The notes under the pieces are model-generated. The model did not search any database. It saw only the letters and a list, made by a program, of their open reading frames with translations, and had not been told where the DNA came from. Position numbers and translations under genes: made by a program. DNA of 51,226 bases. Source: Nostoc sp. DedSLP01. Lineage in GTDB: Bacteria; Cyanobacteriota; Cyanobacteriia; Cyanobacteriales; Nostocaceae. The DNA lies in assembly GCA_034530875.2 (NCBI GenBank), contig JAVRCJ020000048.1, forward strand, positions 1 to 51,226. The letters are read 5' to 3'. How positions within the stretch are numbered: position 1 is the stretch's first letter; each line of letters opens with the position of its first letter. Positions 1-51,226 of the stretch are shown in pieces.

Positions 1-77
1 CACCCAATTTTTTCAAGGGTTATGTGCCTCCTAAACCTTTATCTGGCGGGGTCTAGAGGCGATTGTCGCCCCTTGAA
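1..77. mobile_element. Probable end of an insertion sequence interrupting the response regulator gene
   Basis: In-frame translation of 1-78 does not resemble a receiver domain, while homology starts abruptly at ACT AAG ACC CAA (79). An 8-bp inverted repeat lies at TTCAAGGG (12-19) / CCCTTGAA (70-77). No transposase is in the window. Confidence 0.45.
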
Positions 78-507
78 CACTAAGACCCAAGAAAGAATTT
101 TGGGTTATCAGTCGGGGTGCGATTTATACTTGCCCAAACCTTTTGAATTGGAAGAGTTAGCAGCGGCAATCCGCAATCTCTTGGAGCGATCGCAAATCAT
201 TCAATCGGAGTACCGCTTTTCTCATAAAGATGATTTGGACATTTCCACTTCTACAAAAACGGTGGACGCTCCTAACTCTTTGTCTACTCAAATCCAGAAA
301 TCCCAGTTGCAGTCATCTCTAACCCATAGAGAACAGGAAGTTTTAGAACTATTAACTCACGGTCTTTCTAATGCTGAGATGGGTAATCAACTACATCTGA
401 GTCCTCGAACAGTGGAAAAGTACGTTAGCAGCTTACTGAGAAAAACTTCAACCAGCAACCGAGCAGAACTAGTCCGTTTTGCAATTAAGCATGGTCTAGT
501 TGAATAA
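78..507 (+). pseudogene. 3' part of a NarL/LuxR-family response regulator (end of receiver domain plus LuxR HTH), 5' part displaced
   Basis: GCDLYLPKPF receiver end and LTHREQEVLELLTHGLSNAEMG...SPRTVEKYVSSLLRK LuxR HTH; the N-terminal ~85 residues of the receiver are absent. Confidence 0.75.
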
Positions 508-642
508 AAGTGAGGAGTGAGAGTTAGGAGTGAGGAGTTAGAAGCGATAAATCAAGATTAAAGCCTTAAAAACTAGTAGTAAATACTGAAAAATTGAACT
601 TTCAACTCATAACTCCTGATTCCTAACTCATAACTCCTAACT
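508..642. repeat. Inverted 7-mer STRR tracts (GAGTTAG/GAGTGAG vs TAACTCC/TAACTCA) between convergent genes; possible terminator
   Basis: Heptamer tandem repeats in opposite orientation. Confidence 0.7.
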
Positions 643-1128
643 TTAAATTATTGATTTTTGGTTGCTCGCGTAGACGAGCAGACCTTGACAAGCATCAATT
701 AGTAAATCAATTACCTCATTAAATCCCTCTTCCCCACCATAATAGGGGTCTGGAACTTCTTTGAGGCTGTGTTGAGAGCAAAAATCGCACATCAAACGGA
801 CTTTGTGGTGATACTGCCCAGTTGGATCGAGAGTCAGAATATCGTCATAATTCTCTCGATCCATCGCCAAAATTAAATCAAAATCTTGAAAGTCCGATTT
901 TTGAAATTGGCGTGCGCGACCGCGGAGTTTTATTCCTAGCTTTGTCGCAGCGGCAGTACTCATGCGTCTGTCAGGTGGGCTACCTATGTGATAGCTAGAT
1001 GTACCAGCAGAGTCACAGATAATGTGTTCGCTCAAGTCAGACTGCTCGATTAGGTAATTCATGATATTTTCTGCCGATGGCGATCGGCAGATGTTACCTA
1101 AGCAGACAAACAAAAGTTTGTAAGGCAT
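643..1128 (-). CDS. Low molecular weight phosphotyrosine protein phosphatase
   Basis: CLGNICRS active site and DPYYG motif. Confidence 0.95.
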   Translation of the reverse strand: MPYKLLFVCLGNICRSPSAENIMNYLIEQSDLSEHIICDSAGTSSYHIGSPPDRRMSTAAATKLGIKLRGRARQFQKSDFQDFDLILAMDRENYDDILTLDPTGQYHHKVRLMCDFCSQHSLKEVPDPYYGGEEGFNEVIDLLIDACQGLLVYASNQKSII

Positions 1129-1228
1129 AAATATTTGTTGTCCTTAGCCCTTAGTCTTTAGCTTTTGTCATTTTTCCTTAGTCTTTTGTTTTTATATTGT
1201 TTGCCTAAAACTAATGACCAATGACTAC

Positions 1229-1259
1229 TGTACAGACAAGGGTTAATCGCGTCTCTACT
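1229..1259. repeat. GTAG-type REP-like small dispersed repeat, identical to 21080-21110
   Basis: TGTACAGACAAGGGTTAATCGCGTCTCTACT occurs twice in the window (31/31). Confidence 0.8.
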
Positions 1260-1271
1260 AATGACCTCTGA

Positions 1272-1622
1272 CTATTGAAATCCAGGAAGCTCAAGCCCGC
1301 TAGTCAAGTCTTCCATGCGTTCCCGCATTGTTGTTGTGGACTTGTTATAGGCTTCTTTCATTGCCGCTGTTACAAGATCGGAAAGTACTTCTGCACCTTC
1401 TCCTAAAGCATCTGGAGAAATTTCTACCCGCTTGGGTTCTTGGTTACCACTGACGATTACCTTGACCAGTCCACCGCCAGATTCTCCTTGAATTTCCATT
1501 TGCTCCAATTCTTCTTGGAGTCGCTTTGCGCCTTCTTGAACTTGCTGTGCTTTTTTAAAAGCTTCAGCTAATTCTTTCATTTTTCCCAAGCCAAAGCCGA
1601 ATCCTTGTCCTTTACCTGTCAT
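1272..1622 (-). CDS. YbaB/EbfC family nucleoid-associated protein
   Basis: KKAQQVQE...[14 protein letters not shown]...[10 protein letters not shown] family pattern. Confidence 0.92.
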
Positions 1623-1832
1623 AATTGGTTTTACGCGTGTGCGTTGAATAACAAATCAAATTCAATTATAGATGCGGTAAGTAATTTGCCTCTTTTTTTA
1701 CCAATAATTAATCCATTCGGCAATAGAGAGTAGGGAATAGGGAGTTTGAGAAGGGTGGGGTAAAATTTTCTCCCCATCTTCCTATCCTCTTCATCTCCCC
1801 ATTCCCTATTCCCGATTCCCCACTTCCCATTC

Positions 1833-2834
1833 CTATCCACAAGCCGGTTGAAAATCTCCAAGCATTTTGACTTCTGGCTCTAAGCGAATAGACCAACGTT
1901 CTTGCACTTGATTTTGGATGTGACGAATCAGACAGAAGATATCATTAGCTTTTGCCCCGCCACGGTTGACGATGAAGTTGGCGTGGAGTTGTGCTACTTG
2001 CGCTCCACCAATTTGGTAGCCTTTGAGGCCAGTTTGTTCGATTAACCAGCCGGCGGTGTAAGGTTTGGGATTGCGGAAGACGCTACCACAACTGGGAAAG
2101 TTATATGGTTGAGTGGTTAGCCGATGTTTTTTGTGTTCTTTGGTGATTGCTGCAACTTTTGCTGGATCTGCACCTGGTCTAAGCTGGAAAGTCGCTTGGG
2201 TAACTATGCGATCGCCACCTTGCAATAATGAAGTCCGGTAGGTATAACCTAGTTGCTCGGGGGTAACGGTTTCCAGCGTCCCATCGGGTGAAAGAACTTG
2301 GGCGCTAACTAACATATCTGCGATACAGCTACTATGTGCCCCTGCATTCATTACCACAGCCCCTCCGACTGTGCCAGGGATGCCAACAGCCCATTCCAAT
2401 CCTTCCCATCCTAATGATGCGGCTTCCCATGCTAAGCTGGGAATTGATTCTCCAGCGGCAACGGTTAATTGCCCTGTTTCGTGGTCAAAGTGGCTGAAGC
2501 GGAGATGACGAGTGGCAATCACTAACCCTGATATGCCGCGATCGCTCACTAGCAAGTTAGAACCTGCTCCTAATGTTGTGACTTTTAGCTCGCGCTCTTT
2601 TGCGTATTTCAAACTTGCTTGCAGTGCTTCTAAGTTTCGCGGGGCAACATACCATTGGGCTGCTCCCCCAACTCTATAGGAAGTAAATGCTGATAAGCAA
2701 GCTTGGGGCTTGATTACACAATCAGTATTGGGTAGGTAAATTACCTCGTTTTCCACCGAATTAGCTGTTTGTTGTTTCTTTGTATTCAAAGCAGAAGCTG
2801 CGCAGACGTTTCCAACTGCCTGGGAAATGGTCAT
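1833..2834 (-). CDS. murB: UDP-N-acetylenolpyruvoylglucosamine reductase
   Basis: [38 protein letters not shown] motifs; adjacent to murC. Confidence 0.97.
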
Positions 2835-2957
2835 TTTTACTTTTTATTGGTAAATTTTTTACATTTATTTACCGTAAAACTACGGTATTAGACTTAACAT
2901 CAAACCGTTATCAAAGGGGTACTTTGGTCAGAAAATGGAACTTTGCAAAGTCCCCGC

Positions 2958-4418
2958 TTAGGATGTGGCTTTAGCAGGCTCACGCAATGTTGCAATTATT
3001 TCAGGAATAATTTGATTTAAGTTTCCAGCACCCAAAAACAGCGCCAAGTCTCCTGAGCGCAGTGTTTGTAGCAGGAACTCGCGGACTGAGGATAAAGATG
3101 GTTGATAAACTACCTGAGAATGTTGCTTGGCAATTTCCGCTGTTAGATGCTCGCCAGTGATTTGCCCTAAATTGGGTTCGCCTGCACTGTAAATATCAGT
3201 CAGCACAACCAAATCAGCATGGCCAAAAGACTGGGCAAATTCTTCTAAAAAGGTAAGTGTACGGCTATAGCGATGGGGCTGGAAGATGGCAACCACTCTT
3301 TGTCCCGGTCTTGCCTGTAGACGTGCTGCGGCCAGAGTAGCGCGAATCTCAGTGGGATGATGAGCATAGTCATCGATGAATGTAATACCATCGACTTCGC
3401 CCCGGAACTCAAAGCGGCGTCTCGACCCTTCAAAGGTGGCGATTCCTTTGGCAATTTCTCCAAACTCTAAGCCCAGTACACGACCAACAGCCACTGCTGC
3501 TAGGGCATTACTGAGATTGTGCCGACTCAGCAACCGCAAGTTTAAGACACCTAAGGCTTTGCCTCTTTCCCAAACTAAAGCTGTGGTGCCATCAGCACGA
3601 TAGTCAATATTAGTAACAGTGTAGTCAGCATCGCTATCTGAGTGTAAGCTGTAGCTGATTGTTGGTTGCAAGCGATCGCGGACTGTAGCACAGTCAATAC
3701 TACCTATTAAAGTTTTGCAACCTTTGGCAAATGTCTTGAAGGTTTCAACTACTTCATCTAATGTGTCGTAGTGGTCGGGATGATCGAGTTCAATATTGGT
3801 AATGATGCCAATTTCTGGAGCGTGTTTTACTAAAGAACCATCTGATTCATCTGCTTCGGCTACCAAATATTGGCTTTGTCCCAGTCGAGCATTACCTTCC
3901 CAAGCATTGACTTCACCACCCACTAAAATGGTTGGGTCTAGACCTGCTTGCAGTAACATATAACCAATCATGCTACTAGTTGTAGTTTTGCCGTGGGTTC
4001 CTGCGACCGCAATACTATAATAATCAGCAATCAAGGCTGCTAGTACATCCGAGCGATGTAAAATTGGACAACCTAATTCCAGAGCTGCTTTGTATTCTAA
4101 ATTATTAGTGTTAATTGCTGTTGAACAAATAACTTGAGGCAGTTTTGAGTTAGTAGTAGCAGCTAATTTTTCTGATGAATTTGATGCTACGACGTTAGAT
4201 TCCTGGGGACGAAAGAATTCGAGATTACTTGCCTCTTGTTTGCCAAAAATATGAGCGCCGATAGATTCCAACTTGTGCGTAATATGGTTGGGACGTAGAT
4301 CCGAACCTGATACTGGAAATTGACGCTTAGCGAGAACGTATGCCAGAGCAGACATACCTATTCCGCCGATGCCGATGAAATGAAATGGTCTACCACCAAA
4401 GTCTACAGAATTACTCAT
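2958..4418 (-). CDS. murC: UDP-N-acetylmuramate--L-alanine ligase
   Basis: HFIGIGGIGMS, GTHGKTTT, EADESDG, DDYAHHP, FQPHRYSR. Confidence 0.98.
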   Translation of the reverse strand: MSNSVDFGGRPFHFIGIGGIGMSALAYVLAKRQFPVSGSDLRPNHITHKLESIGAHIFGKQEASNLEFFRPQESNVVASNSSEKLAATTNSKLPQVICSTAINTNNLEYKAALELGCPILHRSDVLAALIADYYSIAVAGTHGKTTTSSMIGYMLLQAGLDPTILVGGEVNAWEGNARLGQSQYLVAEADESDGSLVKHAPEIGIITNIELDHPDHYDTLDEVVETFKTFAKGCKTLIGSIDCATVRDRLQPTISYSLHSDSDADYTVTNIDYRADGTTALVWERGKALGVLNLRLLSRHNLSNALAAVAVGRVLGLEFGEIAKGIATFEGSRRRFEFRGEVDGITFIDDYAHHPTEIRATLAAARLQARPGQRVVAIFQPHRYSRTLTFLEEFAQSFGHADLVVLTDIYSAGEPNLGQITGEHLTAEIAKQHSQVVYQPSLSSVREFLLQTLRSGDLALFLGAGNLNQIIPEIIATLREPAKATS

Positions 4419-4823
4419 TTATTGTTCCTCTTACACCACACCACACCATAAATCACAAATGACACGCGTATCATAACAGGAATTTGATTTTTACCATAAT
4501 TAATCCTGCGTTATATTCATGCCTAATGACCGGATAAGTTTTCTGCTCTGGTTTTGCGAGTTGAGAATGATTTTACCTTGGTTGGAGGTTTTTGCTAATT
4601 CTGAACTGTTCTTAAATTTATTCGCAAAATTTTGGCTGCATCGGGACAGAAATTCTTGTAATGACAAATACATAATTTTAGCTACCTTACTGTAATTGGC
4701 TACGATATTAGATTGTTAGTGAAAACGATTTTAAATTGCATCAAGTCTACTTTGAGAATTGGGTACAATAGTACATTGGAAATGAAACTTTTTTGCAATT
4801 GCATAAAACCCAGGCGTAACTGG

Positions 4824-5444
4824 ATGCAACGACTAGGAATTTTTGGCGGTACATTCAATCCGATTCATTTGGGACACTTGCTTGTAGCCGAGACAGCTTT
4901 GCATCAAGTATCTCTGGAAAAGGTGATTTGGGTACCATCTTTAAATCCCCCGCACAAAGAAGCAACTTTGTTTGAGCATCGCGTAGAAATGCTGCAATTA
5001 GCTATAAAAGATAACCCAGCGTTTACTATCTCACTAGTGGAGGGAAAACGTTCTGGGACTTCCTATGCCATTAACACCCTGATTGACTTATCTGCTTGTT
5101 ACCCAAATACTCACTGGTACTGGATTGTTGGCTTGGATGCTTTCCAAACCTTACCCCGTTGGTATCGTGGACGCGAACTAGCACACATGTGTGACTGGTT
5201 AATCGCACCCCGACTGCTAGGTGGTGAGAATATAACTCAAAGCGAGTTAATCTGCAAGCAACTCAAGGAACAATTAAACGAACATTCACTTACCACTATT
5301 GATTGGCAATTCCTGGATATACCTTTAATAGGAGTTTCGTCAAGTCTAATTCGGAAATTTTGCCGTTCTCGTCACTCAATTCGCTATCTAGTCCCAGAAT
5401 CAGTCAGATCTTATATTGCTAACAATAATCTTTACTCGAAATAA
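4824..5444 (+). CDS. nadD: Nicotinate-nucleotide adenylyltransferase
   Basis: GIFGGTFNPIHLGH (HxGH) and SSSLIR motifs; start placed at ATG 4824. Confidence 0.93.
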   Translation: MQRLGIFGGTFNPIHLGHLLVAETALHQVSLEKVIWVPSLNPPHKEATLFEHRVEMLQLAIKDNPAFTISLVEGKRSGTSYAINTLIDLSACYPNTHWYWIVGLDAFQTLPRWYRGRELAHMCDWLIAPRLLGGENITQSELICKQLKEQLNEHSLTTIDWQFLDIPLIGVSSSLIRKFCRSRHSIRYLVPESVRSYIANNNLYSK

Positions 5445-5569
5445 TCTGAATAAATTATGTGTTTTTTTATTGATCTAACACTTTATGGTTATAAGCGATC
5501 GCCCCCTTTGCGATATGATTGGGGTCAACGACATCAACATATAGGCATAAATACAGAGGGCAAGACACT

Positions 5570-6583
5570 GTGATTAGAGTTGCAATCAACGGTTTTGGGC
5601 GTATTGGACGTAACTTTGCACGTTGTTGGGTAGGTAGAGAGAATAGCAACATTGACCTTGTAGCCATCAATGACACATCAGATCCTAGAACCAATGCTCA
5701 CCTGCTAAAATACGACTCAATGCTAGGTAAGTTAAAGGATGTTGACATTACAGCTGATGATAATTCCATCATCATTAACGGTAAGACCGTTAAGTGCGTA
5801 TCCGATCGCAATCCAGAAAACTTGCCCTGGAAAGAGTGGGAAATTGACCTAATTATCGAAGCAACTGGGGTATTTACCAGCAAAGAAGGAGCGCTCAAGC
5901 ATGTGAATGCTGGAGCCAAAAAGGTTCTGATTACTGCTCCTGGAAAAAATGAGGATGGCACCTTTGTGGTTGGTGTGAATCATCATGATTATGACCACAA
6001 CGTACACCACATTATCAGTAACGCCAGCTGTACTACCAACTGCTTGGCTCCCATTGCCAAAGTGTTGAATGAAAAATTTGGCATCATCAAGGGTACGATG
6101 ACCACCACCCATAGCTATACAGGTGACCAGCGCTTATTAGACGCTTCTCACCGGGATTTGCGACGGGCTAGAGCTGCTGCCATCAACATTGTACCGACCT
6201 CTACTGGTGCGGCAAAAGCTGTGGCACTGGTAATCCCAGACCTAAAAGGCAAACTTAATGGTGTTGCCTTACGCGTGCCAACTCCGAACGTTTCAATGGT
6301 AGATTTCGTAGTTCAAGTTGAGAAGCGTACTATTACTGAAGAAGTTAATCAAGCCCTTAAAGATGCCTCTGAAGGCCCACTTAAAGGCATTTTGGACTAC
6401 AGCGAACTACAACTAGTTTCGTCAGATTATCAAGGTACTGACGCTTCATCAATTGTTGATGCCAGCTTGACTTTGGTTATGGGCAATGACTTAGTAAAAG
6501 TCATGGCTTGGTATGACAACGAGTGGGGTTACAGCCAACGAGTCTTAGATTTGGCGGAATTAGTAGCTGAGAAGTGGCAATAA
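5570..6583 (+). CDS. gap2: Glyceraldehyde-3-phosphate dehydrogenase, NAD(P)-dependent Calvin-cycle type
   Basis: [48 protein letters not shown] start at 5570. Confidence 0.95.
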
Positions 6584-6659
6584 ATTGAGCCATTAGTTAT
6601 TGGTTATTAGTCATTAGTCATTAGTCATTGGTTTTAGGCAAATAACTAAAGGCAAAAAA

Positions 6660-7658
6660 CTAATCGCCAAAATGTTGAAATCCCCGGCTAAGAGTGAGAA
6701 CTTGGTCGGGGAATTTTTTTTGTTCGTCGTGCAATAGTATTGTTGAACCTGGTGTAATTGTGCCAACGATCGCAGCACTTCCACCAAGATGTTTTACTAA
6801 AGCTAATGCTGACTCTTGTGGCAAGCACAGCACTAATTCAAAGTCTTCGCCACCGTATAGAGCGTATTCCAATGCTTGCTCTGGTGTTAGCCAATGGTTA
6901 AAAGCTGAAGGTATTGGAATTTGTCTGAGTTCTAAGACCGCACCAACACCACTGGCGCGACAAATTTGGATGACAGCATCCGCCAAACCGTCGCTGCTAT
7001 CCATACCAGCAATGGGCATTGGCGATGGTATGATTTTTTCGAGGATGGGTAAGACATCTAATCGTGGCTGGGGACGTTGATGTGCGGCGATTAGAGCCGT
7101 CTTTTCTTCATCTTTGAGGGTTTGCCCTAGTTCGGGATGCAAGAGCAATTCTAAGCCAGCATGGGAGGCTCCGTGAACGCCTGTAACGACGATCGCATTG
7201 CCGACAAGACCAGTAGAACGGCGGATAATTCGAGTGGGGAGAACTTGACCAAAAGCGGTAATTGCCACAGTTGTTACAGGCGATCGCACTATATCACCGC
7301 CGACAATTGGGGTATTGTATTGTTGCAGGCATTGTGTCATTCCCTGGTATAAGCTTTCCACCCAATTCACGCTCAAATCTCCAGGAAGCCCCAGTCCGAC
7401 GGCGATCCCCAAGGGAGAAGCACCCATCGCTGCTAAATCTGACAAGTTAGCAGCCGCCGCACGCCAACCTGCATCTTCTGGGGAAGTGGTGAGTTCGCTA
7501 AAATGCACGCTATCAACTAGCACATCTGTGGTAACCACTAGAGATTGCTCTGGTGCTGTAACTAATACTGCCGCATCATCGCCAATAATTTCTGCTGGAC
7601 AGAAACGGTGCAATCTTTCTAGAAGGCCTTGTTCGCCAATATCTTTGACTTTAGTCAT
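6660..7658 (-). CDS. thiL: Thiamine-monophosphate kinase
   Basis: IGDDAA, NLSDLAAMGA, VGGD, MDSSDGL, GGEDFEL. Confidence 0.96.
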   Translation of the reverse strand: MTKVKDIGEQGLLERLHRFCPAEIIGDDAAVLVTAPEQSLVVTTDVLVDSVHFSELTTSPEDAGWRAAAANLSDLAAMGASPLGIAVGLGLPGDLSVNWVESLYQGMTQCLQQYNTPIVGGDIVRSPVTTVAITAFGQVLPTRIIRRSTGLVGNAIVVTGVHGASHAGLELLLHPELGQTLKDEEKTALIAAHQRPQPRLDVLPILEKIIPSPMPIAGMDSSDGLADAVIQICRASGVGAVLELRQIPIPSAFNHWLTPEQALEYALYGGEDFELVLCLPQESALALVKHLGGSAAIVGTITPGSTILLHDEQKKFPDQVLTLSRGFQHFGD

Positions 7659-7798
7659 TAGTCATTAGTCATTAGTCATTGGGTATGGGAAGAGAATGGA
7701 GCAAGAAGAGAGGTGTGGGAAGAAATCTTTCCCCCCTAGTCCCTACACTCCCCACACTTCCCCATCTCCCCAGTTCCCCAGTTTCCAGTCCCTCATCT

Positions 7799-8905
7799 TT
7801 ACACTGCTTGCGGTTCAACCAGGTTTTCTATTCCTTGGACTACTGTTGCTGATTCAATTTTGTCACCAGCCTTGAGTTTATCCAAAACTTCTTTGCCTTC
7901 AGTGAGATAGCCAAAAACAGCATAACGACCATCTAATAGGTTGCGTCCGGCGGGAGTAAGTTCTGGTTCAAACAGAAAGAAGAAAAATTGCGAAGAACCT
8001 CCATTCACTTCACTTTCGGGACGAGCCATAACTACTGCACCAAAAGCAGAAAAAGGTAGAACTGGCATATCAATGTAACGACCAGCTTCTTCTAAGGTGA
8101 TGCCATAAGTTGGCTCTTTGTCGCCTTCAACCAAGATTTCTAAAGGAATGGCGCGGTATTTGCCTGTGTTTGGGTCAATGAAACCCACTTCTTTTCCTGC
8201 TGGATCTCCAGTTTGCAGAAAGTAAGATTCTTCAGAACGGGTAAATTCTAAGCCATTATAAAAACCCCTCTGCACTAAATCTATAAAATTACCAGCAGTG
8301 ACAGGGGCGCTGTAACCATCTACTACAACGGTGAGGTTGCCTTTGTTGGTTTTGAATTCGACGGTGGCACGACCTTTAAGCTGTGGCAGGTTGCTAAACT
8401 GGGCGGGGACTTCAAAGGGAAATTCCTTTACCATTGACTCTTCTAACTGAGTGATAAGATTCAACAGTTTTTTTCTCTGTTCCAAAATTTGTTGTTTATC
8501 TTTGCTGTTCGCCAATTCTTGCAGGTTAGCCACACCAGATTTTAACTCGTTAAGCCAAGCTTCTGCTTGGGGTTGGCGTTCTTCGGGAACACTTGCTAGT
8601 ATTTGGGAGGGTTTATCGAGAATCCGAGATGCTTGGCTAATATCTTTGGAAACAGAACCCCAGCGACGATTTGCCCGCAGTTGGGCAGAGATGTCTTCTA
8701 AACTGGCTTGTAGTTGCCGCACAGGTTTGTTATCTATCGGGAGTGCATACCGCAACAAAGCATTGCCGTCGGTAATTGCGTTGCCAGCTGGCAGGGCGGC
8801 GCTACTAGAGGGAGTCCACCCAGCTGTAGTTATGCCTAAAAATATTGTTACCAGCAGTATTGCCATTAGGCTGTTCTTCAGCCAGGATTTTAATAACTTA
8901 AGCAT
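7799..8905 (-). CDS. Cyclophilin-type peptidyl-prolyl isomerase, thylakoid-lumen CYP38/TLP40-like, with signal peptide
   Basis: Hydrophobic leader, ALLRYALP helical domain, DGYSAPVTAGNF, GRYAVFGY. Confidence 0.9.
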   Translation of the reverse strand: MLKLLKSWLKNSLMAILLVTIFLGITTAGWTPSSSAALPAGNAITDGNALLRYALPIDNKPVRQLQASLEDISAQLRANRRWGSVSKDISQASRILDKPSQILASVPEERQPQAEAWLNELKSGVANLQELANSKDKQQILEQRKKLLNLITQLEESMVKEFPFEVPAQFSNLPQLKGRATVEFKTNKGNLTVVVDGYSAPVTAGNFIDLVQRGFYNGLEFTRSEESYFLQTGDPAGKEVGFIDPNTGKYRAIPLEILVEGDKEPTYGITLEEAGRYIDMPVLPFSAFGAVVMARPESEVNGGSSQFFFFLFEPELTPAGRNLLDGRYAVFGYLTEGKEVLDKLKAGDKIESATVVQGIENLVEPQAV

Positions 8906-9199
8906 GGAATAACTCAAATGCAGCATTGATATTGTTGACTTGACGTAAGCCATCAATAATCTTCCCACAGTAGGAGTGCTGAGTGTTGACTGTTAACTGG
9001 AGACTGGTGACTGGGGACTGAGGACTGGGAGTGCTGAATTAGGAGTTTTTCTTCCCCTGCTCCATGCCCCATGCCCTATGCCCCATACTTTATGCCTAAT
9101 AACTAATGACCAATGACCAATGACCAATGACTAAATAGCTAATTACTCCGCTTGAAGGGTACAATAAATGCCGATTGTCTTCCAAAACTTGAAAGTTTC

Positions 9200-9757
9200 A
9201 TGATCTCCAGCAACGATTTTCGACCTGGTGTCTCAATTGTATTAGATGGATCTGTATGGCGAGTAGTGGAATTCCTCCACGTTAAGCCAGGGAAAGGTTC
9301 TGCGTTTGTACGAACCAAACTGAAAAATGTTCAAAACGGCAGTGTGGTTGAAAGAACCTTCCGGGCTGGGGAAACTGTACCCCAAGCCACTTTAGAAAAA
9401 AGTACGATGCAGCATACCTATAAAGAAGGCGATGAGTTTGTCTTTATGGATATGGAAACTTATGAAGAAGGTAGATTAAGCGCTGCACAAATTGGCGATC
9501 GCGTAAAATACCTCAAAGAAGGTATGGAAGCGAACGTCATCCGTTGGGGCGAACAAGTACTTGAAGTGGAACTGCCTAATTCTGTGGTTTTAGAAGTTGT
9601 GCAAACAGATCCGGGTGTAAAAGGCGATACTGCTACAGGTGGTACTAAGCCGGCTACTCTCGAAACTGGTGCAACTGTAATGGTTCCTTTGTTTATTTCC
9701 CAAGGGGAACGTATCAAAATTGATACCCGTGATGATAAATATTTAGGCAGGGAATAA
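9200..9757 (+). CDS. efp: Translation elongation factor P
   Basis: [10 protein letters not shown] and [11 protein letters not shown]. Confidence 0.98.
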
Positions 9758-9867
9758 GTTTGGATTCCAATCTCAAACAAATTCTGATTTAAATCCCTAA
9801 TTTAGGGATTAAATCCCTGCCACACTTAAAAATGCTAATTTACGGATAGGTCGAGGTAATAAAAACT

Positions 9868-10425
9868 GTGCCATTGGACTTTAATGAAATCCGCCAACTA
9901 CTGGCAACTATTGCGCAAACTGACATTGCAGAAGTCACACTTAAAAGCGATGACTTTGAACTGATAGTTCGTAAGGCTGTGAGCGTCAGCAATCATCTGT
10001 TGTCGGTAGGTCAAACAACCGTAGGCGGTGTGGTAGGTTCGGGCTTGCCATCGGGTTTACCTACAGCAAACCAGGTGGCTACAAGTCAGGTAACAGAGGT
10101 GGCAACAGGTCGGCTGTTTGACAATGCTGCAACTGGAGGGCAATTACAGTTGTCAGTTAATCCCCCCTCAACTATTGACCAGAGATTAGTAGAAGTGCCT
10201 TCTCCGATGGTGGGAACATTTTATCGCGCTCCTGCACCGGGTGAAGCACCATTCGTGGAAGTGGGCGATCGCGTCCGCAAGGGTCAAACAGTCTGTATCA
10301 TCGAAGCCATGAAGTTGATGAATGAAATCGAAGCCGAAGTCTCGGGGCAAGTGATGGAAATTCTCCTTCAAAATGGCGAACCAGTAGAATATGGTCAACC
10401 TTTGATGCGAATTAACCCTGATTAA
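9868..10425 (+). CDS. accB: Acetyl-CoA carboxylase biotin carboxyl carrier protein
   Basis: SPMVGTFY and EAMKLMNEI biotinylation motif; efp-accB linkage. Confidence 0.97.
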   Translation: MPLDFNEIRQLLATIAQTDIAEVTLKSDDFELIVRKAVSVSNHLLSVGQTTVGGVVGSGLPSGLPTANQVATSQVTEVATGRLFDNAATGGQLQLSVNPPSTIDQRLVEVPSPMVGTFYRAPAPGEAPFVEVGDRVRKGQTVCIIEAMKLMNEIEAEVSGQVMEILLQNGEPVEYGQPLMRINPD

Positions 10426-10487
10426 GTATTAATCTATATATCAAGTGAGTCATCCTTAAAACTTTCAATCCTTGCGGGTTAATCCTG

Positions 10488-10835
10488 ATGAAACAAACGT
10501 TGCCTTTACCACCAGAAGTAGTGCAACAAGTAGCTGAATACTTCGGCCTGCTAAGCGAGCCAATGCGCCTGCGGTTGCTACACTTACTGCGGGACGAAGA
10601 AAAATGCGTGCAAGAGTTGGTAGAGGCAACACAGACTTCTCAGGCAAATGTTTCCAAACACCTGAAGGTAATGTGGCAAGCAGGAATCCTCAGCCGCCGC
10701 AGTGAAGGAACTTGCGCCTATTATAGAGTAGAAGATGAAATGATTTTTGAGCTGTGTAATCGGGTTTGCGATCGCCTCGCCACAAGGTTAGAACAGCAAG
10801 CCCGTAACTTTCGCGTCTTAAATAGCAAACGGTAA
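10488..10835 (+). CDS. ArsR/SmtB family transcriptional regulator
   Basis: LSEPMRLRLL...SQANVSKHLK winged HTH. Confidence 0.92.
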   Translation: MKQTLPLPPEVVQQVAEYFGLLSEPMRLRLLHLLRDEEKCVQELVEATQTSQANVSKHLKVMWQAGILSRRSEGTCAYYRVEDEMIFELCNRVCDRLATRLEQQARNFRVLNSKR

Positions 10836-10913
10836 ATTTAAAAAGTTATGAGTTATGAGTTATGAGTTATGAGTTAAAACTCCTCACTCCTAACTTCTTA
10901 ACTCCTAACTTTT

Positions 10914-11525
10914 TTAAAGTGGATAATTTTTATCGAAGCTTTCACGAGTTAGCGGTTGTTGTAACTCTATACCTTCACCGCCCAAAAAATCCAAGGGTTT
11001 CCCGTTGACGTCAATGTAGACTTTGGCTTTTGGATTTAAAGTTGTCGCAGTGTAAACAACTTGCCCCACGCGACCTATCATTGAGGCGCTACCACCACCG
11101 CTAGTAAATTGTTCGGATAAATTAACGCGAACTTCATCGTTGTCGGCTTTGAGTCCTAATAATTTAGTTCCTTTGGGGATAGTTGTAGAATCTGTCCCTT
11201 CTGTTGGGCCTGCCAATAACCTCTCAAAAGCTGCTTCTAAAGCTTGGTTGGGTCGTACAGCTGCGACTTTCACAGAATGGGGAACCAAAGCAAGATTTTT
11301 TTCCTTTGGTCTGAGCCAATAAACGTTAGCACTTTGTTCGTTAGGTAAAGGCTGAGTTGTTGTCTGTGGTGGTTGGTCGATACGTTGAGATGGTTTTGAC
11401 GGTGTAGGAGTATTATGTAAAGTTAACCAAGCCACGCCGCCACCTACCGCTACAACTGCTGCTGCGACAGCTGCAATTACGCCTGAAGAAATACGATTAG
11501 ATCCTTGTTGGTCTTTCATGTTCAA
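10914..11525 (-). CDS. GerMN domain membrane-anchored protein
   Basis: N-terminal TM helix; LLAGPT...IPKGTKLL...VNLS...QVVYTAT. Confidence 0.88.
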   Translation of the reverse strand: MNMKDQQGSNRISSGVIAAVAAAVVAVGGGVAWLTLHNTPTPSKPSQRIDQPPQTTTQPLPNEQSANVYWLRPKEKNLALVPHSVKVAAVRPNQALEAAFERLLAGPTEGTDSTTIPKGTKLLGLKADNDEVRVNLSEQFTSGGGSASMIGRVGQVVYTATTLNPKAKVYIDVNGKPLDFLGGEGIELQQPLTRESFDKNYPL

Positions 11526-11864
11526 AACCTTCCTGACTGAGGGCTGAGATGGTAGTTATGTGAGGAGCAGCCTGGTTAAAGACGATACTTACGAATGGAG
11601 AGTTTCCCACAACTTACAGGAAGCTTGATACTTCAAAATCCAATTATTTTTAATCCTGCAAGTCCCTAATTCAATTCTAGAATTTTTATTTCTAATCCGT
11701 CACCTGCAAAATTATGTAAATCTTATTGTTATGAAGATGATTGAAGGTTGAATTTACAACGCAGAGGAACGCTGAGGATAACGCAAAGGAACGCGGAGTA
11801 TTTATTACAAAAGTTATGAATTAGGAAGTAGGTAAATACTCTGCGAACCTCTGCGCCTATGGGT

Positions 11865-13679
11865 TTAATTTTTCACGCCTATTGCGGTAGTAATCCACTG
11901 TTTGAGTGTTGTTGTAACTTCTTCTATGGCAATTTCTTGGGATTTACGAGTTGCTCTTTCTACAACTTCGACTTTGCCATTGGCGATCGCTCGTCCAGTT
12001 ACAATTCTGTATGGGATGCCTATCAAGTCCGCATCTTTGAATTTGACTCCGGCTCGTTCGTCGCGGTCATCGAGTAAGGTTTCGATTCCTGCTTGATTGA
12101 GTTGTGCGTAAAGTTTTTGGGCGATTTCGACTTGTTGAGCATCGTTAATGTTAGGAATTGTGACGATGGCGTGATAAGGTGCGATCGCTACTGGCCAAAT
12201 AATTCCATCTTTATCGTAAGATTGCTCTACGGCAGCTTGGGCTAAACGCGATACGCCTACACCAAAACAACCCATGATTAGCGGTTTTTCTTCACCCTGT
12301 TCGTTGGTATAAGTTGCTCCCAAGCTTTGTGAATATTTGGTTCCTAATTGGAAGATGTGCCCTGCTTCAATTCCCCTGGCGCTTTGTAAGAGTTGTTCTG
12401 GATTGTGGATGGCGCGATCGCCTGGTCTAGCTTTCCGCACATCTACTGCTAATTCTGGTAATTTAAATTGCTCGTTCCAGTTAGCACCAACTACGTGATA
12501 GCCAGTTTCATTCGCCCCTGTAACAAAGTTTTTTAAATCAACGGCTGTTCGATCCACCAAGCGCAAAAATTGAGGATGGATTTGTTTATTGGCGGCAATA
12601 TACTCATCTGCGATGTCTGGCGCAATGTAGCCTAAAGGCAGAGATTTCGCTGCCCATGTTTGCTGCGCTTCAGAATTCGGTACGCTCAAATTGAGAATAG
12701 TTTGAGCGCCATAGTTAGCAGCTAATTTAGTCAATTCATTTTGCAACTTGACTTCATTAACTTCTTGGTCGCCTCGGATGCTCACCAAAACCAACACCGT
12801 CACACCATTGTTATAAACTGTTTGGTAAAGGACGTTTTTCACCACTTGGGTGGGAGAACATTTGAGAAATCTCGAAACTGTTTCAATCGTCTCTGTTCCA
12901 GGTGTATCGCGTTTTTCGTAGGTTGTAAACCGTGAGGGTTCGATATCGGCTGGTAAAGAAACTGCCTTTTCTACGTTAGCGGCGTATTTACCATCTTCAG
13001 TGTAGAGAACTTCGTCTTCGCCAGCTTCCGCCAACACCATAAATTCTGTGGAACCAGAACCACCAATTGCACCAGAATCAGCTTCCACTGCGCGATAAGC
13101 CAAACCACAACGCCGCAACATATTGCTGTAGGCTTGATACATATCGTCGTAAGTGTCTTTGAGGCTAGCTTCATCGACGTGGAAGGAGTAGCCGTCTTTC
13201 ATGATAAATTCGCGTCCGCGCATCAAACCAAAGCGGGGACGAATTTCATCGCGGAATTTGGTTTGAATTTGGTAGAGATGCAGAGGTAATTGGCGATAGG
13301 AACGAATCATATCACGAGCGATCGTTGTGATTACTTCTTCATGAGTCGGGCCTAATCCTAATTGTTGCTCGCGGCGGTCAATTAGGGAAAACATAATTCC
13401 CTCAGCTTTGGTATAAGTATCCCAACGTCCCGATTCCTTCCATAACTCAGCAGGTTGTAATTGCGGCAAAAGACATTCTTGTGCGCCTGTAGCGTTCATT
13501 TCTTCGCGCACAATTTGAGAAACTTTTTGCAGTACCCGCCACATCAAGGGGAGATAAGCATAGACACCGCTACCGATGCGACGAATATAACCTGCACGCA
13601 GTAATAATTTATGGCTGGGAATCTCAGCATCAGCTGGATCGTCCCGCAGTGTAACAAATAACATTTTTGATAGTCGCAT
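11865..13679 (-). CDS. proS: Proline--tRNA ligase
   Basis: [35 protein letters not shown]. Confidence 0.98.
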
Positions 13680-13751
13680 CGTTTATTACCTTTCCAAAAT
13701 CGCTAATTTCTATGTCAAGTAAGAGTATGAATTATCAAGGATAAAGTACAA

Positions 13752-13900
13752 AGGGACTGGTGACTGGAGACTGGTGATTGGTGATTGGGGATTGGGAATT
13801 GGGTACTGAGTATTGAGAGTTAAAAAATTATTACTTCTCAATCGCTAGTCCCCAGTCCCTAGTCCCCAATCACCAGTCCCCAATCGCCACTCCCCAATCA
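13752..13900. repeat. Inverted STRR tracts (GGGGACT/GGTGATT vs CCCCAGT/CCCCAAT); similar tracts at ~6590-6630, 7650-7680, 9000-9135, 10845-10910, 18740-18850, 27460-27490, 41510-41655
   Basis: Heptamer tandem repeats typical of Nostocales. Confidence 0.8.
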
Positions 13901-13918
13901 CTTCAGGAGAAAACAACC

Positions 13919-15310
13919 TTGTCTAATGTAATTTATCAAGCACAGCCACCTTTAGAATTTATTCCTCCAGCATTCAACCCCTTATTTTTAAGAGTTGTTC
14001 ATCTGTTGTTACCAAGTTTCATCAAATGGCAAACGCCTATTACCAAAATTGAAGCAGACAACGTGGAAGTTCTAGTAGATCTCTATCGCCAGTTTCAGGA
14101 GGATAAAATCCGGTTTTTGCTGGCTTTTCGCCATCCTAAAACCGACGATCCCTTTGGTTTGGGCTACTTGCTGTCTCAACTCGTGCCAAAGGTAGCACGA
14201 TCGCAAGGCACAGCGCTACAACTTCCGATTCACGCTCATTTTATCTACGATCGCGGTATTCCTCTATGGGCTGGTTCTCATATTGGCTGGGTGATGTCTC
14301 AGTTGGGTGGTACTCCGATTCAACGGGGTAAGGCTGACTGGACGGGGTTACGTTCGGCGCGTGATTTGTTTGTTAATGGAAAATTCCCAATGGCTGCGTC
14401 GCCAGAAGGTGCTACCAATGGTTTATCGGAGATAATCAGCCCCCTAGAACCTGGTATTGCCCAGTTAGGCTTTTGGTGTGCGGAGGATTTGCAAAAAGCT
14501 GGACGCCCCGAACAGGTTTTCATTGTACCAGTTGGGATTAAATATAGTTACGTTGATGCTCCTTGGGATGCGATCGCCGATCTTTTAAGTGAATTGGAAG
14601 CGGCTAGCGGTTTACCTGTGAATCCACCACAACCCGGTAATCTTGCTGCTGTAGAAACCCTTTATCCGCGATTATTAATTTTGGCAGAACATTTACTTTC
14701 GCTGATGGAAACATTTTACACGCGTTTCTATCATCAAAAATTACCAGATGCTAAGACTGTTAACGAGCAAATTCCAGATAGAAATCAAGCTTTGGCGGTT
14801 CGTTTGCAAGCTTTGTTAAATGCAGCGTTATTAATATCAGAGCAATATTTTGATTTGCAATCTAAAGGTACTTTAAACGACCGTTGTCGGCGAGTAGAAC
14901 AAGCTGGGTGGAATTATATATTTAGAGAAGAATTTAAGGATGTTAAAGGAGTATCCTCTGTTGAAAAAGCTTTAGGCGATCGCATTGCTGAAGAAGCGAA
15001 TGCACGAATGTGGCACATGCGTTTAGTTGAAAGCTTTGTGGCAGTTTCTGGTAATTATATTAAAGAAAAACCAACAGTCGAAAGGTTTGCTGAAACAACT
15101 CTAATCTTATGGAAAATGATTGCTAAAATTCAAGGCAATAAAACTCTCTCGCGTCCAGAATTAGGAAAAGAACAAGTCAAAATAACTGTGGGTGAACCGA
15201 TATCGATTTCTGAACGTTACCCAGCATATAAAGAGAATCGTTTGGGCGCTAGACAAGCTGTTGCTGATGTGACAAATGATTTGCAACAGGCGATGGAGGA
15301 ATTGATTTAA
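13919..15310 (+). CDS. Phospholipid/glycerol acyltransferase family protein
   Basis: HPKTDD (Hx4D), GGTPIQRG, SPEG acyltransferase blocks. Confidence 0.85.
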   Translation: MSNVIYQAQPPLEFIPPAFNPLFLRVVHLLLPSFIKWQTPITKIEADNVEVLVDLYRQFQEDKIRFLLAFRHPKTDDPFGLGYLLSQLVPKVARSQGTALQLPIHAHFIYDRGIPLWAGSHIGWVMSQLGGTPIQRGKADWTGLRSARDLFVNGKFPMAASPEGATNGLSEIISPLEPGIAQLGFWCAEDLQKAGRPEQVFIVPVGIKYSYVDAPWDAIADLLSELEAASGLPVNPPQPGNLAAVETLYPRLLILAEHLLSLMETFYTRFYHQKLPDAKTVNEQIPDRNQALAVRLQALLNAALLISEQYFDLQSKGTLNDRCRRVEQAGWNYIFREEFKDVKGVSSVEKALGDRIAEEANARMWHMRLVESFVAVSGNYIKEKPTVERFAETTLILWKMIAKIQGNKTLSRPELGKEQVKITVGEPISISERYPAYKENRLGARQAVADVTNDLQQAMEELI

Positions 15311-15327
15311 AAACGGAAATCACAGTA

Positions 15328-15894
15328 TTGACTACCATTGGCTCTTATCATATAAAAGTTAGAATCCAATCGACGGCTGAGGAAATAGCTTATCTTTCCC
15401 CAGCTAGAGAAAATGATATGCCAATCAATTGGTCTTGTAACTGGTTAAATATCTGGAAAAATACTAGTTTTGAGTGTCAAAACATAGTCAAACTTGTTTA
15501 TGAGACTAAAGTTTGGGGATTAGTGCAATACGGTCTTTATCCTTATCCTGGATATCCCACTTTTCTAGAAATAGAACATATAGAAGCCAATCCCACAAGT
15601 CGAGGAGATCTCGCAGAAAGGTTGATTGAACCAATTGGCAAATGGTTAATTTGGTATGCAACTAAGGTGGCACTAGAATTTTGTCAAACACAAGCAGACG
15701 AGCCGCTAATAATTTTAGAAGCTCTAGATACTGCTGTGTCATACTATAGAGATAAAGTGCAGATGGAATATCTTGGATTCGCACGTAGTACCCCTGGAGA
15801 AGATTTATATGGCTTCAGATTTTCACGAACAGCAGCAGCAGAATTCTGCCAGTTGCATGAAAGCCAATGGGGAGAAGCAAAGCTATACAAGTAG
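15328..15894 (+). CDS. Hypothetical protein with probable GNAT acetyltransferase fold
   Basis: LEIEHIEANP...IGKWLIWYA...LEALDTAVSYY resembles GNAT motifs A/B. Confidence 0.55.
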   Translation: MTTIGSYHIKVRIQSTAEEIAYLSPARENDMPINWSCNWLNIWKNTSFECQNIVKLVYETKVWGLVQYGLYPYPGYPTFLEIEHIEANPTSRGDLAERLIEPIGKWLIWYATKVALEFCQTQADEPLIILEALDTAVSYYRDKVQMEYLGFARSTPGEDLYGFRFSRTAAAEFCQLHESQWGEAKLYK

Positions 15895-16180
15895 TGATGA
15901 AATCAGAGTTGGGTCAAGTGAGGTTATGACTCACGCCCAACGGCAAGCTTTTCTAAAAACATCTCATTTGGGAAAACTATTTGGCGTTGCACATTTACTC
16001 CCAGAAGTTGAAGCACCAACAAACATAGAGTCTGCTCAAAGAACTGATACAAAAGTAGAGATAGGATTATCGGTTAGTGAAAAAATCTTTCTACAAAACG
16101 TTCTTAGAAACTCGCATTCCTATTTCGGTAAAATTTATTGCGCTTTAGTTTTGTCTTTGAAAGAGAATTTAGCTCAATAG
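15857..16180 (+). CDS. Hypothetical protein overlapping the GNAT-like gene
   Basis: In-frame ATG at 15857, 38-nt overlap with the upstream gene. Confidence 0.5.
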   Translation: MKANGEKQSYTSSDEIRVGSSEVMTHAQRQAFLKTSHLGKLFGVAHLLPEVEAPTNIESAQRTDTKVEIGLSVSEKIFLQNVLRNSHSYFGKIYCALVLSLKENLAQ

Positions 16181-16196
16181 AAATAACCCTAATACA

Positions 16197-16772
16197 TCAC
16201 CCAGGAAAAACTTTAGATAAATCCAGAACTAAATCAGGAAAATGTGGCAGATTAACTGATTCATTCGGCAGAAAAATTACCTCGCGGCGATAACCAAATT
16301 TACCTTGTAAATCTTGATAAGGTTCGCTGTAATATTCCACATAATTTTCTACTAAATTAAATATCCAATAATCAAAAATCCCTGCTTCTGCATAAAGAGA
16401 TAATTTTACATCTCGATCGCATTGCAAAATTGAATTAGAAATTTCAATTACCAGGAAGACATCAGACGGTCTAGGATGAGCTTCTAAATATTCATCAGGA
16501 CGATTTTTTACAATGACTAGATAGGGTTCTGGTTCGCTGTCATCACCGATAATAATTGGTTCTTGCCCCCGAAGAATTGCCTGTTCTGCAATGAGTTTGA
16601 ATAACTCCCGATATAAGCGGGTACTGCAAACGGAGTGTGATGTGCCTTTTGCTGCTATCTGTACTATTTCACCTCTAATTAGCTCAACTCTGTCATTCTC
16701 ACTAAAGAAGCCGAGTTCTATGAGACGGTGATATTCAGCTATGGTGAAACGTTTAGCAGTAGCAAGGCTCAT
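16197..16772 (-). CDS. Uma2 family (DUF820) restriction-endonuclease-fold protein
   Basis: RFTIAEYHRL, RVELIRGEI, LVIEIS, KLSLYAEAGIFDYWI; the usual EPD motif reads EPY. Confidence 0.9.
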   Translation of the reverse strand: MSLATAKRFTIAEYHRLIELGFFSENDRVELIRGEIVQIAAKGTSHSVCSTRLYRELFKLIAEQAILRGQEPIIIGDDSEPEPYLVIVKNRPDEYLEAHPRPSDVFLVIEISNSILQCDRDVKLSLYAEAGIFDYWIFNLVENYVEYYSEPYQDLQGKFGYRREVIFLPNESVNLPHFPDLVLDLSKVFPG

Positions 16773-16897
16773 AACAGCTAACGGAATGAAGGGTTATTTT
16801 TATTTTAATATAGTTGCGACTGATAAAATTTTTGCGATAGAAGATGATAATATATCCAGCTATTCTTCTTTATCAGCTTCTGTAGTTGCTTCTACAC

Positions 16898-17716
16898 TTA
16901 CACCTTCCAAGGAAAGTTGAAATATTCTTCCTGAACCGTTTTTAATTCCTTTATTGACTCTTGGAAAAATAATTTAATAGCAGATAGCTGGTTTTCTTCA
17001 GATAAAAACTCTTGTAGGCTTTTTCTATAAAATATACCAGACCATGCTGGCATAACTGTTAAATTAGAAGGAGTCCATATATTGGGTTTATCGTTAATTA
17101 CTTTCTGCATAGATTCAATAATTTTTGGGCGTTCTCCAAACTTATGAGAAACCTGAAAAAATATACCTAAATATGGATAATCAGTTAAATTATTTGGGTT
17201 TAAATCGAAGTATCCAAGACCACACCATAAGTCCCAAGTGGAGGGAGAAAAATGGGTGTAGATAATATATCTTTCGTCCCATTTCCATTGAGTCATACTT
17301 GCTGCGCCTCTGATAACATCTCCAAAAGCTAACTTGAATTTTTCTTGTACTTCTTCACTTAAAGTTGATTCCATCAGCTTAAGAGTTTTATTAAAATTCA
17401 TCATTGTCAATAAGTCAACTGATGAAAAGTGATTTGTGTCAGACATTACATGTCCCCTCATAATGATTGAGTTATGTTTTAAGCCAATAAAGTTCAGATA
17501 AGCCTGTTTTGTTTTTTGTTCCCCTGTTCCCTTTTCCCTGTTTTCTGTTACCTTGATTCCACAGACGAGCTTTCTTAACACCAAGCGTATTGTGTTTTAA
17601 AGAACGAAGTAAAATATCTTTATCCAGAGACAAAAATAAGCAACAATCTGGGTGAAAAAATCTTCAAGCGGCTTGTTGGCTGAATGTATATTCAGTAAGT
17701 TACTAAATAAATACAT
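16898..17716 (-). pseudogene. Degraded gene: frameshifted 5' fragment plus open 3' part, possibly PD-(D/E)xK nuclease family
   Basis: ATG 17716 gives MYLFSNLLNIHSANKPLEDFFTQIVAYF, then the frame breaks. A GGGAACA-type repeat insert lies at ~17500-17580. The 3' ORF is open to 16898. Confidence 0.5.
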
Positions 17717-17776
17717 TTATTTTTAACTAGTTAAACTAATTAGATAAAATTTATATCCTATTAATTAGATAAAATT

Positions 17777-17975
17777 TATATCCGACATTCCGCACCCTGA
17801 AGTGTCACAATCGGTTTTTACTGTTTTTTATAAGAATAGAGAGCTAGTTTATATACTTTCTTACCTTGTTTTAACTGAGGTCAAAAGTTTTCTTAGTATA
17901 ATGTGCCGCTTACAACCTATAAAAAATTAAGCGATTATGCTATGTAACACCTGAGGGTGTGGAATGTGGTTTATA
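17777..17975. mobile_element. MITE with 25-bp imperfect terminal inverted repeats and TATA ends
   Basis: ACATTCCGCACCCTGAAGTGTCACA (17785-17809) vs reverse complement of 17943-17967, 21/25 match; no internal ORF. Confidence 0.7.
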
Positions 17976-18174
17976 TACAATAAGTTTGTAGTCAAGGTTA
18001 AAGGAGGCTACAAAAAATACATATAAGTTATGTTGGTATTTAATATTACTAACGTTGTAGTAGTTATAACTTAGCCGATCGCGATTTGACAAGGACGCTA
18101 AAAAAACAATACCAAGGACAAATAGGGATAAAAATTTTACCCCTACAAAATGTGTATTCTCAGGCTAGAAAAAG

Positions 18175-18723
18175 TTAGTATTGTTCGGTTAAATGACTTT
18201 CTAACAAAGATGCGATCGCTTCTGGATCAATATTCTTGTATTTCTTTTTACCAAGCTGTAAAACACAGTTAGGCGCACTGCTGCAACATTTTTGGCAACT
18301 GGTATGTTCGATGGTAACTTTGTCTAATAAACCGCGATCGCACAGCGTTTTTTCTAATTCTGATAATAAACCTTTACCACCACGCTTGAGACAACCCGAC
18401 TTTTGACACACCATAATCTTGGCTTTGGGTGTAAGTGGTAAATTTTGAATTGGGCAAGTGCCAATTGGTGTGATTTGATAAGCTTTGATTTGAATTTCAC
18501 CTGTGTGCGAGTCTAACTGACTGTAAGCAAAAACCCGAATTTGCTCCCCAGGAACTAACAATAAACTCAGAGAACGACGCAACTCTTTTGGCAATTTAAT
18601 TTCCATAGTTCCATCTGGAACTGCCAATTGCAAATATTTATATTTTTTTGGTTCGGCACCAACAAAACCTAAAAACTGTCCTTCAAGGTTCAATTCTGAT
18701 AACGTCAAATACTTCTTACCCAT
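18175..18723 (-). CDS. Thioredoxin-like (2Fe-2S) ferredoxin domain protein associated with nifVZT
   Basis: VCQKSGCLKRGG...CQKCCSSAPNC cysteine pattern; position after nifT. Confidence 0.85.
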   Translation of the reverse strand: MGKKYLTLSELNLEGQFLGFVGAEPKKYKYLQLAVPDGTMEIKLPKELRRSLSLLLVPGEQIRVFAYSQLDSHTGEIQIKAYQITPIGTCPIQNLPLTPKAKIMVCQKSGCLKRGGKGLLSELEKTLCDRGLLDKVTIEHTSCQKCCSSAPNCVLQLGKKKYKNIDPEAIASLLESHLTEQY

Positions 18724-18850
18724 GATTGATTAAGAATTATAGGGAATAGGGAATGGGGCATGGGGAATGGGGAATAGAAAATAAAAATTGGGCATTAGTT
18801 ACTCTCCACGTCCCCCCACTCCCTACTCCCTACTCCCCATTTCCCCACTC

Positions 18851-19054
18851 TTACGCGAGGCGTTTTGCTTCTACAGTTTGCGGTAAATTTGCTACGTCTG
18901 GTAATTCACGAAATTCTAATTCCCAGCCATTTGCTAAGGTAAGAATCTTACCGTCATTGCCATCAGTTTGTTTGACTACTTCTTCTTCCAAATCTTTTTT
19001 AGCAACGTAGACTACTAAAGTGCCGGCATCATTCACACGTAACATTACTTTCAT
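18851..19054 (-). CDS. nifT: NifT/FixU
   Basis: MKVMLR...YVAKKDLEEEVV...LTLANGW. Confidence 0.95.
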   Translation of the reverse strand: MKVMLRVNDAGTLVVYVAKKDLEEEVVKQTDGNDGKILTLANGWELEFRELPDVANLPQTVEAKRLA

Positions 19055-19316
19055 GAGACTCCTCAACAGATTCTAGTTCTTTTTTCTTACAGCCGACGAC
19101 AATCCCTGTTTCTATGAAATGCACAGCATATATATAGGAACTCTGCAAATATGTGCCTATACTTGCTATGTAGCCAATATCCCCTTTCTTAGCTAAAACT
19201 TGGCCGATTTCTTTACCAGGAAAGGTACCATCATTTTTAATTAGTTTGCGAAGTCTGACTTTTTCACCTATTTCAAAAGCGGGTGGTAAGTCTAGCTCTA
19301 ATTCATCGCGTTGCAT
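19029..19316 (-). CDS. nifZ: NifZ
   Basis: [10 protein letters not shown]...KNDGTFPG...IYAVHF...VGCKKKEL. Confidence 0.95.
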
Positions 19317-20436
19317 GAGAATACCTCTGTTCTCTGGCCAAATTCAACACTTCTTCTGTAGTAAGGCTGCGTTTTTTCTGTACTGACTGATGGCGTACTG
19401 CGTCTAAAACTGACTGGGTTTCTTGCGAATTTAGGAAAATTCCATGCTGTTGTAGCAAGTTTGCAACTGAATGCCGTCCAGAATGTTTACCTACTACTAA
19501 GCGGCGTTCGCAACCGACTTCTTCGGGAGCAAATGGTTCGTAGGTGAGAGGATTGTGCAGGACGCCGTGAGCGTGAATTCCGGATTCGTGGGCGAAGGTG
19601 TTTTCTCCAACGATCGCTTTCCAAGGTGGGACGTCAGCGCCTGATGCCGAAGCAACCAGTTGAGACAGTTCCAGCAAACTGGATGTGTCAATTCCCAAAT
19701 CAATGCCATAAATGCGTTTGATTGCCATAACAACTTCTTCTAGGGCTGCATTTCCAGCCCTTTCACCCAAGCCGTTGACTGTGGTATTCACAGATGTGGC
19801 TCCGGCTTTGATGCCAGCAAGGGCGTTGGCAGTTGCTAGACCAAAATCATTGTGGGTGTGGATTTCTAAGGGAATTGTCAAAGCTGAAACTAGTTGCTTC
19901 ACCATTGTGTAGGTGCTAAAGGGGTCGAGAACTCCTACGGTGTCGCAGAAGCGGAAGCGGGATGCACCCCATTCTTGGGCGGAAAGCGCTACATCCAAAA
20001 GGAAGCTTTCATCAGCTCTAGAAGAATCTTCTCCCCCGACTGCTACCCAAAGCCCGCGATCGACTGCGAAGCTGATGGAGTCTTTGAGTTTTTGTAAACT
20101 TACTCGCCACTGGCCGTGAAACTTAGTGGCAATTTGAATACCAGAGACGGGGATGGCGATATGCACCCGGTTGAGACCGCAGGCGATGGAAGCCTTAATA
20201 TCTGAGATGACAGCGCGGTTCCATCCCAAGAGTTTTGCTTGCAAACCTAAGTCAGAAATTGCGGCAATTGCCCGTGTTTCTTCATCACCCATTGCTGGTA
20301 TTCCTACTTCTAATTCGGGGATACCAATGGCATCGAGAAACTTGGCGATCGCTACTTTTTCTTTCAAGTTGAAAGCAACACCTGCCGCTTGTTCGCCATC
20401 ACGCAATGTAGTGTCATTAATTATGATTTGATTCAT
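19303..20436 (-). CDS. nifV: Homocitrate synthase
   Basis: [32 protein letters not shown]; overlaps nifZ. Confidence 0.95.
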
Positions 20437-20784
20437 TGCAAATATCCCTCTCTTGGAAGTATTCTGAATATCCTTTCTCTCTACAATTCCCAGTGATGGT
20501 AAATGCTAAAAATATCACAATAAATATACAGGATATACGATCCTTTATTATTGTCGAATTAGCAATATTACATCTGTATGGGAAAGAACTAAAAACTGGT
20601 ATAATTTACGAATCTTTTTTACCGATGTCGGTTGTAATTTGTTCGAGTAGTAAGGAACTAATATAGCTATTAGCAAATCCTGTACAAAGTAAAACACAAA
20701 ATCCTGCAATTAAACTAGTAATCATGTCAGGAACCTCATATTTTTAAGAGTATTGGTGTGTTGTCTAATTTCAGTACAAACTAG

Positions 20785-20982
20785 CTAACTTTGTTCTGCT
20801 AACCAGTCAAAAATCCGTTCTAGCTGCTCTAAGTTAACTAAGCCATACTGCCAGAGAAGCATCGGTAACGGGCCATTTTCTAACTCACGGTGTCGTAGCG
20901 CTACAGCAATATCCGCATTTGAAAGTTCAAGTTCGTGGTGCAAAAAGTTGAGGAGCTTCATATCTCGGTTACGAGTTGGCAT
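20785..20982 (-). CDS. DUF2949 family small protein
   Basis: GPLPMLLWQYGLVNLEQLERIFDWL. Confidence 0.85.
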   Translation of the reverse strand: MPTRNRDMKLLNFLHHELELSNADIAVALRHRELENGPLPMLLWQYGLVNLEQLERIFDWLAEQS

Positions 20983-21079
20983 AATTGAACTTTCAATTTC
21001 TTCAGTTGGAAAAGAATTAAAAATTATAAATTCCTATTTTAGGCATGGAGAGTGGCGAGAATTCCTAATTCCTAATTGT

Positions 21080-21110
21080 TGTACAGACAAGGGTTAATCG
21101 CGTCTCTACT
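21080..21110. repeat. REP-like repeat identical to 1229-1259
   Basis: Exact 31-bp match. Confidence 0.8.
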
Positions 21111-21298
21111 TCTGAATTCTGGTTTATTTCCGCCATGCTCTAGGAATTCTTCTCAGTTTGCAATAGAATTTGCTAGCAGACAGTAACTTCAACTTCTAAA
21201 TCTCTTCAATATTTATGCATCTCTACAAAGAGCTATGCTTGTGTGATGAATTCAAGATTAATATTGTTTAGATTAGGTATTTCAACAATATCGATGAC

Positions 21299-21544
21299 TC
21301 AAGATTCATTACTATATTGCCAGCAACGCTCTAGCCATTCGATTAATTCGTGGCGAGAAGCGAGAAATTGCATAACTGTACTGCGAACTAGAATCGCTTC
21401 TAGCAAATTGTTTACTTGCACTCGTAAAGAACCATCCGGGAGACAGGAACTCTTAATCTTTAATTCTTGCAAACGGTGATAAATTCGCCAGCGATCGCTC
21501 AACGGAATCTGCAAAACTTGTTCGCCTAAAGTATCATTTGTCAT
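21299..21544 (-). CDS. Asr1405/Asl0597 family protein
   Basis: DRWRIYHRLQELKI...LIEWLERCW; position downstream of cysE. Confidence 0.85.
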   Translation of the reverse strand: MTNDTLGEQVLQIPLSDRWRIYHRLQELKIKSSCLPDGSLRVQVNNLLEAILVRSTVMQFLASRHELIEWLERCWQYSNES

Positions 21545-21604
21545 TTGTATTTTGTCCTTTGTCTTCAATCTAAAATCAAAAATTGTCTGACTAATGACCA
21601 ATAA

Positions 21605-22366
21605 CTACTTAGTTATCACTCCTGATTCCTGAGTTCTGACTTCCAAAGTTTGCAGTTGTTTTTCGAGTTGTTCGATGCGCGATAGCAAAGAACGAATCAC
21701 AGTTGCTTCTACATCGGGTAGCTTTCCATGTTCTAAAGGAGAAAGGCTGGCGCCTCGATCGCGAGAAATAATTCGCCCGGGAACTCCCACCACAGTACAA
21801 TCGCTGGGTACATTCCGCAAAACAATCGAACCCGCGCCAATGCGGACGCGATCGCCAATTTGCAAATTACCCAAAACTTTCGCACCCGCACCCACCACAA
21901 CATGTTTACCAACTGTGGGATGACGCTTACCGCTTTCTTTACCAGTTCCGCCAAGGGTGACGCCTTGATAAATCAGCGTATAGTCGCCGACGATCGCAGT
22001 TTCGCCGATGACAACTCCCATTCCGTGGTCGATAAATACGCCTTGACCAATTTCTGCACCTGGGTGAATTTCAATTCCGGTTAAAAATCTTCCCAAGTGA
22101 GAAATCAAGCGCGGAATAAAAGCCACTCCTCGACAATGTAACCAGTGAGCAAGACGATGCAAACACAATGCGTGCAATCCGGGATAGCAAAACACAACTT
22201 CTAGCCAATTGCGTGCAGCTGGATCGCGCTCAAAGATAATGCGAAAATCACTCAATAATGGCTCAAAAAAATCTCCAGAGAGTAATCTTTTGAGTAAGGA
22301 TTTCTGCCTTGAATCCTGTATTTTTAGACTTTGAGGATTTGTAATTCTGTCCAAGGGTTGTTGCAT
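21605..22366 (-). CDS. cysE: Serine O-acetyltransferase (nif-associated, nifP)
   Basis: [36 protein letters not shown]. Confidence 0.95.
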
Positions 22367-22454
22367 CGCTAATGTCTATCTGGTTAAAAGAGCCATCTGC
22401 TATTTTTATGCTTATATCAGACCGCTTCCAACTCGATAGTTTACCCAATGTTGA

Positions 22455-22680
22455 TTGGATTTATTGGATTTATTAAGGTTGTACTCAAACGCCAAAACCC
22501 CTACTTAAGATAAATTTAAAATTTCTCTTGGGGTAGGGGTACTAGTATTTAATGATAGGGGTACTGGTTTTTTTAGGGCAGGGTTTAAGAATTTTTGTAC
22601 TCGCTACAAGAAACTTTACCTGTAAGACTTTGCAAAGATTTATTCCAGATATTTTGCGATTTATTAAGCTGTACTCAAAT
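22455..22680 (-). promoter_or_regulatory. nifP/cysE upstream region with three TGAGTACA-type boxes (probable CnfR-responsive promoter)
   Basis: TGTACTCA 22480-22487, TGTACTCG 22596-22603, TGTACTCA 22670-22677; mirrors the nifB upstream region. Confidence 0.75.
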
Positions 22681-23088
22681 GCGCTCAAACAGTGCTTAGA
22701 TAAGAATAAAAATCTAGTTTCTGTATATCCTATTACTATTATTATCTTATTATTTGGCTCGATAAAAAACAAGTTTCTTTATTTTCTTTTAGGATTTGCT
22801 GTCTGTATGGATGTATACGTTTCTCAATATCGCTATAGCTCATAGGAGATGTTTTCTTATTATATAGATGTGTGGAAATAACCAACAAAAAATTTCCCAG
22901 CTGCATCATAAGTAGATATTCTCATCTCAGCTAATAGCAAAAGTCATCCGAAGCTGACTAAAATATCCCCAAAAATCTTTAGTCTACTTCAGTTGACTTT
23001 AGCGATTGGCCTTGCGTTTGAAACACTTTGGCTAACAATATTTACACTATATCTAGCTAGCGATCGCCTCAGTTAGCTACCTCTAATC

Positions 23089-23841
23089 TTAAAAGTACCG
23101 GAAAATACTGCCGCTGGCGGTAACTACCCAAGGATTACCGTTAGGTGCAACAGCTATCTGAGTGGCAGCACCCGGAACTTTGGTAAAACTAACACTATTC
23201 CAACGATATATTTCATAACCGCCCGGGCCACCGGAAGCACACCCTATCACCCAAGCAGAGTTATTTCTGCCGACTCCAATATCTTTTGCACATCCAGGAA
23301 CTTGTACAAATGAGCCATTAATTAGTTTATAAATACCTCCGTCCGAACTAACTACCCAAGGTGTACCGTTGGGTGCAACAGCTATCCGAACAGCAGCGCC
23401 GGGAACTTGGGTAAAACTAACACCGTTCCAACGATATATTTCATAACCGCCGGGGCCGCCGGAAGCACATCCTAGTACCCAAGCAGAGTCATTGTTGCCG
23501 ACTCCAATATCTTTTGCACATCCAGGAACTTGTACAAATGTGCCACCAATTCGTTTATAAATGCCTCCGTCCGAACTAACTACCCAAGGAGTATTATTCG
23601 GTGCAACAGCTATCCGAACGGCAGCGCCGGGAACTTTATTAAAACTGAAACCATTCCAACGATATATTTCATAACCGCCCGGGCCGCCGGAAGCACATCC
23701 TAGTACCCAAGCAAAGTTATTGTTACCGACTCCAATATCTTTTGCACATCCAGGAACCGAGTTAAATCCCGCAGCCATGACTGCATTAGCACCGAGTAGG
23801 GACATTGAAAGTCCCATCGATAACAAAAGAAGTTTTTTCAT
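23089..23841 (-). CDS. Secreted tectonin-like beta-propeller (putative lectin), three 76-aa repeats
   Basis: Signal peptide MKKLLLL...AVMA; 228-bp repeat period (23273, 23501, 23729); VPG-x-A-x2-I-x-V...WV blades. Confidence 0.75.
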   Translation of the reverse strand: MKKLLLLSMGLSMSLLGANAVMAAGFNSVPGCAKDIGVGNNNFAWVLGCASGGPGGYEIYRWNGFSFNKVPGAAVRIAVAPNNTPWVVSSDGGIYKRIGGTFVQVPGCAKDIGVGNNDSAWVLGCASGGPGGYEIYRWNGVSFTQVPGAAVRIAVAPNGTPWVVSSDGGIYKLINGSFVQVPGCAKDIGVGRNNSAWVIGCASGGPGGYEIYRWNSVSFTKVPGAATQIAVAPNGNPWVVTASGSIFRYF

Positions 23842-24439
23842 TTTTTTTAAAGTGTTTTGTTTATTTTTCAAGTTAAGATAACTAATCTCAACTGGAATTT
23901 AAATATTTTAGAGCTTATTAATAACTGGCAATAAACAAATGATATTTTAATTCAATATTATTAATTGTTCTTTGTAACTTTTAGACAATATAAAAACACA
24001 AATTTATAAAAATTTTATTTAGTACTTTTTATCGATAAAATTTAAATTTATATTAGTAAATAAGGCATTAAAGTTTGATTTACGCAATATCTCATTGTTT
24101 TGCTTTGATTATTATATCCTCAAGCCTTGTAACAAAGTTAGAATTATAGTTTAAAATTGCGCCCTTGATGTTTTTGTTTTTGTTTAAAGCAGGCTCTTCA
24201 ATAATATCTCTAGACGATTCCTTCAGTAAACTGCTACTACCAATTTCAGAAAAGGATGGGACAAATAAATTAGGTAGGGGCGCAAAGCTTTCATTGACAG
24301 TCGTAGGATATCATACCCACAAAACTTGTAGAGGCTCATTAACGAGTATCAAAGACTCATTAATCAACTGCAAATACTCATTAACGAGTATGGCAACAGT
24401 TTTCAACTAAATAGAATACAGCTTAAAAAATTAAAACAT

Positions 24440-24469
24440 TGTAGGGTAGCACAGCTGTGCTACCCTACA
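24440..24469. repeat. Perfect 30-bp GTAG-type palindrome (REP-like, possible terminator)
   Basis: TGTAGGGTAGCACAGCTGTGCTACCCTACA is self-complementary. Confidence 0.85.
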
Positions 24470-24502
24470 GTAGTCTATTTATGTGCAAGTTAATTTAATT
24501 TA

Positions 24503-24979
24503 TCAAGAACTAGACGCAGCTTTATTAGGTCTACCTTTAATAGCCTTAAACCGTTCGCCTAACTGTTCAGCTACAGTCTTTAAACCTGGAGTCTTTTTTG
24601 ATGCAGTCTTGACGTAATCATAAACAGTTAAACTGCCAGTCATAGCTTCACTACCGACAGCCATTAGGGTATCATCTACCTGTTCGGTGAGTTGCTGCAT
24701 TGAAATCAAAAGCTCAGTCAACGCAGTCGCTAATTGATAATCTCGAACAAGTTCCTCAACATCAAAAGTGGCTGGCAAAATTTCGCGGTTGGACTGAGCA
24801 GCAGTAATGCTATTGTTGACAAAAGCGAGGCTTTTATCGCCCATTTTCACTAACTTGCGCCGTTCATCAGCACTGAGAGTAACTAAAAAAGGCAGCTTTT
24901 GTTGGATTTTTTGTAGCGCCGCTTTAATTTCTTGGATATCTTGTGGCGAAAGCGAGCCTGTAATATTTTGATAAGCCAT
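24503..24979 (-). CDS. Helical hypothetical protein
   Basis: ORF MAYQNIT...LSADERRKLVKMGDKS...GSEA; no function recognised. Confidence 0.75.
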   Translation of the reverse strand: MAYQNITGSLSPQDIQEIKAALQKIQQKLPFLVTLSADERRKLVKMGDKSLAFVNNSITAAQSNREILPATFDVEELVRDYQLATALTELLISMQQLTEQVDDTLMAVGSEAMTGSLTVYDYVKTASKKTPGLKTVAEQLGERFKAIKGRPNKAASSS

Positions 24980-25142
24980 CGTATATTTACCTTGGGAACG
25001 GTAATGGTGAAGTAGCAATAGTTGCTAAGTATAGAATTCCCATTGGTAAGAGCGATCGCACATTATATCGAGTTTAGTTGAAAACTTATTGGGGGTTGCT
25101 GAATTATGGGATGAAACCCGATGTATTGAAATCTTAAACTCC

Positions 25143-25430
25143 TTATTCTCTCTGCGCCTCTGCGCCTCTGCGTGGGTTAAAAAAACGTACAAGTTCGCCA
25201 GTTTGCCAATTAATTGAGCCTAAATCTGTGCCTTTTTGGAGGTTACAGAAGATACAAGTATAGCAGAGATTATCTTCTGTTGTAGCGCCGCCGTGTTTGA
25301 CGCTGATGATATGGTCAACTTGACAACCAGAGGATCTATCGACTTCAGAGACGAGACAGTATTCGCATAGATGGGCGGCGCGATCGCTAACTAAACGCCG
25401 TAATTCTGCATTAATATATGGACGAGACAT
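25143..25430 (-). pseudogene. HNH endonuclease truncated at its 3' end by a repeat element
   Basis: CEYC...DHIISVKHGG...NLCYTCIFCN; after FFNPR the frame runs into CGCAGAG repeats and stops. Confidence 0.8.
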
Positions 25431-25439
25431 ATTGAATAC

Positions 25440-25694
25440 TTACTGAGGGTTAACGTACTGACAAGCTTTTGCTTTTGCCAAAGTCATAATATGCTCTAGC
25501 GTGAGGAAATAATCTAACTCTTGCTCGTCACTTCCAGTAAGACCTTCAGTTTTTGCGCGATAAACCAAATCCTCTAAACGGTCTTTGGCTGCATCAGAGA
25601 GTTTGAAATCGATAACACTTTGGGGAGTAGTTCCAGCAGCAATAAAATCTATAATTTCGTCGTAGACCTTGGTGGTATTTACAGATGTAGTCAT
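25440..25694 (-). CDS. Small helical protein upstream of the HNH gene (putative antitoxin)
   Basis: RLEDL...LTGSDEQELD...EHIMTLAKAKA; operon arrangement. Confidence 0.7.
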   Translation of the reverse strand: MTTSVNTTKVYDEIIDFIAAGTTPQSVIDFKLSDAAKDRLEDLVYRAKTEGLTGSDEQELDYFLTLEHIMTLAKAKACQYVNPQ

Positions 25695-25821
25695 GAGATT
25701 ACCTTTTTTATTTAATTTTACTGATTTATAACGCTACTTTTAATGAGTTTCCTAGTGTCTGCAAGTTAACCTACACTAAAATTAAGACAGTTTAACCAAG
25801 GCATGAGTAGAGAATTCAGCA

Positions 25822-26226
25822 ATGGCAACAGAAACAATTACTCTGCAAATCCCAGAAATACTTTATCAACGTTTAGTCAACACTGCCCACGCACAACGCC
25901 GCCCCATTGAAGAGGTAATAGTTCATGCTTTGCAAGTAGGCAGTCCTCCAGAATGGGATGATGTACCAGAGGAATTCCAAGCTGACCTCGCAGCTTTAGA
26001 TAAACTAGATGACAATAGTTTATGGGAAATTGTCCGCAGTCATAAAACAGCAGAGCAAATGGAAAGATACAACTTTCTGCTAGAGCGTAATTCTAGTGGT
26101 AACATTACAGATGCAGAACAATTGGAACTAATAAAACTGCGTCACGAAGCTGATAGTTTTATGCTTTGTAAAGCCCAAGCTACTGTATTACTCCGTTGGC
26201 GAGGACATTATCTGCCGACTCCTTAA
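25822..26226 (+). CDS. Putative antitoxin (RHH-like N-terminus) paired with an HNH nuclease
   Basis: ITLQIPEILYQRL...; 6 bp from the HNH gene. Confidence 0.7.
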   Translation: MATETITLQIPEILYQRLVNTAHAQRRPIEEVIVHALQVGSPPEWDDVPEEFQADLAALDKLDDNSLWEIVRSHKTAEQMERYNFLLERNSSGNITDAEQLELIKLRHEADSFMLCKAQATVLLRWRGHYLPTP

Positions 26227-26232
26227 ACTGTT

Positions 26233-26658
26233 GTGTCTAAATACATTCCTGAGAGCTTAAAAAATCAAATATCTGCTAGCGATAAAGGACGATGCTGTTA
26301 TTGCTTAACTACTGAAGCAAACAGTGGCATTCCTATGAGCTATGACCATATTCAACCCCGTTCCAAAGGTGGAGAAGCTACATTTGAAAATCTCTGTTTG
26401 GCTTGTCGTTCTTGCAATGAATTTAAAGCTGATTCAATCGAATCTATTGACCCTTTAACAGGGGAAACAACACCTCTATTTAATCCACGTACACAGAAAT
26501 GGTCAAACCATTTTACTTGGAGTTCTGATGCTACAAAAATTGAAGGCTTAACTCCTATTGGTAGAGCTACAATTGTTTGCTTGCGAATGAATAATCCAGT
26601 TATAGTTGTTGCCCGACGACGTTGGACAATTAGTGGTTGGCATCCTCCTGATGAATAA
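26233..26658 (+). CDS. HNH endonuclease (intact)
   Basis: CCYC, DHIQPRSKGG, NLCLACRSCNEFK, LFNPR..W..HF.W. Confidence 0.92.
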   Translation: MSKYIPESLKNQISASDKGRCCYCLTTEANSGIPMSYDHIQPRSKGGEATFENLCLACRSCNEFKADSIESIDPLTGETTPLFNPRTQKWSNHFTWSSDATKIEGLTPIGRATIVCLRMNNPVIVVARRRWTISGWHPPDE

Positions 26659-26730
26659 ATAGCTCTGTAGAGACTGTGATATTAATCATAATAAAACCAT
26701 TTCATCTTTGCGTTATTTAATTTTACTGAT

Positions 26731-26958
26731 TTACAACGCCACTTTTAATGACTTTCCTAGCGTTTTAGGCTCCGGTAAAGGTTCACCATCAGCCAAAGAT
26801 GATTCAATTAGCATTTCTAAAACTTCCTGAGCATTTTTCAAAGCTTCTTCATAAGTCTCTCCGTGAGTGTGACAAAATTCTCCCCATTCAGGAAGACTGA
26901 CCACAAAACACTCATCTTCATCAGACCACTGAATAATTATCGTGTAATGAGAATTCAT
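26731..26958 (-). CDS. hicB: HicB family antitoxin
   Basis: YTIIIQWSDEDECFVVSLP...THGETYEEALKNAQEVL. Confidence 0.9.
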   Translation of the reverse strand: MNSHYTIIIQWSDEDECFVVSLPEWGEFCHTHGETYEEALKNAQEVLEMLIESSLADGEPLPEPKTLGKSLKVAL

Positions 26959-27182
26959 TCTTTTTCTTCCTCTTGAGCATTTTTTATTTCTTCTAACCTT
27001 TGAAGTGCATTATTAACATCTTTCTCTTGGTAAGGTTTAGCATCACTTCCATCTTTACCTGATATAGTAACTCTCCCAGGTAAAAGAGGATGATACCAAT
27101 TAGTGTGACTGCCTTTCCCAGGACGGTAGATAAACCCTGCTTGTAGCAATAAGCTTTTGAGTTCTCTGATTTTCTTAGGCAT
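26955..27182 (-). CDS. hicA: HicA family toxin
   Basis: LLQAGF...GKGSH; ATGA overlap with hicB. Confidence 0.9.
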   Translation of the reverse strand: MPKKIRELKSLLLQAGFIYRPGKGSHTNWYHPLLPGRVTISGKDGSDAKPYQEKDVNNALQRLEEIKNAQEEEKE

Positions 27183-27223
27183 AGCCTCTATTTACATTTT
27201 CACTCCTCTGATTTACCACTACT

Positions 27224-27448
27224 CTATGCAACTTCCAAGGACTTTCCTAGCGTCTTAGGCTCCGGTAGAGGTTCGCCATCAGCCAAAGATGATTCAATCA
27301 ACATTTCTAAAACTTCCTGAGCATTTTTCAGAGCTTCTTTGTAAGTTTCTCCATGAGTGCAAGGCTGCATTATATTAGTAAACTCAGGCAGCAAAACCAC
27401 ATAACAATTGTCTTCTTCTGACTACTGAATCACAATTGTATATTTCAT
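27224..27448 (-). pseudogene. hicB: Second hicB copy with premature TAG at codon 9
   Basis: Manual translation MKYTIVIQ*SEEDNCYVVLLPEF...HGETYKEALKNAQEVLEMLIESSLADGEPLPEPKTLGKSLEVA*; TAG at 27422-27424 where the intact copy has TGG. Confidence 0.88.
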
Positions 27449-27484
27449 TCCTCTGAAACCTAATTACGAATTACGAATTACGAA

Positions 27485-30400
27485 TTACGAATCTAATTCT
27501 GCCAACTTCTTCTGAGCAAATTCCCGCACTTCTTCATCTGGGTCATTCTCTGCTCTGTCGCGCAACAGTGGTAAAGTCTGGTCATGCCGAGGAAATTGCT
27601 TGATAATTATCTCCAGTGCAATGCGCCGAGGATTGGGGTTATAAGGGGGATCATGGCTATCCTTAAACGGGTCATTAACAGCGCAGTGGTGGTAAATTTC
27701 AAACAACTCAAGCTGATATTTAAAGTGTTTAGCTAATTCTTCCACCGCTACACGTCGCACATTGCTATTATCATCCTGGGTAGCGCGTTGTTTGAGGATT
27801 GAGAAGGTATCGGTGTTATCTTTAAATCCCTTAGCTAATTCTTCCACTGCTACACGTCGCACATTGTAATTATCATCCTGGGTAGCGCAGTGTTTGAGGA
27901 TTGAGAAGGTATCGGCATTATCTTTAAATCCCCTAGCTAATTCTTCCACTGCTACATGTCGCACATTGCTATTATCATCCTGGGTAGCGCGTTGTTTGAG
28001 GATTGAGAAGGTATCGGTGTCAGCCTTAAATCTCTTAGCTAATTCTTGCATTGTTACTTGTCGCATAGCCCAATTATCATCAGTGGTAGCGCGGTCTTTA
28101 AGCCAGAGGAGGATGTCGGCATCATCTTTAAATCCATTGACTAATTCTTCCACTGCGATATGTCGTATATTCTCAGAATCATCATTGGTAGCGCGATCTT
28201 TGAGCCAGGAGAGGGTATCGGCATCATCTTTGAATACCCTAACTATTTCTTGCACTGCTGCTTGTCGCACATCCTCAGAATCGTCATTGGTAGCGCGATC
28301 TTTGAGCCAGGAGAGGGTATCGGTGTCATCTTTAAATCCGCTAATTAATTGTTGCACTGCTCCAAATCGGACACCCCAGTGATCATCATTGGTACTGATA
28401 TGTTTGAGAATGGGGAGGGTGTCGGCATCATCTTTAAATTCGTTGACTAATTCTCGCACTGCTGCAAATCGCACAACCCAACTTTTATCATTGGTAGTGA
28501 GGTCTTTGAGCCAAGGTAGGGTGCTTAGGTCATCTTTGAAGCCTCTGGCTAATTCTTGCACTGCTGCCATTTTCACATACTCAGAATCATCATTAGTAGC
28601 GTGGTCTTTGAGGAAGAGGGGGGTATCGGTAGAGTCTTGCCAGGTCGTTGCAATAGCTGTGACTGCTTGAGTGTGAATTTCTTGAAGTAGTTGAGTCTCT
28701 TCATCTCGATAAGGGACGTAATAGTACCAGAGGTCATATTTAATTAAGTCTTTTAGCTTATTAAGTAATTTAGTAGCTGTTGACCCAATTAACGAGCGAT
28801 TTCTGACTTCTGCAAGACACTTAGCCGCTAAAAATAGATTGACAAACTTTTCCTCTTCGCCATCTTGCACCATTAAATACTCAAGAATTTCGCCTGTAAA
28901 CTTTGGCTCAATCATTCCCGCAATTAGCAGCAGAACTTCATGCCAACTTTCATCCTGCCAGTGTTTGCCAAAAACTTCATTCTTAAGTTCTTCAATACTC
29001 AGCGTTTGCGTTTCTTTAAACTGCCAGACAAACTCCCAAGCACAGAAATATTCTAAAAATGTCCGATGCACAAAAGCATAATAATCCGCACCCAGGAAAC
29101 ATAACATAAAGTTGCGAGTCCGCAGTTGATTAATCATCACCCGCGCCACTTCTCTGGGTTTATCAAATTCTATGGTTTTAAGATAATCACTCAGAACTTT
29201 GACTAAATCATTTTCATTAATCAAATTCCCTGCCAAACCTTTCTCACCTGTCTGCATCAGATAAGCAACCTGACGCAGCATCGCTTGTTTATCTTTATAA
29301 TCAATCGTCTTAGGATCTAACCTCTTATCTTCTGTCAAAGCACGTTCCACATCCCATTGATGTAGCAGTACCCGCGAAGCTTGATTATAAAGTTCGGCTC
29401 TATCTCTTGGCAGTTCTTGATTTCGATTCAAAATTGCCATCATCGTCAACAACAGAGGATTTCCCGCCAATTCTGCAATAGCTTTGGAAGCTGCAATTCC
29501 TCTTTGCAGTCGTTCCCGTTTTCTCACTTTTTCTGCTGCATCAGCAAAAGTTAAATCATGCCAACGGTTGATAAAATCCTGAATTTGTTCTGACTCTAAA
29601 TCTTGTAATATAAAGTGGCGAAACTCAGCATCGCGCAATCGTTGCGGTTTATAGCCAATGATCCGAGAAGTGACAATCACCTGCACGTTGGGATAGTCAT
29701 TAGTAAAGCGATGAATATCAGTAATTACATCTTCTCGCTGACCGGGGTCAAACACCTCATCTAAACCATCAAACATTACCAATGCATTACCAGCTTTTAA
29801 TTGTTTATCTAGTTCCAGTTGATTGAGATGAGCAATTGCACCGCTACATTGATGAAAAAATTCGATAAAATTCTTGCACTCTTTATCTTCCCGTCGCCGC
29901 ATATAAGTGCGTAACTCAATTAGCAAGGGAATTGGTAAAGATATCGCATTATCTAGTGGTGACTGTGCCCAATTCAAAGCCAGAAATTGCAACAAAGTAG
30001 ACTTCCCGGAACCAGGGTCGCCCAAAATGACGAGATATTTATAATCTTGCTTTTTATTGACAACATCTAAAACACAAAGTATCGGCTGTTCAAAATAAAC
30101 GCGTTTGTGGCGTTCTAATTCTACTAATTCAACTTCTGCTTCTACTCGATCGCTTTCTCGCAGTCGGCGTAAATGTTCTTTCGGCAGTTCGTGAACTTGT
30201 GGTAAAACTTGATGAGCTTCCCGGACATTTTGAGCCGTAAAAATCCGCCACAATTTGAGTTTGTTATAGGCATAGCCGCTAGTATCTAAGCTATCTAATT
30301 TAACATTGCCATAGCGTTCTAGGATTCCTACTTGATATTTATTTAAATCAAAATCTGGATTAATACCAGAAAGTTGTTTTATATTTGTTTCAATACTATA

Positions 30401-30904
30401 TAATTTTTGTAATTCTAAGATATGGTGTAATTCTTCGGAATCTAAAAGCAGTTCTTGGACTTGTGTAAAATACTGTTCTGTAATTGATTGCCAGTTAAAC
30501 TTAGGTGGTAGAAGTTTAAGTTGCAGCTTCTTCCAACTATCTTCTAGCTTTTTAGCGTCTAAAGATTCACAGTTAATATCAAAAGCCTTACCAAGAATTC
30601 CTATAACTAACTTATCGCTAATAAATTTCTTGATGTCTTGAGTATAATCTTTAATTTCAGTTTCACTAAGTTTGCAACGAACCTTTAACTGTTGCTGCAC
30701 CAGTTGTAAAAATTCCTTTAACGCTTTCCCAGCAGCAATTTCTATATCTTCCTTCTTAAGTTTCTCCAAAATCTTGCCAGGGATACCTTTTAATAAATCT
30801 TTAGCCCAATCTTTGGCAGCATCTTTGGCTAAGTCTTCGAGAATGGGTTTAAAAATCAACCCAGCAGCTTGAGTTACACCCCAAATAGCTAACAAATCCA
30901 TCAT
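27485..30904 (-). CDS. NACHT-family STAND NTPase with C-terminal HEAT-like repeats
   Basis: Walker A GDPGSGKS, Walker B VMFDGLDE, NPLLL, FVHRTFLEYF; nine 34-aa repeats. Confidence 0.92.
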   Translation of the reverse strand: MMDLLAIWGVTQAAGLIFKPILEDLAKDAAKDWAKDLLKGIPGKILEKLKKEDIEIAAGKALKEFLQLVQQQLKVRCKLSETEIKDYTQDIKKFISDKLVIGILGKAFDINCESLDAKKLEDSWKKLQLKLLPPKFNWQSITEQYFTQVQELLLDSEELHHILELQKLYSIETNIKQLSGINPDFDLNKYQVGILERYGNVKLDSLDTSGYAYNKLKLWRIFTAQNVREAHQVLPQVHELPKEHLRRLRESDRVEAEVELVELERHKRVYFEQPILCVLDVVNKKQDYKYLVILGDPGSGKSTLLQFLALNWAQSPLDNAISLPIPLLIELRTYMRRREDKECKNFIEFFHQCSGAIAHLNQLELDKQLKAGNALVMFDGLDEVFDPGQREDVITDIHRFTNDYPNVQVIVTSRIIGYKPQRLRDAEFRHFILQDLESEQIQDFINRWHDLTFADAAEKVRKRERLQRGIAASKAIAELAGNPLLLTMMAILNRNQELPRDRAELYNQASRVLLHQWDVERALTEDKRLDPKTIDYKDKQAMLRQVAYLMQTGEKGLAGNLINENDLVKVLSDYLKTIEFDKPREVARVMINQLRTRNFMLCFLGADYYAFVHRTFLEYFCAWEFVWQFKETQTLSIEELKNEVFGKHWQDESWHEVLLLIAGMIEPKFTGEILEYLMVQDGEEEKFVNLFLAAKCLAEVRNRSLIGSTATKLLNKLKDLIKYDLWYYYVPYRDEETQLLQEIHTQAVTAIATTWQDSTDTPLFLKDHATNDDSEYVKMAAVQELARGFKDDLSTLPWLKDLTTNDKSWVVRFAAVRELVNEFKDDADTLPILKHISTNDDHWGVRFGAVQQLISGFKDDTDTLSWLKDRATNDDSEDVRQAAVQEIVRVFKDDADTLSWLKDRATNDDSENIRHIAVEELVNGFKDDADILLWLKDRATTDDNWAMRQVTMQELAKRFKADTDTFSILKQRATQDDNSNVRHVAVEELARGFKDNADTFSILKHCATQDDNYNVRRVAVEELAKGFKDNTDTFSILKQRATQDDNSNVRRVAVEELAKHFKYQLELFEIYHHCAVNDPFKDSHDPPYNPNPRRIALEIIIKQFPRHDQTLPLLRDRAENDPDEEVREFAQKKLAELDS

Positions 30905-31067
30905 ACTGGCGTCTGTTGAGATTTTGATTACGAGTATATACACCAGCTTAAGTAATATTTCCAAATTTCAGACTTATTGCAGAAACAAACCTTAATTTTG
31001 CAGTTTCTACAAACAGTGGGTTGTGGTTAAGCCATAATAGATACATTTCCCCAGAGAAGCAAAGTTT

Positions 31068-33089
31068 ATGACCTGCTGCCTAAATCCAGCTTGCCACAAT
31101 CCGACCAATCCCGATCGCACTGCGTTTTGCTTCAACTGCGGTACAAGATTGGTAGTGTTGAGAAACCGCTATCGCCCAATTAAATCATTAGGTGGCGGCG
31201 GATTTGGTAAAACTTATTTAGCAGAAGATATAGACAAATTAAATGAGCATTGTGTCATCAAGCAGTTTGCACCGCAACTACAGGGAACAGACGCACTTAA
31301 CAAAGCCACAGAACTATTTGAGCAAGAAGCAAAGCGACTGCAACAGTTAGGAAGACATCCCCAAATTCCCACACTTTTAGCATATTTTAAGGAAGATAAC
31401 CATCTGTATTTGGTGCAGGAATTTATCGACGGACAGAATTTATTGACGGAATTACAACAGCAGGGAATTTTTAACGAGGAAAAGATAAAACAATTCTTGC
31501 TTGATTTGTTAGATATTCTCAAAACAGTTCATCAACATAACGTTATTCACCGCGATATCAAACCAGAGAATATCATTCGTCGCAGCGATGGGAAATTGGT
31601 ACTAATTGACTTTGGTGCATCCAAGCAGCTGACAGCAACGGTGATAACGCAAATAGGAACAACCATCGGTTCTTTTGGTTATGCGTCACTGGAACAAATG
31701 CACGGTGGTGAAGCTTACCCAGCCAGTGATTTATATGGTGTCGGTGCAACTTGCTTTCACCTATTGAGTGGAATTCACCCTTGGGAACTTTGGCAAAGAC
31801 AAGGTTACGGTTGGGTTACTAGTTGGCGACAATATTTGCAAAACCCAGTAAGTCAAGAATTGGGGCGAATACTAGATAGATTATTGCAAGAACAATACCA
31901 GCAGCGTTATCAGTCGGCTGAGGAAGTTTTACAAGCGTTAAATTCAGAACCAATACCAGTAACTGTACCTGTTACACCTCCACTTACTCCATCAATCAAT
32001 CAAAAAAAACCTATTCCTATATATTTTTTTATTATCCCATTAATTGTATTAATTGGTGCTGGTACTATTTATTTGCTAGGACTAACAAATCTAGGAAAAA
32101 TAGAACAGAAAAGTGCTGATACTTACTATAAGGAAGGATTAGAAAAATACAACAACAAAGATTTTAGCGGTGCAATTGAAGATTATAACCAAGCCATCAA
32201 AATTAATCCCAACTATGCAGATGCTTACTACAATCAAGGTTTAGCTCACTATGATTTAGGAGATAAGCAAGCAGCTATTGAAGATTATACACAAGCCATC
32301 AAAATTAATCCCGACTATGCAAATGCTTTTATCAATCGTGGTTTAACTCACTATGATTTAGGAGATAAGCAAGCAGCTATTGAAGATTATAACCAAGCCA
32401 TTAAAATTAATCCCGACCATGCAAATGCTTACATCAATCGGGGTTTAACTCGCTCTGAGTTAGGAGATAAGCAAGCTGCGATCGCAGATTATAACCAAGC
32501 TATAACAATTAATCCTAACGATGCAGTTGCTTACTACAATCGGGGTTTAGCGCGCTATGATTTAGGTGATAAGCAAGCTGCAATTACAGATTACAACCAA
32601 GCTATAAAAATTAATCCCGACTATGCAAATTCTTTCATCAACCGGGGTTTAGCACGCTCTGAGTTAGGAGATAACCAAGGAGCGATCGCAGATTATAACC
32701 AAGCCATCAAAATCGATCCTAACTATGCACTAGCTTACTTCAACCGGGGCGTAGTTCGCTATGATTTAGGTGATAAGCAAGCTGCAATTGAAGATTACAA
32801 TCAAGCCATCAAAATTAATTCCAGTTATGCAGTTGCTTACTACAATCGGGGTTTAGCTCGTTATGATTTAGGTGATAAGCAAGCTGCAATTGCCGATTAT
32901 AACCAAGCTATAACAATTAATCCTAATTATGCAAATGCTTACTACAATCGAGGTTTAGCTCGCTATAATTTAGGTGATAAGCAAGCTGCAATTGAAGATT
33001 TTCGTCAAGCTGCCAATTTGTATAAGCAACAAGGAAAAGAACGCAGCTATCAAGATTCTCTAAACCGCATTAAACAAGTTGAAAAATAA
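31068..33089 (+). CDS. Ser/Thr protein kinase with 4-Cys N-terminus, TM helix and nine TPRs
   Basis: GGGGFG, HRDIKPEN, DFG; IYFFIIPLIVLIGAG TM helix; 34-aa TPRs. Confidence 0.93.
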   Translation: MTCCLNPACHNPTNPDRTAFCFNCGTRLVVLRNRYRPIKSLGGGGFGKTYLAEDIDKLNEHCVIKQFAPQLQGTDALNKATELFEQEAKRLQQLGRHPQIPTLLAYFKEDNHLYLVQEFIDGQNLLTELQQQGIFNEEKIKQFLLDLLDILKTVHQHNVIHRDIKPENIIRRSDGKLVLIDFGASKQLTATVITQIGTTIGSFGYASLEQMHGGEAYPASDLYGVGATCFHLLSGIHPWELWQRQGYGWVTSWRQYLQNPVSQELGRILDRLLQEQYQQRYQSAEEVLQALNSEPIPVTVPVTPPLTPSINQKKPIPIYFFIIPLIVLIGAGTIYLLGLTNLGKIEQKSADTYYKEGLEKYNNKDFSGAIEDYNQAIKINPNYADAYYNQGLAHYDLGDKQAAIEDYTQAIKINPDYANAFINRGLTHYDLGDKQAAIEDYNQAIKINPDHANAYINRGLTRSELGDKQAAIADYNQAITINPNDAVAYYNRGLARYDLGDKQAAITDYNQAIKINPDYANSFINRGLARSELGDNQGAIADYNQAIKIDPNYALAYFNRGVVRYDLGDKQAAIEDYNQAIKINSSYAVAYYNRGLARYDLGDKQAAIADYNQAITINPNYANAYYNRGLARYNLGDKQAAIEDFRQAANLYKQQGKERSYQDSLNRIKQVEK

Positions 33090-33200
33090 CTATAGAAATC
33101 AGGTTTAATTTTTGAAATTATTTGTGTAGGTAGGGAGTAGGGAATTCGGCTTTTCAATCTGTAGGTTGTTTTTTCACCAAATCAAATATGATTACTATAG
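33090..33200. mobile_element. MITE-like element
   Basis: CTATAGAAATCAGGTTTAATTT ... AAATCAAATATGATTACTATAG imperfect terminal inverted repeats. Confidence 0.6.
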
Positions 33201-33365
33201 ATTTTCGGTTGATTAAAATTATTTGCGCTAATTAGCGTAGAATTAATAGAGAGAATCCTAATATCAATTCAAAATTCACGCATTAAGAATGCAGGCAGAG
33301 CGATCGCTCCTTAATCAAGATTATCTAGATCTATGATAGAAACAAGCCACTTTATGGTTTAACTT

Positions 33366-33959
33366 ATGTCTTCTCCTGTCCTGGAAAAACCTACGACTTC
33401 TGAAACTTCCTACGTTCTTCTGTACAATGTCTGTTGGGAGCAATTAGAACAGCTTGATGTCGTCCTTGCAGGAACAAGCGCACGACTAACTTATTTAGAT
33501 GGGATTCTCGAAATTATGTCTCCGCTTTCTGACGACCACGAGGATAATAAAAAAACTCTGGCAATGTTGCTGGAAATCTATATGCGGTCGAAGAATATCC
33601 GATTTTATGGACGCGGAAGTGCAACTATAGGTAAACAGGAAGACAAAACGCGACGAGAACCTGATGAGTCGTATAATTTAGGCACAAAAAAATCTATTCC
33701 CGATTTAATTTTAGAAATAACTGTTACGAGTGGTGGAATTAATAAGCTAGAAATTTATCAGCGTTTGCGAGTACCTGAAGTTTGGTTTTGGGAAGATGGT
33801 TTATTATCAGTTTATTCTTTGCAAGGTGACAGTTATATAAAAGTACCTAAAAGTACTTTATTGCCCGATTTAGATTTGGATTTATTAGCAAAATATGCAC
33901 GAATGGCTGACCAATATGATGCGGTGACTGAATATAGCCAGCTAATAAATAAGCACTAG
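33366..33959 (+). CDS. Uma2 family (DUF820) protein
   Basis: RLTYLDGILEIMSP, EPDESY, PDLILEI, VPEVWFW. Confidence 0.92.
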   Translation: MSSPVLEKPTTSETSYVLLYNVCWEQLEQLDVVLAGTSARLTYLDGILEIMSPLSDDHEDNKKTLAMLLEIYMRSKNIRFYGRGSATIGKQEDKTRREPDESYNLGTKKSIPDLILEITVTSGGINKLEIYQRLRVPEVWFWEDGLLSVYSLQGDSYIKVPKSTLLPDLDLDLLAKYARMADQYDAVTEYSQLINKH

Positions 33960-33984
33960 GAATTAACGAATATATTCAATGAAA

Positions 33985-34013
33985 GTAGAGACGTTGCATT
34001 GCAACGTCTCTAC
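33985..34013. terminator. GTAG-type palindrome between convergent genes
   Basis: GTAGAGACGTTGCA-T-TGCAACGTCTCTAC. Confidence 0.7.
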
Positions 34014-34020
34014 ATTTTGG

Positions 34021-34296
34021 TTATTGCATCAGAATGTAACGAATTAAAATACTCATCACTTCATCTGCGTTACCAGTTGGTAGTAGTGGACTCCAGTCTC
34101 CGACACTGGCGTAGCCAATTACCTGCAAATAATGAATTGTACTGGTAACGGCTTTGGTAGAACCCATCAGGGTATGCTTAATTGGTTCTCTTTTGGGAAG
34201 CCGCTGTTCAAGAGAGTATTTTGGGGTGGGTGTATCTAAATTTTCACCCAAGAATTGCTCTAATTTTGATTGGGCGGATTCTGGTAATTGTGCCAT
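34021..34296 (-). CDS. Small hypothetical protein
   Basis: ORF with AGGAG ribosome-binding site and a consensus promoter upstream. Confidence 0.75.
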   Translation of the reverse strand: MAQLPESAQSKLEQFLGENLDTPTPKYSLEQRLPKREPIKHTLMGSTKAVTSTIHYLQVIGYASVGDWSPLLPTGNADEVMSILIRYILMQ

Positions 34297-34384
34297 GATT
34301 GTAATCGTCTCCTGAATATAGGGATGACATAAAGGCGATCGCTCTCTTCCTGGCCGAACAGGCGATCGCTTTTTTCATGCTTTT

Positions 34385-34413
34385 AATATAATGTATAAAT
34401 TTATACTTGTCAA
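34385..34413 (-). promoter_or_regulatory. Sigma70-type promoter with a palindromic operator in the spacer
   Basis: Minus strand TTGACA-17 nt-TATATT; GTATAAATTTATAC at 34393-34406. Confidence 0.7.
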
Positions 34414-35455
34414 CTACTTTTGCAAAAATTTTTATTAATAATTCCCCAATTTTTCTGGGTATAAATTATGTATAAAAAACCAGAGTTTTGAAAAAAATCA
34501 GAGTTTTTTAGTCCAATAATTAGCCGAAAAATTATTTTAAACCTATCTGGATTTATACCATCTTAGTTTGCTGATAGAAACAAGCCACTCTATAGTTTGC
34601 AACAAGCATGAGGTATAGATAATCGTAGGGAACATCTTTTCTACCCGTGTAATTCATTTACCTGAAATACCCTCTCTTTAGCGATCGCAGGAATAAAATA
34701 AAGAAAAGCGATCGCATTTAACCTTAATCTAAAAGAACGCGATCGCTATCAACAATTGTTAGCTAAATTCCAAGAAAAAGGAATTGATACAGATAATATC
34801 TAATTTCTGTTAGAAGTTAATAAGCCTTAGAGGTTGAAAAAATTTCGGCTAGTTTTATAGGATGCTTTATGGACTAAAATTTATGACGCACTCTATCTAT
34901 CAGATTAAAGCTAGATAAGCAAATAAAGTGCGTTTAGTCAAAATTAATTAAAACCTCTCGACTAGCAACGGCGATCGCAAGCTATTTTTCGCACTACACC
35001 TTTACTCTGACTTTTAAGCCAGAGGTAATTCTTGTGACAGATATGTGCAATCTCTGACTGCACGAATCTTACCAGCTTTAATTCAGACGATGGATGATTT
35101 TCATACTACTTAAGGTAGTAATATAAACACGGTTGGGTTTGAGGGCTTTTTGGTTTGAAATAGCAATTCGCTGTATCTTTCTTTATACAGCACAAAAATG
35201 GTAACAAGATTGAAATTCTCGTTGTATATGGCTTTATCCTTCAAATTTGTACCTAATTCCCCTGGAATGTGCTGTAACTCTAGACTCAAGCATTTTTTTT
35301 GTGAATAAGGAAAAATAGAATATATGAAGATATTTAACGAAGTATTTTCAAAAACTACCACCCGTGATTACTCTGTGTTCGGACTCTCGGAAAATATCGG
35401 CTAGCCGAGAGTTGTGTGTAACATATTTCCCTACGAGGCTAGAGGTAAGTTAAAG

Positions 35456-36817
35456 ATGGTTATGTTCGATCTAAATCCAAGACAGATGCTTGGACGGATA
35501 GTATCCGCGTCGCTAATTGGTTTGAGCGTCTCAGTTACTGGTTTAATGTCTTTAGAGGTTGTTGAGAAAGTAGCGATCGCTGCTCCGCGCTCTGCATCTG
35601 TTACTACTCAGATCAAGGTGCCCAGTTCTATGAGATCTGCACCTTTTAATACTAACCGTTACCTGAAGGTGCCGCCTAATTTCTCCATCTCAGTTTATGC
35701 CCGCATTCAAAATGCTCGCTTCATGGCAGTTGCTCCCAATGGAGATCTTTTAGTGTCACAGCCCGCTAGGGGTAGAGTGTTGCTTGTCCGGCCAAATGGC
35801 AGCAAAGACCCAATTATTTCTGAGTTTGTTGGAGGTCTACGCAGACCGCACGACATTGTGTTTCATAAAATTGACAACACCACCTACGTTTATATCTCTG
35901 AGACTCATCAAATTAATCGTTACGTCTACACATCTGGAGACCGAACCGCCAAAAAACGTCAAATTGTTGTCAAGGGTTTACCAGATAGTAGCACCAGCGA
36001 ACTCAGAGGAGCGTATGGTCACGAACTGAAAAATATTGCACTCGATCGCAACCACAAACTGTACGTATCCATCGCTTCTACCTGCAATGCCTGCGTCTCA
36101 GATACTACTAGTAACCCAAAACGTGGGGCGATTTACCAGTACAACGCTGATGGAGGTAATCGACGTCTTTTTGCCCAAGGTTTGCGTAATGCCGAAGGAT
36201 TAGCATTCTTACCTAACACAAACGATCTTTGGGTAGTTGGTAATAATCGAGACAATATCCGCTATCCCCACAAAGATAGTACTGGCAATTACGGTAAGCT
36301 GATTCCATCATACGTGGACAACCACCCACCAGAGGTATTCACCAGAGTTAAAGATGGCAGTAACTACGGTTGGCCATTCTGCAATTCCAATCCCGACACG
36401 CCAAGTGGTATGAATAATATGCCGTTAGACCGCGACTATCAGTACAATCGCGATGGAGGCGTTAATTGCGCTGCAATGGACAGGATCAGCAAAGGTATCC
36501 AAGCCCATTCGGCTCCCTTGGGACTAACATTCTTACAAAATACTAACTTTCCTAGCGCGTACTCAAATGGGGCGGTGGTAGGACTGCATGGTTCGTGGAA
36601 TCGCCAGAAGAAAACAGGCTACAAAGTAGTTTACTTTCCCTGGAACAATGGAACAAAGTCTCCGGGGGAGCAGATAGATTTAGTCAGCGGTTGGCTAGTT
36701 CAGGGAACACAACAAATGTGGGGACGGCCAGTGGATACCGCAGTGGATAAGGAAGGTAATTTGTTGATTTCGGATGACTACAGCGGCACCATCTATAAAC
36801 TTTCCTACAATCAGTAA
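35456..36817 (+). CDS. Secreted glucose/sorbosone dehydrogenase-like beta-propeller protein
   Basis: GLRNAEGL, NYGWP, AHSAPLGL, HGSWNR, GRPVD, LLISDD. Confidence 0.88.
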   Translation: MVMFDLNPRQMLGRIVSASLIGLSVSVTGLMSLEVVEKVAIAAPRSASVTTQIKVPSSMRSAPFNTNRYLKVPPNFSISVYARIQNARFMAVAPNGDLLVSQPARGRVLLVRPNGSKDPIISEFVGGLRRPHDIVFHKIDNTTYVYISETHQINRYVYTSGDRTAKKRQIVVKGLPDSSTSELRGAYGHELKNIALDRNHKLYVSIASTCNACVSDTTSNPKRGAIYQYNADGGNRRLFAQGLRNAEGLAFLPNTNDLWVVGNNRDNIRYPHKDSTGNYGKLIPSYVDNHPPEVFTRVKDGSNYGWPFCNSNPDTPSGMNNMPLDRDYQYNRDGGVNCAAMDRISKGIQAHSAPLGLTFLQNTNFPSAYSNGAVVGLHGSWNRQKKTGYKVVYFPWNNGTKSPGEQIDLVSGWLVQGTQQMWGRPVDTAVDKEGNLLISDDYSGTIYKLSYNQ

Positions 36818-36833
36818 ATAGAGGTCAAGGTCT

Positions 36834-37026
36834 ACAGTAGACTTCTTGCAGAAGTGGGTAAAAGAATGACAAGAACGAAAAAAGATTAAAGGGGAAAGAG
36901 AAAATGAATAAATGTCTTCTCTTTCCTATTTTCCTTTACTTATCCGTTGGCGCAGTCTCTCAAAGAGAAGCACTCCTTTAACCTTTCCTCCCTCTTGTAA
37001 AAATAGTTTTGCAACAGGTCTACTGT
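36834..37026. mobile_element. MITE-like element; a second TATAGC...GCTATA element follows at ~37027-37130
   Basis: ACAGTAGACTTCTTGCAGAAGT ... AGTTTTGCAACAGGTCTACTGT inverted termini. Confidence 0.6.
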
Positions 37027-37215
37027 TATAGCAAGGGACTAGGGACTAGTGACTGGTGACTGGGTGAAAAGTCTTGTTGTGTCTAAGTTTTCTCATCTGT
37101 TAATGTCCTAACCGCGTTGACTATGGCTATAACTATTCAAAAAGCTTGATATAAGAGCATTTTGGCTCAATTGCACAGCTTTATTACCAATCTTTCGCGA
37201 TCGCCAGATTAGCAA

Positions 37216-38160
37216 TTAACTCGCAACAGCGATCGCAATTTTCCCTACTGCACGCCCAGTTTCGCTATAACTATGAGCCGCAGCTAATTCTTGTAAGGGA
37301 AATGTGCGATCGATGACTGCACGAATTTTACCAGCTTCAATCAATTCTTTGAGATAAACCAAATCTTTGGCGTTGGGTTTTTGTAACACCAATTTCGATT
37401 TTTGACCGGGAAGAAACGCTGTTAAGACAGTCTGCACAACACTTTCCGGACTGGGTAGGGTGCTGATATATACACCTTTGGGTTTGAGGACTTTTTTGGT
37501 TTGAGAGAGCGATCGCTTACCCACTGCATCAAAAATAATATCGTATTGTTTTGTATCTGTGGCAAAATCTTGTCGCGTATAATCAATCACATAGTCTGCT
37601 CCCAAAGATTTCACCAAATCCAAATTTTTAGAACTGCTAACTCCCGTCACCACAGCCCCTAAAGCCTTAGCAATTTGCACTGCAAAACTTCCCACACCCC
37701 CAGCAGCGCCGTTAATTAAAACATTTTGTCCTGTTTGAATATTTCCGCCATCTCGCAGTGCTTGTAAAGCCGTCAGTGCTGCTAGAGGTACAGCCGCAGC
37801 TTCTTCATAAGACAAATTCGTAGGTTTGAGTGCTGCTACGTTTTCTGGAATAGCAGCAAACTCCGCATAACCACCTCCAGGGAAATTAGTACTGCCATAA
37901 ATAGCATCTCCCGACTTAAAACGCGTGACTTGGGAACCAACCTCTACCACATCTCCCGCCACATCCAACCCCAGAATCTTTGGGAATTTGCTGCCTGTAA
38001 GCAAACTCAACATTCCTTTGCGGATTTTCCAATCAACGGGGTTAACGCTACTAGCACGCACTTTCACAAGTATCTGCGTTGGCTCAATTTTCGGCTGTTC
38101 TACATCTTCGTACTGCAACACCTGGGCGTCGCCATAGCGACGGATAACCACTGCTTTCAT
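37216..38160 (-). CDS. NAD(P)-dependent quinone oxidoreductase / MDR family
   Basis: SVNPVD, NGAAGGVG, GRAVGKI. Confidence 0.92.
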   Translation of the reverse strand: MKAVVIRRYGDAQVLQYEDVEQPKIEPTQILVKVRASSVNPVDWKIRKGMLSLLTGSKFPKILGLDVAGDVVEVGSQVTRFKSGDAIYGSTNFPGGGYAEFAAIPENVAALKPTNLSYEEAAAVPLAALTALQALRDGGNIQTGQNVLINGAAGGVGSFAVQIAKALGAVVTGVSSSKNLDLVKSLGADYVIDYTRQDFATDTKQYDIIFDAVGKRSLSQTKKVLKPKGVYISTLPSPESVVQTVLTAFLPGQKSKLVLQKPNAKDLVYLKELIEAGKIRAVIDRTFPLQELAAAHSYSETGRAVGKIAIAVAS

Positions 38161-38303
38161 AGGATTCCTCCTGCTACCCTGTTTGACTGAATGAACTCAG
38201 ACAGCTTATGACTACAGTGTAGCGATGCATGAGATTTAGCGAAGACCATAGCGGCCCTCAGAGATTTTCTAAAATAAAAATGTCAGTCTAAAACTGCACT
38301 TGT

Positions 38304-38726
38304 ATGCCAGCTAGAGACATCTATCACAACACTGTGAAAAATGCTTTGATTAAAGACAATTGGATAATTACTCATGACCCACTTACTTTGAAGTTTGGTA
38401 AAAAAGATTTGTACGTTGATTTAGGTGCGAGACAGTTATTGGCAGCACAAAAAGCAGAATCAAAAATTGCAGTTGAAATCAAAAGCTTTACTGGCAGATC
38501 GGATATTGATGATTTAGAAAAAGCTTTGGGTCAGTATATTTTATATCAGGATATATTGATGGAATTGGAGCCAGAGCGAGTGCTATATCTAGCAATGCCT
38601 AATACGGTTTTTGATGATTTATTTGAAGAACCAATTGGCAAACTCTTACTCAGAAATCGTCGTTTAAAGCTGATTGCATTCGACTCAAAACAGGAGGTCA
38701 TAAAACAATGGATTGTACCCAATTAG
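38304..38726 (+). CDS. xisH: XisH family protein
   Basis: MPARDIYHNTVKNALIKDNWIITHDP, IAVEIKSF, ALGQY. Confidence 0.93.
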   Translation: MPARDIYHNTVKNALIKDNWIITHDPLTLKFGKKDLYVDLGARQLLAAQKAESKIAVEIKSFTGRSDIDDLEKALGQYILYQDILMELEPERVLYLAMPNTVFDDLFEEPIGKLLLRNRRLKLIAFDSKQEVIKQWIVPN

Positions 38727-39049
38727 ACCGCTATCGCCAGGTGATTGAAACTGTACTTAGTGAATATGCTTCACTGCCTTATTCTTATGCAGATATTCAA
38801 TCAGAAGTAGTATTCGATCGCACCCGCGACCGATATTTGTGGATGGATCTAGGTTGGGATGGCGAACGTCGCGTTCACGGCTGTCTGGTTCATATTGACC
38901 TGATTGATGGCAAAATCTGGATTCAACGAGATGGCACAGAAGAAGGTATCGCCGCTGATTTAGAAAGGGCTGGAATTCCTAAAGAACACATTGTTCTGGG
39001 GTTTCGTCCGCCGGAATTAAGACCTTATACAGGCTATGCAATTGCTTGA
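38708..39049 (+). CDS. xisI: XisI family protein
   Basis: GWDGERRVHGCLVHIDLIDGKIWIQRDGTEEGIA...GIPKEHIVLGF. Confidence 0.93.
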   Translation: MDCTQLDRYRQVIETVLSEYASLPYSYADIQSEVVFDRTRDRYLWMDLGWDGERRVHGCLVHIDLIDGKIWIQRDGTEEGIAADLERAGIPKEHIVLGFRPPELRPYTGYAIA

Positions 39050-39477
39050 GAAGCGATGCAAAAGTTTGCAGCGAACAATTAAGAAAATTTATTGCGATCG
39101 CCAAGTCATGTTAGATTAAAGTTGATTGTTTCCTCGAAACACAAAATTCACGAGCAAGAACAACAACTTTCATCCCATCTCCTCATAGTCGGAATGAAAA
39201 AAACGAGGAAAAAGTTAAATTTTTTGCAAAATATGTGCATCAAAACATCAATTTTGACGAGCCTGTATGCCTTACCAGATAAAAGTTAGAAGCCTAATTG
39301 AATATGATTGCCAAACTAAAAATTAAAAAAATATGAATTGCATTTTTAGCTGAAAAAAAATGATATGTTGGATACAGAATTGAATTTCGCACGTATCTGG
39401 AGTAGTACGACATAGCCTGCTCCAGTTTTTCCCCCAAATCCCTTGCTATTTGTTGCTTTTAGCTGGATTTGAGGGCA

Positions 39478-39712
39478 ATCTGAGTACACATTTAAATAAC
39501 TCAAACCCAGTTTCAAGTGAATTAAAATCCTTGCTGGAAGCCAGTTTTGACTGAGTACAAAGAAATCCTGAACCCCCTTCTCTAAACACTAGAACCCCAG
39601 CCAAAAAATACTAGAACCCCTACCCGAAAAAAATTTTTTTAATTCTTGTAAAGCTCAAAGAATTAGGGTTTTTTGTATTTGAGTACAAGCTTAATAAATC
39701 CAATAAATTCTA
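39478..39712 (+). promoter_or_regulatory. nifB upstream region with three TGAGTACA boxes (probable CnfR-responsive promoter)
   Basis: TGAGTACA at 39481, 39552 and 39680. Confidence 0.8.
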
Positions 39713-40078
39713 TCCTAGATAGACACATCGCCTGGGTCAAATAAGGCTGATATAAATCTTATATCGCCAATTACTTAACGCTCCTACACAAAAGCGCAGC
39801 GAAGAGTAAGTGGAGGGATGACATAGCACCGTGCCCCAAGTGAATAGAAGTCGTGGCTCAACGCACAATTATCCCAAGAACCCAACGTTGACACACACCA
39901 GCCCAAAATCAAAGCCCAAAATCAAATATCTACCGCCTGCCCTACTTGATAACAAGTCGCCCTCACGAGTGCGTTTGCAGGCAGCGTGCAAGCCACGACT
40001 TCAATTTCCGGGCATAGAGAGTAGCCACTGCATCTCCCACAGTGGCAGCCAAGTCCACCGATCCTTTTGCGAAATTCA

Positions 40079-41524
40079 ATGACATTACCGTCTACACAAC
40101 TCGTCACCTCCAACGCTACGGACTCGACAACCCAAGCAAAATCCGGTGGTTGCGGCTGCGATAGCAGTACCACCGTGGAAATGGACGAAAAACTCCAAGA
40201 ACGCATTGCCAAACATCCCTGCTACAGCGAAGACGCCCATCACCACTACGCGCGGATGCACGTTGCAGTTGCTCCCGCCTGTAACATTCAATGCAACTAT
40301 TGCAACCGCAAATATGACTGTGCTAACGAAAGCCGTCCTGGAGTAGTTAGCGAGTTGCTGACACCAGAAGAAGCAGCACATAAAGCTTTGGTAATTGGAG
40401 GTAAGATTCCTCAAATGACAGTTGTGGGAATTGCCGGCCCTGGCGACCCACTTGCTAACCCAGACAAGACATTCCGTACATTTGAGTTGATTGCCGAGCA
40501 AGCACCAGATATTAAACTTTGTTTATCTACCAATGGTTTAATGCTGCCGGACTACATCGATCGCATTAAACAATTAAATATAGATCACGTCACGATCACC
40601 ATTAACATGGTAGATCCAGAGATCGGTGCCAAGATTTATCCTTGGGTTCACTACAAGCGCAGGCGTTACAGAGGCATTGAAGGCGCAAGAATTCTCCACG
40701 AAAGACAAATGGAAGGATTGCAAGCCCTCAAAGAAGCTGACATCTTGTGCAAAGTCAACTCTGTGATGATTCCCGGAATCAACGACCATCACCTAGTTGA
40801 AGTGAATCGAGTCATTCGTGAAAAAGGTGCATTCTTGCACAACATCATGCCATTGATTTCTGCACCAGAACATGGCACACACTTCGGTTTAACCGGTCAA
40901 CGCGGCCCCACACCCAAAGAACTTAAAGAACTCCAAGACAACTGCTCTGGTAACATGAAAATGATGCGTCACTGTCGCCAGTGTCGCGCCGATGCAGTCG
41001 GATTGCTAGGAGAAGACCGCAGCCAGGAATTTTCCAAAGATAAATTCTTGGAAATGACTCCAGAATATGACATGGAACAACGCGCTAGCGTTCATGAAGG
41101 CATTGAGAAGTTTAAAGAAGAAATTAAAGTAGCCAAAGAGAAGGCGCTAGCTGGCAAGAAATTTGCCAACAAACCCAAAGTTTTAGTTGCAGTAGCAACC
41201 AAAGGCGGCGGGTTGGTTAACCAGCACTTCGGCCATGCTAAAGAATTCCAAATTTACGAAGTGGATGGTAATGAAGTTCGCTTTATCAGTCATCGCAAAA
41301 TAGACCAATATTGCCAAGGTGGATACGGCGAAGAAGCTTCTTTCGAGTATATTATGAAGGCGATCGCAGATTGCAAAGCAGTTTTAGTTTCCAAAATTGG
41401 TAACTGTCCCAAAGAAAAATTGCAAGAAGCCGGTATACAGACTGTTGAAGCTTACGACGTAATTGAGAAGGTTGCTTTGGAGTTTTACGAACAATACGTA
41501 AAGGAATTAGGGAATAGGGAATAG
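40079..41524 (+). CDS. nifB: Nitrogenase cofactor biosynthesis radical SAM protein NifB
   Basis: [36 protein letters not shown]-terminal NifX-like domain. Confidence 0.98.
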
Positions 41525-41675
41525 GGAGTAGGGAGTAGGGGAAGATAACACAGATGAGCGAGTCTGGGGAGATTATAAAAAGCCTCCTACCCTTCCCACT
41601 TTTCCCACCCCTCCTACACTCCCCACTCCCTACTCACCACTCCCCACTCCCCATCCTCAAAAAGGAGAAATAATC

Positions 41676-41996
41676 ATGGCTTACAAAATTACTAGCCAAT
41701 GTATTTCCTGTGATTTGTGTCTGTCTGTATGTCCTACCGGTGCAATCAAAATAGTTGATGGTAATCGCTGGATAGATCCCGAACTTTGCACAAACTGTGT
41801 CGGTAGCATTCATACAGTGCCTCAGTGTAAAGCTGGTTGTCCCACCTGTGATGGTTGCGTGAAACAGCCTACAGATTATTGGGAAGGCTGGTTTGCCAAT
41901 TACAATCGCGTCCTTGCAAAATTAACAACTAATAAACAAGATTACTGGGAACGTTGGTTTAACTGCTATTCTCAGAAGCTTACACTATCAAACTAA
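41676..41996 (+). CDS. fdxN: Ferredoxin FdxN, C-terminus apparently replaced (5' part of an interrupted gene)
   Basis: CISCDLCLSVCP, CTNC...QCKAGCP, DYWEGWF/DYWERWF; ends YSQKLTLSN. Confidence 0.9.
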   Translation: MAYKITSQCISCDLCLSVCPTGAIKIVDGNRWIDPELCTNCVGSIHTVPQCKAGCPTCDGCVKQPTDYWEGWFANYNRVLAKLTTNKQDYWERWFNCYSQKLTLSN

Positions 41997-42122
41997 TGAA
42001 AAATGGGTTGAGGGCAGGGTATAAGCTTTTAGCTGACGACAAACTCTTTCACATCCAGCATCTCTGCGGTATGATTCATTTCCAGTAGATTTTATTTGGA
42101 TATGTGCAGTTAAGACAAAAAC

Positions 42123-42282
42123 GGCGTTGCTGATTGGCGGGATGATTTTTGCCTCACGCAGAGACGCAGAGGAGGACACTTCCGTGGGCGGGTTTCCCGA
42201 CTTGAGGAAAGTGTCCGTCGCGCAGAGAGTAAGAGTTTGAGAAATTGAATTTTTAATTTTCATCCCCAGATTCAGCAATGCC
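42123..42282. mobile_element. MITE with GGCGTTGCTGA termini, internal CGCAGAG repeats and a nested hairpin repeat
   Basis: 42123-42145 vs reverse complement of 42260-42282, 18/23 match. Confidence 0.7.
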
Positions 42283-45200
42283 AAAATTTCCTTTTGTCTG
42301 AAATGTAAATTTTAACAATTCAATATATTTTTGTAGCATTAAGCGAATATCTTTGTAAGTAAAATACATCCTGTCGTACTCCACGTCTATACTTACATCC
42401 CCTTCATAGAAATCTATTGACACAGCATAATTTAAAGGAAAGTTAAATCTGTCGTGGGACTTGCTTCCATTCATCTTCAAGCCAGTATTAACCCAAAGAT
42501 TTTTGGAATTACTGGAGGCTACAAAGTTAAATGTAGTGAAAAATAACTCCATCTTTGCTTGATCTGACAAAATTTGGAGTAATGGATATCTGACATAAGG
42601 TTCCATATCAATTAAAGATTGATGCACATTTTTTATTTGTAGGCTTTTATCTTCAATAGTTTGTTGACAAAACGGAACTATATTCCAGAATAAACCTAAC
42701 GTTTTGAACGGATCGGATAGTCTTTCTGTCCTACCATTTGAGACAATTCCTACAGAAACCGTATTTTCTTTCATTTCAGTTCCAATTAGGTCAAGATAGT
42801 TACTCAAAAATATTGCTTTTGGTGAAACTCTCAATTTTCCACATAATTGACGTAAATCAACAATTATTTCCGAGCCAAGATTGTATCTTTCAGTGACAGC
42901 TTCTACTTCCTCTACTGGAGTGTTTAACTGCTTCAAGGGTGTATATGTATAGTTTTTCAGTTGAAGTTTCCAAAAATTTGCTGCATCTTTCGACCCAAGA
43001 ACTTCTTTCTCCAATGCCACAAACTCCTTATACACAATGTTAGAGGTGGTTATTGTTATTTCTTCTTCTTTCTTCAGAGCAGAATATAACTCGTACAATT
43101 GGTTTAAAAATTCAATATTGCTCCAACCATCTATAATTGCATGATGAATTGACATCAAGAATTCAAACATATTTTCAGATTTTTGAAAAATATGAAATCG
43201 AAAAAGTGGCTGATTCGGATTTTCAATTTGGAATAAGTTTTGCCGATCGCGCTTAATCACACAATCAAGATAATCTTTTTGCTCGTTTGATTTGAGGTGA
43301 CTAATATCTTCCTGATAGATTGAAAATTCCAGATTCTTTCTTACTGCCTGAACTGCTGGCTTTCCACCTTGTATAATAAATACAGTCCGCAAAATTGGAT
43401 GTTTTTGCACTAACAACTCTAATGCCTTCTTGAAAGCATTTAACGAAAGATTGTCATCTTCTAAATCATACAATCCTTGGCAGTGATAAACACCCATTTT
43501 TTGATTGTTCCTTGAGTAATGATGCAACATAAACTCCTGCATTTTGGTAAGAGGATATGCTGATTCAGCATCTTCGGGCAATAATTCGGAGATTCCCTCT
43601 GGAATTTCTAATAAATGGAGGGGTATAGGAACTTGATTTTCATCTCTTTGGTAATTATTTAATCCTTGAGCAAGGCTGTCAAACATCTGATTCTCGAATC
43701 GATCAAATCTATACTCTCTTGGCTCAAGAGATAAACAATGAGCAATTAGCGATCGCAATGCTTCAACAAAATCCTGAGCTAAACTTTCAATTGTCGTATG
43801 TTTGTGAAAATTTTCGCTGTAAGTCCAATCTACCTGTAACTGACCTTCTATGATAATTGAATTAATAGCTAATAAATGACTGCGGTATCCAAGCAGACTG
43901 TATTCTGAACCGATTGATTCGGCGGCTATTTTAAACACAGAATTTTCTTGCATCCCCCAGTCGAATTGCCCCAGGTAATTGAAACTGACTTCAGCTTTGG
44001 CAAGTGCTTCAAGTGTAGAGGTAATTTCTGCATCTCCACTTAAATAACGCAGCAAACCATAGCCAATGCCTCGATTGGGTATGGTACGGAGTTGTTCTTT
44101 AACAGACTTGATTGCATCTCCTAAATTGTCAGTTGCTTTTAATGTTAAAAGCACGGGAAAGATTGTCGTAAACCAACCAACTGTACGAGATAAATCTACA
44201 TCTTCAAATATATCTTCTCGCCCATGACCTTCAAGGTCGAGTAGCAGAGAATTACCACCACTCCATTTACTTAAAACCTGCACTAGAGCAGTCAGCAGGA
44301 CATCATTAATCTGAGTTTTGTAACCTTTAGGAACATCTTGCAATAAAGCACGAGTTTCTTCAATATTCAGCGACACCGATACCGTGCGGGCAGATGCTAC
44401 AGTGTTATCGTCACAAGCAAAGTCCACTGGTATGCTCAAAACCTGTTGACGTGATTGTGCCTGCCAATATGCCAGCTCTGATTTTAGAGTATTTGAGCGT
44501 GCATACTCCGCCAGTTTCAAAGCCCAGTATTTAAAAGATGTTGTCTTGGCAGGAAGCTGAATTTTTTGACCCCGACTAAGCTGTTGATAACCTGAAAATA
44601 AATCCTCTAACAAAATCCGCCATGAAACGCCGTCCACTGCTAGGTGGTGGATAACTATTAGTAAACGGTTGGGTTTACCATTACCTAAGGTAAAAAATAC
44701 TACTTTTATCAGTGGATCGCGAGAGAGGTTGAAGCTAGTTTGTAGGCTAGTAGCAGCAGTTTCAATGGTAGCTTTTTGCTCCTCGTTTGGTATAGTCGAT
44801 AAATCTATCTGGGAAAAAGGAATTGTGTCATAGCTCTCAGTATTGATTTGTTGCCAACAGTCACCAGACTGTACAAAGCTTAAGCGCAGCGCATCGTGAT
44901 GCACTAACAATTGCTGCACTACTTGCAACAACAGGGTGGGGTCGAAAGTTTGTGGTATTTCCAACAGGAAAGCTTGATTGAAGTGCTGAGGTTCTGGTAA
45001 ATTTTGTGCAAAAAACCAGTGCTGAATGGGCGTTAGTGGTAATGACCCAGTTACTTGACCTTGTTCTGCCCGGACAGTTGCAGTAGTACGGGCTACGCTG
45101 GCTAATTCTGCAATGGTCTGGTGTTCAAATATCTGTTTGGGATTGAGTTGCAGTCCTGCTTGATTGGCTTTGGAAATAATCTGAATGCTAACAATCGAAT

Positions 45201-48200
45201 CCCCTCCTAGCTCAAAAAAGTTATCGTCGATGCTAACTTGCTCGAGGTGGAGAACATCACACCAGATTTGAGCTAGTGTTTTTTCAACCACAGTACGGGG
45301 TGCTACTCTAGATGTTGTTAGTTGTTGATGTGCTGTTTGAGGTGTTGGTAGAGAGCGACGATCTACTTTGCCATTAGGTGTTAATGGCAGGGCATCCAAG
45401 ATCGCAAACGCTCCTGGAATCATGTAATTGGGTAGTTTTTCTTTAAGGAAACTGCGTAGCTCACTGCTAGTAGTTGCTAAGTCCTGGTTAGCAACGATGT
45501 AGGCTACCAAGTATTTGTGCGCAGGAACATCTTCTCGCACTACAACCACAGTTTCTCGCACTGCTGGGTGTTGGCTCAGTGCTGCCTCTATCTCGCCCAA
45601 CTCAATGCGGAAACCCCGTATTTTAATTTGATTGTCAATGCGTCCTAAGTATTCGATATTACCATTATCTAGATAGCGTACTAAATCGCCAGTCTTATAA
45701 AGACGGGAATAAGGTTCATCGCTAAAAGGGTTGGGGATGAATTTCTCATTAGTCAACTCTCTTTGATTGAGATAACCTCTTGCTAACCCAACACCACCGA
45801 TGTGCAGTTCTCCCGGTACGCCAATCGGCACTGGTTGTAGGTGCGAGTCTAGAATGTAGACTTGTGTGTTGGCAATTGGACAACCAATAGTCACTTTCTC
45901 GTCTTTTGAAGTGCATTTGACAATTGTGGTACAGACGCTAGCTTCTGTCGGCCCGTAGGCGTTGAAGAAGTTTCTGCCAGCAGACCATTTCTTTATCAGT
46001 TCAATAGAACAAGCTTCTCCGGCGACAATGATTGTTTGCAGTGATGGGAGTTCTTCAGTTGGCATCACTGCCAATGCTGATGGTGGTAGGGTGATATGGG
46101 TAATGCAGTCATCGCGTAATCGCTCAATTAACGGCATACCGGGCATGAGAGAGTCTTTTGTTCCTAGAACCAGCGTTGCCCCCGATCCAAAAGCCATCAA
46201 AATTTCCGAAATGGAAGCATCAAAACTCACAGAGGCAAACTGGAGAACCTGACTATTACAATCTAAGCCAAAAGTTTCAATCTGGGCTTGAGCTAGGTTG
46301 CATAGTCCTTTATGCTCAACCATTACGCCTTTAGGTTTGCCTGTAGATCCTGATGTGTAAATCACATTAGCCAGATGAAAAGGTCTGACTTCACTTGTTA
46401 GCTTATCTTGATTGTTTCGCTCGATTTGTTCGCAGACTTCATCCAAACACACAACCTGCGCTTGATGCTTTGGTAGTCTCTCAAGGAGTGATTGCTGAGT
46501 CACCAGAAATGAAAGGTTAGCATCTTCTAACATGAAGCTTAAACGGTCTTGGGGATATTCTGGATCGAGTGGCACATAAGCCCCACCTGCTTTGAGGATG
46601 CCGAGCAATCCTACAATCATCTCTAAAGAACGTTCCAGACAAATTCCCACCATTACCTCTGGTTTAACGCCCAATGTTTGCAGGTAATGCGCTAACTGGT
46701 TTGCCCAAGCATTTAATTCTCGATAGGTAAGTTGTTTTTCTGCAAACACTACCGCTACAGCATCGGGATATTGCTCGACAACAGCCTCAAACAGTTCGTG
46801 GATACACTTATCCTGGGGATATTCCTTAGCAGTATCGTTCCATTCGACTAGCAATTGCTGACGTTGCTTTGCTGTAAGCAAAGGCAATTCGTAAAGTCGT
46901 ACTCTGGGATTATCAATCATTCCTGCCAATAAAGTTAAGAAATGATCTCCCATCCTGGCAATCATATCTGTATCGAAGCCTTGGCATAGCCCAACCCAGG
47001 CATCGCGCTCATAAGTAATTCGCGCTGACAACTCCTCACCTAGCATCACTTCTAATGTCAGAGGATAATTTGTCCGTTCAATCCCTCGCATATCAGTAAT
47101 TTGTAAACTGTCAGGAGGCGAGAATAAATTATCTCCTTCTGGGTAGTTCTCAAACACCACAATACTTTCAAATAAGGAAGTTCCCGGTGGTACTTCACTT
47201 AATCGTTGTATCTGGGAAAGCGAAATATAGGAATACTGTTCCCGTTCAAGCTGCTGCTGTTGTAACTGCAAAAGCCAAGGTAACAGTTCGCTTTCACTTT
47301 CAACTTGCACCCGTACTGGTAAGGTATTAATAAACAGCCCTACCATAGATTCCACCCCTGATAATGTAGGAGGACGACCAGACACAGTAGCACCAAATAT
47401 AATATCTTTTTCACCGCTATACCGACTCAAAAGCAACGCCCAAGCTGCGGTAACAAAAGTAGAAACAGTTATGCGATGTTTTTGTGCTAAAGACTTGAGG
47501 GTGGCGGTAGCTGTTGCGGATAAGTGTAGAGAAAGTTCTTCGTAAGTCTTTTTTTGTTGAGAATTTGGCGGCAGAACTTGACTTTTTAACAGGGAAGTGG
47601 GAGCAAGAAAGCCAGAGAGGTTTTTTTGCCAATATGCGATCGCTTGATTTTTATCTTGCTGCTGCAACCAAGCAATATAATCACTATAAGGACGAGTTGG
47701 CGGTAAATATAAATCTTTTCCTATTTTCAGAGCTTTGTAAAAGGCAAAAACCTCTTTGTAGATGATGGGTAAACACCAACCATCTGTCAGTATATGATGA
47801 GAACTCTCAATAAATTTGTAAGTCCCTTGGGCTAGCTTAATCAGAGTACAGCGAATTAGCGGTGCTTTATCCAGAGCAAAGCCTTTATTTCTATCTGATT
47901 CTAAAAAGACTTCTAGCTGTTGTTCCTGCTCAAGGGGAGATAAGGAACACCAGTCTAAGTAAGTCCAAGGCAAATTAACTTTCTTGAGTACAACTTGGAG
48001 TAGCTGAGTGCGGTTCTCCCAAACAAAAAGGGTACGCAAAACAGGGTGGCGTTCTACGACTTTCGCCCAAGCCTGCTCAAAAGCAGAAACATCTAAATTA
48101 CCGCGCACAGTAAAGCTTAACTGCTCAAAGTAAACCCCAGATTCAGGTTCGTAAAGGGTATGAAAAAGCATTCCCTCTTGCATCGGGGAAAGGGGATAAA

Positions 48201-48246
48201 TAGCTTCAATATTTTTGTTTTTGTTTGGTTGGTGGGCAGTTGCCAT
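42253..48246 (-). CDS. NRPS: C-A(Tyr predicted)-PCP-E-C, no thioesterase
   Basis: HHILTDGW (C); YTSGSTGKPKG and NAYGPTE (A); FFELGGDSI (PCP); HHLAVDGVSW, EGHGRE, RGIGYG, FNYLGQFD (E); HHAIIDGWS (terminal C). Confidence 0.93.
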   Translation of the reverse strand: MATAHQPNKNKNIEAIYPLSPMQEGMLFHTLYEPESGVYFEQLSFTVRGNLDVSAFEQAWAKVVERHPVLRTLFVWENRTQLLQVVLKKVNLPWTYLDWCSLSPLEQEQQLEVFLESDRNKGFALDKAPLIRCTLIKLAQGTYKFIESSHHILTDGWCLPIIYKEVFAFYKALKIGKDLYLPPTRPYSDYIAWLQQQDKNQAIAYWQKNLSGFLAPTSLLKSQVLPPNSQQKKTYEELSLHLSATATATLKSLAQKHRITVSTFVTAAWALLLSRYSGEKDIIFGATVSGRPPTLSGVESMVGLFINTLPVRVQVESESELLPWLLQLQQQQLEREQYSYISLSQIQRLSEVPPGTSLFESIVVFENYPEGDNLFSPPDSLQITDMRGIERTNYPLTLEVMLGEELSARITYERDAWVGLCQGFDTDMIARMGDHFLTLLAGMIDNPRVRLYELPLLTAKQRQQLLVEWNDTAKEYPQDKCIHELFEAVVEQYPDAVAVVFAEKQLTYRELNAWANQLAHYLQTLGVKPEVMVGICLERSLEMIVGLLGILKAGGAYVPLDPEYPQDRLSFMLEDANLSFLVTQQSLLERLPKHQAQVVCLDEVCEQIERNNQDKLTSEVRPFHLANVIYTSGSTGKPKGVMVEHKGLCNLAQAQIETFGLDCNSQVLQFASVSFDASISEILMAFGSGATLVLGTKDSLMPGMPLIERLRDDCITHITLPPSALAVMPTEELPSLQTIIVAGEACSIELIKKWSAGRNFFNAYGPTEASVCTTIVKCTSKDEKVTIGCPIANTQVYILDSHLQPVPIGVPGELHIGGVGLARGYLNQRELTNEKFIPNPFSDEPYSRLYKTGDLVRYLDNGNIEYLGRIDNQIKIRGFRIELGEIEAALSQHPAVRETVVVVREDVPAHKYLVAYIVANQDLATTSSELRSFLKEKLPNYMIPGAFAILDALPLTPNGKVDRRSLPTPQTAHQQLTTSRVAPRTVVEKTLAQIWCDVLHLEQVSIDDNFFELGGDSIVSIQIISKANQAGLQLNPKQIFEHQTIAELASVARTTATVRAEQGQVTGSLPLTPIQHWFFAQNLPEPQHFNQAFLLEIPQTFDPTLLLQVVQQLLVHHDALRLSFVQSGDCWQQINTESYDTIPFSQIDLSTIPNEEQKATIETAATSLQTSFNLSRDPLIKVVFFTLGNGKPNRLLIVIHHLAVDGVSWRILLEDLFSGYQQLSRGQKIQLPAKTTSFKYWALKLAEYARSNTLKSELAYWQAQSRQQVLSIPVDFACDDNTVASARTVSVSLNIEETRALLQDVPKGYKTQINDVLLTALVQVLSKWSGGNSLLLDLEGHGREDIFEDVDLSRTVGWFTTIFPVLLTLKATDNLGDAIKSVKEQLRTIPNRGIGYGLLRYLSGDAEITSTLEALAKAEVSFNYLGQFDWGMQENSVFKIAAESIGSEYSLLGYRSHLLAINSIIIEGQLQVDWTYSENFHKHTTIESLAQDFVEALRSLIAHCLSLEPREYRFDRFENQMFDSLAQGLNNYQRDENQVPIPLHLLEIPEGISELLPEDAESAYPLTKMQEFMLHHYSRNNQKMGVYHCQGLYDLEDDNLSLNAFKKALELLVQKHPILRTVFIIQGGKPAVQAVRKNLEFSIYQEDISHLKSNEQKDYLDCVIKRDRQNLFQIENPNQPLFRFHIFQKSENMFEFLMSIHHAIIDGWSNIEFLNQLYELYSALKKEEEITITTSNIVYKEFVALEKEVLGSKDAANFWKLQLKNYTYTPLKQLNTPVEEVEAVTERYNLGSEIIVDLRQLCGKLRVSPKAIFLSNYLDLIGTEMKENTVSVGIVSNGRTERLSDPFKTLGLFWNIVPFCQQTIEDKSLQIKNVHQSLIDMEPYVRYPLLQILSDQAKMELFFTTFNFVASSNSKNLWVNTGLKMNGSKSHDRFNFPLNYAVSIDFYEGDVSIDVEYDRMYFTYKDIRLMLQKYIELLKFTFQTKGNFGIAESGDEN
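46981..47001 (-). repeat. 21-bp SDR1-like insertion in a HIP1 site within the NRPS
   Basis: Minus strand GCGAT-[GCCTGGGTTGGGCTATGCCAA]-GGC adds AWVGLCQ. Confidence 0.7.
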
Positions 48247-48333
48247 TGTTTTATTTTGGAGAAACTGGTGGTATAAATTGAGTGTTTCTAAAGCTTTGAG
48301 CAATCAACACTGTCCGAAGCTATAGGACTGTGG

Positions 48334-51226
48334 CTATAAATTGATTTTCGAGAGCAGATCGTCAAGATCATCTTGGCTTAAGTCAACTAAAGGAAAATCT
48401 GTAGGCGTATATCCACCGCCTTCAGGAGACTGACAGTGAGCGATTAGCGATCGCAACGCCGAGCTATAATCATTTGCCAGACTTTCGATAGTTTCGCGTC
48501 GATGGACGTTGCGGCTGTAAATCCAAGTCATTTGCAATTGGCCTGCGACAACTGAGCCGATGACATCCAGTAAATAGCTACGCTTTGCTAAAGGACTCAA
48601 AACCTGTCCAGGACTTTCTTGTGCAAATCTTTGCCACATCGTTGAAGACATCATTTGGTCGAATTGCCCCAGGTAGTTAAAACATATCTGCGATCTGGCG
48701 ATCGCTTGCAGTTGTTTGCAAATATCAGCATTTTGACTTAAATACCGCAGGATGCCATAACCAATACCCCGATTAGGAATCCGCCGCAATTGCTCCTTAA
48801 TCGACTTCAGGGCGACTCCCAAATCGGAGGCTGCTTCAAGTTCCAAGCGGACGGGGTAAATGGAGGTAAACCACCCAACAGTGCCCGATAAATCTACATC
48901 TTCAAATAGTTCTTCCCGTCCGTGACCTTCTAGTTCAACCAACAAAGCGCAATTGCCCGTCCACTGAGCAAACGTCTGGACTAATGCAGTCAGCAACACA
49001 TCATTAATTTGAGTATTGTAAACCGATGGCACTTCCTCTAATAAAGCAGTGGTTTCTTCGGCACTCAGGAAAACCGTTATTTTCTCGGTGCTACTTTCTG
49101 TATTGCCTGCTAACCCCGCAGGATAGTCTACAGGGATTGGTCTAATGTCGCGATCGCATTGAGTTAACCAGTAGTCTAACTCCTGCTGGCAGGAGTGCGA
49201 TCGCCCGTAATCTTCTAGTCGAATTGCCCAATCTTGAAAGGAAGTGGTTTTAGGCGGCAGTTGAATAGTTTTTGTCTGCTGCAATTGTTGGTAGGCTGTG
49301 GCTAAGTCTTCTAACAAAATTCGCCACGAAACTCCGTCTACTACTAGGTGATGAACAATTAACAGCAATCTACCAGGGCGATCGTTGCCTAGTTTAAACA
49401 GTACCCCACGCAGTAAAGGCCCTTGTGCCAGGTTCAATGTAGTTTGCAGTTGATTTGCTTGTTGCTCAATTGCTGCTTGATGTTCTTCCTGCCCCAGAGA
49501 TGATAAATCGATAACTTGGAAGGGGACTTGTTGGCAGTCGTCACTATTTTGCTGCTGCCATCCTAATTCATCTTGCACAAACCGCATTCGCAGCGCATCA
49601 TGATGTACGAGCAATTCTTGCAACCCCTGTTCCAATAACTCTGGCTTTAAGTCTGGTGGCACTACCAGCAGCATCGATTGGTTAAAGTGGTGCGGCTCAG
49701 TCCAATTCTCTTCAAAAAACCCATACTGAATCGGTGTGAGGGGGACAATGCCGGTAACTAAACCTTGTTCGGCAACTATAGATATTGTTGTATTTTTAGT
49801 GGCGATCGCTAATTCGGCAATGGTTTGATGCTGAAACAGTTGTTTGGTTGTGATTTGTAGACCTGCCTGATGGGCGCGGGCAATCATTTGAATGCTAATA
49901 ATCGAATCGCCACCCAATTCAAAGAAGTTTTGAAAAACGCTGACTTGTTCTAGGTTTAAGACATCCTGCCAAATTTTTGCTAAAACTTTTTCAGTACAAG
50001 TACGTGGTAAAACAAAGCCATCAGCATCATTATTAACTTCGTATTTCAGTAAGGCTTGGCGGTCAACCTTACCATTAGGGTTAAGCGGTAAGCTTTCTAA
50101 AATTACAAAAGCTGATGGAATCATGTAATCTGGTAGCTTTTGCTTCAAAAAGTCCCGCAATTGATTTTTGAATGAAGATTGTTCGTAAGCAACTACATAA
50201 GCAATCAAGCGTTTAGAACCTGGAATATCTTCAGAGTCGATAACTACTGCATCTTCTACTTGCGGGTGCGAGGTGAGTACGGTTTCAATTTCCCCCAATT
50301 CAATACGGAAACCGCGAATTTTGACTTGGCGATCGATGCGACCGCAAAACTCAATATTACCATCGGGTAAAAAACGCGCTAAATCACCAGTTCTATAAAG
50401 ACGTTGCGATTTTTGCAAAGTCCAATCGATGAATTTCTCTGCTGTTAAATCTGGACGATTGAGATAACCTCTAGCTAAACATTCGCCACCAATATACAAT
50501 TCGCCGAGTACGCCAATAGGCACAGGTTGCTGATATCGATCTAGAATATAGGTTTTGACATTACTAATGGGGCGACCAATCGGTAATATAAAGTGGCGAT
50601 CGCTTGGCTGCAATTGTGAGAATTTAAAGGCTGTCGCATCTACCGTTGTTTCACTGGGGCCGTAGACGTTGAATAATAATGGCGGTTCTTCTTGCCTTTG
50701 GCTACGTATTCTCTCGTCCACATATTTCTGCCATAGCCTTAATGTTTGCTCTTGTGCTGCTTCGCCGCCAATAAATACCAGTCGAATTGATGGGGGAATC
50801 AGCTCTTTGGTGAAGGATAATTCCGAGGTCAACTGATGCCAGTATGCTGTTGGTAGAATCCAGACGCTTATCTGCCATTCTTCGGACTTTTGCAGAAATT
50901 TAGCGATGGAAGTGTAAATTTCTGAGGTGCTTAAAACTAACTTTCCACCACAGGTAAGACAAGGATAAATTTCTGCGGCTGCGGCATCAAAACTAATCGA
51001 TGCAAATTGCAATACACAATCGCGCTTGCCAATTCCGTAATCATATCTTGCAGCACAAGTGAAATTCACTAAAGAGCGATGTTCAATCATTACCCCTTTA
51101 GGCTGCCCGGTAGACCCAGAAGTATAAATCACATAAGCTAAGTTACTAGCTTGGACTTGAGTGTGGGGATTGTTTTGACTTTGAGTGCTAATTGTTTGCC
51201 AATCGCTATCTAAACAGAAAAGCTCT
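48334..51226 (-). CDS. NRPS, 5'-partial: ...A-PCP-E with C-terminal COM donor tail
   Basis: Frame is open to the window edge (LAYVIYTSGSTGQPKG); FFELGGDSI; HHLVVDGVSW; EGHGRE; TPTDFPLVDLSQDDLDDLL. Confidence 0.93.
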   Translation of the reverse strand, partial: ELFCLDSDWQTISTQSQNNPHTQVQASNLAYVIYTSGSTGQPKGVMIEHRSLVNFTCAARYDYGIGKRDCVLQFASISFDAAAAEIYPCLTCGGKLVLSTSEIYTSIAKFLQKSEEWQISVWILPTAYWHQLTSELSFTKELIPPSIRLVFIGGEAAQEQTLRLWQKYVDERIRSQRQEEPPLLFNVYGPSETTVDATAFKFSQLQPSDRHFILPIGRPISNVKTYILDRYQQPVPIGVLGELYIGGECLARGYLNRPDLTAEKFIDWTLQKSQRLYRTGDLARFLPDGNIEFCGRIDRQVKIRGFRIELGEIETVLTSHPQVEDAVVIDSEDIPGSKRLIAYVVAYEQSSFKNQLRDFLKQKLPDYMIPSAFVILESLPLNPNGKVDRQALLKYEVNNDADGFVLPRTCTEKVLAKIWQDVLNLEQVSVFQNFFELGGDSIISIQMIARAHQAGLQITTKQLFQHQTIAELAIATKNTTISIVAEQGLVTGIVPLTPIQYGFFEENWTEPHHFNQSMLLVVPPDLKPELLEQGLQELLVHHDALRMRFVQDELGWQQQNSDDCQQVPFQVIDLSSLGQEEHQAAIEQQANQLQTTLNLAQGPLLRGVLFKLGNDRPGRLLLIVHHLVVDGVSWRILLEDLATAYQQLQQTKTIQLPPKTTSFQDWAIRLEDYGRSHSCQQELDYWLTQCDRDIRPIPVDYPAGLAGNTESSTEKITVFLSAEETTALLEEVPSVYNTQINDVLLTALVQTFAQWTGNCALLVELEGHGREELFEDVDLSGTVGWFTSIYPVRLELEAASDLGVALKSIKEQLRRIPNRGIGYGILRYLSQNADICKQLQAIARSQICFNYLGQFDQMMSSTMWQRFAQESPGQVLSPLAKRSYLLDVIGSVVAGQLQMTWIYSRNVHRRETIESLANDYSSALRSLIAHCQSPEGGGYTPTDFPLVDLSQDDLDDLLSKINL

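Follow-up and report, generated by a model that had tools for sequence, protein, structure and literature searches.

Elements that interrupt fdxN are already known from Nostoc PCC 7120, and three fdxN elements are listed by Hilton, Meeks and Zehr (2016; PMC4874684), who describe length and gene content as varying within one element variant; the main text of that paper names no biosynthetic cluster as cargo. The paper also poses as a question whether the host gains from heterocyst-excised elements or they are selfish relics, and excised elements are said to remain as circles in the heterocysts of other strains (PMC11249958).

Here we describe a locus of Nostoc sp. DedSLP01, starting from a stretch of 51,226 nucleotides (the window) that is the whole of contig C48. 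It is probable, in our judgement, that an XisF-type element of an inferred 34 kb splits fdxN at a TATTC core, that the four-module nonribosomal peptide synthetase (NRPS) it holds is a passenger, and that the excision predicted for heterocysts would rejoin nifB-fdxN-nifS-nifU. The NRPS cargo is a new class of cargo for this element type, and in the literature searched we found no NRPS cargo in fdxN elements.

Junctions with fdxN and the recombinases

The left junction lies in the window, with the following features:

38304..39049, plus strand: xisH-xisI pair, 5' of nifB and outside the element
40067..41524, plus strand: nifB (Pfam Radical_SAM and Nitro_FeMo-Co), chromosomal, 5' of the element
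41676..41971, plus strand: 5' part of fdxN, 97 codons and the core; the vegetative ORF continues to a stop at 41996
41967..41978, plus strand: left recombination site, the TATTC core inside a 12-base direct repeat common to the right site on contig C13
41985..41992, plus strand: element-side arm CTATCAAA, with an inverted partner TTTGATAG on the element side of the right site
42122..42293, no strand: multi-copy repeat in the intergenic stretch from the NRPS stop to the left site
42253..48303, minus strand: NRPS 2, likely ATG at 48246, 1997 aa, C-A-T-E and a terminal C domain
48334..51226, minus strand: 3' part of NRPS 1 (module 3, A-T-E); modules 1-2 are on C13:203600-208607 and contig C98
51087..51226, no strand: end of the two-copy A-domain repeat that broke the assembly, with an exact 77-base overlap with C98

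The nifB ORF is followed by an fdxN ORF (41676-41996) for a 4Fe-4S protein of 106 aa, and the stop codon comes 25 bases after the TATTC core at 41967-41971. This core is at position 292 of fdxN, within the range of 289 +/- 10 that we set for fdxN elements of the PCC 7120 type. Crossover is predicted at TC (41970-41971), the dinucleotide to which natural site variants in our survey of fdxN elements point; L062 and L067, for example, have TATTC/TAGTC site pairs. Since the arms CTATCAAA and TTTGATAG are inverted and both lie on the element side, the predicted circle junction would form a dyad, with 16 of 26 positions symmetric about TC; the element-side arm is conserved in the 24 other fdxN elements. 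We found no terminator-like site in the intergenic stretch that separates the NRPS stop from the left site (42122..42293).

The right junction is on C13, where a TATTC core (187108-187104) sits in 12 bases identical to the left site (TATTCTCAGAAG) and the missing fdxN codons follow in frame from 187108 downward, with xisF 35 bases and nifS about 230 bases from the site. A TATTC match alone is at chance level; the 12-base repeat, the in-frame codons and the nearby xisF and nifS add weight. Given that the window is an entire contig, the absence of nifS from it reflects a contig break: C13 carries nifS-nifU-nifH-nifD past the right site, and nifK-nifE-nifN-fdxH as well. The 3' piece of nifD was looked for and not located. 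Fusion at the two sites in silico gives an FdxN of 118 aa, followed by nifS-nifU, whose C-terminal tail is nearly identical to that encoded by the intact fdxN of G031 and G032, the closest two among the 60 relatives compared; intact fdxN of relatives encodes 117-132 aa in 8 of the 11 loci parsed. The sole nifS above the family cut-off sits beyond the element and nifK-nifE-nifN-fdxH are on C13, so nitrogen fixation should need excision (PMC4284476; 10.1101/629832).

The sequence-only reading had taken the end of fdxN for the nifB-side junction of an XisF-type element, with the gene cut short after TATTC and xisF at the nifS end, and the two sites, the in-frame codons, xisF and nifS bear it out. 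The second TATTC, the fdxN 3' codons, nifS and the adjacent recombinase for which it proposed a search are all on C13, and none of the contrary observations it named that sequence could decide was made: the right junction exists, and the intact FdxN of relatives has the long tail.

The recombinase gene beside the right site is:

C13:187139-188701, opposite to fdxN, at the nifS end: xisF (Resolvase and Zn ribbon)

Its product reaches 525 bits against NF041201, for which the cut-off is 375, and shows the resolvase-type YARVS motif; it shares 80-93% identity with the 34 XisFs found in 388 other genomes of the family. In addition, nifS lies within 0.5 kb of 19 of 21 XisF loci from GTDB. A second serine recombinase in the element, 27% identical to XisF, is also above the cut-off (519 bits), so that NF041201 alone cannot mark an fdxN excisase. 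None of the genome's 14 xisH matches falls inside the element. The pair by nifB, which accounts for one of these matches, was considered as a part of it and rejected, as its position is outside, and a pair in the same place occurs in G031, a genome without the element; the earlier assignment of XisH/XisI to the element does not hold here. Among the 24 other bounded fdxN elements described below only 5 have xisH inside, and internal xisH/xisI were therefore not treated as defining.

Intact recombination sites and an intact-looking XisF make excision of the element as a circle in heterocysts likely. By analogy with PCC 7120, XisF would cut at the central TC late in differentiation, probably assisted by XisH/XisI encoded outside the element, and excision would restore transcription from the nifB promoter through the operon. 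In contigs of four public runs, three of which may be the source of the window, neither a rejoined fdxN nor a circle junction was seen among 24 of 153 loose-end rows and 15 of 20 joints. Assembled contigs of three public runs cross the junction unbroken. Rare variants are lost from contigs and the cells may have been grown under any conditions, so that these results speak neither for nor against excision. Two lichen runs with a small share of the strain did not count as habitat evidence. If circles persist in heterocysts here as in other strains, the genes would be off the chromosome but probably still in the cell.

Probable continuity of the element and its NRPS cluster

No single contig has both junctions, and we infer that C13, C98 and C48 form one element of about 34.1 kb, a length that depends on two inferred gaps of 178 and 183 bases, over both of which NRPS 1 stays in frame. 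Exact 77-mers (k=77 overlaps) match the ends of C98 to C13 and C48; Logan contigs of 65 and 447 bases are about twice as deep as the contigs next to them in all three runs containing the strain; and the three pieces are collinear in G137 at 85-93% identity. The double-depth 447-bp repeat, the collinear G137 and the 77-mers together link the three contigs. A search for end-to-end overlaps found nothing that joins directly to the right end of C48 or of C13, the link coming from internal 77-mers. Present in the sequence itself are the two junctions, xisF, the nif genes beyond the element and all pieces of the cluster, and an end of C13 carries the start of the window's NRPS cluster; this cluster start, G137 and the contig links substantiate the earlier proposal that the cluster is cargo of the fdxN element.

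The order is predicted to be left site, NRPS 2, NRPS 1 (C48, C98, C13), methyltransferase, carbamoyltransferase, ABC transporter, hphA/hphCD/hphB-like genes, second serine recombinase module, xisF and right site. Positions 42253-51226 of the window are filled by the two minus-strand NRPS ORFs, and the domain order is C-A-T-C-A-T-C-A-T-E for NRPS 1 and C-A-T-E-C for NRPS 2, in which no thioesterase was found. The A-domain code of NRPS 2 is presumably of the Tyr type. The product is predicted to be a carbamoylated, methylated tetrapeptide with Thr first, a probable homo-aromatic residue and two D-residues; a known product of this cluster was not found in the literature searched.

Distribution of cargo and its interpretation

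An XisF of this kind is present in 35 of 389 genomes of the family, which takes the fdxN element count up from the handful in the literature consulted. The 34 other genomes yielded 24 bounded elements, leaving out G373 (rearranged) and nine split across contigs. Multi-module NRPS clusters occur in three of these 24; with the window, NRPS cargo is found in the elements of the L062 and L064 genomes, of G340 and, partially, of L079. These elements hold seven NRPS clusters of about five kinds. Other cargo among the 24 includes type III CRISPR-Cas, polysaccharide, contractile-tail and lanthipeptide genes, and several fdxN elements carry NRPS, PKS or lanthipeptide genes; the labels for L061, L062, L064, L068, L077 and L081 come from tblastn matches and ORF starts rather than from Pfam. 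Some observations speak against pure chance in the choice of cargo: the five elements with NRPS genes all group in a single xisF clade of 8 rows (support 89/95, which is under the threshold of the tool), two elements each hold two NRPS clusters, and in two genomes 8 of 14 and 8 of 16 A domains lie inside the element.

Passenger status is the most likely reading of this varied cargo, of G031 and G032, which are without both the element and the cluster's methyltransferase, and of G137, which has a close version of the cluster and an intact fdxN. The element may serve as a safe landing site, where insertions would disrupt no chromosomal gene; vegetative cells would retain them and heterocysts would clear them from the operon whatever their content, in which case the cluster would mainly serve vegetative cells.

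Compatible with the passenger reading, though doubtful as the reason for the cargo, is a role of the element mainly as a mobile vehicle, XisF inserting the circle into an intact fdxN elsewhere and so spreading clusters sideways. Its patchy occurrence, in 2 of 126 further genomes within the genus and not in G031 and G032, the circle-junction dyad typical of an attP site, an xisF placed beside those of elements from other genera and apart from G030 and G132 (tree support weak) and an inner recombinase module 69% identical to a counterpart on Trichormus variabilis plasmid B all point this way; however, a heterocyst is a terminal cell, among the element's ORFs we saw none for conjugation or replication, near-identical cargo in distant strains was absent from the set examined, and repeated loss from vegetative chromosomes accounts for the patchiness equally well. 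A broader proposal, which we regard as rather unlikely, would make one fdxN-element lineage a recurring NRPS depot, with up to half of a strain's NRPS capacity on a heterocyst-excised circle, excision making protease-inhibitor and other peptide pathways differ in dose or expression between cell types, and the circle moving whole pathways between strains via XisF into fdxN.

The sequence-only reading had gone on to suggest that excision gives cell-type-specific natural product capacity. In its full form, the peptide pathway would be controlled by cell type, the circle being silenced, lost, amplified or newly transcribed, with selection keeping NRPS genes inside. The recurrence of NRPS cargo, the presence of about half of the A domains inside the element in two genomes and the arrangement on the predicted circle, where the NRPS operon and xisF would lie on the same strand, head to tail over the junction, agree with such control, but the enrichment over genome background is borderline (3/24 versus 1.8-3.8% in size-matched windows, p = 0.02-0.09, with non-independent kin), cargo is not biased to either strand (in 12 of 24 elements most of it is on the xisF strand), sister elements have unrelated cargo, the close version in G137 is outside any element, and circles persist in heterocysts of other strains (PMC11249958). 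Expression data were looked for and not found. The case for cell-type specificity is weak, and we think it improbable.

That C48 and C13 are separate NRPS loci, or a rearranged dead nif region, rather than one excisable unit is very improbable: their link does span two unassembled gaps and decayed relatives exist (G373, rearranged; G218, right site broken), but the repeat copies occur only on C13, C98 and C48, at double depth, either resolution of the repeat connects C13 with C48, and the sites, arms and xisF are intact.

Where such elements contain a whole pathway whose product can be measured, the question of selfish or useful becomes testable by setting heterocysts against vegetative cells in copy number, transcripts and product, and natural controls exist in the cluster outside an element (G137) and the element without the cluster (G030, G132). 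Nitrogen step-down would free intact 30-60 kb clusters as circles whose junction is known, which would make them simple to capture. Even if the cargo is only a passenger, it is a new cargo class and a reason to inspect nif regions when cyanobacterial natural-product clusters are mapped.

Comparison with described systems

The element resembles those of Hilton, Meeks and Zehr (2016) in its variable length and content, and differs in that NRPS, PKS and lanthipeptide cargo is found here. Like the fdxN element of PCC 7120, it has TATTC repeats in the same place (292 here versus 289; PMC4874684, Table B) and, at the nifS end, a serine recombinase gene that runs opposite to fdxN. It is shorter, about 34 kb versus 59.4 kb, has no xisH/xisI inside, whereas the PCC 7120 element does, and has a second XisF-family recombinase; the NRPS cluster with its tailoring and precursor genes makes up most of its length.

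With the anabaenopeptin (apt/hph) and spumigin/pseudospumigin/nostosin clusters the cargo shares hphA/hphCD/hphB-like genes and an ABC transporter of one type, and its HphA-like protein is 76% identical to one beside an apt-like cluster in the L064 element. We take the clusters in the fdxN elements of L064, L079 and G340 to have anabaenopeptin and spumigin/pseudospumigin/nostosin architectures. The apt architecture has an A-T starter, a Lys module with E, an N-methyl module and a thioesterase, and the spu architecture an A-KR-T starter and a terminal reductase. The domain order of NRPS 1 and NRPS 2 rules out either type for the window's cluster, which, unlike these, has a C domain first and last, no thioesterase or reductase, and an additional carbamoyltransferase and MTS-type methyltransferase. 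The structures of these peptide families are given in PMC5640712.

The element is comparable to the skin element in sigK of Bacillus subtilis and to others in sporulation genes, where an insert with cargo is taken out of a developmental gene by a large serine recombinase, likewise in a terminal cell (PMC11249958). Those elements are phage-derived and tied to sporulation, whereas no phage genes were seen in the element described here. SPbeta, the prophage in the polysaccharide gene spsM, is a further parallel.

The split fdxN gene and its two contigs

The window is an entire contig (C48) of an 8.57 Mb genome in 113 contigs, and its ORFs confirm the layout first read from it: nifB is followed by a 106-aa fdxN, TATTC at 41967-41971 and two NRPS ORFs on the minus strand, reaching the end of the contig. 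Upstream of nifB lie:

18175-22366: nifZ, a homocitrate-synthase gene and a hexapeptide transferase gene (nifV-nifZ, nifP-like), about 18 kb upstream of nifB
25143-33959: an accessory stretch of two HNH genes, a HicA-HicB pair, a NACHT-HEAT protein, a kinase-TPR protein and a Uma2 gene

The sequence-only reading had also anticipated a second TATTC, the missing 3' codons of fdxN, nifS and an adjoining xisF, and all are present on another contig, C13. Only one of 11 nifS matches exceeds the TIGR03402 cut-off, and it is located there; about 230 bases upstream of it is the second TATTC (C13:187108-187104), in a site with 12 bases common to the window site, after which the missing fdxN codons continue in frame. 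Scripted fusion of the two sites yields a 118-aa FdxN with a tail almost the same as in the unsplit fdxN genes of G031 and G032, the closest two among 60 relatives compared (95% DNA identity). nifU, nifH and nifD come after nifS, with nifK, nifE, nifN and fdxH farther along C13. The nifD gene is also split, by about 48 kb (C13:132331-181223) with an XisA-like gene (132921-134222), two-component genes, pilus-like genes and an xisH-xisI pair, and no NRPS; its 3' part was not found. Further nifH-like genes occur at C7:98875-101706 and C18:109618-110619, one followed by nifE/nifN-like genes, with no nifS of their own above the cut-off.

We infer that C13, C98 (3 kb) and C48 form one element, spanned by no single contig, because several observations converge. 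In G137, a relative with an intact fdxN, a single contig holds the cluster, with the C13 piece, C98 and the C48 piece following one another in that order and 85-93% identity over NRPS 1; both ends of C98 have exact 77-mers in common with C13 and C48 (77 being the assembly overlap length), and no further copies of the bridging repeat were found beyond these three contigs. A 447-base contig of about double depth, exactly composed of 100 + 115 + 232 bases, overlaps the last 100 bases of the window in 3/3 public runs with the strain, which may themselves be the source data of the assembly. Gaps of 178 and 183 bases, by comparison with G137, keep NRPS 1 in frame; using both, the element would span 34,125 bases, measured between the outer ends of both cores.

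Recombinase, sites and inner module

A 520-aa serine recombinase with Resolvase and zinc-ribbon domains (525 bits against NF041201, XisF; cut-off 375) begins 35 bases inside the right site, directed away from nifS. The junction predicted for the circle forms a dyad, with arms TTTGATAG and CTATCAAA around a central TC and 16/26 positions symmetric. In 24 other elements with both junctions on one contig, the cores are TATTC on both sides (18), TATTC with TAGTC (four) or CTC only (one), and one right site is broken. At the right sites of L062, L067, G299, G340 and L077 the two cores of an element are not the same (TATTC versus TAGTC) and have only the final TC in common, pointing to TC as the crossover dinucleotide; crossover there would leave the circle with TAG and recreate Tyr-Ser, consistent with the two-base exchange of serine recombinases. 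None of the 14 XisH-encoding matches in the genome lies inside the element, so XisH and XisI would need to be supplied from other loci, a situation also noted for Calothrix NIES-4101 (PMC11249958). Two elements are possibly dead or mis-assembled: in G218 (L132) an insertion interrupts the right site, and in G373 (L150-L151) the xisF-nifS block is inverted relative to fdxN.

Behind xisF on C13 come a Uma2 gene and then a module (C13:190178-193336; L006:1571-4729) of a 126-aa zinc-finger gene, a second XisF-family recombinase (27% identical to XisF) and a 297-aa uncharacterised protein. The second recombinase is full length in 7/24 other elements and the zinc-finger gene whole or partial in 14/24; on T. 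variabilis plasmid B a 69% identical recombinase is followed by a 127-aa gene. The module may be an integrated plasmid remnant, and the zinc-finger protein is a candidate directionality factor. The 3' end of xisF is present a second time, at 80% identity, beyond the Uma2 gene (C13:189538-189756; L006:931-1149), and extra copies, reaching 33 kb inside, occur in eight of the 24; cargo may accrete at this end.

The NRPS cluster and the cargo of other elements

C13 continues with hphB-, hphCD- and hphA-like genes, an ABC transporter, a carbamoyltransferase, an MTS-type methyltransferase and an NRPS cut off by the contig end. The domain order is C-A-T-C-A-T-C-A-T-E then C-A-T-E-C, with no thioesterase among the cluster domains. 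A crude motif-based readout of the A domains points to Thr, a homo-aromatic residue, a Gln-like residue and Tyr, modules 2 and 3 being uncertain. The first three A codes are the same in G137, whereas its last module differs and lacks the E domain, and hph genes are not adjacent. The DNA of the carbamoyltransferase-methyltransferase pair has matches in 11/300 family genomes, in most cases adjoining other NRPS-PKS genes; on a Mycetohabitans plasmid, too, the pair lies ahead of NRPS genes. The literature searched yielded no described product for the cluster. Counterparts of the terminal E-C end (63-71% identical) in 8/126 genomes of the genus (L054-L058), with an aminodeoxychorismate-synthase-like gene (read by eye) alongside in three of the neighbourhoods examined, belong to a different cluster reusing the same release domain.

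XisF of at least 80% identity occurs in 35/389 family genomes including this strain, and in only 2/126 other genomes of the genus. In the other 34 genomes, 24 elements have both junctions on a single contig (13-89 kb, median 39 kb), nine are split between contigs and one has been rearranged. Part of this set has been described already, since two of the 24 match lengths in Table B of PMC4874684. Multi-module NRPS clusters occupy three of the 24: L062 (FAAL-PKS-NRPS; scaffold-level, with 11.7 kb of N inside), L064 (one anabaenopeptin-like and one nostosin-like cluster) and G340 (one NRPS-PKS and one spumigin-like cluster), holding 5/32, 8/14 and 8/16 of their genomes' A domains. Lanthipeptide genes accompanied by one A domain occur in two further elements and ketosynthases in another two, bringing biosynthetic cargo to 7/24. 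Among the split elements, L079 has a spumigin-like cluster immediately behind xisF; no NRPS was found in the regions examined of the other eight. Other cargo includes type III CRISPR-Cas with RT-Cas1, glycosyltransferase clusters, contractile-tail genes, kinases and giant proteins. The type III systems are at L041-L042 (G030; with RT-Cas1), L087 and L134 (G379), and L110:721-8878 (the element of L067) holds a contractile injection-like set with two sheaths, tube and baseplate.

Windows with at least two A domains make up 3.3-3.8% of the strain's own genome (35-45 kb) and 3.7% and 1.8% of two complete genomes (39 kb). Against this background 3/24 gives p = 0.02-0.09, and 7/24 against 8-12% gives p = 0.002-0.02, values that treat related genomes as independent and use genome windows where other accessory islands would be the proper control; enrichment is for these reasons suggestive only. 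In the xisF tree (27 rows) a single clade of eight contains all five elements that bear NRPS genes (support 89/95, unstarred; post hoc Fisher p = 0.002 excluding the window), and NRPS cargo needs four changes, with 112/500 shuffles equally good.

Predicted excision and the meaning of the cargo

The split gene, the sites, the recombinase and the cargo are all present. Excision in heterocysts would be expected, because most nif transcription starts from the nifB promoter in A. variabilis (PMC4284476) and PCC 7120 must remove its fdxN element to fix nitrogen (10.1101/629832); no rejoined fdxN was seen among the assembled-contig joints listed for the public runs. Since excised elements are reported to persist as circles (PMC11249958), the pathway would leave the chromosome and probably stay in the cell.

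Cargo varies between elements and has no strand bias, and a close version of the cluster lies outside any fdxN element in G137; these observations make carriage of the cluster as a passenger of the element the best reading, and one that we consider probable. Compatible with it, though doubtful, is that the excised circle transfers the cluster between strains. That excision regulates the pathway by cell type, as first proposed from programmed removal, is improbable in view of the same observations and the retention of circles.

In the open literature searched, no description of a biosynthetic cluster inside an fdxN element was found; a passing mention may exist elsewhere. This kind of cargo recurs across genera, and the element carrying it here is a real member of a known family: in Table B of PMC4874684 the fdxN elements of PCC 7120 and PCC 7107 have TATTC at position 289 and a minus-oriented serine xis at the end, compared with interruption at position 292 in the window.
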